Shown: positions 1-17,205 of the stretch, piece by piece
Layout of the letters: each line of letters begins with the position of its first letter
Position numbering within the stretch: position 1 is the first letter of the stretch
Virus record (IMG/VR): IMGVR_UViG_2548876701_000026
DNA: 17,205 bases
From: a virus
Taxonomy: Duplodnaviria > Heunggongvirae > Uroviricota > Caudoviricetes
Strand: one strand, 5' to 3'
Notes under the pieces: generated by a model
Database searches by the model: none
The model's input: the letters and a program-made list of their open reading frames with translations, nothing else
Told to the model about the DNA's origin: nothing
Translations under genes and position numbers: made by a program

Positions 1-201
1 TTAAGACTCCAGTTTCGCAAAGGCTCGACGTAACTGATTATTCAAATCACGGTCGACCAGCATCGCTATCAGCTCGTCTCGACTGTAGTAAGGGCGATCA
101 GGGTTATCGACTCCAAGTCTCAGCAGGGACAGGAGGTGACGGGTAGGCAGACCACGGTAGCGGAGAGTTGCACGACCAATAGGTGTGCGCGGGTCAATCA
201 T
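1..201 (-). CDS. hypothetical small protein (66 aa), translationally coupled to the upstream Rha-like gene
   Basis: Complete ORF: stop codon at 1-3, start at 201, overlapping the stop of the 203-931 gene. No recognisable motif. Confidence 0.45.
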   Translation of the reverse strand: MIDPRTPIGRATLRYRGLPTRHLLSLLRLGVDNPDRPYYSRDELIAMLVDRDLNNQLRRAFAKLES

Positions 202-202
202 C

Positions 203-931
203 TTAGAGTCCCTCCAGCTTGCCGGATTGGGCTTGCTTCAGGAGATGCTCTTGCTTCTGCTGGTCGGTGCCAGTGAAGGCAATAAGGATGCCTCGCAGTT
301 TATCGACTATCGCAGGCTTACCGAAGACCTCCAATCCCTTAGCGTTGAAGCGAAAGTTATAACCACCTGCTGAGAACTTCTGGTCTGACGGCTTAATGAT
401 ACGGAAGCAGTCGGAATACTTTGGATTTACAGACCACTCGTTACTGATTGGGTTCTTACGAAAGAGACCACGATGCTGAAGAAGTGCGGTCATTAGCTTC
501 TGAGCGGGTAGACCATAGGTTTTGCAGTAGTCGCCCCAAGTCACGCCTCGGCGGTTAGCGGACTGAATGGCTGCTCGCTTCTTCTGGTCTTCCAGTTGAA
601 GGACTCGACGCTCTAACGTCTGAATATGGTCGTAACACTTGGCGCGGAGGTGAACGGAATAGCCAGCGACCAGAATGAAAGTATGCTTACGGTCGAGACG
701 GTACAGAGGCTGCTGTTTCCCCTGCGCGTTTAGATAGACATCTTCAGTCACCCCGATATGACTGCTCAGTTTTGAGCACTGCTCAGTTTTGAGCGCGTTA
801 AGCTCCTCAGCCATATTGCGAATATCACGTAGGACATTTCGGTGCTCCTTGCCTGTCAGCTCAGCAATTTCAACTGAGGTCATGGAGACAAGCTGGTCGA
901 GGTTAATGACGCTGATTTCTTGTTGAGACAT
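203..931 (-). CDS. Rha-family phage regulatory protein with antirepressor (KilAC-like) C-terminal region
   Basis: N-terminal segment SVEIAELTGKEHRNVLRDIRNM matches the Rha-family signature as I remember it. AAGGAG-like RBS upstream of the ATG at 931. 242 aa. Confidence 0.7.
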   Translation of the reverse strand: MSQQEISVINLDQLVSMTSVEIAELTGKEHRNVLRDIRNMAEELNALKTEQCSKLSSHIGVTEDVYLNAQGKQQPLYRLDRKHTFILVAGYSVHLRAKCYDHIQTLERRVLQLEDQKKRAAIQSANRRGVTWGDYCKTYGLPAQKLMTALLQHRGLFRKNPISNEWSVNPKYSDCFRIIKPSDQKFSAGGYNFRFNAKGLEVFGKPAIVDKLRGILIAFTGTDQQKQEHLLKQAQSGKLEGL

Positions 932-1233
932 TTACGTGTACTCCTTTTGTTTGCACCCTGAAGTCGCACCCCCACTGACCTACTCAAGCCCCCACGTAAA
1001 GGGAGACCAGCAGGCAACAGGACGCAAACAGAATGACTTGAGGTAATTGGGGTTAGTGGTCTGCGATGACCATAGAGATGAAGGTTCGACAGCATGTCCG
1101 AGCGTGTGTGGTGATAGACTTAAGTCACGAGACCAAAGAACACAAAGGCTGACCAGAGGCTGGTGGCTAGCAAGCTAGCGTGGACCACGGTTTCTCGCTT
1201 GCCGTCTCTCAGGAGGTCAGAGGCGAGATATGG

Positions 1234-1255
1234 TCCCTATAGTGATAGTTTAGTC
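1234..1255 (-). promoter_or_regulatory. T7-class single-subunit RNA polymerase promoter-like element (copy 1), predicted start near 1237 reading leftward into the Rha gene
   Basis: Minus strand reads GACTAAACTATCACTATAGGGA; the core TCACTATAGGGA equals the -8..+4 core of the T7 consensus TAATACGACTCACTATAGGGAGA. Exact 21-nt direct repeat of 1793-1813. Confidence 0.5.
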
Positions 1256-1587
1256 AAACAGGAATGAACTTCGGAGAACCTGACGCGAAAGTGTTCAGTA
1301 CTTCCAGTTAGACCCGAAGTATGGAGAACCACATCATAGCGACCGTAGTATACTTCGGGCTGACAGGACTGGAGGCTGGACTTAAAGTTCTTCTTATTGG
1401 AATTGTGATAACACAATCCATAACAAGATGAACTCATGGTCTCCTCAAGCCTGCTGGTCAGGCTCAAAGCTCCAACCTCAGACACCACTGGTCTAACCTT
1501 TTTGAGTTTCCGCCTGTCCACAAATGGATGGCAGACCTCAGCAATGATGTCTTGGTTCTTCACAATCTCGCACACCGATGGTCGCAT
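1237..1587 (-). CDS. hypothetical protein (116 aa by ORF track; alternative start at 1437 with GAGGAG RBS gives 66 aa)
   Basis: ORF lies between promoter-like copies 2 and 1. Weak RBS at 1587, better RBS before the internal ATG at 1437. No motif recognised; could be spurious. Confidence 0.2.
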   Translation of the reverse strand: MRPSVCEIVKNQDIIAEVCHPFVDRRKLKKVRPVVSEVGALSLTSRLEETMSSSCYGLCYHNSNKKNFKSSLQSCQPEVYYGRYDVVLHTSGLTGSTEHFRVRFSEVHSCLTKLSL

Positions 1588-1790
1588 AGACGGATACTTC
1601 CGCTGCGGTCTGATGTTCTCCGCCTGTCAAAGGAGAGAGATTGCTACGTTAAAGGGAATGGTCTCAGGCCAAGGTGATTTAACACTAGGCTTATTGCGGA
1701 TGGTTTCCAATCGGTCCGCTACCGGAAGCCTGAGACTTAATGAATGTGTGGGTCGGTGGCTGTATTAAGCCCGGGGGGACTTAGGGTCTC

Positions 1791-1813
1791 TCCCCTATAG
1801 TGATAGTTTAGTC
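1791..1813 (-). promoter_or_regulatory. T7-class promoter-like element (copy 2), predicted start near 1795
   Basis: Minus strand reads GACTAAACTATCACTATAGGGGAGAGACC. Identical 21-mer to copy 1, and GGGGAGAGACC resembles the T7 initiating region GGGAGACC. Confidence 0.5.
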
Positions 1814-1820
1814 CCCCCCC
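1813..1820. repeat. C8/G8 homopolymer tract between promoter-like copies 3 and 2
   Basis: cccccccc at 1813-1820, read directly. Confidence 0.9.
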
Positions 1821-1839
1821 TTCCCCTATAGTGTGGGTT

Positions 1840-1840
<1 letters not shown>
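1821..1840 (-). promoter_or_regulatory. T7/SP6/K11-class promoter-like element (copy 3, divergent upstream half), immediately after the stop of the 1840-2499 gene
   Basis: Minus strand reads AAACCCACACTATAGGGGAA; CACACTATAGGG core. Confidence 0.35.
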
Positions 1841-4099
<2,259 letters not shown>

Positions 4100-4340
4100 G
4101 TACTGAGACCTTAGGTCTGCTCACTACTTCAACAAAGTTAGTCACAGTGTTGGTTACAGTGAGTAAAACTATCGGAAGGCTTTAAGCCGTATCCCTTAGG
4201 ATTCAGTAAGTTAGTAGACTTTAAGAATGGTCATGGAGCGGGCGAAGGGAATCGAGGAAACCCATAATAACCTGCTGTAAAATAAAGATTTTGTGATCAA
4301 TCATAGGTAACTGATTACGTGATAATAGAGGATCATTATC

Positions 4341-5561
4341 GTGTCGATCAAGAGCCAAGCATACTTATTTAAGAGAAAAGATGGGATCTGGATGTTTCAG
4401 ATTTTTGTTCCTAAATACTTACGTCATCTTTACCCTTACAAGTTGTGGAGAAAAAGCACATCTACACGAGATCTGAATGAGGCGAGAAGATTCAGAAACC
4501 ATCTATTATTAGAATGGGAGGAACTAAAGCGGAAACATAATCCTGATAACCCCGAAAGGAGGTTACAACAAGCTATTGAATCCTTACATTCAGAGGCAAG
4601 GGCCAATAAAAACACGCAAAGAGCCGTAAAACGCGGTTATGCATCGCCTTCCCTATGCTTAATACGTGACGAATACGCCGAATGCTACAGAGAGCGTCGT
4701 TCATACTCAACACTACAGAAATCAGCAAGGGCCGTTGAGCTATTTTTACAAAGCATTCAGAAAGATGATATTCATATTGAGAAAATAGGCAGACGGCTTG
4801 TAACAGTATTCTTAGATGACCAGAAGCAACGAGGAGCAGCCGATCAATCTCGTCAAAACTGGCTTACATGCTTAGGATCGCTCTATGAATTTGCTAAACG
4901 CCGTTATGACGGAATACCAGACAGTAACCCTTTTCACGGTCATAATCTCGAAGCACGTCGCACAATCGAGAGTTATCAACCGTTTACACCTGAACAAATG
5001 CAAAAGCTACTTGATGCAGCGGAGCCGGAGATCAGAAATATTATTTTAATGGGCTTGTTTTCAGGATGCAGATTAGACGAACTGGCAAGTCTGAAAAAGT
5101 CAGAGGTTGTAACTGTGGAAGGAATACGCTGTTTTTATATCAGCAAAAGTAAGACTAAAGCAGGGATCAGGCACGTTCCGATACATTCGAGACTATCGAT
5201 TATTGTCGATGAATATTTAAATCATAATTATGGTGAATATTTGTTCCCTCACTCGAACAAAGTAAAAAGAATCGACGGTAAGAAAGGCCCGTTCTATTCT
5301 CAAGCGTTCTCACGTTTACGTCGTAGCGTCTTGCCAATCGCTACAAATAGACAATGCTTTCACAGCTTGCGCGGGATGTTTATCACTTGTCTTGATCGTG
5401 CCGGAGTGCCTGAACAGCGGATCGGTGCCATTACCGGACATACAGAGCAGAGAGCTAAAACAGAAGCCTTTCGCACCTACTCACAAGGGGCAAGCATTCC
5501 AGAATTAGCTGAATATGTAGAATTAGTAAGATATGAATTAAATATTGATTTTAAGGCTTAA
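4341..5561 (+). CDS. int: tyrosine site-specific recombinase / phage integrase (406 aa, GTG start)
   Basis: R in GCRLDELASL, H-x-x-R in HSLRGMFITCL, GHTEQ...AFRTYSQ with the Tyr. N-terminus YLFKRKDGIWMFQIFVP parallels the other integrase. AGAGGA RBS 8 nt upstream of GTG. Confidence 0.85.
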   Translation: MSIKSQAYLFKRKDGIWMFQIFVPKYLRHLYPYKLWRKSTSTRDLNEARRFRNHLLLEWEELKRKHNPDNPERRLQQAIESLHSEARANKNTQRAVKRGYASPSLCLIRDEYAECYRERRSYSTLQKSARAVELFLQSIQKDDIHIEKIGRRLVTVFLDDQKQRGAADQSRQNWLTCLGSLYEFAKRRYDGIPDSNPFHGHNLEARRTIESYQPFTPEQMQKLLDAAEPEIRNIILMGLFSGCRLDELASLKKSEVVTVEGIRCFYISKSKTKAGIRHVPIHSRLSIIVDEYLNHNYGEYLFPHSNKVKRIDGKKGPFYSQAFSRLRRSVLPIATNRQCFHSLRGMFITCLDRAGVPEQRIGAITGHTEQRAKTEAFRTYSQGASIPELAEYVELVRYELNIDFKA

Positions 5562-5582
5562 AACAACGCCATAGGCGCAATA

Positions 5583-5611
5583 AAGAGGCTTCCTTGTAAT
5601 GGGAGCCTCTT
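5583..5611. terminator. bidirectional hairpin terminator between the convergent integrase (plus) and 613-aa gene (minus)
   Basis: aagaggcttcc / gggagcctctt form an 11-bp stem with one G-U wobble and a 7-nt loop, with T/A-rich flanks. Confidence 0.45.
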
Positions 5612-5668
5612 ATATGCTTAATTCCTTATAAGAGTGTTTTAAATGGTGATTAAACATTCTCTTTATCA

Positions 5669-7510
5669 TTAACTTGGTGCTTGCCCAGACAGAGCCGCCA
5701 ACGTGAAACTACGTTCAAAATCTTGTTGGATACTTCCCACTTTGTAATCGAGGTATGATCCAAGCTGACTACCATCAGGAGCGATATTCACATCAACCTT
5801 ACTTTCTGGCACGTTTACGACAATGCTTGGCGCATACGTCATAGATGGGGTAGTGTTCAGATCACGGCTAACGTTCTCTTTCAGGGATTGCACGTTATCG
5901 GACGGGCTTGAATAGTTCTGAATTGCAGTTCCGCCAGTCGTTGGCTTGTCTTCCGTGCCAGGGATAGGCGATAAGCCTAAAGCACTACGACCCCAATCAA
6001 CCATGCCGCCTACAAACGAATCCTTATAATACATACCGGACGAATCAAGGTTTTCATGTTTGTTCTCTGGATTTATATTCTGGTATGCAGCAGTAAGCCA
6101 CGATACAGCACCAGCAAAGGCGCTCATCATTTCAGCCGTTGAGCTTCCAAGTTCTTTAAACAGAGGATTGAGATCTTTCAACATTTGCGCCCACTCTTCA
6201 CCAGCCTGAGCGTCGAACTCTTCACCGAATCCCGTCATGATAGCTTTCTTACTACCTTCCCAGGCCATATTCATATTAGCCTGTACAGCTTGCAGACGTT
6301 CAGCAGCGTCAAGATCCGCTTGCGTATAGGTGGCATTGGCTTTTTGCATCTTAACGATGGTTTTATTTAGCTCTTCACCGTTACGACTGAAAGCACCACG
6401 GAAATATTGTAAATCATTTCCAAGGTCTTCAAGGATGTGACCCTGCTCCTGATCAGAGAGTCCACGGCGTTCTCCTTCTTTCACTACAGCGCCCAGGAAA
6501 CCTAATGGATCAGTCTGGAAACCTTTAATCTGTTCAGGACTCCAACCATATTTATTAAGGATGTTATCGACGGCACCATTACCGCCAGCCCAGCGACCTT
6601 TCTTAGCGTCCCATTTGGTATTCCCTACGGATTCACCTAAACGCTCTTGAACGTCTTTAAGGTTGTCTTGACGTTGGTCTACGGAACTATCGACACCGTG
6701 TTCTAAGCCGTACTGATTAAGTGCTAACAGGGCGTTAGTGTTTACGTTGACAGCCTTTGCCTTGCGGTTAGTGTCTGTGATCTTGCTTGCCTGATCGGTT
6801 ACGGTATTGAATATCGCAGCACCGCCGAGAGTGGCAGCAGTGAGAGCGGCACCGCCCACCATTGCACCTACACCACCGCCTATATGACCGCCTTTAAGCT
6901 GTTTAGCCATATGTGGATATTTACCGCCATCAGCCGCCACCTGGCGAGCTTTTACAGCAGCCGCACGGCGTTCTAACGTGATACGATCACGGATCAGGTG
7001 ATTCATCTTAGCCTGACTAATAGCGCCTTTCTCATACGCTGCCGTTTGTGCTTTGATGTATTGCAACGTTTTGTAGTATTGGGCGGAGTCCATACCGTCG
7101 CCCATACGCCCTTTCTTAATCCCTTCAAGCTGTCTGAAAGCTTGCTGGCGCTTAATCTCTGCTTTCTCTGCTATTGTCGCTTTAGCGCGGATCTGTTTAT
7201 CGGCAGCTATAGCGGCTTTAGCCTTCGCTTTAGCTTCTGCCTTTGCCACCTTATCAGCGTTCTTCTTATCGGTTTGAGCTTGCTTGTCTGACGCTTTGGC
7301 ATCAGTTTTAGCCTGTGCAGCTTTACGAGCCTTTACCAGATCATGAGCCTCGTCTATAGCTCGTTTAGCCTTCTTCCCTTTCAATGTTGGATTGGTTAGG
7401 TTTTCCATTTCTTTCTGAAATTTCTTCCCTGCGTCCCTTGCTTTCTGTAATGATGCAAAATCAACTTTAAATACAACCTTGTTTGTTAAGGTTGAGATGT
7501 TTAAATCCAT
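5669..7510 (-). CDS. large coiled-coil / glycine-zipper protein, tape-measure-like virion protein (613 aa)
   Basis: Lys/Ala/Glu-rich heptad-like N-terminal third (KVAKAEAKAKAKAAIAADKQIRAKA), hydrophobic Gly-zipper GGHIGGGVGAMVGGAALTAATLGGAAIF, long low-complexity C-terminus. AAGGA RBS upstream. Product assignment by composition only. Confidence 0.45.
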   Translation of the reverse strand: MDLNISTLTNKVVFKVDFASLQKARDAGKKFQKEMENLTNPTLKGKKAKRAIDEAHDLVKARKAAQAKTDAKASDKQAQTDKKNADKVAKAEAKAKAKAAIAADKQIRAKATIAEKAEIKRQQAFRQLEGIKKGRMGDGMDSAQYYKTLQYIKAQTAAYEKGAISQAKMNHLIRDRITLERRAAAVKARQVAADGGKYPHMAKQLKGGHIGGGVGAMVGGAALTAATLGGAAIFNTVTDQASKITDTNRKAKAVNVNTNALLALNQYGLEHGVDSSVDQRQDNLKDVQERLGESVGNTKWDAKKGRWAGGNGAVDNILNKYGWSPEQIKGFQTDPLGFLGAVVKEGERRGLSDQEQGHILEDLGNDLQYFRGAFSRNGEELNKTIVKMQKANATYTQADLDAAERLQAVQANMNMAWEGSKKAIMTGFGEEFDAQAGEEWAQMLKDLNPLFKELGSSTAEMMSAFAGAVSWLTAAYQNINPENKHENLDSSGMYYKDSFVGGMVDWGRSALGLSPIPGTEDKPTTGGTAIQNYSSPSDNVQSLKENVSRDLNTTPSMTYAPSIVVNVPESKVDVNIAPDGSQLGSYLDYKVGSIQQDFERSFTLAALSGQAPS

Positions 7511-7526
7511 AATATTTTCCTTTACC

Positions 7527-7562
7527 TTTTATTTGTTTTGTTTTGTTTTGTTTTGTTTTGTT
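7527..7562. repeat. pentanucleotide simple-sequence repeat (TTTTG)n on plus = (CAAAA)n on minus, about 6 units
   Basis: tttg followed by five perfect ttttg units at 7536-7560, read directly. Encodes the C-terminal KQNKTKQNK of the HTH gene and sits 18 nt upstream of the 613-aa start. Confidence 0.9.
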
Positions 7563-7735
7563 ACGTAGTATTGCACTGCTTCCATAGCTGAGCAGCCAGT
7601 AGTGAAGATTCTTTGACGTACAGCAGTATTAGAGATCCCTAAAAACTTACACACTTGAGAGATATTCAGAATATCTTCCGGTAAGGTGGAAACAGCTTTC
7701 AGGATCTCAACTGGATTGTTGTTTTGTTCGCTCAT
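7529..7735 (-). CDS. small helix-turn-helix DNA-binding protein (AlpA/excisionase-like), 68 aa from the ATG at 7735 (ORF track extends to 7786)
   Basis: ILNISQVCKFLGISNTAVRQRI is a classic HTH. The N-terminal 17 codons of the 7786 start overlap the upstream terminator hairpin, so the internal Met (MSEQ) is preferred. C-terminus is encoded by the (CAAAA)n repeat. Confidence 0.5.
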   Translation of the reverse strand: MSEQNNNPVEILKAVSTLPEDILNISQVCKFLGISNTAVRQRIFTTGCSAMEAVQYYVTKQNKTKQNK

Positions 7736-7778
7736 GATTTTTCTCTCACAATATTTTAATAGACGGTATAAACGAAAA

Positions 7779-7839
7779 AAGGGCAAAAGAGATTGTTTAC
7801 TGTATTTGCGCTACAGGTTTAATAATCCCTTTTGCCCTT
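7779..7839 (-). terminator. intrinsic terminator after the capsid-like gene (long-loop hairpin plus U6 on the minus transcript)
   Basis: aagggcaaaag (7779-7789) and cttttgccctt (7829-7839) are perfect inverted repeats; aaaaaa at 7773-7778 gives UUUUUU 3' of the stem on the minus strand. The 39-nt loop contains an inner ctgta/tacag hairpin. Confidence 0.4.
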
Positions 7840-7888
7840 ATTGCCTGTTTTATTTCCAGTCGCACAGGAAACGACTATTAACGCTTTA

Positions 7889-8917
7889 TTACGCTACTGT
7901 GATCTGTACAGTGAAGCCTACGCCGTGGTTTACAACCATCTGGCTATTCTCAGTAACTACGTTTACAGCGTCGTTACGTGCTGGGCTAAACGCATAGCTG
8001 TAATATTCAGCCGCGCCAGAATTCAGCAGGTCGAACGTTGAAGAAGGAGCGCCGAAAATGTTCTGATAGACGTTAGAGCCTTTAGCGAACTTCGGAACAG
8101 CAACCGCATCAGAAGTCATATGAGCCAGCAGCAGCGGATCAGTAACTTTAACGATATCGATGTTAGTCCCAGGAATAGTGAAGGTAGTCACACCTGGCAG
8201 CAGGGAGCGCACGCTATAAACGATGTTTGCGTCATCGGTAGGGCTTGCATACTGGAACGCGTTAACCATGCCAGCACTGTAACGGATAGCGTTGAAAGCA
8301 GCAGGTTTACAGAATACAACGATACGTTCTACAGCAGCCGCCTGGCTTTGTGCTTTAGTAATAACGTCTGTATGCATCTGATCGAATTGCTGGAACACCA
8401 TAGAAGGCGTGGTGCTTGATGCGTCGATGGTTGCAGTCATCGGAACAACACTAAACAGATCGCCCCACTGGATCAGCACATCATCAGTTTTAGGGGTGTA
8501 AGTGCGACCAGAGAACAGGGAAGCAGCCAGCACGCTTTCTTTAGTACGCTGGAAAGCAATGTGGTGCTTAGCAACATATTCCGCGTAGATATCTGTCAGA
8601 GTTTCTTCAACGGTAGCGCCTGGTTTACGTTTGCCTTGCACGTCTTGCGGCTTAATCATATCTTCACGCAGGAAGTAGGGGATCTCTACTAAAAATTCTT
8701 TACCCTGTTCACGTTTAGTCACGTTATGTTCAGAAGAGAAACGAGAGGTTTCTTTGTTGAACAGAGATTCGTTAGTTTCCACCAGTTGGCTAACAGCCAC
8801 TTTATGAGAACTCACACCTACCGGATCAGTAAAGTCGAGAGAAGTTAACAGGAAGTTGCGAGAGTCGTGCAGACTAAACAGCGGAGCCAGATCGACGGAT
8901 TCATTACCAATAATCAT
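7889..8917 (-). CDS. putative major capsid protein, lambda gpE-like (342 aa)
   Basis: Size and synteny (about 120-aa decoration-like gene immediately upstream, terminator downstream). Loose colinear resemblance to lambda gpE as I recall it (segments IAFQRTKESVLAASLFSGRTYT and ERIVVFCKPAAFNAIRYS). AAAGGAA RBS. Not verified by search. Confidence 0.45.
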   Translation of the reverse strand: MIIGNESVDLAPLFSLHDSRNFLLTSLDFTDPVGVSSHKVAVSQLVETNESLFNKETSRFSSEHNVTKREQGKEFLVEIPYFLREDMIKPQDVQGKRKPGATVEETLTDIYAEYVAKHHIAFQRTKESVLAASLFSGRTYTPKTDDVLIQWGDLFSVVPMTATIDASSTTPSMVFQQFDQMHTDVITKAQSQAAAVERIVVFCKPAAFNAIRYSAGMVNAFQYASPTDDANIVYSVRSLLPGVTTFTIPGTNIDIVKVTDPLLLAHMTSDAVAVPKFAKGSNVYQNIFGAPSSTFDLLNSGAAEYYSYAFSPARNDAVNVVTENSQMVVNHGVGFTVQITVA

Positions 8918-8935
8918 TATTTTTATTCCTTTATA

Positions 8936-9307
8936 TTAAGATGTGAATACAGTGTTAAAACCAGCCATCTGGAAACCTTTTGCAGCCAGGGCAGCAATAG
9001 CAGCTTCTTTCACAGCGCCTTCAACATTCAGAGCATCGGACTTGATGCAAACCAGTCCGGCATTGCTACGCAGCACGTTAACGGTTTTAGCGTCGCCAGC
9101 GGATACCGCATCAGACACAACTACAAGAACATCGCCGCCGCTTACATATTCAGCGCCGTCACTGGTAATCAGATCGCCGCATTCAACATCAACCGCCAGA
9201 TCAACGGTAAAAGATTGCACACAACCGAACTCATCAGTTGCATATGAAACGATATCGGTAAATGATTTGCGAACTGGAAACAGATCGCTCATATTAATAA
9301 TAGCCAT
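8936..9307 (-). CDS. putative head decoration protein (gpD-like), 123 aa
   Basis: Position immediately upstream of the capsid-like gene; small Ala/Val/Gly/Asp-rich protein with a C-terminal AAIAALAAKG segment. AAGGAAA RBS. Confidence 0.35.
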   Translation of the reverse strand: MAIINMSDLFPVRKSFTDIVSYATDEFGCVQSFTVDLAVDVECGDLITSDGAEYVSGGDVLVVVSDAVSAGDAKTVNVLRSNAGLVCIKSDALNVEGAVKEAAIAALAAKGFQMAGFNTVFTS

Positions 9308-9309
9308 AA

Positions 9310-9525
9310 TTAATAGTTTCCTTTTTTGGATTGTTTGATTTGTTCTGCTTTTGCTTTAATCAGATCCTGCATAGTAGGTTTCTGTTCATCAGCAGACTTA
9401 AAAAGCTTATCACAATGTTTTTTCAATTCTGTGGGAGTGATCCCCAGCATATAAGCCGTAGCATTGAATGTTTCATCAGTGATAACCAATTCTTCGTTAC
9501 CATTCTTTAGAATGAGATTTTGCAT
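9310..9525 (-). CDS. hypothetical small protein (71 aa), first gene of the capsid-like cluster
   Basis: ORF with stop abutting the start of the decoration-like gene. No motif recognised. Confidence 0.4.
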   Translation of the reverse strand: MQNLILKNGNEELVITDETFNATAYMLGITPTELKKHCDKLFKSADEQKPTMQDLIKAKAEQIKQSKKGNY

Positions 9526-9578
9526 TATTGCTTTACCTTTATTCCTAACAGTCTTGTTTAGTGCTGATAAAAATAAAA

Positions 9579-9599
9579 CCGGAAGGGGAAAGCTTCCGG
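9579..9599 (-). terminator. intrinsic terminator (minus-strand orientation)
   Basis: ccggaag / cttccgg form a 7-bp GC-rich stem with a 7-nt loop; on the minus strand it is followed by UUUUAUUUUUAU (plus 9565-9577). Confidence 0.55.
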
Positions 9600-10115
9600 C
9601 TTTATGAATACAACATTTGAAGGATGTTATAGAGTGTTACTAAATCGCAGTTTATATGAACTTAAAGAGGAGGACATATAAGAATAAGATTGCTTATTGT
9701 TATATACCCTTGAGGGGTGAATAACAGGCTTACAGGGAGTAGGCGCTTAGGAGGTCGCCCCCTTTGGAGAGGAATCTATAAACCTGTTATTCGTGCGACG
9801 GCTAATCGCTGTCTTTCACAATGTGGATGCATCGATCAGACTTTCAGGAATCACCTATTAACTTTCAAACCTTTTGGATTCTCATTTTAATAGGAGGCGG
9901 TGCCGAGATGATTTCGGGGATCATCCACGCTTTCGCGTTCTAAGATTGGCACCTTAATAAACACCAACAAACAAAAACATATTCAGCTTTAAGCTTAGTA
10001 GAAAACTGTTGTCAAGAAACAGATATACACCGTTATTTGTTTATACGGGGTTTATAGACACTGTAAACAGTGTTTTTAGAAAGTGTTTCATGCTTCGCAG
10101 TTGGTTAAAAAGATG

Positions 10116-10137
10116 AGGGGCCAAATCCGTAGCCCCT
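10116..10137 (-). terminator. candidate intrinsic terminator downstream of the small-gene operon
   Basis: aggggc / gcccct form a 6-bp stem with a 10-nt loop; the minus strand then reads CAUCUUUUUAACC. Confidence 0.35.
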
Positions 10138-10403
10138 GCATTCTTAAGACACAATTTTGATAAAGCAATAAGGAAAATAAAATGAAACTATTAACGAGGG
10201 AAACAATTTCTAAAAAATCACTGTAAAGGGAAAGCGGGATAGGTTAGATAGGGCGCGCCCCCTTGAGGTCTACCCCGCTTTCGTGTAGGATTAGAATCGG
10301 GAGAAGGATTAACGCCAGCTAACACATATTTTCGATTCAAAACCCCACATTTATTATTATAACATTTCTGTTAGTAAAAGTCAATAGGTAAATGCAATTA
10401 TTT

Positions 10404-10613
10404 TCAACTTTTTTCGGTTGTCAGTTCCCACTCACCAAATACGCAATTACCATCTAAAACGATTGTTTGATCGTTACCGTTATCATCGGTTACGTGCATC
10501 AGGCGGGTGTAAGTGTCGAGTAAGCCGGTATACACTTTACCTACTGTGAAACAATTACCCGCTTTCCCTTCTTCTGTGAGCGCCAGAAGGCGCACACGTT
10601 TAGTTTTTGTCAT
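10404..10613 (-). CDS. hypothetical small protein (69 aa), last gene of the operon
   Basis: Start overlaps the stop of the upstream gene (TAATG). No motif recognised. Confidence 0.45.
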   Translation of the reverse strand: MTKTKRVRLLALTEEGKAGNCFTVGKVYTGLLDTYTRLMHVTDDNGNDQTIVLDGNCVFGEWELTTEKS

Positions 10614-10921
10614 TAGTTGTTAGCCTTATCGATTAATTCATTAATGAGGGGTTGCAGATCTGCTACCGCTTCTTTCATGATTTCAGTGGTGTCATGAATG
10701 ACGATGATCAGATTAGAAAGGTCATCAGCTTCAATCTGTGCACCTTCGCTCTCTTCGCACGCTGCAATAAGTAGTTGCAGTGCTTCCCGCGTCGATTCCA
10801 GATTAATAACCGCCTGTGTGATGGTTAGCTCGCTTGGAAAAGTCAGAGCCGCGTTTACTGCTTTCTGTAAATCAATAACCAGATCCATCATTTGAATAGT
10901 TACGTTGTGTACTTCGCTCAT
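10613..10921 (-). CDS. hypothetical acidic protein (102 aa)
   Basis: TAATG overlap with both neighbours; Asp/Glu-rich helical-looking sequence. Confidence 0.45.
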   Translation of the reverse strand: MSEVHNVTIQMMDLVIDLQKAVNAALTFPSELTITQAVINLESTREALQLLIAACEESEGAQIEADDLSNLIIVIHDTTEIMKEAVADLQPLINELIDKANN

Positions 10922-11142
10922 TATGCCACTTCCTCTGATTGTTCTAATTGTTGTTGTGCTTCACGAGCTTTCTTCATAGCAATAGTGAGCGGGATTTTAT
11001 AAGTTGCAATGTTGTCTATAATATCATCGAGTAAACCGAGATCGTTTTCTTCCTGTGCACGTTCAATCAGGCTTATGAAGCATTCAGAAAGAAGTTTAAG
11101 ATCGTGAAAAGTGGTTGTCTCTAAAATTGCTTTGTTAATCAT
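10921..11142 (-). CDS. hypothetical small protein (73 aa)
   Basis: AAAAGGAAAA RBS upstream; acidic C-terminal tail. Confidence 0.45.
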   Translation of the reverse strand: MINKAILETTTFHDLKLLSECFISLIERAQEENDLGLLDDIIDNIATYKIPLTIAMKKAREAQQQLEQSEEVA

Positions 11143-11183
11143 TTTATTTTCCTTTTGTTAAGGGTTATATTCAGCAAACGCTG

Positions 11184-11564
11184 TTAATCGTCGATTTTTA
11201 TTTTATCAAGCAGAAGTAATTCGGTTTCTCTCACCCCTGCATATTGCAGACTGTTAAGAGCCATATACCCCCTAAAGTGGTGCATATCCTGAAAACCCAA
11301 ACACTGCCATCTTTTCAGAAGACTGGAATCTATAACCGTTGTTTTGCGTGGGCGCGGATTAAAGTAAACACCGTCCATACTTTGAATGAGTGATAATTCT
11401 TCGTCTGTTAATTCTGGGCTTGGTTCTTCAAGTATAAAGATCAATTCCTCGCCTGGTTGTGCATCATGCTCATAATTATATTTGCGAGGATTGTTTAACG
11501 CATACTGATCACATGCTTCGCCAATAGTTGTTATTACGTTTTTCTTGCCTTTTTTCTTGCTCAT
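11184..11564 (-). CDS. hypothetical protein (126 aa)
   Basis: GAAGGGGAAG RBS; basic N-terminus MSKKKGKKN. No motif recognised. Confidence 0.45.
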   Translation of the reverse strand: MSKKKGKKNVITTIGEACDQYALNNPRKYNYEHDAQPGEELIFILEEPSPELTDEELSLIQSMDGVYFNPRPRKTTVIDSSLLKRWQCLGFQDMHHFRGYMALNSLQYAGVRETELLLLDKIKIDD

Positions 11565-11685
11565 TGCTTCCCCTTCGTTTTGTTTTTCTTGTTGCAGTGT
11601 TAAAAAAGGAAGCGATCATAAATACTAAGAAAAATATTAAGCTTTCCATTGTTTCACCCTTCAAGATGTTTGATAGTTGTTTGTT

Positions 11686-11904
11686 TTAAGCTACAGAGTC
11701 GATTCTGAATGCTTTCATATGAGTTTTGGTATACTGCAATAATCCTTGTTTACTTAGGCTATCGAGAAGAGCATATAAAAATTGCTCACCTACCACACCG
11801 GAAAACTCAGAATCAAACAGAATCATTCCCGTTCTTTCCCGTAAATATTGCAGAAAGGTTTCTTGTGAAAATTCGCTATCGAATATGGTCACAGCGCCAC
11901 CCAC
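11686..11904 (-). CDS. hypothetical protein (72 aa, GTG start); possibly the downstream half of a frameshifted gene with 11889-12146
   Basis: GTG start overlaps the end of the upstream ORF by 16 nt in another frame; internal duplication IFDSEFS ... LFDSEFS. Confidence 0.3.
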   Translation of the reverse strand: MGGAVTIFDSEFSQETFLQYLRERTGMILFDSEFSGVVGEQFLYALLDSLSKQGLLQYTKTHMKAFRIDSVA

Positions 11905-12146
11905 AATTCGAAAGGGCTTATCTCAAGCAAACGGAACGTCTGACTATTCACAGCCTCATACTTAATTACCCCAAAATGGCTCAGGTGATTTAACCAGTGC
12001 TGTGTGTGTTCTTTACTATGAGGTAACTCCTGAAAGCTGATAATCGCGGGTAGCTCATAATTGCTATCAGCAAGCTGTTTTGCCAGTGTGTAGCCGCTTT
12101 CTGTAATTTCGAATGTTCGTTTGTTTAATGTCAGGTTGTATTTCAT
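11889..12146 (-). CDS. hypothetical protein (85 aa)
   Basis: AAGGAG RBS 9 nt upstream of the ATG; stop of the Rep-like gene is 12 nt upstream. Confidence 0.45.
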   Translation of the reverse strand: MKYNLTLNKRTFEITESGYTLAKQLADSNYELPAIISFQELPHSKEHTQHWLNHLSHFGVIKYEAVNSQTFRLLEISPFELWVAL

Positions 12147-12158
12147 TTTTTATTCTCC

Positions 12159-12824
12159 TTAAAATGGTATTGAGTCATAGATTTCACTTTCTTTTCTCAG
12201 GGCTATCATCAGTGCATTAAAAGCATCATCTTCAAGAATTATCCTCTTCGAGGTCAGTGCACGTTTTATAAAATTTTCTGTTTCTTCTTGCATAGGCTTT
12301 TGGCTGTCTATGGAAATAAGCCATGTAAAAAGATCAGATTGTTCCGTGATTTCTGCCTGTGTTTCCTGCTCAATAGAGTGTGTCGCTTCTAACGGTTCCT
12401 GTGTTTCAGGTGCAGGCTGTTCTACGTTTACAGAGGTTTTTACGTCTTCCGGTGGTGTGATGTGTGCATCTGTAAAGGGTAATGCTTTATAGAGTGATGT
12501 TTGCCCGTCCCGTGCCTCTACAGAAAGAACACCCATATCAATAAACATATTTATAATATTACGCACCTGACGATCACTAACCATTCCAATATTAGCTAAT
12601 GTTTTTTGATTGGCGTAACATTCTTGCCCTTGTTCATTGAACCCAGCTACGTAACTGTAGATTTCAACGGCTGGAAGTGTCGCGGTGTATTCCTTACCTG
12701 ACGGTGAGAACCACTTTTTAAACATCTTCAGCCATTGTTCAACTACTACATATGTTTGTTTACTATCTTTCTTATTGAGGCATTGCGCTTTTGCTTCGGC
12801 AATTGTTTTGGTGTTTTGGTTCAT
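12159..12824 (-). CDS. winged-helix DNA-binding protein resembling phage/plasmid replication initiator or replisome-organizer N-terminal domains (221 aa)
   Basis: Segment YSYVAGFNEQGQECYANQKTLANIGMVSDRQVRNIINMFIDMGVL fits the pattern (Y..N...G.CY.SQ.TLA...G.S...V.R.I..L...G.I) seen in Rep/replisome-organizer HTH domains; acidic linker follows. AAAGGAGG RBS. Confidence 0.5.
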   Translation of the reverse strand: MNQNTKTIAEAKAQCLNKKDSKQTYVVVEQWLKMFKKWFSPSGKEYTATLPAVEIYSYVAGFNEQGQECYANQKTLANIGMVSDRQVRNIINMFIDMGVLSVEARDGQTSLYKALPFTDAHITPPEDVKTSVNVEQPAPETQEPLEATHSIEQETQAEITEQSDLFTWLISIDSQKPMQEETENFIKRALTSKRIILEDDAFNALMIALRKESEIYDSIPF

Positions 12825-12948
12825 TTAGTTCCTCCTTTGTAAGGACTGTAATTAGTAATTCATTAACAAGTTTTGGAATTGATTTCCCTTCTGCCTTTGC
12901 ACGATTTAACAACGCGTTATAAGTTGCAGAATCAAAATTAATATTCAT
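12772..12948 (-). CDS. small DNA-binding-like protein, possibly ribbon-helix-helix (58 aa; below the ORF-track cutoff)
   Basis: ATG at 12948 with AAGGAG RBS at 8-nt spacing. Hand translation MNINFDSATYNALLNRAKAEGKSIPKLVNELLITVLTKEEL... shows a strand-helix-helix pattern. Overlaps the start of the Rep-like gene by about 50 nt. Confidence 0.4.
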   Translation of the reverse strand: MNINFDSATYNALLNRAKAEGKSIPKLVNELLITVLTKEELNEPKHQNNCRSKSAMPQ

Positions 12949-12971
12949 TTGGTTTTCTCCTTCTCCTGTTA

Positions 12972-13154
12972 TTATTCTTTCTCTGCTTCTGCCTTACGCA
13001 GTTCATCAATAATTTTTAGTGCATCGTCAAAGCATTTTTCACGCTCTGGATAACCACAGCGCCGCGCTGTGTTCCTGTTCATCCTTACTTGATGTCGTGT
13101 TAGCTCACCTTTTTTAAATGCCTCTACGACGTGTTCCGGTGTATACCATTTCAT
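12972..13154 (-). CDS. hypothetical small basic protein (60 aa from the ATG at 13154; ORF track begins at a GTG at 13187)
   Basis: AAGGAG RBS 6 nt upstream of the ATG (MKWYTPEHVV...). First gene of the leftward operon. Confidence 0.45.
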   Translation of the reverse strand: MKWYTPEHVVEAFKKGELTRHQVRMNRNTARRCGYPEREKCFDDALKIIDELRKAEAEKE

Positions 13155-13769
13155 AAAAAACTCCTTATTTAGATAAAAGAAAAACACACCTTGCAGCCTG
13201 ACGGCTCAAAGTGCAGTGTTCTGTGATTTGATTATTTAGATGGAGAGAGATGTTTCTCCCCTCCCTACTTACAATACTACATAACGGCGGCTTTGTCAAC
13301 CCTCTCTTATAAAAAACTTGATCATTTTCAATTTCTTATAATTTTTCTTAGCTTTTTGTGCTGCCTACTCTGGTACAATTCTTCCCTGTTGCCTAAAACG
13401 CTCTCAATCGCACTCTGACGGGGGTTTTGATAAAAACAATACATTCCCTTATGTAGAGGTTGTTTATCTCGTCAGAGGCTTATTTAAGGGGCTTATTTTT
13501 GATTTATCAGATGATGGAAAGATGGTGGATAGATAAACTCTGATTTCAGACATCTTATAAAATACCTGTAAAGCTCCTCAGAAGCTCTATAACGAGCTAA
13601 TCTATTACCGCTAAGTGTTTCCCTACCTTATATACGTTTAGCTCGCCTACGGCTTGATTTAAGCGGTAGAAACTTATTTAACCTTCAACTACTAAAACCA
13701 TTCTTTCTTTTTTGTTTGTTGTTGGTTGTTGTCTGTGTCTATGTGCTAACATCGCTAACGCGTAGCACA

Positions 13770-14035
13770 CAAGGTTATTGCACTCGTCAGAGTATTGCAC
13801 AATAGATTTTCTCTTAAATAGATTGATGATCGTTAGATTGGCGTAAGCCTCATCAATGGAACTATTGAAGCGCACAGCGCATAGACACTAACAACCATTC
13901 GCTTACGCTCAGGTTATTGCACAAGTAAATTTCAATCGTTAGATGGTAGTTAGTTAATTATCGTTCTGCGCACAGCGCAAGACTATTAGCCATACGCAAG
14001 CCGTAGGCTATTTGCACATAGTAGATTACATATTC
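13770..14035. repeat. degenerate tandem repeats of about 100 bp carrying recurring TTGCACA, CGTTAGAT and CGCACAGCGCA motifs
   Basis: cgcacagcgca at 13871-13881 and 13969-13979; cgttagat at 13831 and 13937; aggttattgcac at 13772 and 13911. Confidence 0.5.
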
Positions 14036-14918
14036 GTTGTGAGCGGAAAGCGAACATAGATCAGCTAACTACTAACAAAAAACAAAAAACAAAAACTATC
14101 TGTTATGACAAGCATCAGTCTAACTTGTGCAAGGTTCTGGCGAATGCCAATAGATTAAGGGATAGTCGAAGACTCCCTAACGGGTATCCCTATAATTATT
14201 CTTTAAAAGATAAAAGAATTTATAAAAGATAGTTTAATTGTAGTTTAATTATAGTATTGTAGGAACTCATTTCCTGGGTAGGTAGGAAACCCGCACTATA
14301 CGGTAAAAAGTGCTTGCATGTCAACTTATATTATGTTAATTGCGGCTTTAGATCGTCTAAGTGATTGTTAAAAGTAACTTTTAAAGTTAACAATTGATCA
14401 ATCAAACTTAAAAATTCCCGGCTTTAGAAAAGCATAAGTATTGTGCACACTGGTAAGTGTCTTGCACAGAAAAAGGTGTAAAAAATGTCTAAAGCCCTTT
14501 AGATAAAAATGATACCTTTATACATGCGCTAATAGCGCGCATAACAATAACCTACTAACAACTAACTAAAAAGTAAGAAGATGTTGTTATGATTAGTGTA
14601 TCGCTCAACGCTCACATCTATCTCTGATCTATAAATTGGTAACTGTCTAACAACAACAAACAACTATTACATGCAAAACAGCCTTACGGCTGCATAGAGA
14701 TGATTGGCTAACCTTCGGTTGCTACGCATAGCCATATCTATGAGAAGATAAAAGAGATTTAAAGGTTAGTTTGTTGTTGATCTAACTAACATTCGCTATA
14801 CGCTCATACAATCTACATTACACATTAACTATCAAACTACAATCTAACGATATATAGAATCTATATCCACTCATTATCATTCGTGCAATGATCACATTGA
14901 TAGTTCGCTATACGCTCA
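13898..14918 (+). repeat. four same-orientation iteron-like direct repeats TCGCT-N2/3-ACGCTCA; candidate origin or recombinase-binding region
   Basis: Copies at 13898-13911, 14601-14614, 14792-14806 and 14904-14918, inside a 2.25-kb AT-rich region with no credible ORF. Confidence 0.5.
14074..14094. repeat. (AACAAAA)3 heptanucleotide tandem repeat
   Basis: Read directly. Confidence 0.85.
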
Positions 14919-15440
14919 CCTCTATTATGTGCAATGGCTTTTCAGGCAACGCGTTAGCGTATTCTTGCGAATGCCTGATCTCCAAAGCCGGAATTAAACA
15001 GCAAGAATATCTCGTGTAAATCATAGAATATTCATAGTTTATCCCTATGTAATTCCATACTAAAAATTCAATGAAAAGTAGCTTAAAAGAGCAATGTTAG
15101 CTTTCTTCACTTTTACATTATCATCAGCAAAGCCTTATGTAATGCGGCATATAGCGCATCACTGCAAAATTGTTGCTCAATAAACGTTCTATCATTTATT
15201 GAACAAGTTTCCTTTAATGCAACAAAAAATTATTTTTTCAAAATAAACACACTATTTAATAGCTTGCTAATTTTACCAAAATGTAACTACATGATTCTCA
15301 TGCAAGACGTGTAGTGATAAAGCAGGCTAAATCACCACACTAAAAACCTTCGAATTTCGTAGTGAAAAAAGTCCTTTACACACCTAATCAACACGATCAA
15401 TAATCACTACACACAAATCAACACAGAAGGAATAAAGAAA

Positions 15441-15992
15441 ATGGCTAATATTGGATACATTAGGGTATCGACTGTGCAACAAAACACAGACCGTCAATTA
15501 GCTGGAGTAGCTCTTGATAAAGTCTTTGAAGATAAAGCGTCAGGCAAGAATACCCAGCGCCCACAGTTTGAGGCAATGATGAACTATGTGCGGGAAGGTG
15601 ATGTTTTGCATGTTCACAGTATTGATCGACTTTGCCGTAATACAGCCGACCTACTGGCAACGGTTGAGCAATTAACAGAGCGCGGCGTGTCTGTGCATTT
15701 CCATAAAGAAGACTTTAAGACAGGGAAGAACTCTCCCGCAGGGAATATGATGCTCACAGTGCTTGCAGCAGTGGCACAAATGGAACGTGAAATGATGCTT
15801 GAGCGCCAGCGTGAGGGGATCGCCGCAGCTAAGGCCGCTGGACGTATAGCAAAACGTGGTAATGGAAAAGCAATTGATCGAGCGGGAATTGCTGCCGCTC
15901 TCGCGAATGGTGGATCAATTCGGAGCGTAGCAAAAGATTTCAGTGTCAGCACACAAACGGTGCAACGTATCAAGAAAGAGCAGGAAGCGTAA
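15441..15992 (+). CDS. small serine recombinase of the resolvase/invertase family (183 aa)
   Basis: N-terminus MANIGYIRVSTVQQNTDRQ with the catalytic Ser in the GY(I/A)RVS-T motif; DRLCRN; C-terminal HTH GSIRSVAKDFSVSTQTVQRI. Compares well with Hin/Gin/TnpR as I recall them. AAGGA RBS. Confidence 0.85.
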   Translation: MANIGYIRVSTVQQNTDRQLAGVALDKVFEDKASGKNTQRPQFEAMMNYVREGDVLHVHSIDRLCRNTADLLATVEQLTERGVSVHFHKEDFKTGKNSPAGNMMLTVLAAVAQMEREMMLERQREGIAAAKAAGRIAKRGNGKAIDRAGIAAALANGGSIRSVAKDFSVSTQTVQRIKKEQEA

Positions 15993-16227
15993 TGCCTCCT
16001 GATATTTCAGAATTGTCGCTGCATGGACCTGACGGCGCTGATCTTCTCGTTAAGCGATGATCACGTATGCGCCGATTTCAGAGAAAAAGACAGTAACTGA
16101 ACTCACTATGAAGGCTAAACGTATCTTTACACTTGATGGAAACGTCCAAAAAACAACCTAACCCCAAAACCCAACAAATTGCAAAATATTGTTTTTAAAA
16201 GAAAATCAAATCTACATCAAATATTGG

Positions 16228-16256
16228 TTGACGTAGATTGAGGTGAATAGTAGACT
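16228..16256 (+). promoter_or_regulatory. candidate sigma70-type promoter (TTGACG-17-TAGACT) overlapping an imperfect inverted repeat
   Basis: -35 TTGACG at 16228-16233 and a 4/6 -10 at 16251-16256; inverted repeat AATCTACATCAA / TTGACGTAGATT at 16209-16239. Confidence 0.25.
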
Positions 16257-16332
16257 ATTAGGATAAATTACCAGTATTGCACACAACAAATTTGCATGAT
16301 TTAATCCCCCTCACATTCATTTAGGGGGCGTT

Positions 16333-16500
16333 ATGCATTTATCTTCAAAACATCTTAGCACTATCCGCTTTCTCGTTATTGCTTCATTCGTTGTAGCTAT
16401 CAGTTACCGACTTTTTGTTGCCTCCAATGACGAAATGAATCCTCTTGCTATTATTGCCCATTCAATAGCGACAATAGTTAGACGGTTTGAAAAACCGTAA
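16333..16500 (+). CDS. small hydrophobic (single transmembrane helix) protein, 55 aa; not in the ORF track
   Basis: AGGGGG RBS 4 nt upstream of the ATG. Hand translation MHLSSKHLSTIRFLVIASFVVAISYRLFVASNDEMNPLAIIAHSIATIVRRFEKP. The RBS can pair with CCCCCT at 16305-16310. Confidence 0.35.
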   Translation: MHLSSKHLSTIRFLVIASFVVAISYRLFVASNDEMNPLAIIAHSIATIVRRFEKP

Positions 16501-16644
16501 TACAATAAACATCCGAAATAATTTCGAAAGCAACTCATTTTTACTCTGCAAACAATCAGAAAAGACTTAATTTTGCTAAGTTAATGCATTAATCTAAAAA
16601 CGCTTTAAATCAATACATAACCATTATCTCTTGGGATTATTTAC

Positions 16645-16965
16645 ATGCGCAAAAGTTTAATGCTGTTACTTGCTTCAACATTGATTATTTCTGGATGTGC
16701 AACAAAAAAACAACTCGTTCCAACTGGTGGAAGCAAATCAGACGGCACAGTTAGGATGAGTTATTCTTACGGTATGTTTGAAAGTCCTGTTGTAGATCCA
16801 CAACAAGGCATGAATGCAGCCAAAGCGCGTTGTGCCGCTTGGGGATATTCAGGAGCCGAGCCTTTTGGTGGATTCACTTCTCAATGTTCACAACCTTCTT
16901 CATCTGGTTGTATGCAAACACTTGTGACTATCGAATATCAATGCACTGGCGATATTAAGAAGTAA
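16645..16965 (+). CDS. lipoprotein (106 aa)
   Basis: Signal peptide with lipobox LIISGC (Cys at residue 18), followed by a Cys-containing mature domain. Confidence 0.65.
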   Translation: MRKSLMLLLASTLIISGCATKKQLVPTGGSKSDGTVRMSYSYGMFESPVVDPQQGMNAAKARCAAWGYSGAEPFGGFTSQCSQPSSSGCMQTLVTIEYQCTGDIKK

Positions 16966-16970
16966 TAATT

Positions 16971-16987
16971 AGGGGCTTCCAGCCCCT
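16971..16987. terminator. bidirectional hairpin terminator between convergent genes
   Basis: aggggct-tcc-agcccct: perfect 7-bp stem with a 3-nt loop. Confidence 0.5.
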
Positions 16988-16998
16988 TCTATAACCAT

Positions 16999-17205
16999 TC
17001 ATGGAACAGGGACAACCGAAATCACTTTAAACCCTGAAACAGCCGTTACTCCATTAGATGGAGAATTAAATCTCACAGTATCTTTTCTTACTGCATCATG
17101 AATTTCATCTTTTGTTGGTTCATGCTCTGAATGGAATAAAACCTCTTCCATTCTAATTTGATCACCGTCTCTATGCTCATAAGTAATCTTGTAGCTAACA
17201 GTCAT
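16999..17205 (-). CDS. hypothetical small protein (68 aa); start codon is the last three bases of the window
   Basis: ORF with ATG at 17203-17205; convergent with the lipoprotein gene. No motif recognised. Confidence 0.45.
   Translation of the reverse strand: MTVSYKITYEHRDGDQIRMEEVLFHSEHEPTKDEIHDAVRKDTVRFNSPSNGVTAVSGFKVISVVPVP

What the first reader, a model, noticed from the sequence alone, without database searches (positions are those of the whole stretch)
1234..1840. Three T7-class single-subunit-RNAP promoter-like repeats on an integrase-bearing element
Two exact 21-nt direct repeats (1235-1255 and 1793-1813) and a third diverged copy (1821-1840) read on the minus strand as ...ACTATCACTATAGGGA/G... 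The core CACTATAGGG is shared by T7, SP6 and K11 promoters, while the upstream specificity region (GACTAAACTAT) differs from T7, as expected for a distinct polymerase. All three point leftward toward the Rha-like regulator and beyond. An exact 11-nt core match is unlikely by chance in 17 kb (4^11 is about 4.2 million), and it occurs three times. No gene large enough to be a single-subunit RNAP is in the window. Either this is the early region of an integrated T7-supergroup prophage whose RNAP gene lies further left, or the element carries promoters that let a helper phage polymerase transcribe it (satellite-like hijacking).
Basis: partly seen in the sequence, partly recalled or inferred. Interest (0 to 1): 0.85.

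Follow-up and report, generated by a model that had tools for sequence, protein, structure and literature searches.

The report
T7-like phage promoters on satellite island
The repeats are exact copies of promoters read only by the private RNA polymerases of virulent T7-like coliphages; they sit on a small integrated island with no such polymerase but its own capsid gene, so an infecting phage probably switches the island on, a kind of phage parasite or defence I found no description of.

Summary
The 21-mer at 1235-1255 and 1793-1813 reads GACTAAACTATCACTATAGGG on the minus strand. It is identical to the promoters of coliphage K1F and its relatives (Kayfunavirus). The "diverged" third copy (core 1824-1833) is a different specificity class: AACCCACACTATAGGG matches the promoters of Escherichia phage SRT7.

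The carrier is not a T7-like prophage. It is a 6.4-6.6 kb integrative island bounded by att repeats at tRNA-Gly glyU. Its order is: integrase, RAZR/PD-T7-4 defence gene, tandem phage promoters, a ~490-nt structured RNA with no Rfam match, a second promoter, a Rha-like regulator, a small ORF, a DUF6971 scaffold-like protein and an HK97-fold capsid protein. It has no RNA polymerase, replication, portal or terminase genes.

Relatives in Salmonella Typhi, Citrobacter, Enterobacter, Kluyvera, Leclercia and Serratia keep this layout but carry other phage promoter classes. A sister family in 111 E. coli genomes carries perfect T7 and K11 consensus promoters.

Most likely this is a satellite or defence island switched on directly by the RNA polymerase of an infecting T7-like phage. 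Transcription, excision and transfer are untested.

In this window an IS66-family element splits the island and destroys the scaffold-like gene's ATG. Ten literature searches found no description of such elements.

The parts
1821..1843 (-). SRT7-type phage-RNAP promoter (-17 to +6; +1 G at 1826): ATGAAACCCACACTATAGGGGAA. First of a tandem pair.
   Evidence: The core AACCCACACTATAGGG is identical to 11 promoters (ATTAACCCACACTATAGGGAGA) of a 39,883-bp contig that is 100% identical to Escherichia phage SRT7. In other islands this position holds other promoter classes.
1790..1813 (-). K1F-type (Kayfunavirus) phage-RNAP promoter, +1 G at 1795: GGACTAAACTATCACTATAGGGGAGA. Second of the tandem pair; it drives the ncRNA.
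   Evidence: A 22-nt exact match to the promoter ahead of the major capsid gene of YZ1 and K1F. The 19-mer is found in 35 stretches of IMG/VR DNA, nearly all from ~39-40 kb T7-like contigs.
1308..1795 (-). A ~490-nt conserved structured non-coding RNA transcribed from the tandem promoters. No Rfam family matches it.
   Evidence: No Rfam hit. RNAalifold on 13 sequences from at least 7 genera gives 104 pairs, 30 with compensatory changes. A pair count gives 32 pairs with double changes against 16.1 +/- 2.1 in shuffles (0/500) and 3-11 in slid controls. Folding z-score is -4.6. Single-base indels and non-conserved ATGs argue against coding.
1232..1255 (-). Second K1F-type promoter, +1 G at 1237: GACTAAACTATCACTATAGGGACCAT. 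It drives the rha operon.
   Evidence: A 22-nt exact match to YZ1 promoters at 16576 and 20398. A phage-type promoter is found at the same relative position in most relatives examined (L002, L003, L007, L042, L044, L046-L049, L054). The second site is mismatched or not detected in L006 and L050-L053.
932..1237 (-). 5' leader of the operon. Its last ~130 nt (932-1065) plus the AAGGAG RBS are conserved even where the downstream gene differs.
   Evidence: Alignment A4. The same leader is found at 80-89% identity in other E. coli islands with other downstream genes.
203..931 (-). Rha-family regulator / Ant-like protein (242 aa), first gene of the phage-promoter-driven operon.
   Evidence: Pfam Phage_pRha 3.5e-18; PHROG Ant 2e-69. 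KilA-N, Bro-N or other regulators replace it in relatives.
1..201 (-). Small ORF (66 aa) conserved in position (57-66 aa in relatives); function unknown, possibly an excision or regulatory factor.
   Evidence: no family hit.
1840..2499 (-). Cargo gene RAZR (PD-T7-4), a zinc-ribbon + DUF4145/HEPN RNase that aborts infection when activated by the T7/T3 portal ring. It lies upstream of the phage promoters and is not driven by them.
   Evidence: PADLOC PD-T7-4 E 1.3e-102, full length. It has R146/H154, the C4 zinc ribbon and R29/Y31/R35/T41/E43, the residues described in PMC13017515.
2492..4099 (-). Tyrosine integrase (535 aa) of the island.
   Evidence: Pfam Phage_integrase 2.8e-18; it lies adjacent to the att core.
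4234..4255 (.). att core TGGAGCGGGCGAAGGGAATCGA, a copy of the 3' end of tRNA-Gly glyU. It is the right end of this island and the junction with a second island.
   Evidence: The direct repeat occurs at L001 15149, 24234 and 37721 (the tRNA); the same 17-mer bounds the intact 6.39-kb copy in L002.

Best explanation
The three repeats are promoters for the single-subunit RNA polymerases of virulent T7-like coliphages: two of K1F/Kayfunavirus specificity and one of SRT7 specificity. They sit on a 6.4-kb integrative island at tRNA-Gly that has no polymerase of its own.

Proposed mechanism:
1. In an uninfected cell the promoters are silent.
2. When a cognate phage infects, its early-made RNAP recognises them. 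It transcribes leftward a ~490-nt structured RNA, then an operon: Rha-like regulator, small ORF, DUF6971 scaffold-like protein and an HK97-fold capsid protein.
3. The island is therefore a phage-RNAP-triggered parasite of T7-like phages, that is, a satellite that also carries the anti-T7 RAZR gene.
4. It presumably excises with its integrase and is copied by the phage replisome. The tandem promoters plus structured transcript could act as a T7-type, RNAP-primed origin.
5. It presumably uses its own capsid protein with phage portal, terminase and tail, at the phage's expense.

Shown: promoter identity, island boundaries, gene content, RNA covariation, capsid fold, and promoter-class swapping between relatives. 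Inferred: transcription by the phage RNAP, excision, replication, packaging and interference.

In this window an IS66-family insertion separates the scaffold-like and capsid genes and removes the scaffold-like gene's ATG, so this copy is probably defective for morphogenesis.

The confidence of 0.65 is for the composite account (phage-RNAP-triggered satellite-like island). That the sequences are cognate phage promoters alone I put at about 0.9; that the phage actually transfers the island, at about 0.55.
For: Promoter identity:
- 19-22 nt exact matches to about 10 intergenic promoters of K1F and YZ1, including the one before gene 10.
- The promoters are the only DNA the island shares with the phage.
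- The third copy equals SRT7 promoters.

Selection on the promoters:
- Relatives at 69-92% identity keep phage-type promoters at the same two positions, while the flanks diverge and the class swaps.
- Classes seen are K1F type, Dev2/SH4/GW1 type TATACCCTCACTATAGG, and SRT7 type.
- A sister family in 111 E. coli genomes has exact T7 and K11 consensus promoters.

Island nature:
- att repeats bound 6.39 kb and 6.6 kb elements at two different chromosomal sites.

Capsid:
- The AF2 model has pLDDT 82.
- All of the top 50 PDB hits and most of the named BFVD hits are HK97-fold capsid proteins or encapsulins, probability 1.0.
- Remote homologues carry C-terminal Ig domains typical of virion proteins.
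- The sister-family 375-aa protein is homologous (hhalign E 1e-57).

Other points:
- Structured RNA.
- A terminator-like hairpin follows the capsid gene.
- The cargo is the anti-T7 RAZR gene.
Against: - There is no experimental evidence of transcription, excision, replication or packaging.
- The island has no recognisable replication, terminase, portal or pac function.
- Apart from the promoters it shares no DNA with the helper.
- Its capsid protein shows no sequence similarity to K1F gp10, so co-assembly with phage parts is not evident.
- No circular or concatemeric form turned up in metagenomes. One 6,455-bp contig equals the element, but it has short flanks and no terminal overlap.
- Many copies are about 100% identical within clonal lineages, which fits vertical inheritance.
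- The copy in this window is IS-disrupted.
- The function of the RNA is unknown.
Confidence: 0.65

Rival explanations
1. Defence-only module. The phage promoters act as an infection sensor, and phage RNAP switches on proteins and/or an RNA that abort or poison the infection. The HK97-fold protein with its DUF6971 partner could act as a decoy shell or encapsulin-like trap. The island itself would not be packaged or transferred by the phage; it would spread only by other routes.
For: The island lacks every packaging and replication gene. Its constant companion cargo is a defence gene: RAZR, or a 202-aa protein with a weak HEPN hit. Encapsulins are among the best structural matches. There is no sequence similarity to the helper capsid and no virion or circular evidence.
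Against: An integrase with precise att sites at two chromosomal loci, and spread across at least 7 genera, shows mobility. The arrangement of a capsid gene, a scaffold-like gene and a terminator is that of a head module. Known satellites are also defensive, so this rival overlaps the main explanation rather than excluding it.
Confidence: 0.22
2. Remnant or early region of an integrated T7-supergroup prophage whose own RNAP gene lies outside the window.
For: The promoters are of genuine T7 class and an integrase is adjacent. Integrase-bearing T7-like phages exist elsewhere; this rests on general knowledge, not on a test made here.
Against: Intact copies are 6.4-6.6 kb between att repeats with the same 6-7 genes in many genera. 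No RNAP lies in the 20 kb to the left. Nothing but the promoters matches a Kayfunavirus genome. Single islands carry promoters for two or three different RNAP specificities, which a phage with one RNAP would not need.
Confidence: 0.02
3. The repeats are protein-binding sites of the island itself (integrase arm sites or operators of the Rha-like regulator) and resemble T7 promoters only by coincidence.
For: They are direct repeats flanking a regulatory region on an integrase-bearing element.
Against: There is 22-nt identity to phage promoters, including the initiation region. All copies have the same orientation as the downstream genes. Relatives with the same integrase and layout carry different sequences that each match another known phage promoter class (T7, K11, Dev2-type, SRT7-type), whereas the regulator gene is swapped independently. 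The sites lie 2.4-3 kb from the att core.
Confidence: 0.03
4. Chance similarity with no function.
For: None beyond the short length of the motif.
Against: Three exact cores against 0.59 expected even when one mismatch is allowed. Phage-type promoters occupy the same positions across genera, while the neighbouring sequence diverges.
Confidence: 0.01

Closest known systems
Promoters of coliphage K1F and other Kayfunavirus phages, and of Escherichia phage SRT7 (T7-class single-subunit RNAP promoters)
   Same: Sequence identity from about -17 (K1F type) or -13 (SRT7 type) to +3, including the specificity region (-12 to -8: ACTAT for K1F type, ACCCA for SRT7 type), the CACTATA core and the GGG start.
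   Different: They sit on a bacterial chromosomal island with no RNAP gene. Several specificities are combined in tandem, which no single phage genome examined here does.
PICMI (phage-inducible chromosomal minimalist islands of Vibrionaceae; PMC10803314)
   Same: A very small (~6 kb) integrative element that depends on virulent phages and carries defence cargo.
   Different: PICMIs encode three core proteins for excision and replication, integrate next to fis, have no capsid-remodelling gene and are packaged as 8-mers in full-size heads. This island has no replication gene, has an HK97 capsid gene and a scaffold-like gene, and carries phage-RNAP promoters.
Capsid-forming PICIs (cf-PICI; bioRxiv 10.1101/2022.09.08.507074)
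   Same: A satellite that encodes its own capsid protein rather than remodelling the helper's.
   Different: By that abstract, cf-PICIs encode all the proteins needed to make their capsids and to package their DNA, and steal only tails. Here only a capsid protein and a scaffold-like protein are present, and the trigger is a virulent phage's RNAP.
P4 satellite and P2 helper
   Same: Integrated at a tRNA gene, carries a defence hotspot, and has late genes switched on by the helper's transcription machinery (established knowledge; defence hotspots in PMC9122126, seen only as a listing).
   Different: P4 is activated by helper activator proteins acting on the host RNAP, has its own primase/replicase, and resizes P2 capsids with Sid. 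Here the helper's own polymerase would read the island directly.
T7 primary replication origin (tandem promoters phi1.1A/phi1.1B followed by an AT-rich region), and plasmids bearing a T7 origin that are replicated and packaged during T7 infection
   Same: Tandem phage promoters head a non-coding region on an element with no replication gene. In the T7/K11-type sister island an AT-rich stretch follows the promoters. The T7 facts are recalled from the literature (Fuller and Richardson; Chung and Hinkle 1990), not retrieved here.
   Different: Here the transcribed region is a 490-nt RNA with conserved, covarying structure, which the T7 origin does not have. In that respect it looks more like the ColE1 RNA II primer. 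Origin function is untested.
RAZR / PD-T7-4 (PMC9519451, PMC13017515)
   Same: The DUF4145 gene at 1840-2499 is a full-length RAZR with all the reported key residues. [quoted passage not shown]
   Different: Term searches within those two papers found no mention of phage promoters on the island, a capsid gene or a satellite. RAZR lies upstream of the promoters and is only the cargo.

Membership tests
T7-class single-subunit-RNAP promoter | Conserved core -7 to +1 (CACTATAG) with G-rich start | tested here: met
   All three copies have CACTATAGGG.
T7-class single-subunit-RNAP promoter | The specificity region (-12 to -8) matches the promoter set of a real phage that encodes a cognate RNAP | tested here: met
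   ACTAT matches K1F and YZ1 (10-11 promoters each; both have an RNAP gene annotated). ACCCA matches SRT7 (11 promoters).
T7-class single-subunit-RNAP promoter | Initiation by the cognate RNAP at the predicted +1 | not testable with these tools
   Needs in vitro transcription or 5'-end mapping during infection.
Phage satellite (general) | Integrative element with integrase and att sites, much smaller than a phage | tested here: met
   6.39 kb and 6.6 kb between 17-bp and 15-bp direct repeats at glyU and in ynfE.
Phage satellite (general) | Lacks genes for an autonomous lytic cycle | tested here: met
   No replication, portal, terminase, tail or lysis genes found by Pfam, PHROGs or PADLOC.
Phage satellite (general) | Induced by a helper phage | tested here: inconclusive
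   Only the sequence-level link is shown: exact helper-RNAP promoters ahead of the island operon.
Phage satellite (general) | Packaged in helper-derived particles and transferred | not testable with these tools
   The metagenome and IMG/VR hits give no circular, concatemeric or virion evidence.
cf-PICI | Own major capsid protein | tested here: met
   HK97 fold, probability 1.0.
cf-PICI | Own portal, terminase small subunit, protease and head-tail connectors | tested here: not met
   None present in the 6.4 kb.
PICI / PICMI | AlpA or Stl-type regulator plus primase/replication module (PICMI: next to fis) | tested here: not met
   No such domains; integration is at glyU or ynfE.
T7-supergroup (Autographiviridae) prophage | Encodes its own single-subunit RNAP and a T7-like replication and structural module | tested here: not met
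   Absent from the island and from the 20 kb on either side of the first 4.3 kb of the window. Only the promoters match YZ1.
RAZR / PD-T7-4 | N-terminal C4 zinc ribbon plus DUF4145/HEPN with catalytic R146 and H154 | tested here: met
   PADLOC 1.3e-102 over positions 1-209 of 211; the residues were checked.
Rfam RNA families | Covariance-model match for the 490-nt RNA | tested here: not met
   No hit at E <= 1 in window 1-4400.

The most novel reading that the evidence does not exclude
A previously unrecognised, widespread family of capsid-encoding satellites of virulent T7-group phages in Enterobacterales. In S. Typhi it is probably the island called SPI-15; that equivalence is from memory and was not checked. 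The islands would be induced directly by the phage's own RNA polymerase through arrays of promoters of several specificities (K1F, SRT7, Dev2/T3-like and, in a sister family, perfect T7 and K11 promoters). They would be replicated without any replication gene, through an RNAP-primed origin whose 490-nt structured transcript acts like a ColE1 RNA II-type primer. They would be packaged into small shells built from their own HK97-fold protein.
Probability: 0.4. Interest if true: 0.92.

Novelty: new variant of a known kind. Interest (0 to 1): 0.86.

Why it matters
- T7 and its relatives are the best-studied virulent phages and are common phage-therapy agents. I found no description of a satellite or of a host element wired to their private RNA polymerase.
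- If these islands respond to phage RNAP, about 5-10% of complete E. coli genomes and several other enteric genera carry a built-in, sequence-specific sensor of T7-like infection coupled to a capsid gene and a defence gene.
- The idea is directly testable with standard reagents. T7, K11 and K1F RNAPs and phages are available, and a sister island has perfect T7 promoters.
- It would give a new induction logic for satellites: direct promoter mimicry rather than anti-repression.
- It adds a new large structured RNA of unknown function.
- It places the RAZR/PD-T7-4 system in its natural context.
- It is also a caution for T7-expression hosts, since some natural E. coli chromosomes contain consensus T7 promoters.

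Tried and rejected
- Rfam scan of window 1-4400 at E <= 1: nothing.
- First AF2 run of the 329-aa protein with 11 close homologues failed (pLDDT 35). It worked only after a profile search supplied remote homologues.
- Sequence searches of the capsid-like protein against PDB, Pfam, PHROGs and PADLOC: no hits.
- hhalign of the island capsid profile against K1F gp10: no similarity, so a Ccm-like origin from the helper capsid is not supported.
- blastn of the whole island against phage YZ1 looked for terminal-repeat or pac-like or antisense matches. Only the promoters match.
- Search for the T7 class II pause/termination signal ATCTGTT downstream of the promoters, as a possible packaging cue: absent from most islands.
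- The near-6.4-kb contigs carrying the capsid gene turned out to be ordinary chromosomal fragments. The 6,455-bp metagenome contig has short flanks and no circular overlap.
A window-derived 28-mer of the RNA found only 3 species representatives.
- Ten literature searches for T7 or Kayfunavirus satellites, T7-type promoters on islands, SPI-15 and DUF6971 found no description.
- I first took the third repeat for a degenerate Dev2-type promoter and rejected that after the SRT7 match.
Full report
**Observation**

The window holds an exact 21-nt direct repeat, CCCTATAGTGATAGTTTAGTC, at 1235-1255 and 1793-1813, and a third CACTATAGGG core at 1824-1833. On the minus strand these read GACTAAACTATCACTATAGGG (twice) and GAAACCCACACTATAGGGG. 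With one mismatch allowed the 10-mer occurs 5 times against 0.59 expected, and no shuffle out of 200 reaches 5. All three copies point leftward. No ORF in the window exceeds 613 aa.

**Where the window comes from**

The first 4.3 kb are 100% identical to chromosomes of E. coli O26:H11 and other EHEC strains; 571 of 5,426 complete E. coli genomes have a match. In NZ_CP027546 the region lies between the ETT2 type III secretion island and tRNA-Gly glyU. Immediately left of window position 1 sits an IS66-family element (ISCro1). No single-subunit RNAP gene is annotated within 20 kb on either side of the 4.3-kb match.

**The repeats are genuine phage promoters**

- The 19-mer CTAAACTATCACTATAGGG occurs exactly in 35 stretches of IMG/VR DNA, nearly all from contigs of about 39-40 kb. 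These are Kayfunavirus phages (K1F-like; Autographiviridae, Studiervirinae).
- In Escherichia phage YZ1 and in K1F itself, 10-11 intergenic plus-strand sites share CT(A/T)A(A/G)CTATCACT(A/G)TAGG(G/A). They lie ahead of the usual T7-type gene blocks.
- The site before the major capsid gene, AGGACTAAACTATCACTATAGGGAGA, is identical over 22 nt to the island copy at 1813-1790.
- A blastn of the complete island against YZ1 finds nothing in common except these promoters.
- The third copy is not a decayed duplicate. Its core AACCCACACTATAGGG is identical to 11 promoters (ATTAACCCACACTATAGGGAGA) of a contig that is 100% Escherichia phage SRT7.
- The window therefore has an SRT7-type and a K1F-type promoter in tandem (+1 at 1826 and 1795) and a second K1F-type promoter 558 nt downstream (+1 at 1237).

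**The carrier is a small island, not a prophage**

Intact relatives are bounded by direct repeats:
- TGGAGCGGGCGAAGGGA, the 3' end of tRNA-Gly, at both ends of a 6.39-kb element in NZ_CP116106.
- AGTTCATCTGGAACT at both ends of a 6.6-kb element inserted in ynfE in NZ_AP027850.

The gene order is constant in E. coli, S. Typhi, Serratia, Kluyvera, an Enterobacter-type copy and a record labelled Photorhabdus; the partial loci from Citrobacter and Leclercia show the same RNA and promoter region. The order is:
1. integrase;
2. one cargo gene;
3. tandem phage promoters;
4. about 490 nt of non-coding DNA;
5. a phage promoter or promoters;
6. a conserved leader;
7. a swappable regulator (Rha, KilA-N, Bro-N or another);
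8. a 57-66-aa ORF;
9. a 163-169-aa protein;
10. a 328-357-aa protein;
11. a terminator-like hairpin;
12. att.

There is no RNAP, DNAP, primase, portal, terminase, tail or lysis gene. This refutes the integrated T7-like prophage alternative.

**Promoter classes swap between relatives**

Across relatives the two promoter positions are kept, the flanking sequence diverges and the promoter class changes.
- Many islands pair a (T/A)ATACCCTCACTATAGG promoter with a K1F-type one.
- The former matches the promoters of Cronobacter phage GW1. The contig carrying them is also 90-92% identical to Dev2, Citrobacter SH4/SH5, Enterobacter EP1 and E. coli Ro103C3lw.
- A sister island family sits at the same glyU site in 111 complete E. 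coli genomes at 99% identity or more. It carries a perfect T7 consensus (TAATACGACTCACTATAGGGAGA), two perfect K11 consensus promoters (AATTAGGGCACACTATAGGGAGA) and a further variant, followed by an AT-rich stretch.
- Its 375-aa protein is homologous to the 329-aa protein of the present family (hhalign probability 100%, E 1e-57).

Promoters of several RNAP specificities on one element make sense for an element that waits for whichever phage arrives. They make no sense for a phage with one polymerase, or as binding sites for the island's own proteins.

**Cargo**

The DUF4145 gene at 1840-2499 is a full-length PD-T7-4 (PADLOC E 1.3e-102), now called RAZR. RAZR is an abortive-infection HEPN RNase that is activated by assembling around the T7/T3 portal ring (PMC13017515). 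The window's protein has the catalytic R146 and H154, the C4 zinc ribbon and the reported trigger-interface residues. [quoted passage not shown] Term searches in that paper and in the RAZR paper found no mention of phage promoters on the island or of a satellite. RAZR lies upstream of the phage promoters, so they do not drive it.

**The structured RNA**

The inter-promoter region (window 1308-1795, minus strand) is highly conserved across genera but has 1-nt indels and non-conserved ATGs, so it is not coding.
- RNAalifold on 13 sequences predicts 104 pairs, 30 with compensatory double changes. One 8-bp helix exists in three different sequence versions: CAATCTC/GAGATTG, GTTATC/GATAAC and AGCTGACC/GGTTAGCT.
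- On a 141-pair structure, 94.4% of cells pair.
- 32 pairs show double changes against 16.1 +/- 2.1 in shuffles (0 of 500) and 3-11 when the partners are slid.
- The window's sequence folds with z = -4.6.
- Rfam has no match.

This is a new structured RNA whose only evident promoters are those of phage RNAPs. Its function is unknown. I favour, as inference only, a role in RNAP-primed replication. That would be analogous to the tandem-promoter primary origin of T7 and, given the conserved fold, to the ColE1 RNA II primer (both recalled from the literature), because the island has no replication gene.

**The capsid gene**

The 329-aa protein has only close homologues in the indexed search and no Pfam, PHROG or PDB sequence hit.
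- A full HMMER profile search found 66 relatives, some with C-terminal Big_2 or He_PIG Ig-like domains typical of virion proteins.
- With a 40-sequence alignment AlphaFold2 gave pLDDT 82 and pTM 0.77.
- The top 50 Foldseek PDB matches are all HK97-fold major capsid proteins or encapsulins at probability 1.0, including phi29, T5 and T7 gp10. BFVD gives the same picture.
- TM-scores are modest (0.3-0.45), as is usual for this flexible fold. There is no profile similarity to K1F gp10.
- The 163-169-aa partner has a DUF6971-type N-terminal domain by precomputed Pfam hits on some homologues, a highly charged helical middle and a conserved C-terminal NWMD motif. That is scaffold-like, but it remains inference.

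**State of the copy in this window**

The island here runs from L001 15149 to window 4255, with an att core at 4234-4255. An IS66-family element (L001 about 17162-19851, 8-bp target duplication GCTAGACA) is inserted exactly at the start codon of the DUF6971-like gene, turning ATG TCT AGC into CTG TCT AGC. The promoters, the RNA, rha and the 66-aa ORF (all in the window) are intact. The morphogenesis genes are displaced by 2.7 kb, and one has lost its start codon and ribosome-binding site. This copy is probably no longer a functional mobile unit, although a phage RNAP would still transcribe it.

**Interpretation**

The best-supported account is that phage RNAP made early in infection by a K1F-type or SRT7-type phage fires these promoters. 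That expresses the RNA and the operon ending in the scaffold-like and capsid genes. The island is then a satellite-like parasite of virulent T7-group phages that also carries an anti-T7 defence gene.

My rough confidence in each step:

| Claim | Confidence |
|---|---|
| The sequences are functional cognate promoters | about 0.9 |
| The island is transferred by the phage (true satellite) | about 0.55 |
| Defence-only trigger module | about 0.2-0.25 |

Against the satellite reading:
- There are no packaging or replication genes.
- There is no similarity to the helper capsid.
- There is no circular or virion evidence in the metagenome and IMG/VR hits.
- There are no experiments.

**Comparison with known systems**

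- PICMIs are equally small satellites of virulent phages, but they encode excision and replication functions, have no capsid-remodelling gene and fill full-size heads as 8-mers (PMC10803314).
- cf-PICIs encode their own capsid together with everything needed to make it and package their DNA.
- P4 is switched on by helper activators acting on host RNAP.

None of these uses the helper's own polymerase promoters. Ten full-text searches found no paper describing T7-type promoters on chromosomal islands or satellites of T7-like phages. The library is incomplete, so prior description cannot be excluded. From memory, the S. Typhi copy corresponds to the 6.5-kb island SPI-15 at tRNA-Gly, whose function is unknown; this was not verified.

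**Verdict**

The finding is real. What lies behind it is a new family-level variant of phage satellite or defence island with an unusual and directly testable induction logic.

Noticed in passing
window 4256-17205 (continues to about 17740, up to tRNA-Gly): A second, low-GC (~38-45%) integrative element of about 13.5 kb lies in tandem at the same glyU att core. It has its own integrase (4341-5561, +), a tape-measure-like 613-aa protein (5669-7510), a major head protein (7889-8917), a replication-initiator-like protein (12159-12824) and a DNA invertase (15441-15992). It looks like another satellite or mini-prophage and has no T7-type promoters.
   Followed up: partly
L001 17162-19851 (just left of window position 1): An IS66-family (ISCro1) insertion with 8-bp target duplication GCTAGACA hits the ATG of the island's DUF6971-like gene (ATG becomes CTG) and separates the scaffold-like and capsid genes from the promoter-driven operon.
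   Followed up: yes
L063 (NZ_CP029973) 7480-8110, minus strand: A sister island at glyU in 111 complete E. coli genomes carries a perfect T7 consensus promoter, two perfect K11 consensus promoters and an AATTAGGTAGCACTATAGGGAGA variant. An AT-rich stretch follows, then a Rha-like gene, a DUF6971 gene and a homologous 375-aa capsid-like gene.
   Followed up: partly
window 932-1065, minus strand: The last ~130 nt of the leader before rha (…AAGTCATTCTGTTTGCGTCCTGTTGCCTGCTGGTCTCCC…GGGTGCAAACAAAAGGAG) are conserved across island families even where the downstream gene differs. They also occur at 80-89% identity in many further E. coli genomes. This could be a processing or translation-control element.
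   Followed up: partly
window 1813-1820: A run of eight C (G8 on the transcribed strand) lies between the two tandem promoters. The G run differs between relatives (G5 to G8), so it may vary by slippage.
   Followed up: no
L050-L053 3145-3753 (Enterobacter / E. coli ynfE-type islands): Where RAZR is absent, the cargo slot holds a 202-aa protein with only a weak RiboL-PSP-HEPN hit (E 0.09). It may be another HEPN-type defence gene.
   Followed up: no
L073 (ERZ1034969 NODE_2414, 6455 bp): A metagenome contig corresponds almost exactly to one island copy (99.6% identity, 18 and 28 nt of flank) with no terminal overlap. It is more likely an assembly break at the att repeats than an excised form.
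   Followed up: partly
window 13701-14095 and 7530-7570: Long A/C-rich tracts (AACAAAAAACAAAAAAC and their complements) form 30-36-nt imperfect inverted repeats in the non-coding part of the second island. Purpose unknown.
   Followed up: no

What the first reader, a model, noticed from the sequence alone, without database searches (positions are those of the whole stretch)
1771..1826. Promoter-like copy 2 sits in the loop of an 8-bp inverted repeat next to a C8 tract
GGGGGGAC (1773-1780) and GTCCCCCC (1811-1818) are perfect inverted repeats flanking the 21-mer; the C8/G8 run at 1813-1820 separates copies 3 and 2. Homopolymer tracts of 8 are slippage-prone, and a hairpin around a promoter could gate its use, so this could be a switch on early transcription.
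Basis: seen in the sequence. Interest (0 to 1): 0.4.

Follow-up and report, generated by a model that had tools for sequence, protein, structure and literature searches.

The report
G-tract between tandem phage-type promoters
The C8 run and small inverted repeat sit between two T7-family phage promoters on a known type of E. coli integrative island, and although the run varies in length among strains, nothing shows that it or the hairpin acts as a switch.

Summary
The C8 run is at 1813-1820. The perfect inverted repeat is 9 bp, at 1773-1781 and 1810-1818. The genes here lie on the minus strand.

Read on that strand, the three "promoter-like copies" are T7-family phage RNA-polymerase promoters. 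Copies 1 and 2 score like annotated promoters of the K1F-like phage EcoDS1. Copy 3 has the core of phage SRT7 promoters.

The window is not a phage. It is an E. coli chromosomal island at tRNA-Gly (glyU): integrase, RAZR/PD-T7-4 anti-T7 defence gene, tandem promoters, Rha and small unknown genes, with no RNA polymerase gene. This island type is named in the title of Chen & Schneider (2006).

The tract is G8 on the sense strand. It lies at -18..-25 of copy 2 and +7..+14 of copy 3, outside the -17..+6 promoter box. Its length does vary: about 103 genomes have G8, 19 have G7, one has G10, and diverged alleles have G4-G6. The variation follows clades.

The downstream arm of the repeat is allele-specific, and 12 alleles give no covariation support. 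Tandem promoter pairs in other genera have no such tract.

The promoter identification holds. The hairpin-gate and phase-switch idea is not supported, and remains untested experimentally.

The parts
1813..1820 (-). Homopolymer tract, C8 on the plus strand and G8 on the sense (minus) strand. It lies at -18..-25 of promoter copy 2 and +7..+14 of promoter copy 3.
   Evidence: Searches give the sequence. Length polymorphism among E. coli genomes comes: about 103 G8, 19 G7, 0 G9, 1 G10, and G4-G6 in diverged alleles.
1773..1781 (.). Left arm of the 9-bp inverted repeat (GGGGGGACT on the plus strand). On the sense strand it is AGTCCCCCC, at +15..+23 of the copy 2 transcript, and is part of the recurrent leader GAGACCCTAAGTCCCC.
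   Evidence: One search gives the repeat coordinates. Searches show the C-run length is allele-specific (C3-C6) and the arm is absent in several alleles.
1810..1818 (.). Right arm of the inverted repeat (AGTCCCCCC on the plus strand). On the sense strand it is GGGGGGACT: six G of the tract plus positions -17..-15 of copy 2.
   Evidence: One search shows the outer pairs are kept in only 3 of 12 alleles, with no covariation.
1790..1812 (-). Promoter copy 2 (-17..+6, +1 at 1795): ACTAAACTATCACTATAGGGGAG. It is K1F/EcoDS1 (Kayfunavirus) type.
   Evidence: it matches the EcoDS1 phi10 promoter ACTAAACTATCACTATAGGGAGA apart from one extra G at +1. The EPSSH018 allele matches 23/23; 32.0 bits, against 30.5-37.1 for the phage promoters; the motif occurs 8-10 times per ~40 kb phage genome.
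1821..1843 (-). Promoter copy 3 (-17..+6, +1 at 1826): ATGAAACCCACACTATAGGGGAA. It has the SRT7-type core and overlaps the RAZR stop codon (1840-1842).
   Evidence: the core AACCCACACTATAGGG recurs at least 9 times in Escherichia phage SRT7; other alleles carry a T3-like box (AATAAACCCTCACTATAGGG) or no box here.
1232..1254 (-). Promoter copy 1 (-17..+6, +1 at 1237): ACTAAACTATCACTATAGGGACC. It is K1F/EcoDS1 type and lies 306 nt upstream of the Rha start codon.
   Evidence: 22/23 match to EcoDS1 phi6.5; 35.9 bits.
1255..1789 (-). Spacer of about 535 nt between copy 2 and copy 1. It is conserved among alleles but has frame-breaking indels, so the 116-aa ORF at 1237-1587 is probably not a gene.
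   Evidence: One search gives the alignment, with indels of 1-2 nt; only the first ~27 codons of a short ORF with a GAGGAG ribosome-binding site are kept; no phage DNA homolog apart from the promoter box.
1840..2499 (-). RAZR / PD-T7-4 anti-phage gene: zinc finger plus DUF4145 HEPN RNase, 219 aa.
   Evidence: PADLOC PD-T7-4, E 1.3e-102. Pfam DUF4145. R146, H154 and AGN68-70 match RAZR-Ec as described in PMC13017515.
2492..4099 (-). Island tyrosine integrase, 535 aa.
   Evidence: Pfam PF00589; it sits next to tRNA-Gly in other strains; orthologues occur in 17 loci across Enterobacterales.
4234..4255 (.). Copy of the 3' end of tRNA-Gly (att repeat) marking the integrase-side boundary of the island. 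A second element begins directly after it.
   Evidence: the 17-nt core TGGAGCGGGCGAAGGGA is repeated at both island ends in O26 11368 (L009 13149 and 22234) and in strain 104 (L052 5577 and 11963).
203..931 (-). Rha / anti-repressor-like gene, the first clear gene downstream of the promoters. It belongs to a variable module and is replaced by other small genes in other alleles.
   Evidence: PF09669. PHROG anti-repressor Ant, E 2.4e-69. Searches show the alternative modules.
1..201 (-). 66-aa ORF following Rha, function unknown.
   Evidence: One search lists it. One search shows it is called as a gene. Searches find no family hits.

Best explanation
The feature is the junction between two tandem, same-direction promoters for single-subunit RNA polymerases of T7-family phages. 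These promoters sit on the minus strand of a roughly 6.4 kb integrative island inserted at tRNA-Gly (glyU) of E. coli.

Shown:
- The island order is integrase, RAZR (PD-T7-4), copy 3, copy 2, a ~535-nt spacer, copy 1, a variable module (Rha plus a 66-aa ORF), then two conserved unknown genes.
- Copies 1 and 2 are indistinguishable from K1F/EcoDS1-type phage promoters. Copy 3 has an SRT7-type core.
- No phage-type RNA polymerase gene is in the island.
- Homologous islands in other genera carry promoters of the phage types that infect those hosts. The Klebsiella island carries K11-type and T7-type boxes.

Inferred:
- The promoters are silent until an infecting T7-family phage supplies its polymerase. 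That polymerase then transcribes the spacer and the downstream cargo genes. The purpose could be defence, or satellite-like exploitation of the phage.

The G8 tract is best read as a slippage-expanded form of the GGGG spacer that separates the two 23-bp boxes in related alleles. The other arm (AGTCCCCCC) belongs to a leader motif, GAGACCCTAAGTCCCC, that recurs after the +1 of copy 2. In this allele the two happen to give a perfect 9-bp inverted repeat.

The tract lies outside the -17..+6 box conserved among alleles and phages. From general knowledge of T7 RNA polymerase, that box is also the region the enzyme contacts. Changes in tract length therefore alter only the spacing between promoters (27 to 33 bp) and positions +7..+14 of the copy 3 transcript. 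I judge them most likely neutral or near-neutral, not a gate.
For: Promoter identity:
- Searches give matches to annotated EcoDS1 promoters. The motif occurs 8-10 times per ~40 kb Kayfunavirus genome.
- One search gives PWM scores of 35.9 and 32.0 bits, inside the phage range.
- Searches identify copy 3 as SRT7 type.

Island anatomy:
- Searches give the gene order, the tRNA-Gly site and the 17-nt direct repeats.
- One search shows the island inserted in a prophage tRNA-Gly.
- Searches show no ORF longer than 613 aa in the window.

Conservation:
- the promoter box is conserved at 0.91, against 0.49-0.57 in the flanks, over 14 alleles.
- the promoter type matches the host genus.

Tract and repeat:
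- related alleles have G4; diverged E. coli alleles and an Enterobacter island have G5 or G6; tandem pairs with no G run occur in one E. coli/Shigella allele and in Klebsiella.
- about 103 G8, 19 G7, 0 G9 and 1 G10. The G7 clone shares an IS66 insertion.
- no covariation, and the outer pairs are kept in 3 of 12 alleles.
- 8-bp inverted repeats are common by chance.
- no sigma-70-like promoter or intrinsic terminator on the minus strand in 1-2600.

Prior description:
- The title of Chen & Schneider 2006 is cited in PMC7545054 and PMC2784778.
Against: - No expression data exist. Transcription from these boxes by any phage polymerase is inferred from sequence only.
- The tract is polymorphic, which is also what a contingency locus would show.
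- The predicted DNA hairpin around copy 2 is somewhat more stable than shuffles (z -2.3 to -2.9) in three allele types. An inner core of about 6-7 bp (GGGGACT / AGTCCCC) is present in most alleles. A structural role for that shorter stem is therefore not excluded.
- Some G7 calls could be homopolymer errors in long-read assemblies.
- I could not read Chen & Schneider 2006. My account of its content beyond the title is from memory.
Confidence: 0.75

Rival explanations
1. Phase-variable switch. Slippage of the G/C tract changes hairpin stability or promoter spacing, and so switches transcription of the downstream genes on and off.
For: The tract length differs among genomes: G4-G8 and G10. G7 occurs in at least two flanking-allele backgrounds. 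The tract sits between two promoters, so its length sets their spacing at 27-33 bp.
Against: - The tract is outside -17..+6 of copy 2. It is in no credible gene: the only overlapping ORF is a 77-aa TTG-start frame that overlaps the RAZR gene. It is also in no sigma-70 spacer.
- The lengths follow clades. About 103 genomes are all G8, and the G7 EHEC clone shares an IS66 insertion.
- No G9 was found.
- Most relatives have only GGGG, or no G run, between equally well conserved promoter pairs.
- The repeat is not conserved.
Confidence: 0.08
2. RNA-level element. The C-rich leader after copy 2 forms a 5' stem-loop, either with the +1 GGGG of the copy 2 transcript or with the G tract in copy 3 transcripts. 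This would stabilise or process the phage-polymerase transcripts, much as the 5' stem-loop of T7 phi10 mRNA does.
For: The leader GAGACCCTAAGTCCCC recurs after +1 in E. coli, Enterobacter and Citrobacter islands. The predicted RNA structures are -26.5 kcal/mol for 62 nt and -37.2 kcal/mol for 87 nt, the latter with z -3.7. The role of the T7 phi10 leader hairpin is from general knowledge.
Against: The z-score of the 62-nt hairpin is only -1.65, and the copy 2 transcript alone gives -0.81. There are no compensatory changes. The region just downstream of +12 is the most indel-rich part of the spacer. Alleles EPSSH018 and ECONIH6 lack the motif.
Confidence: 0.1
3. The boxes are not functional promoters. 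They would be decaying remnants of a T7-like prophage, or chance look-alikes, and the G/C runs would be junk.
For: No RNA polymerase gene is nearby. The cargo proteins have no phage homologs. There is no expression evidence.
Against: - The boxes match at 23/23 and 22/23 and score inside the range of real promoters.
- The boxes are much better conserved than their flanks over 14 alleles.
- Islands in other genera carry intact boxes of other specificities, in the same position after integrase and RAZR. One is an exact T7 consensus in K. pneumoniae.
- No other phage DNA is present.
Confidence: 0.04

Closest known systems
Genetic islands with tandem T7-like promoters in enterobacterial genomes (Chen & Schneider, Nucleic Acids Res 2006, 34:1133; doi 10.1093/nar/gkj511)
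   Same: An integrase lies upstream, followed by 2-3 T7-like promoters within a few hundred bases. There is no RNA polymerase gene. A few small non-structural ORFs lie downstream. Short direct repeats mark the ends, and the size is a few kb. The title is seen. Details of the paper's content are from memory.
   Different: Nothing structural differs. What was not available in 2006 is the identity of the upstream gene as RAZR/PD-T7-4 and the assignment of the boxes to K1F/EcoDS1 and SRT7 types. I have no evidence that the G tract or the inverted repeat was described there.
Kayfunavirus (K1F / EcoDS1) phage promoters phi10 and phi6.5
   Same: The -17..+6 sequence is identical or differs by one base. 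The PWM score is the same.
   Different: These promoters are on a bacterial chromosome, with no cognate polymerase and no phage genes around them. Copy 2 in this allele has GGGG rather than GGG at +1.
Phase-variable homopolymer tracts (contingency loci of Neisseria, Haemophilus, Campylobacter)
   Same: A G/C run of 7-10 next to promoters, with length polymorphism among isolates.
   Different: The tract is not in a reading frame and not between the recognition elements of a promoter. The variation follows clades. E. coli is not known for such loci (general knowledge). No expression consequence has been shown.
Helper-activated promoters of satellite phage P4 (late promoters switched on by P2 Ogr / P4 delta)
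   Same: It works in a similar way. A small integrative element carries promoters that fire only with a transcription factor or polymerase supplied by an infecting phage (inference).
   Different: Here the signal would be the phage's own single-subunit RNA polymerase, not an activator of the host polymerase. No capsid-size or packaging functions are recognisable, and satellite behaviour is unproven.
T7 primary replication origin (tandem phi1.1A / phi1.1B promoters) and the T7 phi10 5' leader hairpin
   Same: Two closely spaced phage promoters point the same way, and a G-start leader can pair with a downstream C-rich run. The T7 facts are from general knowledge.
   Different: No AT-rich stretch follows the promoters; GC is about 50%. 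There is no similarity to phage origin or pac DNA.

Membership tests
Tandem T7-like promoter islands (Chen & Schneider 2006) | Two or three T7-like promoters clustered within a few hundred bases, all in one direction | tested here: met
   Starts (+1) are at 1826, 1795 and 1237 on the minus strand, a span of 590 bp.
Tandem T7-like promoter islands (Chen & Schneider 2006) | No cognate single-subunit RNA polymerase gene in the island | tested here: met
   The island gene lists show nothing of the ~880-aa size of a T7-type polymerase (size from general knowledge). The largest island ORF is the 535-aa integrase.
Tandem T7-like promoter islands (Chen & Schneider 2006) | Tyrosine-recombinase integrase upstream of the promoters, and short direct repeats at both ends | tested here: met
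   The integrase is PF00589. The 17-nt repeat TGGAGCGGGCGAAGGGA lies at both ends in L009 and L052, with a copy in the window at 4234-4255.
Tandem T7-like promoter islands (Chen & Schneider 2006) | Small size (a few kb), with a few downstream ORFs that are not phage structural proteins | tested here: met
   The island is 6.4 kb in strain 104 and 9.1 kb with IS66 in O26 11368. The cargo genes give no structural hits.
T7-family (Autographiviridae) phage RNA-polymerase promoter | A 23-bp box at -17..+6 with the core CACTATAGG(G), matching promoters used many times in a phage genome | tested here: met
   Searches cover the K1F/EcoDS1 type. Searches cover the SRT7 type. One search gives the scores.
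T7-family (Autographiviridae) phage RNA-polymerase promoter | Initiation by the cognate phage polymerase at the predicted +1 | not testable with these tools
   This needs in vitro transcription or 5'-end mapping during infection.
Phase-variable simple-sequence contingency locus | Homopolymer tract with length polymorphism among isolates | tested here: met
   G4, G5, G6, G7, G8 and G10 were seen.
Phase-variable simple-sequence contingency locus | Tract placed in a reading frame or between promoter recognition elements, so that its length changes expression | tested here: not met
   The tract is at -18..-25 of copy 2 and +7..+14 of copy 3. It is in no credible gene: only a 77-aa TTG-start ORF overlapping the RAZR gene covers it. 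No sigma-70-like promoter was found.
Phase-variable simple-sequence contingency locus | High-frequency, reversible switching within a clone | tested here: inconclusive
   The genome survey shows clade-structured lengths. About 103 genomes are G8, and the G7 clone shares an IS66 insertion. Read-level data from single cultures are not available.
Intrinsic (or T7 class I) terminator | GC-rich hairpin followed by a U run | tested here: not met
   The hairpin is followed by GGGCUUAAUAC. The terminator scan finds nothing on the minus strand.
Conserved RNA/DNA hairpin | Pairing maintained across relatives, ideally with compensatory changes | tested here: not met
   72% of cells are paired against 70.7% in shuffles, and 126 of 500 shuffles do as well. 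The outer pairs are kept in 3 of 12 alleles. Rfam gives no match.
RAZR / PD-T7-4 (adjacent gene) | Zinc finger plus DUF4145 HEPN domain, with catalytic R146 and H154 | tested here: met
   PADLOC E 1.3e-102 over the full length. The residues were checked against PMC13017515.

The most novel reading that the evidence does not exclude
The slippage-prone G tract could be a tuning element of a phage-polymerase-triggered island. It sets the spacing between an SRT7/T3-type promoter and a K1F-type promoter (27-33 bp) and the +7..+14 sequence of the upstream transcript. It may also give G-quadruplex or hairpin potential on the non-template strand. Tract length would then decide which infecting T7-family phage fires the cargo genes of the RAZR-carrying island, and how strongly. 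That would be a heritable, reversible adjustment of an anti-phage or satellite response.
Probability: 0.06. Interest if true: 0.6.

Novelty: already known. Interest (0 to 1): 0.25.

Why it matters
The hairpin and tract matter little on present evidence. They look like a by-product of slippage in a weakly constrained junction.

The object they belong to is more interesting. It is a family of small tRNA-Gly islands across Enterobacterales that pairs the RAZR anti-T7 abortive-infection RNase with promoters readable only by the RNA polymerases of the T7-family phages of that host.

The function of these islands was proposed in 2006 but, as far as this library shows, has never been tested. The RAZR literature does not mention the promoters next to the gene. 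If the promoters fire on infection, they are a natural phage-polymerase sensor. They would drive either a second defence layer or a satellite life cycle.

Tried and rejected
- Megablast of window 1-8000 against phages gave no match. The window is therefore not a known phage genome.
- Rfam at gathering thresholds gave nothing.
- ARAGORN found no intact tRNA in the window. The att copy was found by k-mer search instead.
- tblastn of the 169-aa and 329-aa cargo proteins against phages gave no match.
- PHROGs and PDB profile searches for the 329-aa family gave no match.
- The 163-aa family matches only PDB 5EUR, 'Uncharacterized protein'. A weak Pfam T7_gp14 hit (E 0.015) was not confirmed by any other search and is set aside.
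- blastn of the spacer against phages matched only the promoter box. I therefore dropped the idea that the spacer is a phage-derived origin or pac region.
- The sigma-70 and terminator scan found nothing on the minus strand.
- I first thought the spacer was unusually conserved. The integrase proteins are 96-98% identical among the same alleles, so that is not established.
- Chen & Schneider 2006 could not be opened by PMC id or DOI. Literature searches for follow-up work or a satellite link found nothing.
- One literature query failed on a too-short term, two find queries failed on punctuation, and one script failed on a file name.
Full report
**1. The observation**

GGGGGGAC is at 1773-1780, GTCCCCCC at 1811-1818 and C8 at 1813-1820. 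The perfect inverted repeat is in fact 9 bp, at 1773-1781 and 1810-1818.

The 21-mer shared by copies 1 and 2 is at 1235-1255 and 1793-1813.

All credible genes in this part of the window run on the minus strand. The region therefore has to be read as its reverse complement:

...CGAATGAAACCCACACTATA GGGGAA GGGGGGGG ACTAAACTATCACTATA GGGGAGAGACCCTAAGTCCCCCCGGGC...

The repeat is not statistically remarkable.
- 8-bp inverted repeats with a loop of 40 nt or less give 23 k-mer hits in the window. Dinucleotide shuffles give 12.3 +/- 4.6.
- The C8 run is the only G/C run of 8 or more in the window. 7% of shuffles have at least one.
- The predicted hairpins are modest. DNA gives -11.5 / -12.8 kcal/mol with z -2.9 / -2.3. 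A 62-nt RNA gives -26.5 kcal/mol with z -1.65.

**2. What the promoter-like copies are**

On the minus strand the three boxes have the T7-family core CACTATAGGG.

A 36-mer around copy 2 matches 687 phage records, at 8-10 places per ~40 kb genome. The closest matches are Kayfunavirus (K1F-like) phages and their relatives. The 17-mer AAACTATCACTATAGGG occurs in 35 IMG/VR stretches, nearly all from contigs of about 39-40 kb.

The annotated promoters of Escherichia phage EcoDS1 compare as follows:
- phi10 is ACTAAACTATCACTATAGGGAGA. This equals copy 2 except for one extra G at +1 in this allele. The EPSSH018 allele matches 23/23.
- phi6.5 matches copy 1 at 22/23.

A weight matrix built from the 11 EcoDS1 promoters scores copy 1 at 35.9 bits and copy 2 at 32.0 bits. 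The phage's own promoters score 30.5-37.1. The next best site in the window scores 7.3.

Copy 3 (ATGAAACCCACACTATAGGGGAA) has a different specificity region. Its core AACCCACACTATAGGG is repeated at least 9 times in Escherichia phage SRT7, and many times in another ~38.5 kb T7-like contig.

The coordinates (-17..+6) are:
- copy 3: 1821-1843, +1 at 1826
- copy 2: 1790-1812, +1 at 1795
- copy 1: 1232-1254, +1 at 1237

**3. Where this is**

The window is not a phage. Bases 1-4200 are 100% identical to the chromosomes of E. coli O26:H11 11368 and many other strains.

The gene order in O26 11368 is:
tRNA-Gly (glyU) | 535-aa tyrosine integrase | 219-aa DUF4145 protein | three promoters | Rha | 66-aa ORF | IS66 | 169-aa and 329-aa hypothetical proteins | GH15 protein | ETT2 type III secretion genes.

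A 17-nt direct repeat, TGGAGCGGGCGAAGGGA (the 3' end of tRNA-Gly), bounds the island.
- In O26 11368 it lies at L009 13149 and 22234, giving 9.1 kb including IS66.
- In strain 104 it lies at L052 5577 and 11963, giving 6.4 kb.

The island is mobile as a unit.
- In strain EPSSH018 it sits in a tRNA-Gly of a lambdoid prophage.
- In NCTC9966 a related module interrupts a DMSO/selenate-type reductase gene upstream of ynfF.

No ORF in the island is large enough to be a T7-type RNA polymerase. In the window itself a second, unrelated element has inserted at the same att site, from 4256 onward.

**4. The upstream gene**

The DUF4145 protein matches the PADLOC model PD-T7-4 at E 1.3e-102 over its full length. 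PD-T7-4 was renamed RAZR. It is an abortive-infection HEPN RNase that assembles on portal rings of T7, T3 and other phages (PMC13017515).

The window protein has R146, H154 and AGN68-70, as reported for RAZR-Ec. [quoted passage not shown]

The RAZR stop codon (1840-1842) lies inside the copy 3 box.

**5. Prior description**

[quoted passage not shown] The paper is not held in the library.

From memory, it describes 4-13 kb islands with these features:
- 2-3 tandem T7-like promoters
- no polymerase gene
- an upstream integrase
- terminal direct repeats
- a proposed dependence on T7-like helper phages

Every one of those features is met here (see the membership table). The promoter part of the finding is therefore already known.

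**6. Relatives**

The integrase retrieved 17 loci in species-representative genomes: Citrobacter, Buttiauxella, Shimwellia, Enterobacter, Klebsiella, Rouxiella, Pectobacterium, Proteus, Edaphovirga, Serratia and Morganella. Six of the eight loci scanned for tRNAs sit next to tRNA-Gly(CCC). Most have a RAZR-like gene after the integrase.

They carry T7-family boxes at the same place, and the types vary with the host:

| Host | Boxes |
|---|---|
| K. pneumoniae ATCC 13883 | AATTAGGGCACACTATAGGGGGA (K11 type), followed 27 bp later by TAATACGACTCACTATAGGGAGA (the exact T7 consensus); also an exact K11 consensus box |
| Proteus cibi | AATTAACCCACACTATAGGGAGA, twice |
| Citrobacter | T3-like plus K1F-like pairs, 27 bp apart |

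Among E. coli alleles the upstream box is SRT7-type, T3-like (AATAAACCCTCACTATAGGG) or missing.

Over 14 distinct alleles, the -17..+6 box of copy 2 is conserved at 0.91 (mean majority fraction). The flanks are at 0.49-0.57. These are selected sites, not relics.

**7. The tract**

On the sense strand the tract occupies -18..-25 of copy 2 and +7..+14 of copy 3. That is outside the -17..+6 box conserved among alleles and phages. From general knowledge, that box is also the region T7-type polymerases contact.

The tract is in no credible gene. The only ORF that overlaps it is a 77-aa TTG-start frame (1737-1970, minus strand), which itself overlaps the RAZR gene. No sigma-70-like promoter or intrinsic terminator is found on the minus strand of 1-2600.

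Its length is polymorphic:

| Length | Where seen |
|---|---|
| G8 | window, O26 11368, AR_0019 |
| G7 | H2, 2011C_3361, GPEC1240, CFSAN064035 |
| G10 | strain 104 |
| G6 | ECONIH6 |
| G5 | strain 4600 |
| G4 | SCU-313, M159-1, EPSSH018 |
| none | Combat13F7 |

An 86-nt core query was run with different tract lengths against 5,426 complete E. coli genomes. About 103 carry G8, 19 carry G7, none carry G9 and one carries G10.

The pattern is nonetheless clade-structured.
- The large O26/O111/O103 group is uniformly G8.
- The G7 EHEC group also shares an IS66 insertion in the spacer.

Other short runs nearby vary in the same way: +1 is GGG or GGGG, and the leader C run is C3-C6. That is what unconstrained slippage would give. 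Some single-base differences may be assembly errors.

**8. The inverted repeat**

The upstream arm is the G tract plus ACT, the first three bases of the copy 2 box. The downstream arm is the end of a leader, GAGACCCTAAGTCCCC, that recurs after +1 in E. coli, Enterobacter and Citrobacter islands. It recurs even where the upstream sequence cannot pair with it (Combat13F7, ECMA0423).

The full 9-bp stem exists only in the window-type allele. AR_0019-type alleles have GTCCCCAC. EPSSH018 and ECONIH6 have no arm at all.

On a 12-allele alignment the named helix has 72% of cells paired. Shuffles give 70.7%, and 126 of 500 shuffles do as well. The two outer pairs are kept in 3 of 12 alleles, and there is no meaningful covariation.

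A cruciform with a 28-nt loop, or a terminator without a U run, is not a plausible gate. The upstream arm also lies upstream of the copy 2 start, so only copy 3 transcripts could contain the full hairpin.

**9. Mechanism**

Shown:
- The sites are phage-type promoters.
- They are conserved.
- They point towards the cargo genes.
- There is no polymerase gene.
- Their types track the host.
- RAZR is adjacent.

Inferred:
- The promoters are silent until a T7-family phage brings its polymerase.
- Transcription then runs through the ~535-nt spacer into Rha, the 66-aa ORF and the two conserved unknown genes.

Whether this serves defence or a satellite life cycle cannot be decided here. The cargo proteins have no informative homologs, and the spacer has no phage-derived DNA.

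The tract and the repeat are most simply a slippage-expanded spacer meeting a C-rich leader.

**10. Verdict**

The promoter idea is right, but the setting is wrong: this is a chromosomal island, not a phage early region. The switch and hairpin mechanism is not supported, although the tract is polymorphic. The entity is already known, and interest is low for the tract itself.

Noticed in passing
window 1840-2499 (-), and L060-L076 about 9600-10260: The gene directly upstream of the tandem phage promoters is RAZR/PD-T7-4, whose stop codon lies inside the copy 3 box. A RAZR-like zinc-finger/DUF4145 gene follows the integrase in most related islands across genera. The RAZR paper does not mention islands or these promoters, so the link between RAZR and T7-promoter islands seems not to have been made.
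   Followed up: partly
L070 10267-10821; L072 9883 and 10511; L060 10273-10870; L052 8927-8955: The promoter specificity class changes with host and allele. K. pneumoniae has K11-type plus exact T7 consensus boxes. Proteus has AATTAACCCACACTATAGGGAGA. Citrobacter and E. coli strain 104 have T3-like plus K1F-like pairs, and strain 104 has a second tandem pair at the copy 1 position. This suggests selection to be read by several different phage polymerases.
   Followed up: partly
window 1255-1789 (-): The ~535-nt spacer between copy 2 and copy 1 is well conserved but has 1-2 nt indels, so the 116-aa ORF at 1237-1587 is probably spurious. A short ORF (MSSSCYGLCYHNSNKKNFKSS...) with a strong GAGGAG ribosome-binding site is kept for only about 27 codons. 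A 10-bp inverted repeat CCCGAAGTAT/ATACTTCGGG (1313-1322 / 1350-1359) lies just upstream of copy 1. The spacer's function is unknown.
   Followed up: partly
window 4256-17205: A second integrative element (GC about 38-46%) is inserted in tandem at the same tRNA-Gly att site. It carries a 406-aa integrase (4341-5561 +), a tape-measure-like 613-aa protein (5669-7510 -), a major head protein (7889-8917 -), a replication-initiator-like protein (12159-12824 -) and a resolvase (15441-15992 +). It is absent from O26 11368. It may be a capsid-encoding satellite or a small defective prophage.
   Followed up: partly
L014 9041-14965; L051 4164-9852: In strain EPSSH018 the island is integrated into a tRNA-Gly inside the tRNA cluster of a lambdoid prophage. 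In NCTC9966 a related promoter-plus-cargo module, with a decayed integrase, interrupts a DMSO/selenate-type reductase gene upstream of ynfF.
   Followed up: no
L009 14654-15163 (-) and homologs (alignment A4): The conserved 152-169-aa cargo protein family matches PDB 5EUR ('Uncharacterized protein') at E 3e-37. A structure exists but no function is assigned. The 326-402-aa partner protein has no PDB, Pfam, PHROG or PADLOC match.
   Followed up: partly
L004 6735-9320; L056 1-426: An EHEC clone (2011C_3361, 2013C_3678, 99_0288, CP027335 and others) carries an IS66 (ISCro1) insertion inside the promoter spacer together with the G7 tract variant. In O26 11368 the same IS sits downstream of Rha instead.
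   Followed up: partly

What the first reader, a model, noticed from the sequence alone, without database searches (positions are those of the whole stretch)
5669..9525. Minimal virion-like module without portal, protease or terminase: satellite-like capsid hijacker?
Between the right-hand integrase and the regulatory spacer the only large genes are a lambda D/E-like decoration and capsid pair, a small HTH regulator, and a 613-aa tape-measure-like protein, closed off by terminators at 7779-7839 and 5583-5611. A complete phage would need portal, scaffold/protease, terminase and tail genes here. Combined with its own replication module and iteron region further right, this looks like a satellite or phage-plasmid-like element that encodes its own shell proteins and borrows the rest from a helper.
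Basis: inference. Interest (0 to 1): 0.8.

Follow-up and report, generated by a model that had tools for sequence, protein, structure and literature searches.

The report
Capsid-and-tape-measure satellite of phi92-like phages
This is a 13.5-kb mobile island in E. coli that carries its own copies of a virus shell protein, a shell-decoration protein and a tail-ruler protein but none of the other virion parts. It appears to be an undescribed parasite ("satellite") of the large lytic phi92/phAPEC8-type coliphages, which in turn seem to have evolved a weapon against it.

Summary
Window 5669-9525 (- strand) encodes a 71-aa protein, a gpD-fold decoration protein (123 aa), an HK97-fold major capsid protein (342 aa, Pfam Phage_cap_E), a small HTH protein and a full-length tape-measure homologue (613 aa). 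There is no portal, protease, terminase or other tail gene.

The element is bounded by 22-nt repeats of the tRNA-Gly 3' end (window 4234 to about 17708, 13.47 kb), so nothing is hidden outside the window.

New findings:
- Every phage link points to one group, the virulent ~150-kb Stephanstirmvirinae myoviruses (Phapecoctavirus, Justusliebigvirus/phi92). This holds for the capsid, tape-measure and 69-aa proteins and for three DNA patches of 80-96% identity.
- One patch (15996-16078) copies the sequence across the right boundary of the phage's short direct terminal repeat. A second element lineage copies phi92's boundary. This is a likely packaging-signal mimic.
- Phage muut encodes a chimeric protein. 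It has two DNA-binding domains 90-100% identical in DNA to two Rep alleles of this family, fused to a T5orf172-type nuclease. This parallels ICP1 Odn versus PLE.

The family occurs in 345 of 5426 complete E. coli genomes and in other Enterobacteriaceae, under purifying selection. I found no description in the searchable literature. Packaging itself is untested.

The parts
4234..4255 (+). Left attachment-site repeat, identical to the 3' end of tRNA-Gly (glyU). It marks the left end of the 13.47-kb element.
   Evidence: The exact 22-mer is found once in the window, with 0 expected by chance. The same 22-mer lies at the tRNA-Gly 3' end 13,474 bp to the right in strain EH2252.
4341..5561 (+). Tyrosine integrase (406 aa; DUF6538 + Phage_integrase).
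   Evidence: Pfam E 1.1e-12 and phrog_1 E 1.5e-38. It keeps this position next to the structural module in E. coli, Klebsiella and Citrobacter relatives.
5583..5611 (-). Terminator-like hairpin after the tape-measure gene.
   Evidence: RNA fold of 5575-5668(-): -23.2 kcal/mol, z -3.5.
5669..7510 (-). Tape-measure protein homologue (613 aa).
   Evidence: phrog_16051 E 7.9e-65. It is 30% identical over residues 165-611 to the anhysbys TMP gp254, including the C-terminal LSGQ motif. For the TMP allele shared by the APEC O1 and MLI104K2 elements, dN/dS is 0.075.
7532..7562 (.). Pentanucleotide repeat (TTTGT)6 at the 3' end of the HTH gene, 20 nt before the tape-measure start codon. Its length varies between strains.
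   Evidence: TRF: period 5, 6.2 copies, 100% match. A one-unit difference here is the only indel between the window and strain EH2252 over 13.2 kb.
7529..7735 (-). Small HTH protein (68 aa), AlpA/excisionase-like, always found between the capsid and tape-measure genes.
   Evidence: Weak HTH hits only: Pfam HTH_8/Sigma70_r4_2 E 0.088; phrog_2907 excisionase E 0.0086. A 60-76-aa ORF sits at the same position in the E. coli, Klebsiella and Pantoea relatives and in one of the two Citrobacter loci.
7779..7839 (-). Strong hairpin plus U run between the capsid gene and the HTH/TMP genes. It may be an internal attenuator.
   Evidence: 16-bp stem, -26.3 kcal/mol, z -5.4.
7889..8917 (-). Major capsid protein (342 aa), HK97 fold, Phage_cap_E family.
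   Evidence: dN/dS 0.12-0.13 among E. coli variants.
8936..9307 (-). Head decoration protein (123 aa), gpD-like fold.
9310..9525 (-). First gene of the module (71 aa), function unknown.
   Evidence: A 66-74-aa ORF is conserved at this position but its sequence diverges fast. No family match.
9573..9605 (-). Terminator hairpin 48 nt upstream of the module's first gene. No sigma-70-like promoter lies between it and the gene.
   Evidence: 13-bp stem, z -6.2. A hairpin plus T run is visible by eye at the equivalent place in the Klebsiella, Citrobacter and Pantoea sequences; those three were not folded.
10356..10384 (-). Best sigma-70-like promoter of the leftward strand (TTGACT-17-TGnTATAAT). It feeds the 880-bp spacer, which holds a further terminator at 10116-10137.
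   Evidence: sequence.
10404..10613 (-). 69-aa ORF with homologues in many Phapecoctavirus genomes.
   Evidence: phrog_27862 E 5.9e-15. tblastn gives 45% identity to a hypothetical protein in about 60 phage records.
12159..12824 (-). Rep-like winged-HTH protein (221 aa), the presumed replication initiator.
   Evidence: Pfam HTH_36 at E 1.1e-4 (22.3 bits, just below the 25-bit gathering score); PHROG replication-initiator families down to E 6.8e-6. Codons 30-117 are 91% identical in DNA to the second DNA-binding domain of phage muut gp094.
12772..12948 (-). 58-aa ORF, ribbon-helix-helix-like by eye, not annotated in RefSeq.
   Evidence: 96% DNA identity and 90% amino-acid identity to phage PaulScherrer bas60_0101.
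13188..15440 (.). 2.25-kb AT-rich non-coding region with many short direct and inverted repeats. It is the presumed origin and control region.
   Evidence: Repeat families such as TTCGCTATACGCTCA x3. Promoter-like sites at 14295-14324 and 13271-13299. A long non-coding gap sits at the same place in all relatives.
15441..15992 (+). Small serine recombinase (183 aa). Klebsiella, Citrobacter and Pantoea relatives carry a ~190-aa tyrosine recombinase here instead.
   Evidence: Pfam Resolvase E 5.2e-39.
15996..16078 (+). Copy of the sequence spanning the right boundary of the helper phage's direct terminal repeat. It is a candidate packaging signal.
   Evidence: 80% identity to phAPEC8-like phages. 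In WPEC4 the match covers positions 272-357 of a junction whose exact terminal repeat is 1-328. The four-way alignment shares TGATATTT-N40-TC.CGTTAAGC.
16333..17205 (.). Cargo end of the element: a 55-aa ORF, a YecR-family lipoprotein (16645-16965, +) and an 85-aa ORF that runs off the window. tRNA-Gly follows about 500 bp further on.
   Evidence: RefSeq annotation of the identical locus.

Best explanation
The finding is the hijack module of a 13.47-kb integrative phage satellite, a member of an apparently undescribed family in Enterobacteriaceae. Its helpers are virulent Stephanstirmvirinae myoviruses: Phapecoctavirus for this allele, Justusliebigvirus/phi92 for others.

Proposed cycle:
1. 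(Shown) The element sits at the 3' end of tRNA-Gly between 22-nt repeats. It carries a tyrosine integrase, a Rep-like wHTH protein, a long repeat-rich non-coding region and a small recombinase.
2. (Inferred) Helper infection triggers excision and replication.
3. (Inferred) Transcription reads through the terminators that insulate the module.
4. (Inferred, by analogy with cf-PICI and SaPIbov5 Ccm) The satellite's own capsid and decoration proteins build a shell sized for about 13 kb. They do so on the helper's portal, scaffold and protease, and the shell excludes the 150-kb helper genome.
5. (Inferred from mimicry in two lineages) The helper terminase recognises the satellite's copy of the terminal-repeat boundary at 16000-16055.
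6. (Inferred; purpose unknown) Helper tails are used, but they are built around the satellite's tape measure and, in most relatives, its tail-tube initiator. The purpose may be compatibility with DNA delivery or sabotage of helper tails.

The cost to the phage is implied by a phage-encoded chimeric nuclease that carries the satellite Rep DNA-binding domains.
For: **Element boundaries and content**
- att repeats and the tRNA define the ends.
- No portal, protease, terminase, sheath or tube family is present.

**Genes are functional, not decaying**
- dN/dS is 0.12-0.13 for the capsid gene, 0.14-0.28 for decoration and 0.075 for the tape measure.
- Synteny is conserved in E. coli, Klebsiella, Citrobacter and Pantoea.
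- The module occurs in 345 of 5426 complete E. coli genomes, with up to two copies per genome, and at two different tRNA sites (glyU and thrW) among the loci examined.

**Helper assignment**
- The best capsid-protein phage hits are Stephanstirmvirinae (with Pseudomonas myoviruses also matched); the tape-measure, Dit-like and 69-aa hits are almost all Stephanstirmvirinae.
- The decoration-capsid and tape-measure-Dit gene orders match the phage.
- Three DNA patches of 80-96% identity to these phages, and to no other phage group, show recent recombination in co-infected cells.
- Tape-measure alleles track helper genera. The window allele is nearest Phapecoctavirus; the APEC O1 allele is 46% identical to Justusliebigvirus.

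**Packaging mimic**
- Window 15996-16078 spans the right end of the 328-bp terminal repeat of WPEC4.
- The APEC O1 element carries 46 bp at 95.7% identity to phi92 318-363, where DTR-L is annotated 1-343.
- The alignment pairs each element with its own phage genus.
- The same motif occurs in the Klebsiella and MLI104K2 elements, always beside the small recombinase.
- Stephanstirmvirinae have short direct terminal repeats (PMC12210895, PMC12695924).

**Arms race**
- In muut gp094, nt 1-369 are 97.6-100% identical to the Rep N-terminus of the MLI104K2-type element.
- nt 372-632 are 90-98% identical to the window-type Rep.
- The C-terminus matches MUG113 (above the gathering score) and T5orf172 (weak, below it), and has no chromosomal match.
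- This is the architecture of ICP1 Odn, which cuts the PLE origin (PMC8263062).
Against: - No experiment shows induction, packaging, small capsids or transfer.
- The capsid protein is only about 25% identical to the proposed helper's, so compatibility with the helper portal and scaffold is unproven.
- Only the right terminal-repeat boundary is copied; no left-boundary match was found. The motif was not found in the Citrobacter or Pantoea relatives.
- The shared patch could serve another function, for example a regulatory site near the phage's left end.
- No reason is established for a satellite to carry a tape measure.
- No small terminase, Ppi/Rpp-like redirector or recognised helper sensor was identified.
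- IMG/VR hits come mostly from isolate-genome UViG identifiers that look like proviruses. They are not evidence of particles.
Confidence: 0.6

Rival explanations
1. The element is mainly an anti-phage defence island. Its capsid, decoration and tape-measure homologues act as dominant-negative 'poison subunits' that wreck Stephanstirmvirinae head and tail assembly. The element itself is not packaged and spreads by other means.
For: - Structural homologues without the rest of a virion.
- A phage counter-weapon implies a cost to the phage.
- Tail-assembly interference is a known strategy of satellites and prophages (Tai systems, PMC11364771).
- The tape measure diverges fast between lineages, as expected in an arms race.
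Against: - It does not explain the conserved terminal-repeat-boundary copy in two lineages matched to two phage genera.
- It does not explain the conserved 11-14-kb size, or why a full capsid plus decoration pair is kept under strong purifying selection.
- No PADLOC defence family matches.
- No conjugation or mobilisation genes exist to explain spread across genera and tRNA sites.
- Defence and satellite life styles are not exclusive, as PLE shows.
Confidence: 0.2
2. It is a satellite, but of an unsampled (possibly temperate) helper whose capsid protein is much closer than 25%. The Stephanstirmvirinae links would then reflect only occasional gene exchange.
For: Low capsid (25%) and tape-measure (30%) identity to the sampled phages. 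Satellites often exploit several helpers.
Against: - In a 50,697-genome phage collection, the tape-measure, Dit-like and 69-aa matches and all three DNA patches are almost exclusively to Stephanstirmvirinae records; only the capsid protein also matches Pseudomonas myoviruses.
- The DNA patches are 80-100% identical, and one includes the phage genome terminus.
- The counter-nuclease sits in these phages.
Confidence: 0.1
3. It is a decaying remnant of a prophage, with no present function.
For: Phage-like genes next to an integrase at a tRNA site, beside another degraded island.
Against: - The same minimal gene set and order recur in at least four genera with intact ORFs and intact att repeats.
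- dN/dS is about 0.1.
- The nearest phage relatives are virulent 150-kb phages. They carry no integrase, so this is not their prophage.
Confidence: 0.04

Closest known systems
PLE of Vibrio cholerae and its helper ICP1 (with the phage counter-measure Odn)
   Same: - A chromosomal island that parasitises a virulent myovirus.
- Its own Rep with a specific origin.
- The ICP1 capsid protein is among the closest folds to this element's capsid protein (8g1r).
- The phage carries a chimeric T5orf172-type nuclease whose DNA-binding domain is copied from the satellite Rep (PMC8263062).
   Different: - PLE has no capsid-protein, decoration or tape-measure gene. It remodels ICP1's own coat protein with the external scaffold TcaP.
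- No sequence homology between the elements.
- PLE uses a large serine integrase.
- Here the phage nuclease carries two captured domains in tandem at 90-100% DNA identity, against 42% amino-acid identity for Odn.
Capsid-forming PICIs (cf-PICI)
   Same: Integrative satellites of Enterobacteria that encode their own HK97-fold capsid protein and take the tail from a helper (PMC10085698).
   Different: - cf-PICIs encode a complete head and packaging set: portal, protease, head-tail connectors, terminase/HNH.
- Tail genes are 'forbidden' components in the SatelliteFinder model (PMC10085698).
- This element has only shell plus decoration, and it does carry tail genes (tape measure, often Dit-like).
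- Its proposed helpers are virulent.
SaPIbov5 Ccm (capsid-protein homologue used for size redirection)
   Same: A satellite-encoded homologue of the helper's major capsid protein used to make satellite-sized capsids. That Ccm is a capsid-protein homologue is from my own knowledge (Carpena 2016; Hawkins 2021). Ccm is listed among size-redirection factors in PMC12409344.
   Different: - Gram-positive SaPI with temperate cos helpers.
- No decoration or tape-measure gene.
- SaPIs carry a primase-replicase and packaging-redirection genes.
P4 / P4-like satellites
   Same: An 11-14-kb integrative or plasmid-capable element of Enterobacteria at tRNA sites. It depends on a myovirus helper. The size would fit a small (T=4-like) capsid.
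   Different: - P4 uses Sid/Psu external scaffolds on P2's capsid protein, the alpha primase-helicase, delta/ogr, and the helper's cos site. None of these families was detected here.
- P4's helper is temperate.
PICMI (Vibrionaceae) and the Streptomyces Flayer/Mulch satellites
   Same: Small satellites of virulent phages (PMC10803314). The Streptomyces satellites encode their own encapsidation genes (PMC10690885 abstract).
   Different: - PICMIs encode no capsid-remodelling or structural genes.
- By their abstract the Streptomyces satellites lack key replication genes, the opposite partition of functions to the one seen here.
Archaeal pSSVx / SRCE elements
   Same: A plasmid-type replication module combined with an incomplete virion module (capsid protein and/or ATPase) borrowed from the helper lineage (bioRxiv 10.1101/2025.02.15.638363).
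   Different: Spindle-shaped archaeal viruses with unrelated proteins and no tails.

Membership tests
Phage_cap_E / HK97-fold major capsid proteins | Full-length match to PF03864 above the gathering score, and an HK97 fold. | tested here: met
   45.4 bits against a cut-off of 22.9, residues 25-341. Profile E 2.9e-15 to solved phi92 gp124. Foldseek E 6.5e-17 to the phiTE capsid protein, plus lambda gpE.
gpD-like head decoration proteins | gpD-type fold, with the gene immediately upstream of the capsid-protein gene. | tested here: met
Stephanstirmvirinae tape-measure proteins (phrog_16051) | Homology over most of the length to the protein encoded between the tail chaperone and the tube initiator. 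| tested here: met
   phrog_16051 E 7.9e-65. BLASTP E 1e-58 over residues 165-611 against 204-658. Phage gene context.
cf-PICI | Own portal, prohead protease, head-tail connectors and terminase/HNH in addition to the capsid protein; no tail genes. | tested here: not met
   None of these families appears in any ORF. A tail gene (tape measure) is present. Definition from PMC10085698.
PICI (Gram-negative) | Integrase, AlpA, primase-replicase, capsid-morphogenesis gene, small terminase or Ppi/Rpp; no structural genes. | tested here: not met
   Only the integrase is clear. The HTH is at best weakly AlpA-like. There is no primase-replicase and no terS.
P4-like satellites | Seven core components: integrase, Psu, Sid, delta, alpha primase-helicase, AlpA, epsilon. 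| tested here: not met
   No Psu, Sid, delta or alpha hits. True P4-like elements lie next to relatives as separate islands.
Phage satellite (functional class) | Induced by, and packaged and transferred with, the virion machinery of a helper phage. | not testable with these tools
   Only indirect evidence: terminal-repeat-boundary mimicry, helper-matched structural genes, and a phage counter-nuclease.
Odn-like origin-directed nuclease (phage muut gp094, outside the window) | T5orf172/GIY-YIG-type nuclease domain fused to a DNA-binding domain copied from the satellite's Rep; cleaves the satellite origin. | tested here: inconclusive
   The domain architecture is met. Two HTH_36 domains are 90-100% identical in DNA to two Rep alleles. 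MUG113 scores 22.5 bits against a cut-off of 22.3; T5orf172 E 0.029. Cleavage is not testable here.
Phage-plasmid | A complete phage genome that also replicates as a plasmid. | tested here: not met
   The virion gene set is incomplete. There are no PLSDB matches. A Pantoea relative looks plasmid-like (ParA, 14.1-kb contig) but carries the same minimal module.

The most novel reading that the evidence does not exclude
E. coli and its relatives harbour a widespread, so far unnamed satellite family that is the enterobacterial counterpart of the PLE-ICP1 system. It parasitises virulent phi92/phAPEC8-type phages by a strategy not described for any satellite. It replaces the capsid shell, the decoration protein, and the tail's tape measure and tube initiator with its own versions. 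It uses the helper's portal, terminase and remaining tail, and it copies the helper's terminal-repeat boundary as a packaging signal. The phages respond with a nuclease that carries two captured satellite Rep DNA-binding domains in tandem.
Probability: 0.5. Interest if true: 0.9.

Novelty: new variant of a known kind. Interest (0 to 1): 0.82.

Why it matters
- **A tractable model.** It would give a satellite-versus-virulent-phage arms race in E. coli, with culturable helpers already in public collections (the BASEL phage PaulScherrer/Bas60, phi92, phAPEC8).
- **A new division of labour.** The satellite brings shell, decoration and tape measure, and the helper brings the rest. This bears on what determines capsid size and why a tape measure would need to match the genome it delivers.
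- **Phage therapy.** phi92/phAPEC8-like phages are therapy candidates. About 6% of complete E. coli genomes, including O26:H11 EHEC and APEC O1, carry the element, which may lower phage yield or be spread by treatment.
- **A detection gap.** Current satellite finders treat tail genes as forbidden (PMC10085698), so this class would be systematically missed.

Tried and rejected
- **123-aa versus phage decoration protein.** BLASTP and hhalign gave nothing. An exhaustive HMMER search found only 10 cluster representatives, none named as a phage protein. Fold comparison resolved the question.
- **71-aa as a mini-scaffold.** No similarity to the phage's 371-aa protein upstream of its decoration gene. 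Function left open.
- **Rfam.** No known RNA family anywhere in the window at E <= 0.1.
- **A shared late promoter.** The phage structural genes show ordinary sigma-70-like promoters, and nothing comparable lies in front of the module.
- **Left terminal-repeat boundary and general similarity between non-coding regions.** Only an 18-nt CAACAAC-type run and a modest excess of shared k-mers were found. Not used as evidence.
- **PLSDB.** No plasmid copies.
- **IMG/VR.** 24 loci, mostly from isolate-genome UViG identifiers that look like proviruses. Uninformative about particles.
- **Metagenome contig of element size (12.3 kb).** It includes flanking genes and is not evidence of a free form.
- **PADLOC and NCBIfam.** No defence or named family for the module proteins.
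- **Terminal-repeat motif in the Citrobacter and Pantoea relatives.** Not found.
- **Literature.** Ten full-text searches combined satellite with Phapecoctavirus, Stephanstirmvirinae, Justusliebigvirus, phi92, tape measure and capsid. None found a description of this family.
- **Prophage-remnant and autonomous-phage readings.** Rejected for the reasons given under rivals.

Full report
**What is at the coordinates.** The window comes from an E. coli chromosome and is 99.8-100% identical to O26:H11 and related strains. The finding's span, 5669-9525, is exactly five co-oriented genes on the - strand:
- a 71-aa ORF (9310-9525);
- a 123-aa ORF (8936-9307);
- a 342-aa ORF (7889-8917);
- a small HTH ORF (7529-7735);
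- a 613-aa ORF (5669-7510).

The 342-aa protein is a Phage_cap_E capsid protein over its whole length. It is homologous to the solved phi92 capsid protein gp124. Its predicted structure matches HK97-fold capsid proteins, including lambda gpE.

The 613-aa protein is a tape-measure homologue (phrog_16051 E 7.9e-65). It aligns with nearly the whole 662-aa tape measure of phage anhysbys, whose gene lies between the tail chaperone and a Dit-like gene.

**Boundaries.** The 3'-terminal 22 nt of tRNA-Gly (glyU) recur at window 4234-4255. They also occur at the tRNA itself, about 500 bp beyond the window's right end, 13,474 bp away. A third, degenerate copy further left bounds an older island that holds the other integrase, a DUF4145 protein, a Rha regulator and an IS66. 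The element of interest is thus 13.47 kb and lies almost entirely inside the window. None of its ORFs matches a portal, protease, terminase, sheath or tube family.

**A conserved family, not debris.** The capsid and decoration proteins have homologues in E. coli, E. albertii, Klebsiella, Citrobacter, Enterobacter, Cronobacter, Kluyvera, Pluralibacter, Dryocola, Serratia and Pantoea. The gene order is the same in every locus examined:
- small recombinase;
- 1-3 kb of non-coding DNA;
- small ORFs and a Rep-like wHTH protein;
- spacer;
- 66-74-aa ORF, decoration, capsid, an HTH ORF in nearly every locus, and tape measure;
- often a Dit-like protein;
- integrase.

The Pantoea version is a 14.1-kb contig with ParA, no large integrase and no chromosomal flanks. 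Its gene order wraps around the contig ends, which is consistent with a circular episome. In complete E. coli genomes the module occurs in 345 of 5426, always on chromosomes, with up to two per genome. One copy is next to thrW in APEC O1. Capsid dN/dS is 0.12-0.13, decoration 0.14-0.28, and tape measure 0.075 within an allele.

**The helper lineage.** In a collection of 50,697 phage genomes, the best capsid-protein hits are Stephanstirmvirinae (about 25% identity, full length), though many Pseudomonas myoviruses also match. The tape-measure hits (about 30%) are almost all to virulent ~150-kb Stephanstirmvirinae myoviruses. A 69-aa ORF (10404-10613) has homologues in about 60 phage records, nearly all Phapecoctavirus-type. 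In these phages decoration precedes capsid and the tape measure precedes a Dit-like 'tail tube initiator', as in the elements. The decoration proteins end alike (...VFTS*), and the tape measures share the C-terminal LSGQ motif.

Tape-measure alleles differ sharply between element lineages. They are 28% identical where the capsid proteins are 76% identical. They also track different phage genera. The window allele is nearest Phapecoctavirus. The APEC O1 tape-measure-plus-Dit block is 46% identical to Justusliebigvirus.

More tellingly, three short DNA patches of the element are 80-96% identical to these phages and to no other phage group. That level of identity requires recent recombination inside co-infected cells.

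**A terminal-repeat boundary copy.** One patch (15996-16078) lies in a non-coding stretch just after the serine recombinase gene. In phage WPEC4 the matching sequence spans the right end of an exact 328-bp terminal repeat. Stephanstirmvirinae are reported to have short direct terminal repeats, for example 342 bp in BME3 by PhageTerm (PMC12210895, PMC12695924).

Independently, the APEC O1-type element carries 46 bp at 95.7% identity to phi92 positions 318-363. The phi92 left terminal repeat is annotated 1-343. The four sequences align and share TGATATTT-N40-TC.CGTTAAGC, with the repeat boundary inside CGTTA|AGC. Each element resembles 'its' phage genus more than it resembles the other element. 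The motif recurs in the Klebsiella and MLI104K2 elements at the same place, beside the small recombinase, whether that enzyme is of the serine or the tyrosine type.

In phages with short terminal repeats, the repeat boundaries are where terminase cuts concatemers. This is established for T7-type packaging and inferred here. The patch is therefore the best candidate for the satellite's packaging signal. Only the right boundary is copied, and the Citrobacter and Pantoea relatives lack a recognisable copy.

**A phage counter-measure.** The second patch lies in the Rep-like gene. Phage muut gp094 (331 aa) has two HTH_36 domains and a C-terminal MUG113/T5orf172-type nuclease-like domain. Its second HTH domain is 75-90% identical in protein, and 91% in DNA, to residues 30-117 of the window's Rep. 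Its first 369 nt are 97.6-100% identical to the Rep N-terminus of another variant of the same element family, in strain MLI104K2. There the gene sits in the canonical element next to the capsid, tape-measure and Dit genes. The nuclease part has no chromosomal match.

This is the architecture of ICP1's origin-directed nuclease Odn. Odn has a T5orf172 domain fused to a copy of the PLE RepA DNA-binding domain, and it cuts the PLE origin (PMC8263062). Only a few phages carry the gene (muut, inny, Mt1B1_P17, BI-EHEC). That is as expected for an accessory weapon. Its existence argues that the elements harm these phages.

**How it most likely works.** Shown:
- integration at tRNA sites with intact repeats;
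- a self-contained integrase, Rep and non-coding module;
- a capsid, decoration and tape-measure (plus or minus Dit) module homologous to one phage subfamily and under selection;
- DNA exchange with those phages.

Inferred:
- Helper infection induces excision and replication.
- The structural operon is switched on by read-through. It is preceded by a strong terminator with no promoter-like site after it, and by eye the Klebsiella, Citrobacter and Pantoea sequences show a hairpin plus T run at the equivalent place.
- The satellite's capsid and decoration proteins assemble on the helper's portal and scaffold into a shell that fits about 13 kb and cannot hold 150 kb.
- The helper terminase uses the boundary mimic.
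- Helper tails are built around the satellite tape measure.
- The internal hairpin after the capsid gene would lower tape-measure expression relative to capsid, as virion stoichiometry demands.
- The small recombinase next to the packaging site could cyclise incoming DNA or resolve multimers. This is speculation.

Why a satellite needs its own tape measure is unexplained. Possible reasons are matched DNA delivery, escape from entry blocks, or sabotage of helper tails.

**Comparison and novelty.** The element works like PLE (virulent helper, Odn-type counter-attack). It works like cf-PICI and SaPIbov5 Ccm in having its own capsid-protein homologue. It fails the defining gene sets of P4-like, PICI and cf-PICI satellites, and it is unrelated in sequence to PLE. 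SatelliteFinder treats tail genes as forbidden in its PICI and cf-PICI models (PMC10085698), which would hide this family. Ten full-text searches found no description. I cannot exclude work outside the searchable library. I rate it a new variant of a known kind: a new phage-satellite family with a new partition of structural genes.

**Verdict.** Confidence that this is a helper-packaged satellite of Stephanstirmvirinae is 0.6. The main rival is an assembly-poisoning defence island that is not itself packaged (0.2), and the two are not mutually exclusive.

Noticed in passing
Phage muut NC_052657.1 81258-82256 (L008 2634-3632, - strand): The phage gene gp094 is a chimera. It joins two DNA-binding domains, 90-100% identical in DNA to two different Rep alleles of this element family, to a MUG113/T5orf172-type nuclease-like domain. 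This is an apparent analogue of ICP1 Odn. The upstream small ORF gp095 is also 99% identical to the element ORF upstream of Rep.
   Followed up: yes
window 7532-7562: (TTTGT)6 pentanucleotide repeat at the 3' end of the small HTH gene, 20 nt before the tape-measure start codon. A one-unit change is the only indel against strain EH2252 across 13.2 kb, and several near-identical copies in other strains differ in length by five bases. Each step shifts the HTH stop codon onto or past the tape-measure ribosome-binding site. This may be a phase-variable switch.
   Followed up: partly
window 9526-10403: 880-bp spacer between the early/Rep genes and the structural module. It holds a near-consensus extended -10 promoter (10356-10384, - strand) followed by two terminator hairpins (10116-10137 and 9573-9605) and no convincing ORF. 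It may be a non-coding RNA or an antitermination leader. There is no Rfam match.
   Followed up: partly
window 13188-15440: 2.25-kb AT-rich non-coding region full of short direct and inverted repeats. It includes an 18-nt run (13714-13731) identical to one in the phage non-coding region just upstream of the terminal repeat. A long non-coding gap is conserved at this place in all relatives.
   Followed up: partly
window 12772-12948 (- strand): Unannotated 58-aa ORF, ribbon-helix-helix-like by eye, overlapping the Rep start. It is 96% identical in DNA to bas60_0101 of phage PaulScherrer (Justusliebigvirus).
   Followed up: partly
window 1-4233: A second, older island sits to the left. It has a 535-aa integrase (2492-4099, -), a DUF4145 protein (1840-2499) and a Rha-family regulator (203-931). 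In strain EH2252 an IS66 lies further left, and a degenerate third copy of the tRNA-Gly repeat bounds the island next to the ETT2 type III secretion cluster.
   Followed up: partly
L011 (Pantoea sp. B623, JANUXM010000001.1, 14,112 bp): This relative forms a whole contig with ParA, a small tyrosine recombinase and the same decoration/capsid/tape-measure/Dit module, but no large integrase and no chromosomal flanks. The gene order wraps around the contig ends. It looks like a circular, plasmid-like form of the family.
   Followed up: partly
window 5669-7510 versus L017 7855-9684: The tape-measure alleles of two E. coli element lineages are only 28% identical although their capsid proteins are 76% identical. 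The window lineage and the Klebsiella relatives examined have lost the Dit-like gene that follows the tape measure in the APEC O1, MLI104K2, Citrobacter and Pantoea elements.
   Followed up: partly
window 16333-17205: Cargo next to the tRNA: a 55-aa hydrophobic ORF, a YecR-family lipoprotein whose best phage hit is a Synechococcus phage (53% identity), and an 85-aa ORF. Their functions are unknown and no defence family matched.
   Followed up: no
L006/L007 15544-21032 and L018 1-3315: Genuine P4-like satellites (AlpA, DUF5375, Zn-ribbon primase/DUF927, ogr/delta) lie in tandem with these elements in the Citrobacter and E. coli MLI104K2 loci. The same loci therefore stack different satellite families.
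   Followed up: no

What the first reader, a model, noticed from the sequence alone, without database searches (positions are those of the whole stretch)
7508..7565. (CAAAA)n pentanucleotide repeat encoding the C-terminus of the HTH regulator, 18 nt upstream and in frame with the 613-aa gene
A five-unit perfect pentamer repeat (plus one partial unit) forms the last codons KQNKTKQNK of the HTH gene. The stop TAA at 7529-7531 and the ATG at 7508-7510 are in the same frame, so stop readthrough would fuse the two proteins. Gain or loss of one unit shifts the frame by 5 nt and changes the regulator's tail and the spacing to the downstream RBS. This is the classic architecture of slipped-strand phase variation, here sitting inside a mobile element.
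Basis: seen in the sequence. Interest (0 to 1): 0.6.

Follow-up and report, generated by a model that had tools for sequence, protein, structure and literature searches.

The report
Length-variable 5-base repeat at gene end
A perfect five-base repeat at the very end of a small DNA-binding gene in an E. coli mobile island really does change length between otherwise identical strains (2 to 10 units), but it only alters the protein's tail and stop-codon position, so it looks like a young unstable microsatellite, not a proven on/off switch.

Summary
Window 7532-7562 holds (ACAAA)x6 on the minus strand. It forms the last 10 codons of a 68-aa helix-turn-helix gene. Its TAA lies 18 nt upstream of, and in frame with, the ATG of a 613-aa tape-measure-like gene. 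The window is an E. coli O26:H11-type STEC chromosome, and the genes lie in a 13.5-kb island integrated at tRNA-Gly.

The predicted variability is real. Among 5,426 complete E. coli genomes, 32 carry the perfect tract with identical flanks and n = 3 to 9. Exact-protein look-ups find every allele from n = 2 to 10 in public assemblies.

The "classic phase variation" reading is only partly supported:
- Relatives at 87-89% identity carry an imperfect, fixed-length TCAAAACAGAATAAA that encodes the same conserved ...KQNK* end.
- The repeat arose in one sublineage through two synonymous changes and one conservative change.
- Every allele with n >= 3 keeps the conserved 63-aa protein.
- Slippage only appends one of three tails and moves the stop to 18 nt before, 11 nt before, or 44 nt past the downstream ATG.
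- No allele fuses the two proteins, and no fused homologue exists.
- All three frames are common.

My best reading is a near-neutral hypermutable microsatellite that might modulate translational coupling. This has not been tested.

The parts
7532..7562 (-). Perfect pentanucleotide microsatellite, (ACAAA)x6 in the reading register (TTTGT on the + strand). It encodes TKQNKTKQNK.
   Evidence: TRF reports period 5, 6.2 copies, 100% matches. Sequence read. Copy number is 2-10 in otherwise identical E. coli sequences.
7529..7735 (-). 68-aa small helix-turn-helix protein gene (PGAP WP_024220413.1, hypothetical). The conserved core is 63 aa and ends in KQNK.
   Evidence: ORF list and PGAP annotation. 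There are 11-17 synonymous versus 4-5 non-synonymous codon differences to relatives. Sub-threshold HTH family matches fall at residues 23-44. There is remote similarity to multi-module NUMOD-like proteins. AF2 gives a 4-helix model with pLDDT 76.
7529..7531 (-). TAA stop used when n mod 3 = 0 (n = 3, 6, 9). It lies 18 nt upstream of the downstream ATG and in frame with it.
   Evidence: PGAP ends the CDS here in the n = 3, 6 and 9 genomes.
7522..7524 (-). TAA stop used when n mod 3 = 1 (n = 4, 7, 10; tail ...TNKR). It lies inside the Shine-Dalgarno region, 11 nt upstream of the ATG.
   Evidence: PGAP ends the CDS here in the n = 4 and 7 genomes.
7467..7469 (-). TAA stop used when n mod 3 = 2 (n = 2, 5, 8; tail ...QIKGKGKYYGFKHLNLNKQGCI). 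The HTH ORF then overlaps the 613-aa ORF by 44 nt.
   Evidence: PGAP ends the CDS here in the n = 5 and 8 genomes. The n = 2 allele was checked in DNA.
7511..7528 (-). 18-nt spacer AAGGTAAAGGAAAATATT carrying the Shine-Dalgarno sequence (AAGGA, 7 nt from the ATG) of the 613-aa gene. It is the same in all alleles.
   Evidence: Sequence. Identical 3' flank in all n alleles. Predicted unstructured together with the repeat.
5669..7510 (-). 613-aa tape-measure-like protein gene immediately downstream.
   Evidence: PHROG 16051 'tail length tape measure' E 8e-65. It is 30% identical, E 1e-58, to gp254 of Phapecoctavirus anhysbys, which sits in the canonical tape-measure position.
7889..8917 (-). 342-aa major capsid protein gene upstream of the HTH gene.
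   Evidence: Pfam Phage_cap_E E 7.6e-12. PGAP calls it 'major capsid protein'. It is 24-26% identical over its full length to Phapecoctavirus, Klebsiella and Pseudomonas myovirus capsid proteins.
4341..5561 (+). Tyrosine integrase of the island.
   Evidence: Pfam Phage_integrase and DUF6538. PGAP annotation.
4234..4255 (.). Left attachment repeat of the island: a 22-nt copy of the 3' end of tRNA-Gly. The right copy lies about 520 nt beyond the window end.
   Evidence: Direct repeat family D2 in L001, 7635-7656 and 21125-21146. The latter is the 3' end of the annotated tRNA-Gly.

Best explanation
The tract is a young, lineage-specific coding microsatellite. The ancestral last codons of a small HTH gene, V-[S/A]-K-Q-N-K-stop (TCAAAACAGAATAAA), became a perfect (ACAAA)3 in one sublineage of the island. 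This took two synonymous changes (CAG>CAA, AAT>AAC) and one conservative change.

Once perfect, the tract slips during replication. By my own recall of the literature, 5-nt loops are poorly corrected by E. coli mismatch repair. The tract has drifted to 2-10 units, mostly in STEC O26-type strains.

The tract sits after the conserved 63-aa protein, and all three frames hit a stop within 66 nt. Slippage is therefore tolerated. It appends one of three tail types and places the upstream stop 18 nt before, 11 nt before, or 44 nt after the ATG of the tape-measure-like gene. It does not switch either gene on or off and never fuses them.

The likely functional outcome is small. At most it would change the DNA-binding protein's basic tail and the translational coupling or occlusion of the downstream start.

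Shown: the tract, its polymorphism, its origin, and the predicted ORF ends. Inferred: the slippage mechanism, near-neutrality, and any coupling effect.
For: - In 5,426 complete genomes the 401-nt query spans 386, 391, 396, 401, 406, 411 or 416 nt. The only differences are multiples of 5.
- Sequences read directly show n = 3, 4, 5, 6, 7, 8 and 9 with identical flanks. The 4-kb surroundings are otherwise about 100% identical.
- Contig counts for each exact protein allele are n=2: 7, n=3: 541, n=4: >=1000 (capped), n=5: 607, n=6: 759, n=7: 248, n=8: 31, n=9: 15, n=10: 9, n=11: none. The distribution is unimodal with no 3-periodicity.
- All listed relatives at 87-89% identity (28 of the 32 in that band) span the length of a 3-unit tract, and the four that were read carry an imperfect tract.
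- The KQNK end is conserved and the gene is under purifying selection.
- A control repeat, (AACAAAA)x3 at 14074, shows no length change in the same genomes.
- Two assemblies of strain 97-3250, and the pair 96_1414B/P, agree in n. The rate is therefore high on an evolutionary scale but not extreme.
Against:
- True phase-variable loci also show all frames in populations.
- In about 20% of contigs (n mod 3 = 2), upstream ribosomes must run through the Shine-Dalgarno sequence and ATG of the tape-measure-like gene. That could have a real effect on expression.
- Perfect pentanucleotide tracts are very rare in E. coli, and K-12 has none (PMC7015867). Persistence of this one could reflect selection.
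- No read-level, expression or phenotype data were available.
Confidence: 0.68

Rival explanations
1. The tract is an adaptive contingency locus. Its length stochastically sets one of three states: stop 18 nt upstream, stop in the Shine-Dalgarno region, or a 44-nt overlap. These states would tune translation of the tape-measure-like gene, or the DNA affinity of the HTH protein through its lysine-rich tail. The result would be heterogeneity in how the island behaves, for example towards a helper phage.
For: - The polymorphism is real, with all three frames common.
- The tract abuts the ribosome binding site of the next gene, and the whole repeat plus Shine-Dalgarno region is predicted unstructured.
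- The frame-2 alleles overlap the downstream start by 44 nt.
- Pentanucleotide repeats are otherwise absent from E. coli K-12 (PMC7015867).
Against: - The tract is at the extreme 3' end, and the conserved 63-aa product is kept for n >= 3.
- The repeat exists in only one sublineage. The 32 relatives with an imperfect tract function at a fixed length.
- The frame-1 and frame-2 tails are just out-of-frame readings of the Shine-Dalgarno region and N-terminal coding sequence.
- No independent emergence was seen elsewhere.
- No 3-periodicity appears in allele frequencies.
Confidence: 0.2
2. Stop-codon readthrough or ribosomal frameshifting on the A-rich tract produces an HTH-613 fusion or a G/GT-like chaperone pair, as happens upstream of tape-measure genes in tailed phages.
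For: - The stop and the downstream ATG are in frame with no intervening stop.
- The gene sits where phages place the frameshifting tail assembly chaperone, directly upstream of the tape-measure gene.
Against: - No fused or longer homologue exists. All family members are 54-97 aa.
- The HTH protein has no similarity to the Phapecoctavirus chaperone.
- The tract has no XXXYYYZ slippery heptamer (read from the sequence).
- The shifted frames end after 4 or 22 residues.
- TAA is the strongest E. coli stop codon (general knowledge).
Confidence: 0.02
3. The length differences are sequencing or assembly errors in a low-complexity tract.
For: Simple repeats are error-prone for some long-read platforms.
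Against: - The differences are always whole 5-nt units.
- Alleles recur in tens to more than a thousand independent assemblies from several sources.
- Independent assemblies of the same strain agree.
- A neighbouring control repeat is invariant.
Confidence: 0.02

Closest known systems
Simple-sequence-repeat contingency loci (for example tetranucleotide repeats in Haemophilus influenzae LPS genes, the CTCTT pentamer in Neisseria opa genes, repeat-bearing mod genes of phasevarions; PMC2651432, PMC5909438)
   Same: A perfect short-unit tract inside a coding sequence. The unit length is not divisible by 3, so each slip changes the frame. Copy number differs among close relatives.
   Different: In those loci the tract lies near the 5' end or in the promoter and switches the gene ON/OFF. 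They occur in species rich in such loci and are conserved as repeats across lineages. Here the tract forms the last codons, the conserved protein is untouched, the repeat is a recent novelty of one sublineage, and E. coli is a species with almost no such tracts.
VNTR loci used for MLVA typing of EHEC O157, O26 and O111 (Izumiya 2010 and PulseNet schemes, as tabulated in PMC10062581)
   Same: A short tandem repeat in STEC accessory DNA whose copy number differs between closely related isolates. It appears stable within a strain and variable between clones.
   Different: None of the 40 primers of those schemes, EH26-7 included, matches the 22-kb locus. This tract is therefore not one of the standard typing loci.
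Translationally coupled or overlapping gene pairs, and the phage tail-assembly-chaperone (G/GT) frameshift upstream of tape-measure genes
   Same: A small ORF ends at or across the ribosome binding site of a tape-measure-like gene, so the position of upstream termination could affect downstream initiation.
   Different: There is no homology to chaperones and no slippery heptamer. The shift is genetic (DNA slippage), not translational, and the shifted products are only 4 or 22 residues longer.
NUMOD-type helix-turn-helix modules of homing endonucleases and multi-module phage DNA-binding proteins (Pfam PF22083, I-HmuI NUMOD-like)
   Same: Residues 20-63 align with the repeated ~40-aa modules of such proteins. 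The match includes a C-terminal ...GCS..EAV.YYVKKQ..K end.
   Different: The window protein itself does not reach any Pfam threshold. It is a single stand-alone module found only in E. coli islands.

Membership tests
SSR-mediated phase-variable (contingency) locus | Perfect tract of short units, long enough to slip, with a unit length not divisible by 3 | tested here: met
   (ACAAA)x6, 100% perfect.
SSR-mediated phase-variable (contingency) locus | Tract length polymorphic among closely related strains | tested here: met
   n = 3-9 in 32 complete genomes with identical flanks. n = 2-10 in public assemblies.
SSR-mediated phase-variable (contingency) locus | Tract placed so that a unit change switches expression ON/OFF (5' or mid coding region, or promoter spacer) | tested here: not met
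   The tract forms the last codons. The conserved 63-aa product is retained for n >= 3, the Shine-Dalgarno-to-ATG spacing of the next gene is unchanged, and all frames stop within 66 nt.
SSR-mediated phase-variable (contingency) locus | Reversible, high-frequency switching within a clonal population, with a phenotype | not testable with these tools
   No reads or cultures were available. The only hint is that two assemblies of 97-3250, and the pair 96_1414B/P, have the same n.
Published EHEC MLVA/VNTR typing loci (Izumiya 2010 and PulseNet) | Locus amplified by the published primer pairs | tested here: not met
   The 40 primers from PMC10062581 S5 Table give no credible match in the 22-kb L001.
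Neutral microsatellite / VNTR | Whole-unit copy-number variation, a unimodal allele spectrum, instability only once the tract is perfect, and no frame preference | tested here: met
   Allele counts from n = 2 to 10 are unimodal. Imperfect relatives have a fixed length. A shorter control repeat is invariant. Neutrality itself is inferred, not shown.
Helix-turn-helix DNA-binding protein (NUMOD-like module) | Significant match to an HTH family model or fold | tested here: inconclusive
   No Pfam hit at E <= 0.01. Six HTH families match at E 0.07-0.19, all on residues 18-44. phmmer gives E 5e-23 to multi-module proteins that hit PF22083. The AF2 model has 4 helices, but Foldseek against the PDB finds nothing at E < 1.
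Tail assembly chaperone G/GT programmed frameshift | Chaperone homology, a slippery heptamer, and a long -1 frame extension | tested here: not met
   No similarity to the Phapecoctavirus chaperone. The tract has no XXXYYYZ motif. The shifted frames add only 4 or 22 residues.
Phage satellite / phage-inducible chromosomal island (for the surrounding 13.5-kb element) | Integrase with att sites, own replication module, genes that exploit a helper phage, small size, and helper-dependent packaging | tested here: inconclusive
   Integrase, tRNA-Gly att repeats and a 13.5-kb size are present. There are weak replication-initiator matches. Capsid and tape-measure homologues of Phapecoctavirus-like myoviruses are present. 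Mobilisation is untestable here, and no such satellite was found in the literature searched.

The most novel reading that the evidence does not exclude
The pentanucleotide tract could be a true contingency switch of a previously undescribed phage-satellite-like island. By moving the stop of the HTH gene across the ribosome binding site and start of the island's tape-measure gene, or by changing the regulator's basic tail, it would create subpopulations that differ in tape-measure dosage or island regulation during helper-phage infection. That would be SSR phase variation in E. coli, a species thought to largely lack it, acting by translational coupling and not by ON/OFF frameshift.
Probability: 0.12. 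Interest if true: 0.65.

Novelty: new member of a known kind. Interest (0 to 1): 0.38.

Why it matters
E. coli is the textbook example of a bacterium with almost no long simple-sequence repeats. K-12 has no pentanucleotide repeat at all (PMC7015867). This locus documents how a hypermutable tract is born: a few silent substitutions in a conserved C-terminal KQNK motif, followed by expansion to 2-10 units in a clinically important STEC lineage.

There are two practical consequences. The tract is an unexploited high-resolution typing marker for O26-type strains. It also causes annotation to split one gene into at least nine 'different' proteins.

If the stop-position shifts do affect the adjacent tape-measure-like gene, this would be an unusual 3'-end, coupling-based form of phase variation inside a putative phage satellite.

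Tried and rejected
- MLVA identity. I suspected the tract might be the O26-specific MLVA locus EH26-7. The original paper is not held. The primers from PMC10062581 S5 Table, and all other scheme primers, do not match the locus, so I rejected this.
- Fusion or readthrough. I rejected this because no long homologue exists.
- G/GT-type frameshift. I rejected this.
- Fold search of the AF2 model against the PDB gave nothing significant. phmmer against PDB sequences gave only weak LysM and Lrp HTH hits.
- Rfam found no RNA family in the window.
- The promoter/terminator scan found nothing between the two genes.
- I searched for independent repeat evolution in distant relatives. The genome-contig scan with the 613-aa protein found none. 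The viral contigs pattern scan found none. The metagenome scan found two contigs, both n = 3. Distant-mode blastn against E. coli found no additional divergent junctions.
- Megablast of the 4-kb region against the phage collection gave no match.
That allele therefore rests on the exact-protein look-up only.
- Literature searches for a Phapecoctavirus-type satellite found nothing relevant.
Full report
**1. What is in the sequence.**
All the relevant genes are on the minus strand. TRF finds a perfect period-5 array at window 7532-7562 (6.2 copies, 100% matches). Read on the minus strand it is GTA (ACAAA)x6 TAA.

The tract encodes the last ten codons (TKQNKTKQNK) of a 68-aa ORF at 7529-7735. PGAP annotates that ORF as hypothetical protein WP_024220413.1. 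The TAA at 7531-7529 is followed by an 18-nt spacer, AAGGTAAAGGAAAATATT, that holds a good Shine-Dalgarno sequence. Next comes the ATG at 7510-7508 of a 613-aa ORF (5669-7510).

A run of 26 consecutive period-5 matches is far beyond chance. The maximum in 300 Markov-1 simulations of the window was 11, and the analytic expectation is 6e-12.

**2. Where it lies.**
The window is 100% identical to the chromosomes of E. coli 97-3250 and O26:H11 strain FWSEC0001. A 22-nt direct repeat equal to the 3' end of tRNA-Gly flanks a 13.5-kb island. The left copy is at window 4234-4255 and the right copy lies just beyond the window end.

The island carries these genes:
- a tyrosine integrase at 4341-5561;
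- the 613-aa gene;
- the small HTH gene;
- a lambda-gpE-type major capsid protein at 7889-8917;
- several small ORFs;
- a weak replication-initiator homologue at 12159-12824.

The 613-aa protein is a tape-measure homologue. It matches PHROG 16051 at E 8e-65. It is 30% identical (E 1e-58) to gp254 of Phapecoctavirus anhysbys, which occupies the canonical tape-measure position after the tail assembly chaperone. The capsid protein's best phage relatives are the same group of large myoviruses. 'Inside a mobile element' is therefore correct.

**3. The small protein.**
It is a real gene. Against relatives at 87-89% DNA identity it shows 11-17 synonymous but only 4-5 non-synonymous codon differences.

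It reaches no Pfam threshold. Its six best sub-threshold matches that are HTH families (Sigma70_r4_2, HTH_8, HTH_17, HTH_23, HTH_29, HTH_24) all fall on residues 18-44. PHROGs gives a weak excisionase match.

A full HMMER scan of 1.8 billion representatives finds only E. coli orthologues plus remote proteins built from 4-7 copies of a ~40-aa module. Those proteins hit the I-HmuI NUMOD-like domain. One of them ends ...GCSLQEAVEYYVKKQHNK, very like ...GCSAMEAVQYYVTKQNK here.

AlphaFold gives four helices at pLDDT 76. Foldseek finds nothing significant in the PDB. 'HTH DNA-binding protein' is reasonable. 'Regulator' is not shown. The family is confined to E. coli.

**4. Is the repeat number variable? 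Yes.**
A 401-nt query across the junction hits 64 of 5,426 complete E. coli genomes.

Thirty-two hits differ from the window only by gaps. Their spans are 386, 391, 396, 401, 406, 411 or 416 nt, which always differ by multiples of five. I fetched one genome of each class and read the tract. It shows n = 3, 4, 5, 6, 7, 8 and 9 with identical flanks. Counts in complete genomes are below.

| n | 3 | 4 | 5 | 6 | 7 | 8 | 9 |
|---|---|---|---|---|---|---|---|
| complete genomes | 9 | 8 | 5 | 4 | 2 | 3 | 1 |

The surrounding 4 kb is otherwise essentially 100% identical, so the tract mutates far faster than the surrounding sequence acquires point substitutions.

I then built the predicted protein for each n and looked each one up by exact sequence among about 15 billion proteins. 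Every allele from n = 2 to n = 10 exists. The n = 2 allele was confirmed in DNA.

| n | 2 | 3 | 4 | 5 | 6 | 7 | 8 | 9 | 10 | 11 |
|---|---|---|---|---|---|---|---|---|---|---|
| contigs | 7 | 541 | >=1000 (capped) | 607 | 759 | 248 | 31 | 15 | 9 | absent |

Several results argue against an artefact:
- the changes are always whole units;
- each allele recurs in many independent assemblies;
- two assemblies of strain 97-3250 agree;
- a neighbouring (AACAAAA)x3 repeat shows no length change in the same genomes.

**5. Origin of the repeat.**
The other 32 genomes carry the junction at 87-89% identity. The 28 of them listed all span the length of three units. The four I read encode V-S/A-K-Q-N-K-stop from an imperfect TCAAAACAGAATAAA or GCAAAACAAAATAAA. 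Protein variants in the databases likewise end V[STAL]KQNK.

The perfect (ACAAA)3 therefore arose in one sublineage by two synonymous changes (CAG>CAA, AAT>AAC) and one conservative first-codon change. Only perfect tracts vary in length. This is the usual picture of microsatellite birth followed by length-dependent slippage.

I found no independent emergence of a repeat at this junction in species-representative genomes, IMG/VR, metagenomes or other E. coli.

**6. Consequences of slippage.**
Translation of the synthetic alleles and PGAP's own annotations agree.

| n mod 3 | C-terminal tail | Position of the stop |
|---|---|---|
| 0 | ...V(TKQNK)k | TAA 18 nt before the downstream ATG |
| 1 | ...TNKR | TAA at 7524-7522, inside the Shine-Dalgarno region, 11 nt before the ATG |
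| 2 | a 22-residue extension (...QIKGKGKYYGFKHLNLNKQGCI) | TAA at 7469-7467, 44 nt inside the 613-aa ORF |

For every n >= 3 the conserved 63-aa protein, including KQNK, is intact. The Shine-Dalgarno-to-ATG spacing of the downstream gene never changes. No n fuses the two ORFs.

No fused homologue exists in any database searched. All family members are 54-97 aa.

The repeat plus Shine-Dalgarno region is predicted to be unstructured RNA. The tract therefore cannot act as an ON/OFF switch. What it can change is the basic tail of the DNA-binding protein, and whether ribosomes finishing the upstream ORF terminate before, at, or beyond the start of the tape-measure gene.

All three frame classes are common: roughly 1,315, at least 1,257 and 645 contigs. 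None is strongly counter-selected. These counts are confounded by clonal sampling.

**7. Interpretation.**
The best-supported explanation (about 0.68) is a recently born, hypermutable but functionally mild microsatellite. It is tolerated because it lies after the conserved protein and all frames terminate quickly. By my own recall of the literature, not tested here, E. coli mismatch repair handles 5-nt loops poorly. That would explain the instability without invoking selection.

The adaptive version (about 0.2) proposes a contingency locus that tunes translational coupling or the regulator's tail. It is not excluded, but it lacks any positive evidence beyond the tract's position. Readthrough or frameshift fusion, and sequencing artefact, are each about 0.02.

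**8. Comparison with known systems.**
The tract works like a simple-sequence contingency repeat at the DNA level. It fails the defining architectural feature, which is placement that switches expression (see the membership table).

It behaves like the VNTRs used for EHEC MLVA. However, none of the 40 primers of the Izumiya and PulseNet schemes, including the O26-specific EH26-7, matches the locus. It is not one of those loci.

It is unusual for the species. A review states that E. coli K-12 has no pentanucleotide repeats and at most four units of any tetranucleotide (PMC7015867).

**9. Verdict.**
I class it as a new member of a known kind, a coding 3'-end microsatellite or VNTR. Interest is moderate to low (0.38). 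It could rise if the stop-position classes are shown to change tape-measure expression or island behaviour.

Noticed in passing
window 4234 to beyond 17205 (L001 7635-21146): The 13.5-kb tRNA-Gly island encodes its own major capsid protein (7889-8917) and a tape-measure homologue (5669-7510). The closest phage relatives of both are Phapecoctavirus (rV5-like) and related large myoviruses, at 24-31% identity. The island also has an integrase and a replication-initiator-like gene, but no terminase, portal or tail genes. It looks like a phage-satellite-like element that supplies capsid- and tail-length-determining proteins. I found no description of such a satellite.
   Followed up: partly
window 14259-14304 (L001 17660-17705): There is a perfect tandem duplication of the 23-mer GTAGGAACTCATTTCCTGGGTAG in the ORF-free, AT-rich stretch (about 13200-15440, 34-39% GC) near the replication-like gene. 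In several more distant island relatives the matching span is 28-127 nt longer and split into 2-3 BLAST pieces. This suggests a copy-number-variable iteron-like array, possibly an origin.
   Followed up: no
window 14074-14095: There is a second A-rich simple repeat, (AACAAAA)x3.1. Unlike the pentamer, it shows no length change among the O26-type genomes.
   Followed up: yes
window 7736-7888: The 153-nt gap between the capsid gene and the HTH gene contains a long imperfect hairpin (AAGGGCAAAAG ... CTTTTGCCCTTTTTTCG) followed by a T-run. It could be a terminator or attenuator separating the capsid gene from the HTH/tape-measure pair. The simple terminator scan did not flag it, and I only read it by eye.
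   Followed up: no
window 203-4099: Left of the island's att site lies a separate gene set: a 535-aa tyrosine integrase, a DUF4145 protein and a Rha-family regulator. Upstream of the window there is an IS66 element. This is another mobile element or remnant inserted in tandem at the same tRNA-Gly hotspot.
   Followed up: no
window 15441-15992 and 16645-16965: The island's right-hand part carries a 183-aa serine recombinase (invertase/resolvase-like) and a YecR-family lipoprotein as apparent cargo.
   Followed up: no
window 7529-7735 and its orthologues in public databases: Because of the repeat, one gene appears in RefSeq as at least seven different WP_ accessions, and in public collections as nine exact 'proteins' of 63-92 aa. 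Some are annotated as overlapping the next gene.
   Followed up: yes

What the first reader, a model, noticed from the sequence alone, without database searches (positions are those of the whole stretch)
5669..7510. 613-aa coiled-coil / Gly-zipper protein of uncertain role
Its composition (KA-rich heptads, a hydrophobic GxxxG-rich segment, a long Q/N/S/T-rich C-terminus) fits a tape measure or ejection protein, yet it follows an HTH regulator rather than tail chaperones and there are no other tail genes nearby. It might be an internal core, scaffold or membrane-active protein.
Basis: inference. Interest (0 to 1): 0.4.

Follow-up and report, generated by a model that had tools for sequence, protein, structure and literature searches.

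The report
Satellite-island copy of a phage tape measure
The 613-aa protein is a full-length relative of the tail tape measure protein of large virulent E. coli/Klebsiella myophages. It is encoded, beside its own capsid gene, on a 13.5-kb integrated island that looks like an undescribed phage satellite able to re-programme its helper's tail.

Summary
The ORF is real: 5669-7510, minus strand, 613 aa, with the stated composition. It is under strong purifying selection (dN/dS 0.08).

It is homologous end to end to the tape measure protein (TMP) of Stephanstirmvirinae myophages. Matches are PHROG 16051 (E 8e-65), Phapecoctavirus gp254 (about 30% identity) and phi92 gp134 (E 7e-47). phi92 gp134 was located by cryo-EM as a trimer whose C-terminus sits in the baseplate hub.

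The gene does not lie in a phage. It lies in a 13.5-kb island at tRNA-Gly(CCC) with an integrase, a replication initiator, a small HTH gene, a major capsid protein and a probable decoration protein. The island has no portal, terminase, sheath or tube gene.

The same module (about 70 aa, about 120 aa, capsid protein, HTH, TMP, integrase) recurs in Klebsiella, Citrobacter, Enterobacter, Kluyvera and other genera. Some relatives add a tube-initiator gene 70% identical to the phage's. This island also carries an 80-bp copy of the phage's terminal-repeat boundary.

Best reading: a satellite-encoded TMP that replaces the helper's TMP in chimeric tails, as shown for Vibrio cholerae PLE. Everything beyond homology and context is inferred. 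I found no published description of this island family.

The parts
5669..7510 (-). 613-aa tape measure protein (TMP) homologue, the finding itself
   Evidence: ORF. PHROG 16051, E 8e-65. tblastn to Phapecoctavirus gp254: 29.5% identity over aa 165-611, E 4e-55. phi92 gp134, E 7e-47. dN/dS 0.076.
7391..7510 (-). TMP aa 1-40: N-terminal peptide conserved between island and phage TMPs (LxINxSxIxNxVxFxVD...SLxxAK)
   Evidence: 38% identity to the phage TMP and 35% to the Klebsiella island TMP over this stretch. N10, F14, S20 and A24 are invariant in alignment A1.
6911..7390 (-). TMP aa 41-200: K/A-rich helical spacer. It diverges from the phage TMP and lacks the phage's roughly 40-aa hyper-charged helix.
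   Evidence: Composition. 16-17% identity to the phage, which has 40 extra residues here. Predicted helices.
6806..6892 (-). TMP aa 207-235: Gly-rich hydrophobic segment (GxxxG motifs), a putative membrane-inserting segment
   Evidence: Top hydropathy window and GxxxG positions. The phage TMP has an equivalent segment at aa 252-272.
6311..6790 (-). TMP aa 241-400: conserved compact helical core domain (motifs DNxKDVxERLG, WxGGxG, EGERRG, LExLGDD)
   Evidence: 44% identity to the phage TMP. Invariant columns. pLDDT 76-94 in the AlphaFold2 model.
5672..5770 (-). TMP aa 581-613: C-terminal peptide aligned to the hub-embedded C-terminus of phi92 gp134
   Evidence: Island aa 587-611 align to gp134 631-655, the stretch resolved inside the baseplate. 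L604, S608, G609 and Q610 are invariant.
7529..7735 (-). Small conserved HTH-like gene between capsid gene and TMP (68 aa as annotated; the ORF extends to 7786 from a TTG)
   Evidence: Sub-threshold HTH_17, Sigma70_r4_2 and DUF2089-HTH matches at the same residues in several orthologues. Same position in every related island examined that carries the capsid-TMP module.
7889..8917 (-). Island major capsid protein (HK97 fold, Phage_cap_E)
   Evidence: Pfam PF03864, E 8e-12. 24% full-length identity to the Phapecoctavirus major head protein. phi92 gp124, E 2e-7.
8936..9307 (-). 123-aa protein in the position of the phage cement/decoration protein
   Evidence: Immediately upstream of the capsid gene, as in the phage. 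A profile of 13 orthologues has a myophage 'head stabilization/decoration protein' (9cul_e) as its best PDB hit, E 0.023. hhalign to the phage protein is inconclusive, E 0.029.
9310..9525 (-). 71-aa first gene of the structural operon, function unknown
   Evidence: A 66-80 aa gene sits at this position in the related islands that carry the capsid module.
9573..9605 (-). Strong terminator-like hairpin just upstream of the structural operon
   Evidence: 13-bp stem followed by a T run.
10404..10613 (-). 69-aa gene homologous to a small Phapecoctavirus early-region gene (anhysbys gp057)
   Evidence: 45% identity, E 4e-14. Found in 71 phage records, nearly all labelled Escherichia/Klebsiella phages of ~143-156 kb or Phapecoctavirus. 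phrog_27862.
12159..12824 (-). Replication-initiator-like protein (HTH_36)
   Evidence: Pfam HTH_36. PHROG replication-initiation families.
4341..5561 (+). Island tyrosine integrase (DUF6538 + Phage_integrase), convergent with the TMP gene
   Evidence: Pfam. An integrase lies convergent and next to the TMP in most related islands.
4234..4255 (+). attL: 22-nt direct repeat of the 3' end of tRNA-Gly(CCC). It marks the left end of the 13.5-kb island; attR lies about 500 bp beyond the window's right end.
   Evidence: Repeat family D3 in L005. tRNA. Sequence read in the window.
16000..16078 (+). 80-bp non-coding element, 80% identical to the right boundary of the short direct terminal repeat of Phapecoctavirus genomes
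   Evidence: Terminal repeats of this subfamily in the literature.

Best explanation
The gene encodes a satellite-borne tail tape measure protein.

Shown:
- It is a full-length homologue of the TMP of Stephanstirmvirinae virulent myophages (Phapecoctavirus gp254, phi92 gp134). It has the same layout: a conserved N-terminal peptide, a helical spacer, one Gly-rich hydrophobic segment, a conserved core domain, and the C-terminal peptide that in phi92 sits inside the baseplate hub.
- It is under purifying selection.
- It lies in a 13.5-kb island integrated at tRNA-Gly(CCC). The island has its own integrase, replication initiator, major capsid protein and probable decoration protein, but no portal, terminase, sheath, tube or baseplate genes.
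- This gene module is conserved across many Enterobacteriaceae.

Inferred, by analogy with Vibrio cholerae PLE and ICP1:
- When such a myophage infects the cell, the island excises, replicates and expresses the operon o71 / o123 / capsid protein / HTH / TMP.
- The island capsid protein builds satellite-sized heads.
- The island TMP trimer docks through its conserved C-terminus into the helper's hub and tube-initiator complex, and templates polymerisation of helper tube and sheath.
- The result is a chimeric tail predicted to be about 7 nm (about 2 discs) shorter, because all island TMPs lack the phage's roughly 40-aa charged helix.
- After contraction the TMP is ejected, and its hydrophobic segment helps form the channel for satellite DNA.
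- Packaging probably uses the helper terminase, through the island's copy of the helper's terminal-repeat boundary.
For: Homology:
- PHROG 16051, E 8e-65.
- 134 phage records, by their names and ~142-161 kb genome sizes mostly Phapecoctavirus/Justusliebigvirus-type (Stephanstirmvirinae where checked), about 30% identity.
- In phage anhysbys the homologue sits after sheath, tube and chaperone, and before the tube initiator.
- phi92 gp134, E 7e-47, with the C-termini aligned. gp134 is the cryo-EM-located trimeric TMP.
- N-terminal similarity and the shared hydrophobic segment.
- BFVD fold hits are TMPs.

Functional constraint:
- dN/dS is 0.076, and 0.10-0.19 in three other pairs.
- The gene is intact in 64 E. 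coli genomes.

Island nature:
- att repeat at tRNA-Gly.
- Integrase and replication initiator.
- Only three island genes have homologues in the 149-kb phage: TMP, capsid protein and o69.

Family:
- The same module occurs in Klebsiella, Citrobacter, Enterobacter, Kosakonia, Scandinavium, Buttiauxella, Kluyvera and Pseudenterobacter, and in deeper lineages.
- Island TMPs are 584-638 aa; phage TMPs are 634-662 aa.

Physical link to the phage lineage:
- A relative (L027) carries, right after its TMP, a tube-initiator gene 70% identical to the phage's and matching phi92 gp135 at E 5e-94.
- An E. coli O104:H4 island has the same gene, disrupted by an insertion sequence.
- An 80-bp element of the island matches the terminal-repeat boundary of 65 Phapecoctavirus-type genomes.

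Precedent:
- PLE encodes its own TMP, which replaces ICP1's TMP in virions and shortens the tail. Its deletion lowers transduction by 99.9% (PMC12987554).
Against: - There is no experimental evidence of induction, packaging or particle content for this island.
- Unlike PLE, this island has no detectable tail assembly chaperone or hub gene. Its TMP would have to use the helper's chaperone.
- The closest phage TMP is only about 30% identical, so no actual helper is identified and compatibility is assumed.
- Heads and tails assemble separately, so a satellite cannot reserve 'its' tails. The benefit of owning a TMP is unexplained, as it still is for PLE.
- The AlphaFold2 model is low-confidence outside aa 240-400.
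- The tail-length prediction assumes about 1.5 Å per residue.
Confidence: 0.6

Rival explanations
1. Interference decoy. The island TMP is mainly a dominant-negative copy. It enters or titrates the helper's tail-assembly intermediates (hub, chaperone, tube) and blocks production of infectious helper virions. It would be a defence function rather than a component of satellite particles.
For: The N- and C-terminal partner-binding peptides are conserved while the middle is diverged and shortened. Blocking tail assembly is a known defence strategy, shown by Tab, Tai and PLE11 Rta (papers listed). The island lacks its own chaperone and hub. TMPs are very diverse among E. coli islands, at 25-96% identity, as expected in an arms race.
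Against: The island also carries a capsid gene, a replication module and a copy of the helper's genome-end sequence, which points to its own packaging and transfer. A pure decoy would not need the whole conserved core and the hydrophobic segment under dN/dS of about 0.03-0.09 in most segments (0.43 in the Gly-rich aa 201-240). In PLE the TMP is a structural part of the satellite virion. The two roles are not mutually exclusive.
Confidence: 0.2
2. Leftover of a decayed prophage. The TMP and capsid genes are non-functional remnants of a larger phage genome.
For: Structural phage genes occur without the rest of a virion module.
Against: The related phages are about 150-kb genomes in which no integrase is annotated (whole anhysbys record). 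In them the capsid and TMP genes are 5 kb and 9 genes apart. The island keeps the same compact gene order in many genera at 20-60% protein identity. dN/dS is 0.08-0.19. The island is bounded by att repeats and has its own integrase and replication genes.
Confidence: 0.04
3. Capsid-internal or scaffold/ejection protein. A TMP-derived protein has been re-used inside the satellite head as a core, scaffold or pilot protein.
For: It is co-transcribed with the capsid genes, and no dedicated scaffold or protease is recognisable in the island.
Against: The peptide that in phi92 is buried in the baseplate hub is the most invariant part of the protein. Relatives place a tube-initiator gene directly after it, as phages do. 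Nothing resembles known scaffold or ejection proteins.
Confidence: 0.06
4. Host cell-envelope protein (TolA-like or SPFH-like), as a few database names suggest.
For: Two homologue clusters carry the source names 'SPFH domain-containing protein' and 'cell envelope integrity protein TolA'. There is a weak OsmB match over the Gly-rich segment, E 0.017 and far below the cut-off.
Against: There is no Pfam or NCBIfam family above threshold. Those names fit the low-complexity K/A-rich and Gly-rich stretches only. The strong hits are all TMPs.
Confidence: 0.01

Closest known systems
Tape measure protein of Stephanstirmvirinae myophages (phi92 gp134; Phapecoctavirus anhysbys gp254; PHROG 16051)
   Same: Homologous over the full length, with the same order of parts: conserved N-terminal peptide, helical spacer, one Gly-rich hydrophobic segment, conserved core, and the C-terminal ...L..LSGQ peptide that is hub-embedded in phi92.
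   Different: Only about 30% identical. It is 46-49 aa shorter because the hyper-charged helix and the Pro/Gly-rich N-terminal stretch are missing. It is encoded on an integrated island between an HTH gene and an integrase, not between the tail chaperone and the tube initiator.
Satellite-encoded TMP of Vibrio cholerae PLEs, which gives chimeric tails on the lytic myophage ICP1 (Nature 2026, PMC12987554)
   Same: An integrative satellite-type island linked to a large virulent myophage. It carries a low-identity, shorter homologue of the helper-type TMP: PLE is about 20% identical and 95 aa shorter; here about 30% identical and about 49 aa shorter.
   Different: PLE also encodes a tail chaperone and a hub protein, and uses the helper's capsid protein remodelled by TcaP. 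This island has no detectable chaperone or hub, but does have its own major capsid protein. Some relatives add a tube initiator instead. Sequence relatedness to the PLE TMP was not tested. Function here is untested.
EPIP satellites of Mycolicibacterium (bioRxiv 2025, PMC12822802)
   Same: Small satellites reported to encode both a major capsid protein and a TMP, with altered tail length.
   Different: They are actinobacterial, with siphovirus-type tails, a serine integrase, a small terminase subunit and head-tail connector genes. The helper is a prophage. There is no indication of homology.
Capsid-forming PICIs (cf-PICI)
   Same: Enterobacterial islands that make their own capsids and steal tails. 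Some are reported to carry predicted tmp genes.
   Different: cf-PICIs encode a full head module: portal, protease, capsid protein, connectors, and small terminase subunit/HNH (my own knowledge of the family; one search lists the describing paper). Here only a capsid protein and a probable decoration protein are present.

Membership tests
Stephanstirmvirinae-type tail tape measure protein (PHROG 16051 / phi92 gp134 family) | Significant sequence homology to a TMP whose place in the virion is experimentally established | tested here: met
   phi92 gp134, E 7e-47 over aa 134-611, plus N-terminal similarity. gp134 was located by cryo-EM. PHROG 16051, E 8e-65.
Stephanstirmvirinae-type tail tape measure protein (PHROG 16051 / phi92 gp134 family) | Mostly alpha-helical protein with a hydrophobic Gly-rich segment and a conserved C-terminal hub-docking peptide | tested here: met
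   Helical prediction. Hydrophobic segment at aa 207-235, matching phage aa 252-272. Invariant L604, S608, G609 and Q610, aligned to gp134 631-655.
Stephanstirmvirinae-type tail tape measure protein (PHROG 16051 / phi92 gp134 family) | Gene located in a tail module, after tube and chaperone and before tube initiator and hub | tested here: not met
   In the window it lies between an HTH gene and an integrase, with no tail genes present. In two related islands a tube-initiator gene does follow it.
Stephanstirmvirinae-type tail tape measure protein (PHROG 16051 / phi92 gp134 family) | Present as a trimer in the tail lumen and sets tail length | not testable with these tools
   Needs particle proteomics, cryo-EM or length-variant genetics.
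Satellite-encoded TMP forming chimeric tails (PLE type) | Encoded on an integrative element with its own integrase and replication genes that lacks most virion genes | tested here: met
   att repeats at tRNA-Gly. Integrase and replication initiator. Only TMP, capsid protein and one small gene have phage homologues.
Satellite-encoded TMP forming chimeric tails (PLE type) | Diverged, shorter homologue of the TMP of a virulent myophage that infects the same host genus | tested here: met
   About 30% identity to the TMPs of E. coli and Klebsiella Phapecoctavirus-type phages; 613 aa against 662 aa.
Satellite-encoded TMP forming chimeric tails (PLE type) | Accompanied by a satellite tail assembly chaperone and a baseplate hub gene | tested here: not met
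   No island ORF matches the phage chaperone or hub or a Pfam or PHROG tail family. Very remote homologues among the small ORFs are not excluded.
Satellite-encoded TMP forming chimeric tails (PLE type) | Sequence relatedness to the PLE TMP itself | not tested
The all-against-library HMMER search returned only 55 representatives, and the sampled ones were enterobacterial-type islands or Stephanstirmvirinae-like phages.
Satellite-encoded TMP forming chimeric tails (PLE type) | Incorporated into transducing particles and required for transfer | not testable with these tools
   Experimental.
Capsid-forming PICI | Complete head module (portal, protease/scaffold, capsid protein, head-tail connectors) plus small terminase subunit/HNH | tested here: not met
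   Pfam, PHROGs and NCBIfam scans of the island ORFs find only a capsid protein and, weakly, a decoration-like protein.
Phage satellite (general) | Helper-dependent induction, packaging and transfer | not testable with these tools
   There are only indirect signs: three to four genes shared with one phage lineage, a 70%-identical tube-initiator gene in a relative, and an 80-bp copy of the phage's terminal-repeat boundary.

The most novel reading that the evidence does not exclude
The protein is the tail-reprogramming component of an undescribed, widespread family of Enterobacteriaceae satellites that parasitise virulent, therapy-relevant Stephanstirmvirinae myophages. The family occurs in E. 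coli (including O26:H11 and O104:H4), Klebsiella, Citrobacter and Enterobacter.

These elements would carry a minimal structural kit:
- their own capsid cassette, in two interchangeable types;
- their own TMP, sometimes with a tube initiator;
- a mimic of the helper's terminal-repeat boundary for packaging.

The extreme TMP diversity (25-96% identity within E. coli) and the constant absence of the helper's charged helix could reflect an arms race over tail assembly. One possibility is an Rta-like island factor aimed at the helper-only segment.
Probability: 0.45. Interest if true: 0.8.

Novelty: new variant of a known kind. Interest (0 to 1): 0.6.

Why it matters
If this is right, PLE is no longer the only experimentally tractable case of a satellite that rebuilds its helper's tail. 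A second, unrelated system would exist in E. coli and Klebsiella, where genetics, phage collections (Phapecoctavirus and Justusliebigvirus isolates) and a cryo-EM structure of a helper-type virion (phi92) are already available.

That would make an open question directly testable: why does a satellite need its own tape measure? The candidates are tail length, DNA delivery, and escape from or infliction of tail-assembly interference.

There is also a practical side. Stephanstirmvirinae phages are used in therapy and biocontrol cocktails. About 1% of complete E. coli genomes carry this TMP allele (64 of 5426), about 4% carry the associated end-mimic element (242 of 5426), and very many Klebsiella genomes carry such islands. 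These islands could lower phage efficacy or mediate gene transfer.

Tried and rejected
- Pfam, NCBIfam and PADLOC gave nothing meaningful for the 613-aa protein. The weak OsmB hit and the 'TolA' and 'SPFH' names of some clusters reflect Gly-rich and K/A-rich low complexity.
- A single-sequence scan of IMG/VR contigs found no relative.
- Foldseek against the PDB gave no hit at E <= 0.001, because full TMPs are not resolved in structures.
- AlphaFold2 gave a low-confidence model (mean pLDDT 58) apart from aa 240-400.
- Direct BLASTP of the 123-aa protein against the phage cement protein found nothing. Profile-profile comparison was inconclusive, E 0.029. A PDB profile search gave a weak best hit to a myophage decoration protein, E 0.023. 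I therefore call this protein only 'probable decoration'.
- Rfam found nothing in the window.
- The prophage-remnant reading was rejected on synteny, att sites and dN/dS.
- cf-PICI membership was rejected on gene content (no portal, protease, connector or small-terminase match in Pfam/PHROGs/NCBIfam); P4-like membership was not formally tested.
- Literature searches for a satellite of Stephanstirmvirinae, phi92 or phAPEC8, and for the RefSeq accessions of the island proteins, found no description. The library lacks most subscription journals, so prior description cannot be excluded.
- An entropy scan of 110 mostly Klebsiella-type TMP variants showed no sharply hypervariable patch.
Full report
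**Observation**

The ORF exists exactly at 5669-7510 but on the minus strand. It runs from an ATG to a stop, 613 aa, and is preceded by an AAAGGA ribosome-binding site.

The compositional description holds:
- K+A reaches 58% in aa 51-100.
- The most hydrophobic window is aa 216-234, inside a Gly-rich stretch at aa 207-235 with four overlapping GxxxG motifs.
- The last 160 residues are moderately enriched in Q/N/S/T (28-38%).

AlphaFold2 predicts an almost entirely helical protein, with one confidently folded compact domain at aa 240-400.

The frame is not accidental. It is intact at full length in 64 of 5426 complete E. coli genomes. Against a 93%-identical allele it shows dN/dS 0.076 at dS 0.29. 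Three pairs of more distant orthologues give 0.10-0.19.

**What the protein is**

Pfam, NCBIfam and PADLOC are silent. PHROGs places aa 215-611 in phrog_16051, 'tail length tape measure protein', at E 8e-65.

tblastn against about 50,000 phage genomes finds 134 records. By name and genome size (about 142-161 kb) they are predominantly Phapecoctavirus/Justusliebigvirus-type myophages of E. coli and Klebsiella; the records whose taxonomy I read are Stephanstirmvirinae. Identity is about 30% over the C-terminal 62%.

In phage anhysbys the homologue (gp254, 662 aa) lies after the sheath, tube and tail assembly chaperone genes and before the tube initiator and hub genes.

The PDB sequence search returns a single hit, phi92 gp134, at E 7e-47. 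The phi92 cryo-EM paper identifies gp134 as the trimeric TMP. Its residues 631-656 are resolved in the baseplate interior (PMC13450770).

Alignment shows that homology is end to end:
- the first 40 residues are 38% identical to the phage TMP;
- the core, aa 241-400, is 44% identical;
- the C-terminal ...L..LSGQ peptide is invariant in islands and phage, and aligns to the hub-embedded part of gp134.

Both proteins have one Gly-rich hydrophobic segment at the equivalent place. Where the best BFVD fold matches are named, the names are tape measure or tail proteins.

The island proteins consistently lack a roughly 40-aa hyper-charged helix and a Pro/Gly-rich stretch that the phage TMPs have. Lengths are 584-638 aa in islands and 634-662 aa in phages.

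**Where it sits**

The window is E. coli chromosome of the O26:H11 EHEC type.

A 22-nt direct repeat of the 3' end of tRNA-Gly(CCC) lies at window 4234-4255 and again at the tRNA, about 500 bp beyond the window's right end. It delimits a 13.5-kb island.

From the left, the island holds:
- a tyrosine integrase (4341-5561, + strand);
- then, all on the minus strand and transcribed towards the integrase: a replication-initiator-like gene (12159-12824), several small ORFs, a 71-aa gene, a 123-aa gene, a Phage_cap_E major capsid protein (7889-8917), a small HTH-like gene (7529-7735) and the TMP;
- at the far end, a 2.2-kb AT-rich non-coding stretch, a small serine recombinase and a YecR-like lipoprotein gene.

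A tblastn of every island ORF against the whole 149-kb phage genome finds only three shared genes:
- the TMP;
- the capsid protein, 24% identical over its full length, which also matches phi92 gp124;
- a 69-aa protein, 45% identical to a small early-region gene found in 71 phage records, nearly all Phapecoctavirus-type by name and size.

The 123-aa gene occupies the place of the phage cement/decoration gene. Its profile has a myophage decoration protein as best PDB hit, but only at E 0.023.

No portal, terminase, protease, sheath, tube, chaperone or baseplate gene is present.

**A conserved island family**

The protein search found a 98%-identical E. coli cluster and more than a hundred clusters at 30-36% identity, all 615-635 aa, mostly from Klebsiella chromosomes.

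Contig look-ups and a GTDB scan show the same gene order: about 70 aa, about 120 aa, a capsid protein of about 345 aa, an HTH gene of about 65 aa, a TMP of about 600-640 aa, and usually a convergent DUF6538 integrase. It occurs in Klebsiella, Citrobacter (two copies in tandem), Enterobacter, Kosakonia, Scandinavium, Buttiauxella, Kluyvera and Pseudenterobacter, and in deeper lineages.

An exhaustive HMMER search of 1.84 billion representatives returns only 55 proteins, so the family is narrow. Each one I placed in context was either such an island or a roughly 140-kb phage with a complete tail module.

In a neighbour-joining tree of the core domain, the phage-type TMPs form one clade and the island TMPs lie outside it. 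The window's protein branches deep among the island ones. This tree has no support values.

The family is mosaic:
- Two capsid cassettes that are about 21% identical combine freely with the TMP types.
- E. coli ZJ3920 has the same replication gene (100%), integrase (99.5%) and TMP (96%) as the window, but the other capsid cassette (19%).
- An O104:H4 island shares the recombinase (99%) and replication gene (70%), but its TMP is only 25% identical.

**Links to the phage lineage beyond distant homology**

1. One island (L027) carries, directly after its TMP, a 218-aa gene. It is 70% identical to the gene that follows the TMP in the phage and matches phi92 gp135, the tube initiator, at E 5e-94. 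The O104:H4 island has the same gene, split by an insertion sequence. Such high identity implies recent exchange with these phages.

2. The only non-coding nucleotide similarity between island and phage is an 80-bp element at window 16000-16078, 80% identical with three conserved blocks.
   - It is present in 65 phage genomes, labelled Escherichia, Klebsiella or Phapecoctavirus with a few odd host labels, in an unannotated gap.
   - Two independently assembled genomes, WPEC4 and KKP 3954, have 328- and 309-bp terminal overlaps whose right end falls inside this element.
   - The literature reports direct terminal repeats for this subfamily, 342 bp in BME3 by PhageTerm.
   - So the island carries a copy of the helper-type genome-end boundary. 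This is what a satellite packaged by the helper terminase would be expected to have.
   - The element lies immediately after the serine recombinase gene in both islands examined. It could alternatively be that enzyme's recombination site.

**Mechanism**

The best-supported model is a satellite-encoded TMP that makes chimeric tails. The direct precedent is Vibrio cholerae PLE, a satellite of the virulent myophage ICP1. PLE encodes a shorter TMP, about 20% identical to the phage's, that replaces the phage TMP in PLE virions and shortens the tail by about 10 nm. Its deletion lowers transduction by 99.9% (PMC12987554).

Here, conservation of the N-terminal peptide, the core and the hub-docking C-terminus argues that the island TMP engages helper partners: chaperone or terminator at one end, hub and tube initiator at the other. 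The missing 46-49 residues predict a tail about 7 nm, or about two of phi92's 24 discs, shorter (inference, at about 1.5 Å per residue).

The hydrophobic Gly-rich segment is the likely membrane-inserting part after ejection. This is an inference from TMP biology in general and from the phi92 authors' model.

The structural operon has no recognisable sigma-70 promoter of its own. It is preceded by a strong promoter-like site and two terminators in an 880-bp non-coding gap. That would fit helper-triggered read-through, but it is untested.

Shown: homology, architecture, selection, island structure, family conservation, shared genes and the shared end element. Inferred: induction, packaging, incorporation into tails and the effect on tail length.

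**Rivals**

- A dominant-negative decoy that blocks helper tail assembly is plausible and not exclusive (0.2).
- A prophage remnant is contradicted by synteny across genera, the att sites, the island's own integrase and replication genes, and dN/dS (0.04).
- The TolA and SPFH database names reflect low complexity only (0.01).

**Comparison and novelty**

As a protein, this is a new and divergent member of the Stephanstirmvirinae TMP family. It fails one family criterion, its genomic position. As a system, it resembles PLE, but it differs in three ways:
- it carries its own capsid protein;
- it lacks a chaperone and a hub;
- it belongs to a different host group and a different helper group.

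It is not a cf-PICI, because it has no portal, protease, connectors or small terminase subunit.

I found no description of this island family, or of any satellite of Stephanstirmvirinae, in the searchable literature. That library is incomplete.

I rate it a new variant of a known kind, with interest 0.6. Satellites carrying TMPs are very recent knowledge. This one would be a tractable second case in E. coli and Klebsiella, linked to phages used therapeutically. Everything beyond homology and context remains to be shown experimentally.

Noticed in passing
window 16000-16078 (and L034 14001-14093): An 80-bp non-coding element is 80% identical to a conserved unannotated site in 65 Phapecoctavirus-type genomes. 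In two independently assembled phages it overlaps the right end of the 309-328 bp terminal repeat. It occurs in 242 of 5426 E. coli genomes. In the two contexts I examined it starts right after the stop codon of a small serine recombinase gene. It could be a packaging-site mimic or the recombinase's target site.
   Followed up: partly
window 7889-9525 versus L029 7030-8661: The capsid cassette (about 70 aa, about 125 aa, capsid protein) exists in two types that are about 20% identical and are swapped between otherwise near-identical islands. E. coli ZJ3920 has replication gene 100%, integrase 99.5% and TMP 96% identical to the window, but its capsid protein is 19% identical.
   Followed up: partly
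window 7532-7562: There is a perfect pentanucleotide repeat, (TTTGT)6.2 on the + strand, which is (ACAAA)n at the 3' end of the small HTH gene, 20 nt upstream of the TMP start. The encoded KQNK repeat is shorter in strain ZJ3920, so the copy number varies between strains.
   Followed up: no
window 9526-10403: An 880-bp gap without ORFs lies upstream of the structural operon. It holds a near-consensus sigma-70 promoter (10384-10356, minus strand, with an extended -10 TG) followed by two terminator-like hairpins (10137-10116 and 9605-9573). It may be a regulatory RNA or an antitermination switch for the late operon.
   Followed up: no
window 10404-10613: A 69-aa island protein is 45% identical to a small hypothetical early-region protein (anhysbys gp057). 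That protein was found in 71 phage records, nearly all Phapecoctavirus-type by name and size. It is a third gene shared with the presumed helper lineage.
   Followed up: partly
window 1-4233: A second island abuts attL. It carries a 535-aa integrase, a DUF4145 protein that matches the PD-T7-4 anti-phage defence model (E 1e-102) and a Rha-family regulator. Its G+C is about 50%, against about 40% for the TMP island. It is apparently a tandem insertion at the same tRNA-Gly site.
   Followed up: no
window 13190-15440 (23-mer at 14259-14281): This is a 2.2-kb AT-rich stretch with no convincing ORF. The 23-mer GTAGGAACTCATTTCCTGGGTAG is single-copy here but exactly duplicated in tandem in strain FWSEC0001. 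That shifts coordinates by 23 bp between the window and L005.
   Followed up: no
L027 9869-10525; L034 2685-4561; L026 2805-3275: Some islands of the family carry a tube-initiator (Dit-like) gene. It is 70% identical to the phage's in L027, split by an insertion sequence in E. coli O104:H4, and truncated and displaced in L026. The window's island has none.
   Followed up: yes
L036 4162-7851; L012/L018 (Citrobacter sp. NCU1 contig_39): One metagenomic island variant (L036) has a 584-aa TMP but no capsid gene next to it. Citrobacter sp. NCU1 carries two complete islands of the family in tandem, about 13 kb apart, with different capsid types.
   Followed up: no

What the first reader, a model, noticed from the sequence alone, without database searches (positions are those of the whole stretch)
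9526..10403. 880-bp structured non-coding spacer with stacked terminators, recurring GCCCCCTT/GAGGTC motifs and a GC palindrome hairpin
The spacer holds candidate minus-strand terminators at 9579-9599 and 10116-10137. A 9-bp stem (GAAAGCGGG 10230-10238 with CCCGCTTTC 10274-10282) encloses the palindrome GGGCGCGCCC. The motif GCCCCCTT(T)G(A)GG recurs near 9707, 9757 and 10257. There is also a 7-2-7 palindrome ACACTGTAAACAGTGT at 10058-10073. Two terminators at opposite ends of an ORF-free stretch suggest an independent small RNA on the minus strand, or a regulatory hub between the replication operon and the capsid cluster.
Basis: seen in the sequence. Interest (0 to 1): 0.55.

Follow-up and report, generated by a model that had tools for sequence, protein, structure and literature searches.

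The report
Structured leader RNA gating capsid operon
The "spacer" is a gene for a long, highly folded non-coding RNA, made from its own strong promoter and ending at two terminators, that sits like a gate in front of the capsid and tail genes of an uncharacterised phage-satellite-like island found in about 6% of complete E. coli genomes.

Summary
It starts at a near-consensus sigma-70 promoter (10384-10356). It produces a leader RNA of about 780 nt with no ORF, an internal terminator T1 (10137-10116) and a strong terminator T2 (9605-9573). T2 ends about 40 nt before the first gene of the capsid/tape-measure operon, and I found no promoter in between.

The RNA strand folds far better than shuffled sequence (z -8.7, versus -3.1 for the other strand). 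A 190-nt central domain (9900-9710) is shared by three diverged E. coli island lineages. In the alignment 98.8% of positions pair, 23 of 46 pairs show compensatory changes, and the loops are invariant.

Related islands in Klebsiella, Citrobacter, Enterobacter, Cronobacter and Dryocola keep the same layout of promoter, structured leader and terminator, plus a sense-strand CUCCU(U)AA motif.

There is no Rfam match.

Best reading: a terminator-gated leader, controlled by attenuation or antitermination, for the island's late operon. It may also release RNAs that act in trans. The trigger and the role of the conserved domain are unknown. This is a new RNA family, of moderate to high interest.

The parts
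10356..10384 (-). Sigma-70 promoter: -35 TTGACT, 17-bp spacer, extended -10 TGT-TATAAT. The spacer holds the dyad TAAC-N6-GTTA. The inferred transcription start is about 10348-10350.
   Evidence: 11 of 12 match. The -35 is invariant in 10 variants and the -10 stays a close match. An equivalent promoter sits at the same place in every related island.
10284..10349 (-). P1, the 5' domain. The 5' end is sequestered in a stem. An inner hairpin UUAGC-UGGC-GUUAA is followed by a CU-rich AAUCCUUCUCC stretch.
   Evidence: MFE folds. The block GTGTTAGCTGGCGTTAATCCTTCTCC is shared with H22, and a diverged version occurs in the L030 lineage. The inner hairpin is supported by RNAalifold.
10230..10282 (-). 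It has a 13-bp stem and internal loops CCUCAAGGG and UCUAAC.
   Evidence: Variants change C to U opposite G, which keeps pairing only on this strand. The L030 lineage has a 12-bp stem of unrelated sequence with the same loop motifs. H22 lacks P2.
10200..10224 (-). 5' arm of a long-range helix that encloses T1.
   Evidence: I1: 17 nt, 94% complementary. MFE. Duplex z = -2.7, with 2 of 200 shuffles as good.
10105..10145 (-). T1, the internal intrinsic terminator (core 10137-10116 plus a U-tract). It would end a transcript of about 240 nt.
   Evidence: The stem is invariant and the loop varies among variants. A terminator lies at the equivalent place in H22 and L030, by reading their sequences.
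10067..10089 (-). 3' arm of the helix that encloses T1.
9899..9953 (-). Three-way junction GGUGCC...GGCACC, containing an ACGC-GAAA-GCGU hairpin with a GNRA loop. Specific to the window lineage.
   Evidence: MFE. 98% identical to the 88%-identical variant L003.
9710..9900 (-). Conserved central domain with these helices:
- Pa 9896-9852
- Pb/Pc 9841-9811 (loop CAUCCA)
- Pd 9809-9795 (loop UAGCC)
- Pe 9792-9719 (17 bp)
- Pf 9760-9741 (loop CCUCCUAAG)
Unpaired GAUUCC occurs twice.
   Evidence: Covariance model R1. 98.8% of positions pair and 23 of 46 pairs are compensatory. Fold z = -4.15 on the minus strand against +0.22 on the plus strand.
9609..9698 (-). 3' region: hairpins at 9698-9652 and 9631-9609, and a CCUCCUC stretch (CCUCCU at 9673-9668) that the MFE leaves unpaired.
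   Evidence: Equivalent covarying hairpins followed by CCUCCUC occur in H22 and L030.
9564..9605 (-). T2, a strong intrinsic terminator: a 13-bp stem followed by UUUUAUUUUUAUC. It would end a transcript of about 780 nt.
   Evidence: 100% identical in L003. In every lineage scanned, a terminator lies 40-110 nt before the first ORF.
9310..9525 (-). First ORF (71 aa) of the downstream capsid and tail operon: 71 aa, 123 aa, major capsid protein, 85 aa, tape-measure-like protein. Its start lies about 40 nt after the T2 U-tract, with no promoter in between.
   Evidence: A homologue of the 71-aa protein follows the RNA in all long-type islands.

Best explanation
The spacer is a minus-strand transcription unit that encodes a long, structured, non-coding leader RNA. 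This leader gates the island's late (capsid and tape-measure) operon by transcription termination.

Proposed mechanism, step by step:
1. A strong sigma-70 promoter (10384-10356) fires. An operator-like dyad in its spacer may allow repression.
2. Most transcripts stop at T1 (about 240 nt) or at T2 (about 780 nt), so the structural genes stay silent.
3. Expression of those genes requires read-through of both terminators. I infer that this is triggered when the island is induced or a helper phage infects, through antitermination or an RNA switch.
4. The conserved central domain between T1 and T2 would be the RNA component that receives this signal.
5. The terminated RNAs may also act in trans, as StxS does at the Stx-phage PR' promoter.

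Shown here: the promoter-like and terminator-like sites and their conservation across lineages, the strand-specific conserved RNA fold, and the absence of a detectable sigma-70-type promoter before the operon.

Inferred: that termination is regulated, what the trigger is, and what the central domain does.
For: - Promoter and both terminators lie on the minus strand, and no other promoter-like site lies between them or before the ORF at 9525.
- The layout is the same in every relative examined: a TTGACA/TTGACT or weaker -35 with a good -10 directly after the upstream gene, a leader of 190-900 nt without an annotated ORF, and a terminator 40-110 nt before the first capsid-operon ORF. This holds for Escherichia short and long types, Klebsiella, Enterobacter, Citrobacter, Cronobacter and Dryocola.
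- The RNA strand is much more structured than the other strand: z -8.7 against -3.1 for the whole RNA, and -4.15 against +0.22 for the central domain.
- A covariance model built from the window type plus H22 finds the untrained L030 lineage at 86-102 bits. The opposite strand scores only 13-19 bits.
- On that alignment 98.8% of positions pair, against 35-45% when partners are slid. 23 of 46 pairs are compensatory, and no shuffle out of 500 reaches this. About 64 of 840 cells are G-U pairs, which are valid on the minus strand only.
- Within a divergent background (80-86% identity), T2, the central domain, P2 and T1 stay at 92-100%.
- Leaders in other genera also show compensatory pairs, 36 of 138.
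- Precedent: PR' in Stx phages is always active and terminated immediately downstream during lysogeny, which produces a regulatory sRNA (PMC7547250, found).
Against: - There are no expression data. The transcript ends and the strengths of the terminators are predictions.
- No antiterminator was identified. Neighbouring small proteins have no informative Pfam, PHROGs or PADLOC match.
- The initially transcribed region has no conserved -10-like pause element, as Q-type systems would need.
- No boxA/boxB-like element was seen in the window by reading the sequence.
- The helper phage is unknown. The capsid protein is only about 25% identical to any phage capsid protein in the collection, so a lambda-type Q cannot be assumed.
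- The central domain is absent from the short-type Escherichia islands and was not detected in other genera. It is therefore not essential to the basic gate.
- The covariation rests on about four independent lineages, and the alignment was fitted to the model.
Confidence: 0.55

Rival explanations
1. The main product is one or two stand-alone, trans-acting non-coding RNAs: an sRNA of about 240 nt and/or a large RNA of about 780 nt. Their purpose would be to act on helper-phage or host transcripts or proteins, for example through the CCUCCU loops, which resemble the anti-Shine-Dalgarno sequence. Their position upstream of the capsid operon would be incidental.
For: - The promoter is strong and the terminators are discrete.
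- The 5' end is sequestered in a stem, as in stable RNAs.
- Three CCUCCU copies lie on the RNA strand within 880 nt. Scaling the 5.4 expected in the whole window on both strands gives about 0.14 expected here.
- CUCCU(U)AA occurs exactly once, on the sense strand only, in 11 of 13 spacers from all genera. It is usually in a hairpin loop.
- StxS is a precedent for a terminated leader that works in trans (PMC7547250).
Against: - No conserved target was found. The best pairing partners of the motif among island genes differ from lineage to lineage.
- Pairing of the leader with the translation start of the first downstream gene is no better than shuffles, except in Klebsiella pneumoniae.
- This reading does not explain why the capsid operon has no promoter of its own in any lineage.
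Confidence: 0.25
2. The central domain is an aptamer-like sensor for a small molecule or a phage or island protein. Binding would remodel the leader and switch T2 off, so the leader would work like a riboswitch and report helper infection.
For: Covarying stems surround invariant unpaired nucleotides (GAUUCC twice, CAUCCA, UAGCC, CCUAAG, ACCC), which is the usual signature of a binding pocket or of tertiary contacts. The domain lies upstream of a strong terminator.
Against: - T2 lies 110-150 nt downstream, and the domain does not obviously overlap an antiterminator.
- The domain is missing in the short-type islands, which keep the gate.
- There is no Rfam riboswitch match.
- There is no candidate ligand.
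Confidence: 0.12
3. The region works at the DNA level, as a packaging (cos) site, a replication origin or a cluster of operators. The palindromes would be protein-binding sites.
For: - A 10-of-12 match to lambda cosN (AGGGGGCGACCT, 9752-9763) is the only one in the window.
- The dyad TAAC-N6-GTTA sits in the promoter spacer.
Against: - The cosN-like match is expected by chance in 35% of shuffles. It is lost in close variants L004 and L006 and in H22 and L030, although the hairpin is kept.
- Helices keep pairing through G-U pairs, which work on one strand only.
- The folding z-score is strongly asymmetric between the strands.
- Iteron-like repeats lie elsewhere, at 14600-14918.
Confidence: 0.04

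Closest known systems
Late-promoter leader of lambdoid and Stx phages (PR'-tR': lambda 6S RNA, StxS), read through by the Q antiterminator
   Same: A strong, always-active promoter is followed by an intrinsic terminator ahead of the structural genes. A short terminated RNA is a by-product that can itself be regulatory (PMC7547250). It sits between the replication/regulatory genes and the morphogenesis genes.
   Different: - No Q gene is present.
- No conserved sigma-dependent pause element is present.
- The leader is four or more times longer and has two terminators.
- It holds a conserved 190-nt structured domain with covariation, which Q systems do not need.
- There is no DNA similarity to any phage in the collection.
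Immunity leader of satellite phage P4 (PLE promoter, CI RNA, premature termination) and the P1 c4 RNA (Rfam C4 family)
   Same: In a phage satellite, a constitutive promoter drives a structured leader-derived RNA, and downstream genes are controlled by premature termination. This description rests on my own knowledge of P4.
   Different: - No match to the Rfam C4 family or to any other family.
- No complementarity between the leader and downstream sites above shuffles.
- It controls the structural operon rather than the replication operon.
- The RNA is about ten times larger.
HK022 put RNAs (processive antitermination in cis, without a protein factor)
   Same: Adjacent hairpins lie directly after the promoter. 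P1 and P2 are separated by a single nucleotide in the window. They sit upstream of terminators that must be read through.
   Different: No direct comparison with put sequences was made. P2 is missing in H22. The best-conserved domain lies after T1, not before it.
Large structured bacterial ncRNAs found in mobile elements (GOLLD, ROOL, OLE, raiA)
   Same: Size of 0.8-1 kb, a multi-domain fold, association with phage-like elements, and unknown function.
   Different: No Rfam match in the window or in six related loci. Here the RNA is clearly positioned as the leader of an operon and carries terminators.
Type III toxin-antitoxin loci (ToxIN)
   Same: The order promoter, non-coding RNA, terminator, protein gene.
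   Different: No tandem repeats. The downstream 71-aa protein has no PADLOC match.

Membership tests
Sigma-70 promoter | -35 and -10 hexamers with 16-18 bp spacing, conserved among relatives | tested here: met
   11 of 12 match with an extended -10. The -35 is invariant and the -10 stays a close match in 10 variants. The same holds in other genera.
Intrinsic (Rho-independent) terminator | A GC-rich hairpin followed directly by a U-tract on the transcribed strand, with stems conserved | tested here: met
   T2 has 13 pairs followed by UUUUAUUUUU. T1 has 8 pairs, with the U-run starting 4 nt after the core stem. Stems are invariant and loops vary. Activity as terminators was not measured.
Structured RNA (conserved secondary structure) | Compensatory base changes that keep helices, with a preference for one strand | tested here: met
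   98.8% of positions pair and 23 of 46 pairs are compensatory, against 0-6 pairs when partners are slid. Fold z = -4.15 against +0.22 for the two strands. Caveat: about four independent lineages, and the alignment was fitted to the model.
Any Rfam 15 family (including C4 antisense RNA, riboswitches, GOLLD, ROOL, ribozymes) | A covariance-model score at or above the family's gathering threshold | tested here: not met
   No hit in the window or in six related loci. The E-value mode gives only noise.
Q-type antitermination unit (PR'-qut-tR') | A constitutive promoter followed by a terminator ahead of the late genes | tested here: met
   and synteny in all related islands examined.
Q-type antitermination unit (PR'-qut-tR') | A conserved -10-like pause element in the initially transcribed region | tested here: not met
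   By reading the alignment, the first 25-40 transcribed nucleotides are among the least conserved parts and keep no -10-like hexamer.
Q-type antitermination unit (PR'-qut-tR') | A Q protein (from the island or a helper) and its DNA binding element | not testable with these tools
   No Q-like Pfam or PHROGs match in the island. The helper phage is unknown.
N/nut antitermination | boxA (CGCUCUUA-like) together with a boxB hairpin in the leader | tested here: not met
   By reading the sequences, an exact CGCUCUUA occurs only inside T1 of the L030 lineage and not in the window. No conserved boxB was seen.
P4 CI / P1 c4-type control | A leader-derived RNA complementary to downstream sites in the same transcript | tested here: not met
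   The best duplex between the leader and the translation start region is no better than shuffles in 8 of 9 lineages.
HK022 put RNA | A two-hairpin RNA that binds RNA polymerase and suppresses downstream terminators in cis | not tested
   P1 and P2 resemble put only in their arrangement. No sequence comparison or functional test was done.
cos packaging site (lambda-type) | A conserved cosN sequence | tested here: not met
   The 10-of-12 match at 9752-9763 is at chance level and is not conserved.
Type III toxin-antitoxin | Tandem repeats of an antitoxin RNA upstream of a toxin gene | tested here: not met
   No tandem repeats and no PADLOC match for the 71-aa protein.

The most novel reading that the evidence does not exclude
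This would be a new class of large (0.8-1 kb), multi-domain structured RNA, specific to an undescribed family of integrative islands that encode a capsid protein and a tape-measure protein. Its conserved core looks like an aptamer. That core, or its hairpin loops that resemble the 3' end of 16S rRNA (CCUCCUUAA), would sense a helper-phage cue and switch off the terminators. RNA would then be the device that couples satellite late-gene expression to helper infection, possibly without a dedicated antiterminator protein.
Probability: 0.2. Interest if true: 0.85.

Novelty: new variant of a known kind. Interest (0 to 1): 0.62.

Why it matters
Phage satellites must time their structural genes to the helper phage. 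The known solutions are protein activators (Ogr/Delta for P4) or derepression. Here the island's structural operon appears to depend entirely on reading through a long, conserved, structured RNA.

If confirmed, this adds three things:
- An RNA-based timing device for satellites.
- A new structured RNA family. Parts of a relative's spacer match 332 of 5426 complete E. coli genomes, including O26:H11 and O104:H4 pathogens.
- A handle for finding the unknown helper and trigger of an island family that carries its own capsid, tape-measure and distal-tail genes.

Tried and rejected
- Rfam at gathering and E-value thresholds, on the window and six related loci: nothing.
- tRNA and tmRNA search: none.
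- DNA similarity of the window and L030 spacers to phages, and of the window spacer to plasmids: none.
- cos site: the lambda cosN-like 12-mer is at chance level and not conserved.
- Small ORFs: only short ORFs of 25-57 codons, mostly TTG- or GTG-initiated. Indels between variants often break the frame.
- P4 CI / P1 c4-like pairing of the leader with the translation start of the first gene: not above shuffles. A 17-nt complementarity in the window (10177-10161 with 9535-9519) is weakened in six variants without any compensating change.
- A conserved target among island genes for the anti-Shine-Dalgarno-like loop: none found.
- A long-range helix enclosing T1 as a conserved feature: significant only in the window type (z = -2.7). 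The equivalent helices I drew by eye in H22 and L030 are no better than shuffles.
- A universal long sequence motif across genera: no shared 8-mer or 9-mer.
- Cross-family RNAalifold of P1-P2: MAFFT misaligned the P2 stems, so only the inner P1 hairpin was recovered.
- Metagenome scan: my pattern was too loose.
- The genome-contig scan with the capsid protein returned a single locus.
- Lambda-like helper: the capsid protein is only about 25% identical to any phage capsid protein, and the best matches are large myoviruses.
- Type III toxin-antitoxin: no tandem repeats.
- Literature searches found no description of this island or RNA.

Full report
**Context**

The window is a chromosomal island of E. 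coli. It is 99.9% identical to O26:H11 and related strains, and this spacer type occurs in 64 of 5426 complete genomes. In the complete genomes examined, the island lies between yqeG and tRNA-Gly/actS/xdhA.

Almost all genes from 13187 down to 5669 are on the minus strand:
- small ORFs and an O-like replication initiator (12159-12824)
- the 880-bp spacer
- a 71-aa ORF and a 123-aa ORF
- a major capsid protein (Phage_cap_E, 7889-8917)
- an 85-aa ORF
- a 613-aa tape-measure-like protein
- a convergent tyrosine integrase

 Many relatives add a Dit-like distal-tail protein. I found no terminase, portal or tail-tube gene, so the element looks like a phage satellite. That is an inference.

**Observation**

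- Both minus-strand terminators are found by the scan: 9605-9573 (13 pairs plus a U-tract) and 10137-10116. That is 4 terminator-like sites against 1.0 expected.
- The hairpin 10230-10282 has a 13-bp stem.
- CCCTTGAGG occurs twice, against 0.04 expected.
- Nothing is annotated here in any of the 40 listed records, out of 64 genomes that carry it.
- Only short ORFs of 25-57 codons exist, mostly TTG- or GTG-initiated.
- Indels among variants are often not multiples of three.

A near-consensus sigma-70 promoter lies on the minus strand at 10384-10356: TTGACT, 17 bp, TGT-TATAAT, matching 11 of 12. It sits 20 bp after the stop of the upstream gene and upstream of both terminators.

The predicted products are therefore nested RNAs from about 10349:
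- about 240 nt, ending at T1
- about 780 nt, ending at T2

T2's U-tract ends about 40 nt before the ATG of the 71-aa ORF. No promoter-like site lies between the promoter and that ORF, so the capsid and tail operon can only be reached by read-through.

**It is a structured RNA on the minus strand**

- The 785-nt minus strand folds at -228.8 kcal/mol (z = -8.7). The plus strand gives z = -3.1.
- The central domain 9710-9900 gives z = -4.15 on the minus strand and +0.22 on the plus strand.
- The T1-terminated RNA gives z = -3.4.
- Ten window-type variants (88-97% identical) keep the -35 hexamer, both terminator stems and the region of about 9700-9950 almost unchanged. The sequence just after the start site and the region 9956-10072 vary.

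**Relatives**

E. coli H22 carries a diverged island with an 860-bp spacer in the same position. Only 148 nt (window 9715-9862) and a 34-nt block in the 5' domain (within 10300-10333) are still alignable.

A third lineage (L030-L035, spacer of about 990 bp) is much more common. Parts of the H22 spacer match 332 of 5426 genomes, including O104:H4, and one match is on an APEC plasmid.

Independent MFE folds of the three lineages give the same architecture:
- P1, which sequesters the 5' end
- P2, absent in H22
- T1
- a variable middle
- the central domain, made of Pa, Pb/Pc (loop CAUCCA), Pd (loop UAGCC), a 16-17-bp Pe, and Pf (loop YCCUAAG)
- a further long hairpin
- a CCUCCUC stretch
- T2

**Covariation**

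RNAalifold on the window type plus H22 predicts 46 pairs, 10 of them compensatory. A covariance model built from that alignment gave these scores:
- the L030 lineage, which was not in the training set: 86-102 bits (E about 1e-23 to 1e-28)
- the opposite strand: only 13-19 bits
- other genera: nothing

On the 19-sequence alignment:
- 98.8% of cells pair, against 35-45% when partners are slid
- 23 of 46 pairs show changes on both sides
- no shuffle out of 500 reaches the observed values
- about 64 of 840 cells are G-U pairs, which would be A-C mismatches on the plus strand

Two caveats apply. There are only about four independent lineages, and the alignment was fitted to the model.

Mosaic variants such as L035 exchange whole hairpins.

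**Generality**

Capsid-protein homologues (53-80% identical) led to islands in several other taxa:
- Klebsiella aerogenes and K. pneumoniae
- Enterobacter
- Citrobacter
- Cronobacter
- Dryocola
- further Escherichia

 All have the same gene order and a spacer of 330-720 bp at the same position. The spacers scanned show the following:
- a strong promoter directly after the upstream gene
- a leader without an annotated ORF
- a strong terminator 40-110 nt before the first ORF

The shortest version, about 330 bp in Escherichia, is just a promoter, about 190 nt and one terminator. It lacks the central domain.

The sequences are not alignable with the window by BLAST, and no 8-mer is shared across six or more of the nine lineage groups. 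Two features do carry over. The leaders of the other genera show compensatory pairs of their own, 36 of 138. The motif CUCCU(U)AA occurs once, on the sense strand only, in 11 of 13 spacers, 126-227 nt before the spacer end and usually in a hairpin loop. The window RNA carries CCUCCU three times. This motif resembles the 3' end of 16S rRNA. The resemblance is drawn from memory and was not tested.

**Mechanism**

The part that follows directly from the anatomy is a terminator gate. A strong promoter, one or two terminators and no other promoter mean that the late operon needs read-through. Stx-phage PR' works this way, and its terminated RNA, StxS, is itself a regulator (PMC7547250, found).

I could not identify what opens the gate:
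- There is no conserved sigma-dependent pause element.
- I saw no boxA/boxB-like element in the window by reading.
- There is no Q- or N-like protein.
- The capsid protein is only about 25% identical to any phage capsid protein, so the helper is unknown.

Pairing of the leader with the downstream translation start, or with any conserved island gene, is not supported. A 22-bp helix that encloses T1 is significant only in the window lineage. The conserved domain could be a binding site for a factor, a switch, or a trans-acting module. None of these could be tested here.

**Rejected alternatives**

- The lambda cosN-like 12-mer inside Pf is at chance level and is not conserved.
- There are no tandem repeats, which rules out a type III toxin-antitoxin.
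- There is no Rfam family match.
- There is no similarity to phages or plasmids.
- Literature searches found no description of this island or RNA.

**Verdict**

However, the object is larger and better defined than proposed. It is a promoter-driven, terminator-punctuated, covariation-supported leader RNA of the capsid and tail operon.

It is a new RNA family that works like known late-operon termination gates, with an unexplained conserved domain. I score interest at 0.62 and rate it a new variant of a known kind.

Noticed in passing
window 13188-15440: A second large stretch (about 2.2 kb) with almost no ORFs, AT-rich. It has iteron-like repeats: TTCGCTATACGCTCA and relatives at 14600, 14792 and 14904, GCGCACAGCGCA twice, and long TTG/CAA-rich inverted repeats. 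A gap of about 1.9 kb with few called genes lies at the same place in related islands. It may be the origin, packaging or early control region.
   Followed up: partly
window 5669-9525, and L013, L021, L023, L024, L026-L029: The island encodes its own major capsid protein, a 613-aa tape-measure-like protein (phrog_16051, E 8e-65) and, in many relatives, a Dit-like distal-tail protein. I found no portal, terminase or tail-tube gene. The capsid protein is only about 25% identical to any phage capsid protein in the collection. I did not find this kind of satellite-like element described in the papers searched.
   Followed up: partly
window 10356-10361: In the stretch compared, the only difference between the window and its closest complete genome, 2013C-4187 (L001), lies in the -10 hexamer. 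The window has the consensus TATAAT. L001, L011 and L003 have TAGAAT.
   Followed up: no
window 10362-10378, and the promoters of L018, L021 and L023: The dyad TAAC-N6-GTTA lies in the promoter spacer and overlaps the extended -10. It is shared by the window type, Citrobacter, Cronobacter and Enterobacter islands, and is partial in H22 and L030. It is a candidate operator for a repressor.
   Followed up: partly
window 1840-2499: The DUF4145 protein next to a second integrase matches the anti-phage defence family PD-T7-4 (PADLOC, E 1e-102). The left part of the window (1-4100: Rha, PD-T7-4 and a 535-aa integrase, with IS66 just outside) looks like a separate element inserted in tandem.
   Followed up: no
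L035 compared with L030 and L031 (central domain): Some variants are mosaics that carry the Pc hairpin of one lineage and the Pe/Pf hairpins of another. Recombination seems to exchange whole helices.
   Followed up: no
NZ_CP126938.1 (APEC E19019, 166-kb plasmid), hit H79: A copy of the L030-type 5' leader lies on a plasmid, so the island family is not confined to the chromosome.
   Followed up: no
H22, L030, L018, L020, L021 and L023 spacers: The motif GUCAGAYUKAA is shared across genera on the sense strand. In H22 and L030 it sits in the loop of the T2 hairpin. In Citrobacter it appears to pair with a nearby GUUCAGGCUGG (by eye), which resembles the GUUAGCUGG of P1 in E. coli. This may be a long-range or ancestral interaction.
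   Followed up: partly

What the first reader, a model, noticed from the sequence alone, without database searches (positions are those of the whole stretch)
10404..13154. Translationally coupled operon of about ten small genes with RHH-like and Rep-like DNA-binding proteins and seven products of no recognisable function
The genes are packed with TAATG overlaps or gaps under 45 nt and nearly all have strong RBSs. Only two show recognisable DNA-binding signatures; the rest (58-126 aa, several strongly acidic) have none. Clusters like this in satellites and prophages often hold anti-defence, helper-interference or host-takeover factors.
Basis: partly seen in the sequence, partly recalled or inferred. 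Interest (0 to 1): 0.6.

Follow-up and report, generated by a model that had tools for sequence, protein, structure and literature searches.

The report
Early operon of unrecognised phage satellite
The cluster is a real nine-gene operon that most likely acts as the control and replication centre of a 13.5-kb E. coli island, which looks like an undescribed satellite of large virulent phAPEC8-type phages; most of its small proteins still match nothing known.

Summary
The minus strand 13154->10404 carries nine tightly packed genes under purifying selection, not ten. The tenth ORF (11509-11649) is not conserved as a gene.

The operon lies in a 13,474-bp island. The island is bounded by 22-bp direct repeats at tRNA-Gly and also encodes an integrase, a major capsid protein and a tape-measure-like protein. 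Relatives occur in about 14% of complete E. coli genomes and in Klebsiella, and some form circular 13.3-13.9-kb contigs.

Four island genes have their only or best phage homologues in Stephanstirmvirinae, which are virulent myoviruses of about 150 kb:
- the capsid protein;
- the tape measure;
- the g3 DNA-binding domain (75% identity);
- g9 (45% identity).

Gene assignments:
- g2 is RHH-like.
- The g3 model best matches the N-terminal domain of PLE RepA, a satellite replication initiator. g3 ends in an acidic ...IPF tip like the C-terminus of E. coli SSB.
- g1 and g4-g9 stay unassigned after profile searches; the one product modelled and fold-searched (g6) gave no fold match either.

Best reading: this is the early regulatory and replication operon of an apparently undescribed satellite family. 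Helper dependence, replication-origin binding and the roles of the small proteins are untested.

The parts
13271..13299 (-). Promoter-like site upstream of g1 (TTGACA-17-TATTGT)
   Evidence: Found in the promoter scan. The -35 TTGACA is invariant in 7 related elements, while the -10 varies but stays promoter-like.
13175..13214 (-). Leader stem-loop (13186-13214) followed by a U-rich tract (13175-13184), about 20 nt before the g1 start: a possible attenuator or terminator
   Evidence: Fold z-score is -2.8. The stem and U tract are conserved in all 7 relatives. Function is inferred.
12972..13154 (-). g1, 60 aa, basic, the most conserved gene of the family; function unknown
   Evidence: 75-89% identical in all E. 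coli relatives, with pN/pS 0.07-0.21. Homologues occur in Escherichia, Klebsiella, Leclercia and Raoultella. No family or PDB match.
12772..12948 (-). g2, 58 aa, RHH-like small DNA-binding protein; overlaps g3 by 53 nt
   Evidence: The strand-helix-helix pattern is kept in three divergent variants and in Klebsiella. PHROG matches are weak: phrog_36888 at 2.7e-4 and a 'transcriptional regulator' family at 0.023. No Pfam RHH hit.
12159..12824 (-). g3, 221 aa: winged-helix domain, disordered acidic linker, small helical C-domain and an SSB-like C-terminal tip (EIYDSIPF); putative replication initiator
11889..12146 (-). g4, 85 aa, family-wide; possibly a small winged-helix protein (inferred from sequence pattern only)
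   Evidence: pN/pS about 0.1. Homologues of 26-47% identity in L003, L005 and L006. No family match.
11686..11892 (-). g5, 68 aa, GTG start overlapping the g4 stop; internal 'FDSEFS' repeat; variable in the family
   Evidence: pN/pS 0.15-0.31. Found only in the helicase-type relatives. The best library match of any kind was a PADLOC BrxA model at E 6e-4 and 17 bits, judged noise.
11565..11685 (-). Conserved non-coding g5-g6 spacer; it contains the non-gene ORF 11509-11649
   Evidence: The ORF stretch, which covers most of the spacer, is 96-97% identical in six relatives, while the flanking genes are 80-94% identical. The ORF has a stop in all six.
11184..11564 (-). g6, 126 aa, family core gene of unknown function
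   Evidence: 35-49% identical homologues in the thrW variants and Klebsiella. Only 19 representative clusters among 1.84 billion proteins. AF2 core 38-105 is confident. No PDB fold or sequence match.
10921..11142 (-). g7, 73 aa, acidic (pI 4.45); function unknown
   Evidence: pN/pS 0.14-0.19. A gene of 67-79 aa sits at the same position in the other subfamilies except L006, without detectable sequence similarity.
10613..10921 (-). g8, 102 aa, strongly acidic (pI 4.05, net -14); function unknown
   Evidence: pN/pS 0.14-0.25. 27.5% identity to the 100-aa gene of L004 at pairwise E 1e-11. No family match.
10404..10613 (-). g9, 69 aa, homologue of a small early-region protein of phAPEC8-type phages
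   Evidence: phrog_27862 at 5.9e-15. 45% identity over the full length to phAPEC8 gp032 and to 70 other phage records, nearly all Stephanstirmvirinae. pN/pS 0.11-0.15.
10356..10384 (-). Second strong promoter-like site (TTGACT-17-TGtTATAAT) immediately after the g9 stop
   Evidence: Promoter scan, 11 of 12 matches. Conserved in six elements.
9573..10348 (-). ORF-free gap between the operon and the structural genes, with terminator-like hairpins at 10116-10137 and 9573-9605; candidate leader or small RNAs
   Evidence: 93% mean column identity across six elements, higher than the neighbouring genes. Terminators found in the scan. Predicted hairpins with one compensatory pair. No Rfam match.
5669..9525 (-). 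Downstream structural module: 71 aa, 123 aa, major capsid protein (7889-8917), a gene of about 68 aa, and a 613-aa tape-measure-like protein (5669-7510)
   Evidence: Phage_cap_E 7.6e-12 and phrog_16051 7.9e-65. Best phage homologues are Stephanstirmvirinae.
4234..5561 (+). Island end: 22-bp direct repeat (4234-4255), identical to the 3' end of tRNA-Gly, and a tyrosine integrase (4341-5561)
   Evidence: The repeat is also found at L001 19709, giving an island of 13,474 bp. Integrase assignment from Pfam and PHROG.

Best explanation
The nine genes form the early regulatory and replication operon of a 13.5-kb integrative phage satellite. Its helpers are most likely virulent phAPEC8-type myoviruses (Stephanstirmvirinae).

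Proposed mechanism:
- Transcription starts at a sigma-70-type promoter (13299-13271). It must pass a conserved terminator-like leader hairpin before g1.
- g1 and the RHH-like g2 are small regulators. This is inferred.
- g3 is a RepA_N-like initiator. Its winged-helix domain would bind a site in the element. Its acidic ...IPF tip, resembling the SSB C-terminus, would recruit host proteins that normally dock on SSB, such as primase, PriA or the Pol III chi subunit. This is inferred.
- g4 and g6-g8 are family-core proteins of unknown activity.
- g9 is a copy of a helper early protein. It probably mimics or competes with the helper version. This is inferred.
- The operon ends at a second strong promoter followed by two terminators, ahead of the capsid and tape-measure genes. 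Late expression therefore probably depends on read-through control.

Shown here: the gene structure, purifying selection, the family and island context, the homologies, and the fold resemblance of g3.

Inferred: helper dependence, origin binding, recruitment through the SSB-like tip, and antitermination.
For: - Real, packed genes with strong ribosome-binding sites.
- Island bounded by 22-bp repeats at tRNA-Gly, with an integrase.
- The same layout at thrW in E. coli and in K. pneumoniae. The promoter-proximal part is present in 745 of 5426 complete E. coli genomes.
- Circular whole-element contigs of 13.3-13.9 kb.
- Links to Stephanstirmvirinae: capsid protein; tape measure in the syntenic position; Dit of a sister element 60% identical to the gene next to the phage tape measure; g3 domain 75% identical to muut gp094; g9 45% identical to phAPEC8 gp032.
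- The acidic-[IL]PF tip is kept across four different C-termini. It was otherwise seen in 1 of 2824 ORFs scanned. The SSB tip DDDIPF is the known docking motif (PMC5872125, PMC10018359).
- The leader hairpin and the downstream promoter-terminator arrangement are conserved.
Against: - No helper induction, packaging or replication data exist.
- Neither Pfam RepA_N nor any RHH model is matched.
- No iterons were tied to g3. The upstream repeats do not co-vary simply with the g3 N-domain type.
- The Klebsiella counterpart lacks the IPF tip.
- Capsid and tape-measure identities to the phages are low (24-34%), so the true helper could be an unsampled relative.
- No terminase, portal or recognisable packaging-redirection gene was found.
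Confidence: 0.6

Rival explanations
1. g3 is the island's master transcriptional regulator, a repressor or activator comparable to SaPI Stl or a CI-type protein. On this view the operon is mainly a regulatory circuit, and replication is supplied entirely by the helper or host.
Against: No S24 peptidase or oligomerisation domain was found. PHROG hits are all to replication initiators, in both the E. coli and Klebsiella slot proteins. A helicase-like protein fills the slot in sister elements. The longest and closest structural match is PLE RepA-NTD. An SSB-like tip has no obvious role in a repressor.
Confidence: 0.2
2. The small unassigned genes (g4-g9) are chiefly helper-interference, host-takeover or anti-defence factors. 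On this view they are not core life-cycle functions.
For: The proteins are small, some are acidic, and they lack family matches. g9 copies a helper early gene and could act as a decoy. Known satellites such as PLE and P4 carry such factors (established knowledge).
Against: g4, g6 and g8 have homologues in several subfamilies, and a g7-sized gene keeps its position in most of them, under purifying selection. This differs from typical fast-turnover accessory genes. PADLOC gave nothing meaningful. The recognisable accessory cargo (recombinase, YecR, Imm_superinfect, Dam) sits elsewhere, next to the attachment site.
Confidence: 0.3
3. The region is a decaying prophage remnant, and the ORFs are leftovers without current function.
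For: The island lacks most virion and lysis genes. A neighbouring integrase, DUF4145 and Rha block (window 203-4099) looks like a remnant.
Against: pN/pS is 0.1-0.3 for eight genes. The compact architecture is the same in E. coli at two tRNA sites and in Klebsiella. The island has intact attachment repeats and an intact integrase. Circular whole-element contigs exist.
Confidence: 0.05

Closest known systems
[quoted passage not shown]
   Same: It is an integrated island of similar size that parasitises a virulent myovirus. Its initiator RepA has a RepA_N-type winged-helix N-domain (PDB 4RO3). That domain is the closest full-domain structural match of g3. Like g3, RepA has no primase or helicase domain and has a host- or helper-specific C-domain.
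   Different: There is no sequence homology. PLE uses a large serine recombinase and the helper's own coat protein. This island has a tyrosine integrase and encodes its own capsid and tape-measure proteins. The SSB-like tip is not described for PLE RepA.
Capsid-forming PICIs (cf-PICIs) of Enterobacteriaceae
   Same: They are E. coli and Klebsiella satellites that encode their own HK97-fold major capsid protein.
   Different: cf-PICIs carry a full head module (portal, protease, connectors, small terminase) and an alpA and primase-rep module (established knowledge; PMC10085698). None of these was found here. This island instead carries a tape measure, and its relatives also carry Dit.
P4-like satellites
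   Same: They integrate at tRNA genes with a tyrosine integrase and are about 11-13 kb. Their early operon is controlled by transcription termination in a leader (established knowledge of P4 CI RNA immunity).
   Different: No sid, psu, delta or alpha primase-helicase homologues were found. P4's helper, P2, is temperate. The leader-terminator resemblance is an analogy only.
RepA_N plasmid initiators (pSK41 and pTZ2162 RepA; PDB 4PQL, 4PT7)
   Same: They have an N-terminal winged-helix DNA-binding domain plus a genus-specific C-domain that contacts host replication proteins. Both appear among the longer Foldseek alignments.
   Different: Pfam RepA_N (PF06970) is not matched. No iterons were identified. 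The family is mostly found in Firmicutes.
C-terminal tip of E. coli SSB (SSB-Ct, ...DFDDDIPF)
   Same: g3-family proteins end in EIYDSIPF, YEDFDIPF, YDDFDIPF or EEDDFDIPF. In the g3 model the tip itself is low-confidence, and a disordered acidic linker lies upstream, before the small C-domain.
   Different: g3 is a double-stranded-DNA-type winged-helix protein, not an OB-fold ssDNA binder. Binding to SSB partner proteins is untested.

Membership tests
Ribbon-helix-helix (Arc/MetJ/CopG) regulators - g2 | About 45-residue N-terminal beta-strand followed by two helices with the conserved hydrophobic pattern | tested here: inconclusive
   The pattern is visible and kept in three divergent variants. 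There is no Pfam RHH match at E<=0.1. PHROG hits are only weak. No structure was predicted.
RepA_N replication initiators - g3 | N-terminal domain with the RepA_N/DnaD-like winged-helix fold | tested here: met
RepA_N replication initiators - g3 | Sequence match to Pfam RepA_N (PF06970) | tested here: not met
   Only HTH_36 was found, at 1.1e-4 and below its cut-off.
RepA_N replication initiators - g3 | Binds iterons at a cognate origin and drives replication | not testable with these tools
   Repeats exist upstream at 13750-14000 and 14790-14960, but none could be tied to g3.
SSB-Ct-type docking motif - g3 tail | Acidic residues followed by a C-terminal I/L-P-F carrying the free carboxylate | tested here: met
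   Present in every Escherichia protein in the g3 slot, across four C-terminal variants. Otherwise seen in 1 of 2824 ORFs scanned.
SSB-Ct-type docking motif - g3 tail | Binds SSB-interacting proteins (DnaG, PriA, chi, RecQ and others) | not testable with these tools
   Needs pull-down or ITC experiments.
Phage satellite (general) | Integrative element with its own integrase and attachment sites, lacking a complete virion gene set | tested here: met
   22-bp direct repeats and an integrase. Only a capsid protein and a tape-measure-like protein were recognised among the five products of the structural block; no portal, terminase or tail tube was found.
Phage satellite (general) | Induced, replicated and packaged only with a helper phage | not testable with these tools
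   The evidence is indirect: four genes are homologous to Stephanstirmvirinae genes, and circular contigs exist.
cf-PICI | Own portal, prohead protease, head-tail connectors and small terminase, plus an alpA and primase-rep module | tested here: not met
   None was detected by Pfam or PHROGs in the island's proteins.
P4-like satellite | Sid, Psu, Delta and alpha primase-helicase core genes | tested here: not met
   No PHROG or Pfam matches.

The most novel reading that the evidence does not exclude
The operon is the control and replication centre of a previously undescribed family of E. coli and Klebsiella satellites. Members are either integrated at tRNA genes or episomal. They parasitise virulent Stephanstirmvirinae myoviruses of about 150 kb while encoding their own capsid, tape-measure and (in some members) Dit proteins. 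Their RepA_N-like initiator uses a mimic of the SSB C-terminal tip to recruit host replication factors to the satellite origin.
Probability: 0.4. Interest if true: 0.8.

Novelty: new variant of a known kind. Interest (0 to 1): 0.68.

Why it matters
phAPEC8-type and phi92-type phages are widely isolated for therapy against E. coli and Klebsiella. About one in seven complete E. coli genomes carries a relative of this island, including O26 and O104:H4 pathotypes. If the island is a satellite of these phages, it could affect phage efficacy and move genes between strains.

Mechanistically it would give a second example, after PLE and ICP1, of a satellite of a virulent myovirus. Unlike PLE, it brings its own capsid and tape-measure genes.

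It would also be an example of a sequence-specific DNA-binding protein carrying an SSB-tip mimic. That offers a simple, testable way of recruiting the host replisome.

Finally, six or seven conserved small proteins without any known fold or family become defined targets for functional work.

Tried and rejected
- Rfam scan of the whole window at E<=1: no match.
- Pfam, PHROGs, NCBIfam and PADLOC on all ten ORFs: only weak or no hits except for g3 and g9. Scanning divergent family members did not help.
- PDB profile searches with the g1, g3 and g6 alignments: nothing below E 0.09.
- g6 structure model against the PDB: no credible fold match.
- ORF 11509-11649 as a small membrane protein: rejected, because it has a stop codon in all relatives.
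- ORFs 13678-13875 and 10218-10340 as genes: rejected on the same grounds.
- The idea that the island is a small plasmid already in PLSDB: no small plasmid matched.
- IMG/VR hits to the capsid protein are prophage calls from isolate genomes, so they say nothing about packaging.
- Search for an SSB-like tail in the roughly 112 kb of phage muut that was fetched: none ends in acidic-IPF. The tip therefore resembles host SSB rather than a helper protein.
- Simple co-variation between the g3 N-domain type and the upstream repeats: not seen.
- A genome-contig scan with g1 patterns returned only Escherichia-type loci. The wider host range came from protein searches.
- Eight literature searches found no description of this island family or of a Stephanstirmvirinae satellite.
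Full report
**1. What is in the sequence**

The finding lies on the minus strand. ORF listing and direct reading give nine genes running from 13154 down to 10404:

| Gene | Coordinates | Length |
|---|---|---|
| g1 | 12972-13154 | 60 aa |
| g2 | 12772-12948 | 58 aa |
| g3 | 12159-12824 | 221 aa |
| g4 | 11889-12146 | 85 aa |
| g5 | 11686-11892 | 68 aa (GTG start) |
| g6 | 11184-11564 | 126 aa |
| g7 | 10921-11142 | 73 aa |
| g8 | 10613-10921 | 102 aa |
| g9 | 10404-10613 | 69 aa |

- g7/g8 and g8/g9 share TAATG, and g4/g5 share GTGA.
- g2 runs 53 nt into g3.
- The other gaps are 12, 23, 41 and 121 nt.
- Six of nine starts pair with the anti-Shine-Dalgarno sequence at -6 kcal/mol or stronger, against 9% of all ATGs in the window.

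**2. Are they genes?**

I compared the window with related elements fetched later (L003-L008, L015-L021).
- g1 and g3-g9 show pN/pS of 0.07-0.35 with no internal stops in ungapped full-length comparisons.
- g2 is not annotated in RefSeq. Its first 46 residues are invariant in close relatives, and all its changes lie in the tail that overlaps g3. More distant variants keep a strand-helix-helix pattern.
- ORF 11509-11649 is needed to reach 'about ten' genes with all gaps under 45 nt. It has a stop codon in all six close relatives, with no synonymous and 3-4 non-synonymous differences. It is not a gene.
- That ORF stretch, which covers most of the 121-nt g5-g6 spacer, is 96-97% conserved. The flanking genes are 80-94% conserved.

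**3. Context**

The window is E. coli O26:H11-type chromosome next to tRNA-Gly, actS and xdhA.
- A 22-bp repeat (TGGAGCGGGCGAAGGGAATCGA) occurs at window 4234-4255 and at the 3' end of the tRNA. It delimits a 13,474-bp island.
- Read in the direction of the operon, the island contains:
  - cargo next to the tRNA (a YecR-like lipoprotein and a serine recombinase);
  - a 2.2-kb ORF-free AT-rich region;
  - the operon;
  - an 880-nt ORF-free gap;
  - genes of 71 and 123 aa;
  - a major capsid protein (Phage_cap_E, 7.6e-12);
  - a gene of about 68 aa;
  - a 613-aa protein (phrog_16051 'tape measure', 7.9e-65);
  - a tyrosine integrase.
- No portal, terminase, protease or tail tube gene is present.

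**4. A family**

- The promoter-proximal part of the operon matches 745 of 5426 complete E. coli genomes.
- Islands with the same layout sit at tRNA-Thr thrW in O104:H4, O26 and other strains. K. pneumoniae carries one as well.
- A 7.6-kb mini-variant without structural genes lies at the thiM riboswitch.
- The operon is mosaic:
  - g1 is 75-89% identical everywhere.
  - g3 is 70-75% or about 31% identical, depending on the variant.
  - g4, g6 and g8 have distant homologues in several subfamilies, and a g7-sized gene holds its position in most of them.
  - g5 and g9 are restricted to one subfamily.
- Several draft assemblies and Logan contigs consist of the element alone, at 13.3-13.9 kb and circularly permuted:
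  - one contig has a 30-nt terminal overlap;
  - two contigs have ends that abut exactly inside the tape-measure gene;
  - three of these elements have no integrase at all.
- Episomal circular forms therefore exist.

**5. Link to a helper**

| Island gene | Phage homologue | Identity |
|---|---|---|
| 613-aa protein | Tape measure of Phapecoctavirus phages, downstream of sheath, a virion structural protein and the chaperone | about 30% (C-terminal 380 aa) |
| Capsid protein | Best phage hits in the same phages and in Pseudomonas phages | 24-26% |
| Dit-like protein (sister elements only) | Gene just after the phage tape measure | 60% |
| g3, residues 30-143 | Second winged helix of muut gp094 (Justusliebigvirus), an early-cluster protein upstream of the DNA helicase | 75% |
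| g9 | phAPEC8 gp032, in the equivalent early cluster | 45% over full length |

- All of these point to Stephanstirmvirinae, which are virulent myoviruses of about 150 kb.
- Eight literature searches found no description of such a satellite.

**6. g3**

- Pfam gives only a sub-threshold HTH_36 match. PHROGs give weak hits, all to replication initiators.
- The Klebsiella protein in the same slot hits the same PHROG families. In the circular sister elements the slot holds a 492-aa SF2 helicase-like protein.
- An AlphaFold2 model built on a 16-sequence alignment shows four parts:
  - a confident winged-helix domain (about residues 30-120);
  - a disordered acidic linker (128-160);
  - a small helical C-domain;
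  - a floppy tail.
- Foldseek E-values are weak (about 0.02). The longest alignments are to 4RO3, 4PQL and 4PT7.
- Generic regulators score similarly. The fold therefore supports the initiator reading but does not prove it.

**7. An SSB-like tip**

- Every Escherichia protein in the g3 slot ends in an acidic stretch plus [IL]PF: EIYDSIPF, TIYDSLPF, YEDFDIPF, YDDFDIPF or EEDDFDIPF. This holds even though the preceding C-domains differ.
- Among 2824 ORFs of at least 50 aa in all fetched DNA, only these proteins and one unrelated phage ORF end in this way.
- The motif resembles the SSB C-terminal tip (DDDIPF). That tip docks primase, PriA, chi, RecO, RecG and others (PMC5872125, PMC10018359).
- No muut ORF in the roughly 112 kb examined has such a tail.
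- I infer that g3 tethers SSB-partner proteins to a specific DNA site. This is untested, and the Klebsiella homologue lacks the tip.

**8. Regulation**

- The -35 hexamer TTGACA upstream of g1 is invariant in seven relatives.
- The leader contains a conserved stem-loop (13186-13214) followed by a U tract, just before the g1 ribosome-binding site. This suggests attenuation.
- Directly after the g9 stop there is a second strong promoter (10384-10356). Two terminator-like hairpins follow, at 10137-10116 and 9605-9573.
- This gap is 93% conserved across six elements, more than the neighbouring genes.
- The arrangement resembles constitutive promoter, short terminated RNA and late genes, as at lambda PR'/tR'. 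This is an analogy only.

**9. The unassigned proteins**

- g1 and g4-g8 match nothing in four profile libraries. Divergent relatives match nothing either.
- g6 has only 19 representative clusters among 1.84 billion proteins, from Escherichia, Klebsiella and Serratia.
- Its model has a confident core at residues 38-105, but there is no PDB fold match.
- g7 and g8 are strongly acidic.
- The conservation of g4, g6 and g8 across subfamilies argues for core life-cycle roles rather than accessory cargo.

**10. Verdict**

- The operon is best read as the early regulatory and replication operon of an apparently undescribed satellite family.
- Helper dependence, origin binding, the function of the SSB-like tip and the roles of six or seven small proteins remain to be shown.

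Noticed in passing
window 9526-10403 (minus strand): An 880-nt ORF-free gap between the operon and the capsid genes is 93% conserved across six elements, more than the flanking genes. It has a strong promoter (10384-10356) and two terminator-like hairpins (10137-10116, 9605-9573). It may encode an RNA of about 240 nt and a longer structured leader. There is no Rfam match.
   Followed up: partly
window 13200-15440: A 2.2-kb AT-rich region contains no conserved ORF and is built from two blocks. Block 14293-14998 is 92% identical to the region just upstream of the operon in the circular sister elements. Block 13300-14290 is shared with the thrW islands. The region contains dispersed repeats (GTGCAATAACCT x2, ATCGTTAGAT x3, GCGCTGTGCGC x2, GAGCGTATAGCGAA x2) and a second promoter-like site at 14324-14295. 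It is a candidate origin, packaging site or RNA region.
   Followed up: partly
window 13704-13735, 14062-14093, 9955-9978, 11567-11590: A CAA/A-rich motif of about 24-32 nt recurs four times. In transcripts of the operon strand two copies read A-rich and two read U-rich, so they could pair with each other. This is reminiscent of RNA-RNA control in P4, or of Hfq (ARN)n sites.
   Followed up: no
L015, L017-L021 (contigs from E. coli draft assemblies and Logan): Whole-element contigs of 13.3-13.9 kb are circularly permuted. L018 has a 30-nt terminal overlap, and the ends of L020 and L021 abut exactly inside the tape-measure gene. L017, L020 and L021 lack any integrase and carry Imm_superinfect instead. 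This suggests plasmid-like episomal members.
   Followed up: partly
window 5669-7510 and 7889-8917; L018 10984-11631: The island encodes its own capsid protein and a tape-measure homologue. Sister elements also carry a Dit-like protein 60% identical to the Phapecoctavirus gene next to the tape measure. This is an unusual structural gene set for a satellite, because there is no portal, protease or terminase.
   Followed up: partly
window 15441-15992: A serine recombinase or invertase of 183 aa is 98-99% identical between islands whose neighbouring genes are only 70-80% identical. It lies beside imperfect inverted repeats (13753-13783/14929-14959 and 13935-13960/14826-14851). An invertible segment was considered. 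The top full-length hits aligned as single colinear pieces, but no dedicated search for inverted copies was made.
   Followed up: partly
L005 (E. coli CREC-544, thiM locus): A 7.6-kb mini-element carries the recombinase, the ORF-free region, g1, g2, g3 and one small gene, but no structural module. It is flanked by two copies of the TPP riboswitch and has its own integrase and HNH gene.
   Followed up: no
window 203-4099: To the left of the island's direct repeat lies a separate block: a Rha-family regulator, a DUF4145 protein and a 535-aa tyrosine integrase. GC content is higher here (about 0.50 against 0.38-0.44). It is probably a remnant of another integrated element in tandem.
   Followed up: no
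window 7529-7735: The small gene between the capsid and tape-measure genes has a helix-turn-helix-like stretch (ISQVCKFLGISNTAVRQRI). It could be an excisionase or a small-terminase-like DNA binder. No Pfam or PHROG match was found.
   Followed up: no

What the first reader, a model, noticed from the sequence alone, without database searches (positions are those of the whole stretch)
13188..15440. 2.25-kb ORF-free, AT-rich region dense in iteron-like and tandem repeats
The region carries four same-orientation TCGCT-N2/3-ACGCTCA repeats (13898, 14601, 14792, 14904), degenerate tandem units of about 100 bp with TTGCACA and CGCACAGCGCA motifs (13770-14035), many CTAAC(A) pentamers, an (AACAAAA)3 repeat (14074-14094), a GTTAGTT/AACTAAC inverted repeat (14765-14790) and a near-palindrome ATGCGCTAATAGCGCGCAT around 14523-14541. 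This is far more sequence than a promoter needs. It is consistent with an iteron-type replication origin for the adjacent Rep-like protein, a packaging or resolution site, or one or more long non-coding RNAs.
Basis: seen in the sequence. Interest (0 to 1): 0.75.

Follow-up and report, generated by a model that had tools for sequence, protein, structure and literature searches.

The report
Satellite island's origin-bearing non-coding hub
This gene-free 2.25-kb stretch is the control region of a phage-satellite-like island found in about 13% of complete E. coli genomes; it holds the island's replication origin, and some virulent E. coli phages carry nuclease fusions built from the island's own origin-binding domains, which suggests the origin is under phage attack.

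Summary
In detail: the region is CDS-free, AT-rich (35.6% GC) and its repeats exceed chance. It is a composite, not one element. Across 27 typed related E. coli islands, the N-terminal DNA-binding domain of the adjacent Rep-like protein comes in five types. Each type has its own iteron family, 22-24 bp apart, beside an 83-91% AT stretch. In this window that origin lies at 14195-14304, with one intact and one decayed iteron. Its TCGCT..ACGCTCA "iterons" do not track Rep. The remainder comprises a leftward promoter and conserved control block (13188-13576), a lineage-specific repeat module (13577-14194), lineage-specific filler (14305-15013), a universal block (15014-15236), and a recombinase promoter with a res-like site (15237-15440). 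I found no convincing RNA fold, hidden gene or packaging site. Four virulent Stephanstirmvirinae phages encode chimeras of two island Rep DNA-binding domains (83-100% identical) fused to a GIY-YIG-type nuclease. This matches the logic of Vibrio phage ICP1's origin-directed nuclease Odn against the PLE satellite, whose 2.7-kb non-coding region is the closest known parallel. All functions are inferred from sequence. I rate it a new variant of a known kind, of high interest.

The parts
13188..13300 (-). 5' leader and sigma-70-like promoter of the leftward operon (60-aa gene, Rep-like gene and others). The -35 is TTGACA at 13299-13294 and the -10 is TATTGT at 13276-13271. A small hairpin (AGCC-TGAC-GGCT, about 13195-13207) sits in the leader.
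   Evidence: Promoter scan. The same TTGACA-17-(TAAAGT/AATAAT) promoter sits at the equivalent place in L002 and L008. The -35 is invariant in the 8-locus alignment, and the hairpin stem is kept while its loop varies.
13301..13576 (.). Upstream control block kept in every family member. It includes a nearly invariant 33-mer at 13423-13455 (GGTTTTGATAAAAACAATACATTCCCTTATGTA) containing a TACAT-N6-ATGTA dyad. Its role is inferred to be protein-binding regulatory DNA.
   Evidence: 74-80% identity even to the most divergent loci. The 33-mer is nearly invariant. Alignment folding gives only sparse structures (z -3.6 on + and -2.3 on -). tblastn hits fall in all frames, so the block is not coding.
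13569..13589 (-). Terminator-like hairpin followed by a T-run on the - strand. It would stop leftward transcripts coming from the origin side before they reach the operon promoter.
   Evidence: same element in L002. L008 has a different terminator-like hairpin at about the same relative position. The count does not exceed the shuffle expectation, so this is weak evidence.
13577..14194 (.). Lineage-class-specific repeat module. It holds 2-3 degenerate ~100-bp units containing TTGCACA boxes, ATCGTTAGATKG, the TGCGCACAGCGCA palindrome and TCGCT..CGCTCA motifs. It also holds complementary (TTGTT)n and (AACAAAA)n tracts, a 12-bp perfect long-range inverted repeat (13645-13656 / 13997-14008), and a dyad-rich element at 14159-14190 ending in TATAAT (14191-14196). 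Function unknown.
   Evidence: Present in 352 E. coli genomes. Unit-level indels occur between strains, yet 13968-14060 and 14120-14158 are invariant across 12 alleles, and the dyad element 14159-14191 varies only in its central loop. Alignment-fold z is about -8 on both strands. The module is replaced by unrelated sequence, without CTAAC enrichment, in the L008-type class.
14195..14260 (.). AT-rich stretch (87% AT in the 70 bp left of the first iteron). Inferred DNA-unwinding element of the origin.
   Evidence: 83-91% AT immediately left of the cognate iterons in 25 of the 26 loci with a detectable cognate iteron (76% in L008), whatever the Rep type. Sequence.
14261..14283 (+). The single intact Rep type-1 iteron, AGGAACTCATTTCCTGGGTAGGT (core GGAACTCATTTCC).
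   Evidence: Unique in the window. Relatives with the same Rep type have 2 copies (L027, L029) or 4 copies 22-23 bp apart (L002, L006, L017). The family is absent from loci with other Rep types, except the stacked cassettes in L012.
14284..14304 (+). Decayed second iteron, AGGAAACCCGCACTATACGGT. Its right half-site TTCC is lost relative to AGGAAACCACTTCCACGGT in L002.
   Evidence: Side-by-side sequences.
14305..15013 (.). Lineage-specific filler between the iterons and block C1. It replaces about 230 bp found in other members. It includes a 157-bp indel (14297-14453) carrying a strong - strand promoter-like site (14324-14295), three TCGCTnnACGCTCA copies, a near-palindrome at 14524-14542, and short motifs inverted relative to 13700-14100. 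Function unknown.
   Evidence: (only 76 genomes, one copy each). Inverted similarity to the left module is weak (score 44 against 23 +/- 3.5 in shuffles).
15014..15236 (.). Block C1, the second universally conserved non-coding block of the family. It is kept even where the downstream cargo gene differs. It carries two CCYTRTGTAAT motifs (about 15043 and 15133), also seen once in the left block (about 13445). Probably regulatory DNA.
   Evidence: No conserved RNA fold (z -0.9 on both strands). Present in L004 and L006, which lack the recombinase.
15237..15440 (+). Recombinase promoter (TTTACA-18-AATAAT, 15375-15404) and a res-like cluster of recombinase-type sites. These are GTGTAGTGAT at 15309-15318, its perfect inverse at 15403-15412, and related copies at 15330-15340 and 15359-15369.
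   Evidence: This block is inherited with the recombinase gene and is absent where the gene is replaced. The protein has a Resolvase domain (PF00239, E 5e-39).
12159..12824 (-). Rep-like protein (outside the finding). It has an N-terminal winged-helix DNA-binding domain of type T1, an acidic linker and a conserved C-terminal domain. Inferred origin-binding initiator.
   Evidence: PHROG replication-initiator and O-like families, E 7e-6 to 4e-3. HTH_36 scores 22.3 bits, below the cutoff of 25. Modular alleles. DBD type co-varies with iterons. The DBD of the phage homologue folds as a winged helix, pLDDT 71-92.

Best explanation
The region is the composite non-coding control region of a roughly 13-kb phage-satellite-like island. 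The island sits at a tRNA gene (tRNA-Gly here; tRNA-Thr or tRNA-Leu in relatives). The core of the region is a lambda-O-style origin at 14195-14304.

Proposed mechanism. The N-terminal winged-helix domain of the adjacent Rep-like protein binds direct repeats with an internal dyad (GGAAnnCAyTTCC) spaced about two helical turns apart. This opens the neighbouring 87%-AT stretch. The conserved C-terminal domain then recruits a helicase or replisome from the host or a helper phage. This window's lineage keeps only one intact and one decayed iteron.

Around the origin lie the leftward operon promoter with a conserved control block, a lineage-specific array of other repeats of unknown role, a second universal regulatory block, and the promoter with a res-like site of the serine recombinase.

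The origin module (Rep DNA-binding domain plus iterons) is swapped as a cassette between islands. I infer this is because virulent Stephanstirmvirinae phages, the likely helpers, carry chimeric nucleases built from the same DNA-binding domains, which would find and cut the iterons.

Shown by sequence comparison: the Rep-type/iteron-type pairing, the AT-rich neighbour, the mosaic block structure, and the phage chimeras. Inferred only: replication, binding, cleavage and helper dependence.
For: (1) Rep-iteron pairing. All 33 fetched family loci (including L001, the window's own sequence in strain EH2252) keep a 1.5-2.7 kb CDS-free gap. Among the 27 that could be Rep-typed, the five Rep N-terminal types pair with five iteron families at 22-24 bp spacing, with essentially no cross-occurrence apart from stacked cassettes. 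The pairing holds across different flanking backgrounds. For example, L005 has a type-3 Rep and type-3 iterons but a left module 91.5% identical to the window's.

(2) AT-rich neighbour. A stretch of 83-91% AT lies immediately left of the iterons in 25 of the 26 loci with a detectable cognate iteron (76% in L008).

(3) Rep family. The protein matches PHROG replication-initiator, O-like and DnaD-like families. The phage homologue's domains match them more strongly (E 5e-17 to 4e-13, HTH_36 E 4e-15) and fold as winged helices. Fold matches include 4pql and 4ro3.

(4) Phage chimeras. Four phages encode proteins made of an island-type DBD, a T1 DBD and a nuclease domain. In muut the first DBD is T5 (99% over 122 aa). 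In inny it is T2 (92% over 125 aa). In Mt1B1_P17 it is T3 (100% over 92 aa) and in BI-EHEC T3 (93-96%). Each also carries a T1 DBD at 83-90% identity. The C-terminal domain matches phrog_681 endonuclease (E 2e-18) and MUG113 (25.0 bits, above the 22.3 cutoff), and T5orf172 more weakly (17.4 bits). Nucleotide identity to island DNA is 94-99.6% and runs into the small gene upstream of rep.

(5) No iteron arrays occur in 50,697 phage records or in the whole muut genome.

(6) Helper link. The island's capsid protein has as its only phage relatives the major head proteins of ~142-155 kb Phapecoctavirus-type phages and Pseudomonas phages I did not examine. The island's 613-aa protein is 27% identical over 350 aa to the muut tape measure protein (E 3e-38).

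(7) Precedent. The Vibrio PLE satellite has a 2.7-3 kb non-coding region with four repeat families, only one of which is the RepA iteron (PMC7145576, PMC7567579). ICP1's Odn nuclease combines a RepA-like DBD with a T5orf172 domain, cuts the origin, needs the iterons, and selects for replicon-module swapping (PMC8263062).
Against: This window has only one intact iteron, so its origin may be weak or dead.

There are no perfect DnaA boxes and no IHF consensus site in the region.

The window Rep's HTH_36 hit is below Pfam's cutoff, and RefSeq labels some alleles 'transcriptional regulator'.

The origin accounts for only about 110 of 2253 bp. The function of roughly 1.3 kb (13577-14194 and 14305-15013) is unexplained.

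The phage nuclease domain could not be modelled (pLDDT about 30).

The muut genome has five single T1-like dyads (GGCGGGAAACCAyTTCCCGCC) in the 5' regions of early genes, against 0.14 expected. So the T1 domain may also have a phage-internal target.

No expression, replication or cleavage data exist.
Confidence: 0.72

Rival explanations
1. The Rep-like protein is a transcription regulator and the 'iterons' are its operator array. The region would then be purely a divergent promoter and operator region with no origin.
For: RefSeq names some alleles 'transcriptional regulator' or 'LexA family transcriptional regulator'. The window protein matches only HTH_36, below cutoff. Fold matches include MarR and Fur winged helices. 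T1-like dyads sit in promoter and 5'UTR regions of five early genes in phage muut.
Against: The repeats are 4-5 direct copies in helical phase, beside an 83-91% AT block and about 1 kb from the operon promoter. That is the layout of an origin, not an operator. PHROG hits are all to replication initiators, O-like proteins and DnaD-like loaders. The protein has a separate, conserved C-terminal domain joined by an acidic linker, as initiators do. The PLE and Odn precedent fits the phage chimeras (PMC8263062).
Confidence: 0.13
2. Most of the region (13577-14194 and/or 14305-15013) encodes one or more long structured non-coding RNAs. These would regulate the island or the helper phage, and the origin is a small neighbour.
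For: The single-sequence fold of 13630-14200 on the + strand has z -4.1, with no shuffle folding as well. Alignment-fold z is about -8. The hairpin at about 13745-13772 keeps its stem through two double changes (GTGCTA/TAGCAC versus GCGTTA/TAACGC), and other small hairpins keep stems while loops vary. Terminator-like hairpins occur at about the same place in two sequence classes. PLE satellites express abundant ncRNAs from intergenic DNA (PMC7567579; 10.1101/2022.04.08.487710).
Against: The fold signal is equal on both strands, as expected for DNA dyads bound by dimeric proteins. There is no Rfam family hit. No conserved promoter was found, and promoter-like sites are fewer than in shuffles. 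GNRA/UNCG-capped hairpins are not enriched on the + strand. Whole ~100-bp units come and go between strains. The module is replaced by unrelated sequence in the other class. The two universally conserved blocks show no convincing conserved fold (z -0.9 for C1; only sparse structures in the left block, z -3.6/-2.3).
Confidence: 0.2
3. The non-origin parts are mainly evolutionary debris. They would be scars and remnants of repeatedly exchanged origin cassettes and minisatellite-like repeats, with little function of their own.
For: Some loci stack two or three iteron sets (L012, L026, L022). L002 carries remnants of other iteron types after its own set. The window lineage has private indels (157 bp, 60 bp). 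Repeat-unit number varies between strains. Gap length ranges from 1.5 to 2.7 kb.
Against: Segments 13968-14060 and 14120-14158 are invariant across 12 alleles that differ by 20-25% nearby, and the dyad element at 14159-14191 varies only in its loop. The left block and C1 are conserved family-wide. A compact mobile element that spends 12-20% of its length on debris in every member is unlikely.
Confidence: 0.25
4. The region holds the packaging (cos or pac) site recognised by the helper phage terminase.
For: Repeat-rich non-coding DNA is typical of pac and cosB regions. The island has no terminase gene in the window, so it must borrow one.
Against: No nucleotide similarity to any of 50,697 phage records or to the whole muut genome. 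The only lambda-cosN-like 12-mer (10 of 12 matches) lies in the other non-coding gap at 9752-9763. That gap also lacks phage similarity.
Confidence: 0.08

Closest known systems
Non-coding region and origin of the Vibrio cholerae satellite PLE (RepA plus iterons)
   Same: Both are compact integrative satellites (18 kb for PLE, about 13 kb here) with a leftward gene cluster flanking a very large ORF-free region (2.7-3 kb for PLE, 1.5-2.7 kb here). Both regions carry several repeat families, only one of which is the initiator's iteron set. In both, the initiator has a swappable N-terminal DBD that co-varies with the origin (PMC7145576, PMC7567579, PMC8263062).
   Different: No detectable sequence relationship to PLE. 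Here the initiator matches HTH_36 and O-like/DnaD-like profiles, not Pfam RepA_N. The iterons are about 13-19 bp dyads at 22-24 bp spacing, not ~30-bp semi-palindromes. This island encodes its own capsid-protein and tape-measure homologues. The host is E. coli and the likely helpers are Stephanstirmvirinae. Nothing has been tested experimentally.
ICP1 Odn (Gp88), the origin-directed nuclease
   Same: A virulent-phage accessory protein that fuses a DBD homologous to the satellite initiator's DBD with a GIY-YIG-superfamily (T5orf172-type) nuclease domain. The cognate iteron arrays are in the satellite, not the phage (PMC8263062).
   Different: The E. coli phage proteins carry two initiator-type DBDs in tandem: a constant T1 domain and a variable T2, T3 or T5 domain. 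Identity to the satellite domains is 83-100%, against 42% for Odn. The upstream satellite small gene was co-captured. The phage genome has five single T1-like dyads of its own. Cleavage is untested.
Bacteriophage lambda ori with O protein, and iteron plasmids
   Same: Four to five phased direct repeats, each with an internal dyad, next to an AT-rich unwinding region. They are bound (inferred) by the N-terminal domain of a two-domain initiator. PHROG 'replication initiation O-like' hits support this.
   Different: The origin lies about 1.4 kb outside the rep gene rather than inside it. There are no DnaA boxes. This window has only one intact iteron.
res sites of Tn3-family and plasmid serine resolvases
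   Same: A cluster of short inverted and direct repeats immediately upstream of a 183-aa serine recombinase gene, overlapping its promoter.
   Different: The three-subsite architecture is not demonstrated. The recombinase could equally be an invertase, since it scores below the cutoffs of all NCBIfam models. No inversion variants were seen among the strains examined.

Membership tests
Iteron-type replication origin | Three or more direct repeats of about 17-23 bp in helical phase | tested here: inconclusive
   Met in relatives: 4-5 copies at 22-24 bp spacing. This window has one intact copy (14261-14283) and one decayed copy (14284-14304).
Iteron-type replication origin | AT-rich unwinding element next to the repeats | tested here: met
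   87% AT in the 70 bp left of the iteron. 83-91% in 25 of the 26 loci with a detectable cognate iteron, 76% in L008.
Iteron-type replication origin | Cognate initiator whose DNA-binding domain specificity matches the repeats | tested here: met
   Five Rep N-terminal types pair with five iteron families across 27 typed loci with mosaic backgrounds; one type-4 locus, L025, had no detectable copy. This is co-variation, not a binding assay.
Iteron-type replication origin | Host-factor sites (DnaA boxes, IHF) near the repeats. Common but not obligatory. | tested here: not met
   No TTWTNCACA match in the window. No WATCAANNNNTTR match in the region.
Iteron-type replication origin | Supports Rep-dependent replication | not testable with these tools
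   Needs a plasmid replication assay or copy-number measurement.
PLE-like satellite non-coding region | Very large ORF-free region flanked by a leftward gene cluster, with the origin occupying a minor part and several unrelated repeat families present | tested here: met
   compared with PMC7145576 and PMC7567579.
PLE-like satellite non-coding region | Initiator belongs to the RepA_N family | tested here: inconclusive
   No Pfam RepA_N hit; the hits are HTH_36 and PHROG O-like/DnaD-like families. The modelled DBD matches PDB 4pql and 4ro3 (TM-score to target 0.45-0.60). From memory only, I take 4pql to be a staphylococcal RepA N-terminal domain. Generic winged helices match as well.
PLE-like satellite non-coding region | Element is induced by, and parasitises, a virulent helper phage | not testable with these tools
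   Indirect evidence only. The phages share 94-99.6% identical DNA with the island rep region. The island's capsid and tape-measure homologues point to the same phage group.
Odn-like origin-directed nuclease (phage side) | DNA-binding domain homologous to the satellite initiator's origin-binding domain | tested here: met
   83-100% amino-acid identity to Rep types T1, T2, T3 and T5 in four phages.
Odn-like origin-directed nuclease (phage side) | GIY-YIG-superfamily (T5orf172-type) nuclease domain | tested here: inconclusive
   phrog_681 endonuclease E 2e-18. MUG113 scores 25.0 bits, above the 22.3 cutoff, but T5orf172 scores 17.4 bits, below its cutoff of 20. The structure model of this domain failed (pLDDT about 30). 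No PDB sequence match.
Odn-like origin-directed nuclease (phage side) | Target iterons present in the satellite and absent from the phage | tested here: inconclusive
   No iteron arrays in the phage collection or in muut. However, muut has five isolated T1-like dyads in early-gene 5' regions.
Odn-like origin-directed nuclease (phage side) | Cleaves the satellite origin in an iteron-dependent way | not testable with these tools
   Needs an in vitro nuclease assay and infection assays.
Serine-recombinase res site | Inverted-repeat binding sites immediately upstream of the recombinase gene, inherited together with it | tested here: met
   A 10-nt perfect inverted repeat at 15309-15318 / 15403-15412 plus two related copies. 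The block is lost where the gene is replaced.
Serine-recombinase res site | Three subsites with defined spacing; resolution activity | not tested
   Subsite architecture was not analysed. Activity needs an experiment.
Known structured RNA family (Rfam 15) | Match to a covariance model at gathering score | tested here: not met
   No matches in the whole window.

The most novel reading that the evidence does not exclude
This non-coding region is the battleground of an E. coli counterpart of the Vibrio PLE/ICP1 arms race. An undescribed satellite family, present in about 13% of complete E. coli genomes, would parasitise virulent Stephanstirmvirinae (phAPEC8/phi92-like) phages. Some of those phages would fight back with dual-specificity 'origin-directed' nucleases assembled from captured satellite Rep DNA-binding domains. 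The satellites would escape by swapping Rep-DBD/iteron cassettes (five types, with type 4 not yet matched by any phage nuclease) or by shedding iterons, as in this window's lineage.
Probability: 0.5. Interest if true: 0.88.

Novelty: new variant of a known kind. Interest (0 to 1): 0.78.

Why it matters
An origin-bearing non-coding hub and an origin-directed phage nuclease have so far been worked out only for Vibrio cholerae PLE and phage ICP1. Finding the same logic in E. coli would show it is a general outcome of satellite-phage conflict rather than a Vibrio oddity. Here the sequences are unrelated, the nuclease has tandem DNA-binding domains, and five origin cassettes are exchangeable.

It would provide a tractable model host for studying this conflict. 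It would explain a conserved 1.5-2.7 kb 'empty' stretch in hundreds of E. coli genomes, including O26, O104:H4 and ST131 strains.

It also has a practical side. Phapecoctavirus and Justusliebigvirus phages are candidates for phage therapy and biocontrol. An island that interferes with them, and a phage gene that neutralises it, would affect host-range prediction and cocktail design.

Tried and rejected
- **Known RNA families.** Rfam search of the whole window gave nothing.
- **Phage DNA similarity.** Near and distant blastn of the region gave nothing. The second gap also gave nothing, so I have no cos or pac assignment by homology.
- **Lambda cosN.** The only near-match lies outside the region and is weak.
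- **Relatives in other species.** A genome-contig scan with the 60-aa neighbour protein found only Escherichia and two probably misbinned 'Bacillota' MAG contigs. There was therefore no deep phylogenetic depth for covariation analysis.
- **Structured RNA.** I first thought GNRA and UUCG loops marked a + strand RNA. A systematic count showed no + strand enrichment, so I dropped this. Alignment folding of the two universal blocks gave z -0.9 for C1 and only sparse structures for the left block. The repeat module gave z about -8 on both strands, which I read as DNA dyads.
- **Hidden small genes.** Six-frame tblastn between sequence classes hit all frames in DNA-conserved blocks only.
- **Invertible switch.** No inverted variants were seen among the strains, and some members lack the recombinase.
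- **DnaA boxes and IHF sites.** None found. TTGCACA is only a 7-8 of 9 match to a DnaA box by eye, which is not convincing.
- **A common motif in both mid-block classes.** None found; CTAAC enrichment is class-specific.
- **Large palindrome around the origin.** Similarity between 13690-14200 and the reverse complement of 14456-15013 is weak.
- **NCR motifs in the phage genome.** Island NCR motifs are at chance level in the muut genome.
- **Nuclease domain structure.** The AlphaFold model of the phage chimera resolved the two DBDs but not the nuclease domain. PDB sequence searches were uninformative.
- **Prior literature.** Literature searches found no prior description of this island family or of the phage chimeras. 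The library does not cover all journals.


Full report
**What the window is.** The window is an E. coli chromosomal island inserted next to tRNA-Gly. An identical copy in strain EH2252 shows the tRNA just beyond the window end. Megablast of the finding's 2253 bp matches 712 of 5426 complete E. coli genomes, nearly always on the chromosome. The loci I fetched sit at tRNA-Gly, tRNA-Thr or tRNA-Leu and share one gene order. That order is: integrase; a 613-aa protein resembling a tape measure; a major capsid protein; small ORFs; a roughly 0.9-kb gap; small ORFs; a Rep-like helix-turn-helix protein; one or two tiny genes; a 1.5-2.7 kb CDS-free gap, which is the finding; and then a small serine recombinase or other cargo.

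**The observation.** It is real. The largest ORF inside the region is 65 aa and is destroyed by indels in other alleles. RefSeq annotates nothing there in any locus. GC is 0.356 against 0.441 elsewhere in the window. The listed repeats exist and exceed chance:
- TCGCTNNACGCTCA: 4 hits against 0.04 expected, plus an N1-spaced copy at 13899, so five copies with one inverted.
- TTGCACA: 10 hits against 3.05 expected, six of them in the region.
- CTAAC: 20 of 52 window hits fall within 1.36 kb.
- (AACAAAA)3 is present.
- The ~100-bp units have spacings of 98-122 bp.
- Both palindromes are present.

**The region is a mosaic, not one element.** Pairwise comparison and alignment of eight loci, and then of more than 30, divide it into blocks.
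- 13188-13576 is conserved in every member at 71-80% identity or more (apart from internal deletions in L004 and L007).
- 13577-~14250 is shared only by one sequence class, present in 352 genomes. Whole repeat units are gained or lost between strains.
- A short stretch just right of ~14250 differs sharply between loci.
- 14290-15013 is private to 76 genomes.
- 15014-15236 is again universal.
- 15237-15440 travels with the recombinase gene and is absent where that gene is replaced by a secreted-protein gene.

**Where the origin is.** The Rep-like protein is modular. It has an N-terminal domain, an acidic linker and a conserved C-terminal domain. In 27 loci the N-terminal domain falls into five unrelated types. 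The short variable stretch right of ~14250 contains a different family of direct repeats for each type:
- T1: GGAAnnCAyTTCC
- T2: TGTAAY..CGTTAC
- T3: TAACA..TCTGT
- T4: TGACCTACCCCCTAGCTCACTA
- T5: TTGATAGGGGTATCA

The copies are 22-24 bp apart, up to 4-5 per locus, and always lie immediately right of a 70-bp stretch that is 76-91% AT. The pairing survives recombination. L005 has type-3 Rep and type-3 repeats, but a left module 91.5% identical to the window's, which has type-1 Rep. Some loci stack extra cassettes (L012, L026, L022).

Phased direct repeats with internal dyads, an AT-rich neighbour, and a co-varying two-domain protein that matches PHROG replication-initiator, O-like and DnaD-like families together form the anatomy of a lambda-O-type origin. 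In this window the origin is at 14195-14304. It has one intact iteron (14261-14283, unique in the window) and one decayed copy (14284-14304). Same-type relatives have two or four.

They are 192 and 112 bp apart, lie mostly in the private block, and show no relation to Rep type.

**The rest of the region.**
- A sigma-70-like promoter for the leftward operon sits at 13299-13271. It is conserved in position in other loci.
- The universal blocks 13301-13576 and 15014-15236 show no convincing conserved RNA fold: z is -0.9 for the latter, and the former gives only sparse structures. They show no frame-specific conservation either. I read them as protein-binding regulatory DNA. They share a CCYTRTGTAAT motif (seen).
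- Upstream of the recombinase gene is its promoter and a cluster of four related 10-11 nt sites, including a perfect inverted pair at 15309-15318 / 15403-15412. That is what a res site would look like. The protein has a Resolvase domain.
- The repeat module 13577-14194 folds better than shuffles (z -4.1), and its alignment scores z about -8 on both strands equally. It has small hairpins that keep stems through double changes. It contains stretches invariant across 12 alleles. But it has no conserved promoter, is replaced by unrelated sequence in the other class, and tolerates unit-sized indels. Its role is unknown.
- I found no sign of a packaging site and no Rfam family.

**An unexpected link to virulent phages.** A protein search with Rep returned a 332-aa protein of Escherichia phage muut. 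tblastn finds it in four ~146-151 kb phages of the subfamily Stephanstirmvirinae: muut, inny, Mt1B1_P17 and BI-EHEC. These proteins are three-part chimeras.

| Phage | First DBD (identity to island Rep type) | Second DBD |
|---|---|---|
| muut | T5, 99% over 122 aa | T1, 83-90% |
| inny | T2, 92% over 125 aa | T1, 83-90% |
| Mt1B1_P17 | T3, 100% over 92 aa | T1, 83-90% |
| BI-EHEC | T3, 93-96% | T1, 83-90% |

The third part is a C-terminal domain of about 100 aa. It matches phrog_681 'endonuclease' (E 2e-18) and Pfam MUG113 (25.0 bits, above the 22.3 cutoff), and T5orf172 more weakly (17.4 bits). From general knowledge, both Pfam families belong to the GIY-YIG nuclease superfamily.

At the DNA level the phage genes are 94-99.6% identical to island DNA. 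The identity extends into the small gene that precedes rep in the islands, so the exchange is recent and physical. No phage protein carries a type-4 domain. No phage record, and not the whole muut genome, contains any of the iteron arrays. The AlphaFold model resolves both DNA-binding domains as winged helices (pLDDT 71-92) but not the nuclease domain. Fold matches are winged-helix proteins, including 4pql and 4ro3.

**Which phages are the likely helpers.** The island's capsid protein has as its only relatives among 50,697 phage records the major head proteins of the same phage group, their Klebsiella relatives, and Pseudomonas phages that I did not examine (24-26% identity, full length). The island's 613-aa protein is 27% identical over 350 aa to the muut tape measure protein (E 3e-38). 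Only 4 phages carry the chimera, whereas about 60 Escherichia phage records have the related head protein. The chimera is therefore an accessory gene.

**Comparison with what is known.** The closest system is the Vibrio cholerae satellite PLE. PLE has a 2.7-3 kb non-coding region with four repeat families. Only one of them is the RepA iteron set and is needed for replication (PMC7145576; PMC7567579). Some isolates of its helper phage ICP1 carry Odn. Odn fuses a RepA-like DNA-binding domain (42% identical) to a T5orf172 nuclease. It cuts the PLE origin, needs the iterons, and is thought to have driven RepA/origin module swapping and iteron restructuring (PMC8263062).

The E. coli case has the same logic but differs in several ways. 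The sequences are unrelated. The nuclease has two tandem binding domains with near-identity to the satellite. There are five exchangeable origin types. The satellite has its own capsid and tape-measure homologues. Five literature searches found no description of this island family or of these phage proteins, though the library is incomplete.

**Caveats.**
- Everything functional is inferred from sequence.
- The window's own origin is depleted to one intact iteron. That could mean decay, or escape from the T1-directed domain that all four phage chimeras share. I cannot tell which.
- The muut genome contains five single dyads, GGCGGGAAACCAyTTCCCGCC, against 0.14 expected. Each lies between a promoter and the start of a - strand early gene, and their core differs by one base from a perfect T1 iteron. 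The T1 domain may therefore have a phage-internal role as well, which keeps the 'regulator' reading alive.
- About 1.3 kb of the region remains without an assigned function.

**Verdict.** The origin interpretation is right in kind but wrong in its choice of repeats. The region is a composite satellite control region with a cassette-type origin that appears to be contested by phage nucleases. It is a new variant of a known kind and of high interest, pending experiments.

Noticed in passing
L034:4635-5633 (phage muut gp094); L035:1501-2604 (inny_184); L036:1522-2508 (Mt1B1_P17 gp053); L037 (BI-EHEC, unannotated ORF): Four virulent Stephanstirmvirinae phages encode chimeras of two island Rep-type DNA-binding domains (T5, T2 or T3, plus T1) and a GIY-YIG-like nuclease domain. 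DNA identity to the islands is 94-99.6% and includes the small gene upstream of rep. This is an analogue of ICP1's Odn nuclease.
   Followed up: yes
Phage muut genome positions 66500, 67359, 69368, 71677, 72256 (L040 16500-22270): Five copies of GGCGGGAAACCAyTTCCCGCC, against 0.14 expected for the core pattern. Each lies between a sigma-70-like promoter and the start of a - strand early gene. The core is one base away from a perfect T1 iteron. I cannot say whether this is coincidence, a native target of the T1 domain, or mimicry.
   Followed up: partly
window 9525-10404: A second conserved ORF-poor gap of about 0.9 kb. On the - strand it has a strong promoter (TTGACT..TATAAT, about 10383-10355) and, just before the 71-aa gene, a classic terminator-like hairpin with a T-run (about 9600-9565). 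It also has a lambda-cosN-like 12-mer (10 of 12 matches) at 9752-9763. It could be a long leader or an ncRNA. It has no phage or Rfam match.
   Followed up: partly
window 7889-8917 (capsid) and 5669-7510 (613 aa): The island's capsid protein is 24-26% identical over its full length to major head proteins of ~142-155 kb Phapecoctavirus-type phages; its other phage relatives are Pseudomonas phages I did not examine. The 613-aa protein is 27% identical over 350 aa to the muut tape measure protein. The window shows no terminase, portal or other tail genes.
   Followed up: partly
L012, L026, L022 (gaps between the 60-aa gene and block C1): Some islands carry two or three different iteron sets in tandem. 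L012, for example, has type-4, type-1 and type-2 sets, but only one Rep. These are stacked or leftover origin cassettes.
   Followed up: partly
Rep type T4 (L011-L016, L019, L025, L026): Type 4 is the commonest Rep type in my sample (9 of 27 loci) and the only one of the four multi-locus types with no counterpart in any phage chimera. That fits an escape type, but the sample is small and not random.
   Followed up: no
window 203-4099: Left of the island's integrase (4341-5561) lie a second, larger integrase (2492-4099), a DUF4145 protein (1840-2499) and a Rha-family regulator (203-931). IS66 copies lie beyond them in strain EH2252. This is probably a separate element inserted in tandem.
   Followed up: no
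L004 8068-8619 and L006 5322-5873: In some islands the serine recombinase gene is replaced, in the same 552-bp slot but on the opposite strand, by a gene for a 183-aa protein with a signal-peptide-like N-terminus. This shows the right end is a cargo slot.
   Followed up: partly
L023, L024 (genome contigs): Two contigs labelled 'MAG: Bacillota bacterium' carry this E. coli island at 74-92% DNA identity. They are most likely misbinned or contaminating Escherichia contigs.
   Followed up: no
window 12800-15700; L002 5900-7700; L008 2680-4760: Sigma-70-like promoter matches are fewer than in shuffled sequence despite the AT-richness: 7 against 10.6, 4 against 5.8, and 2 against 7.2. This may reflect selection against stray transcription near the origin.
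   Followed up: no
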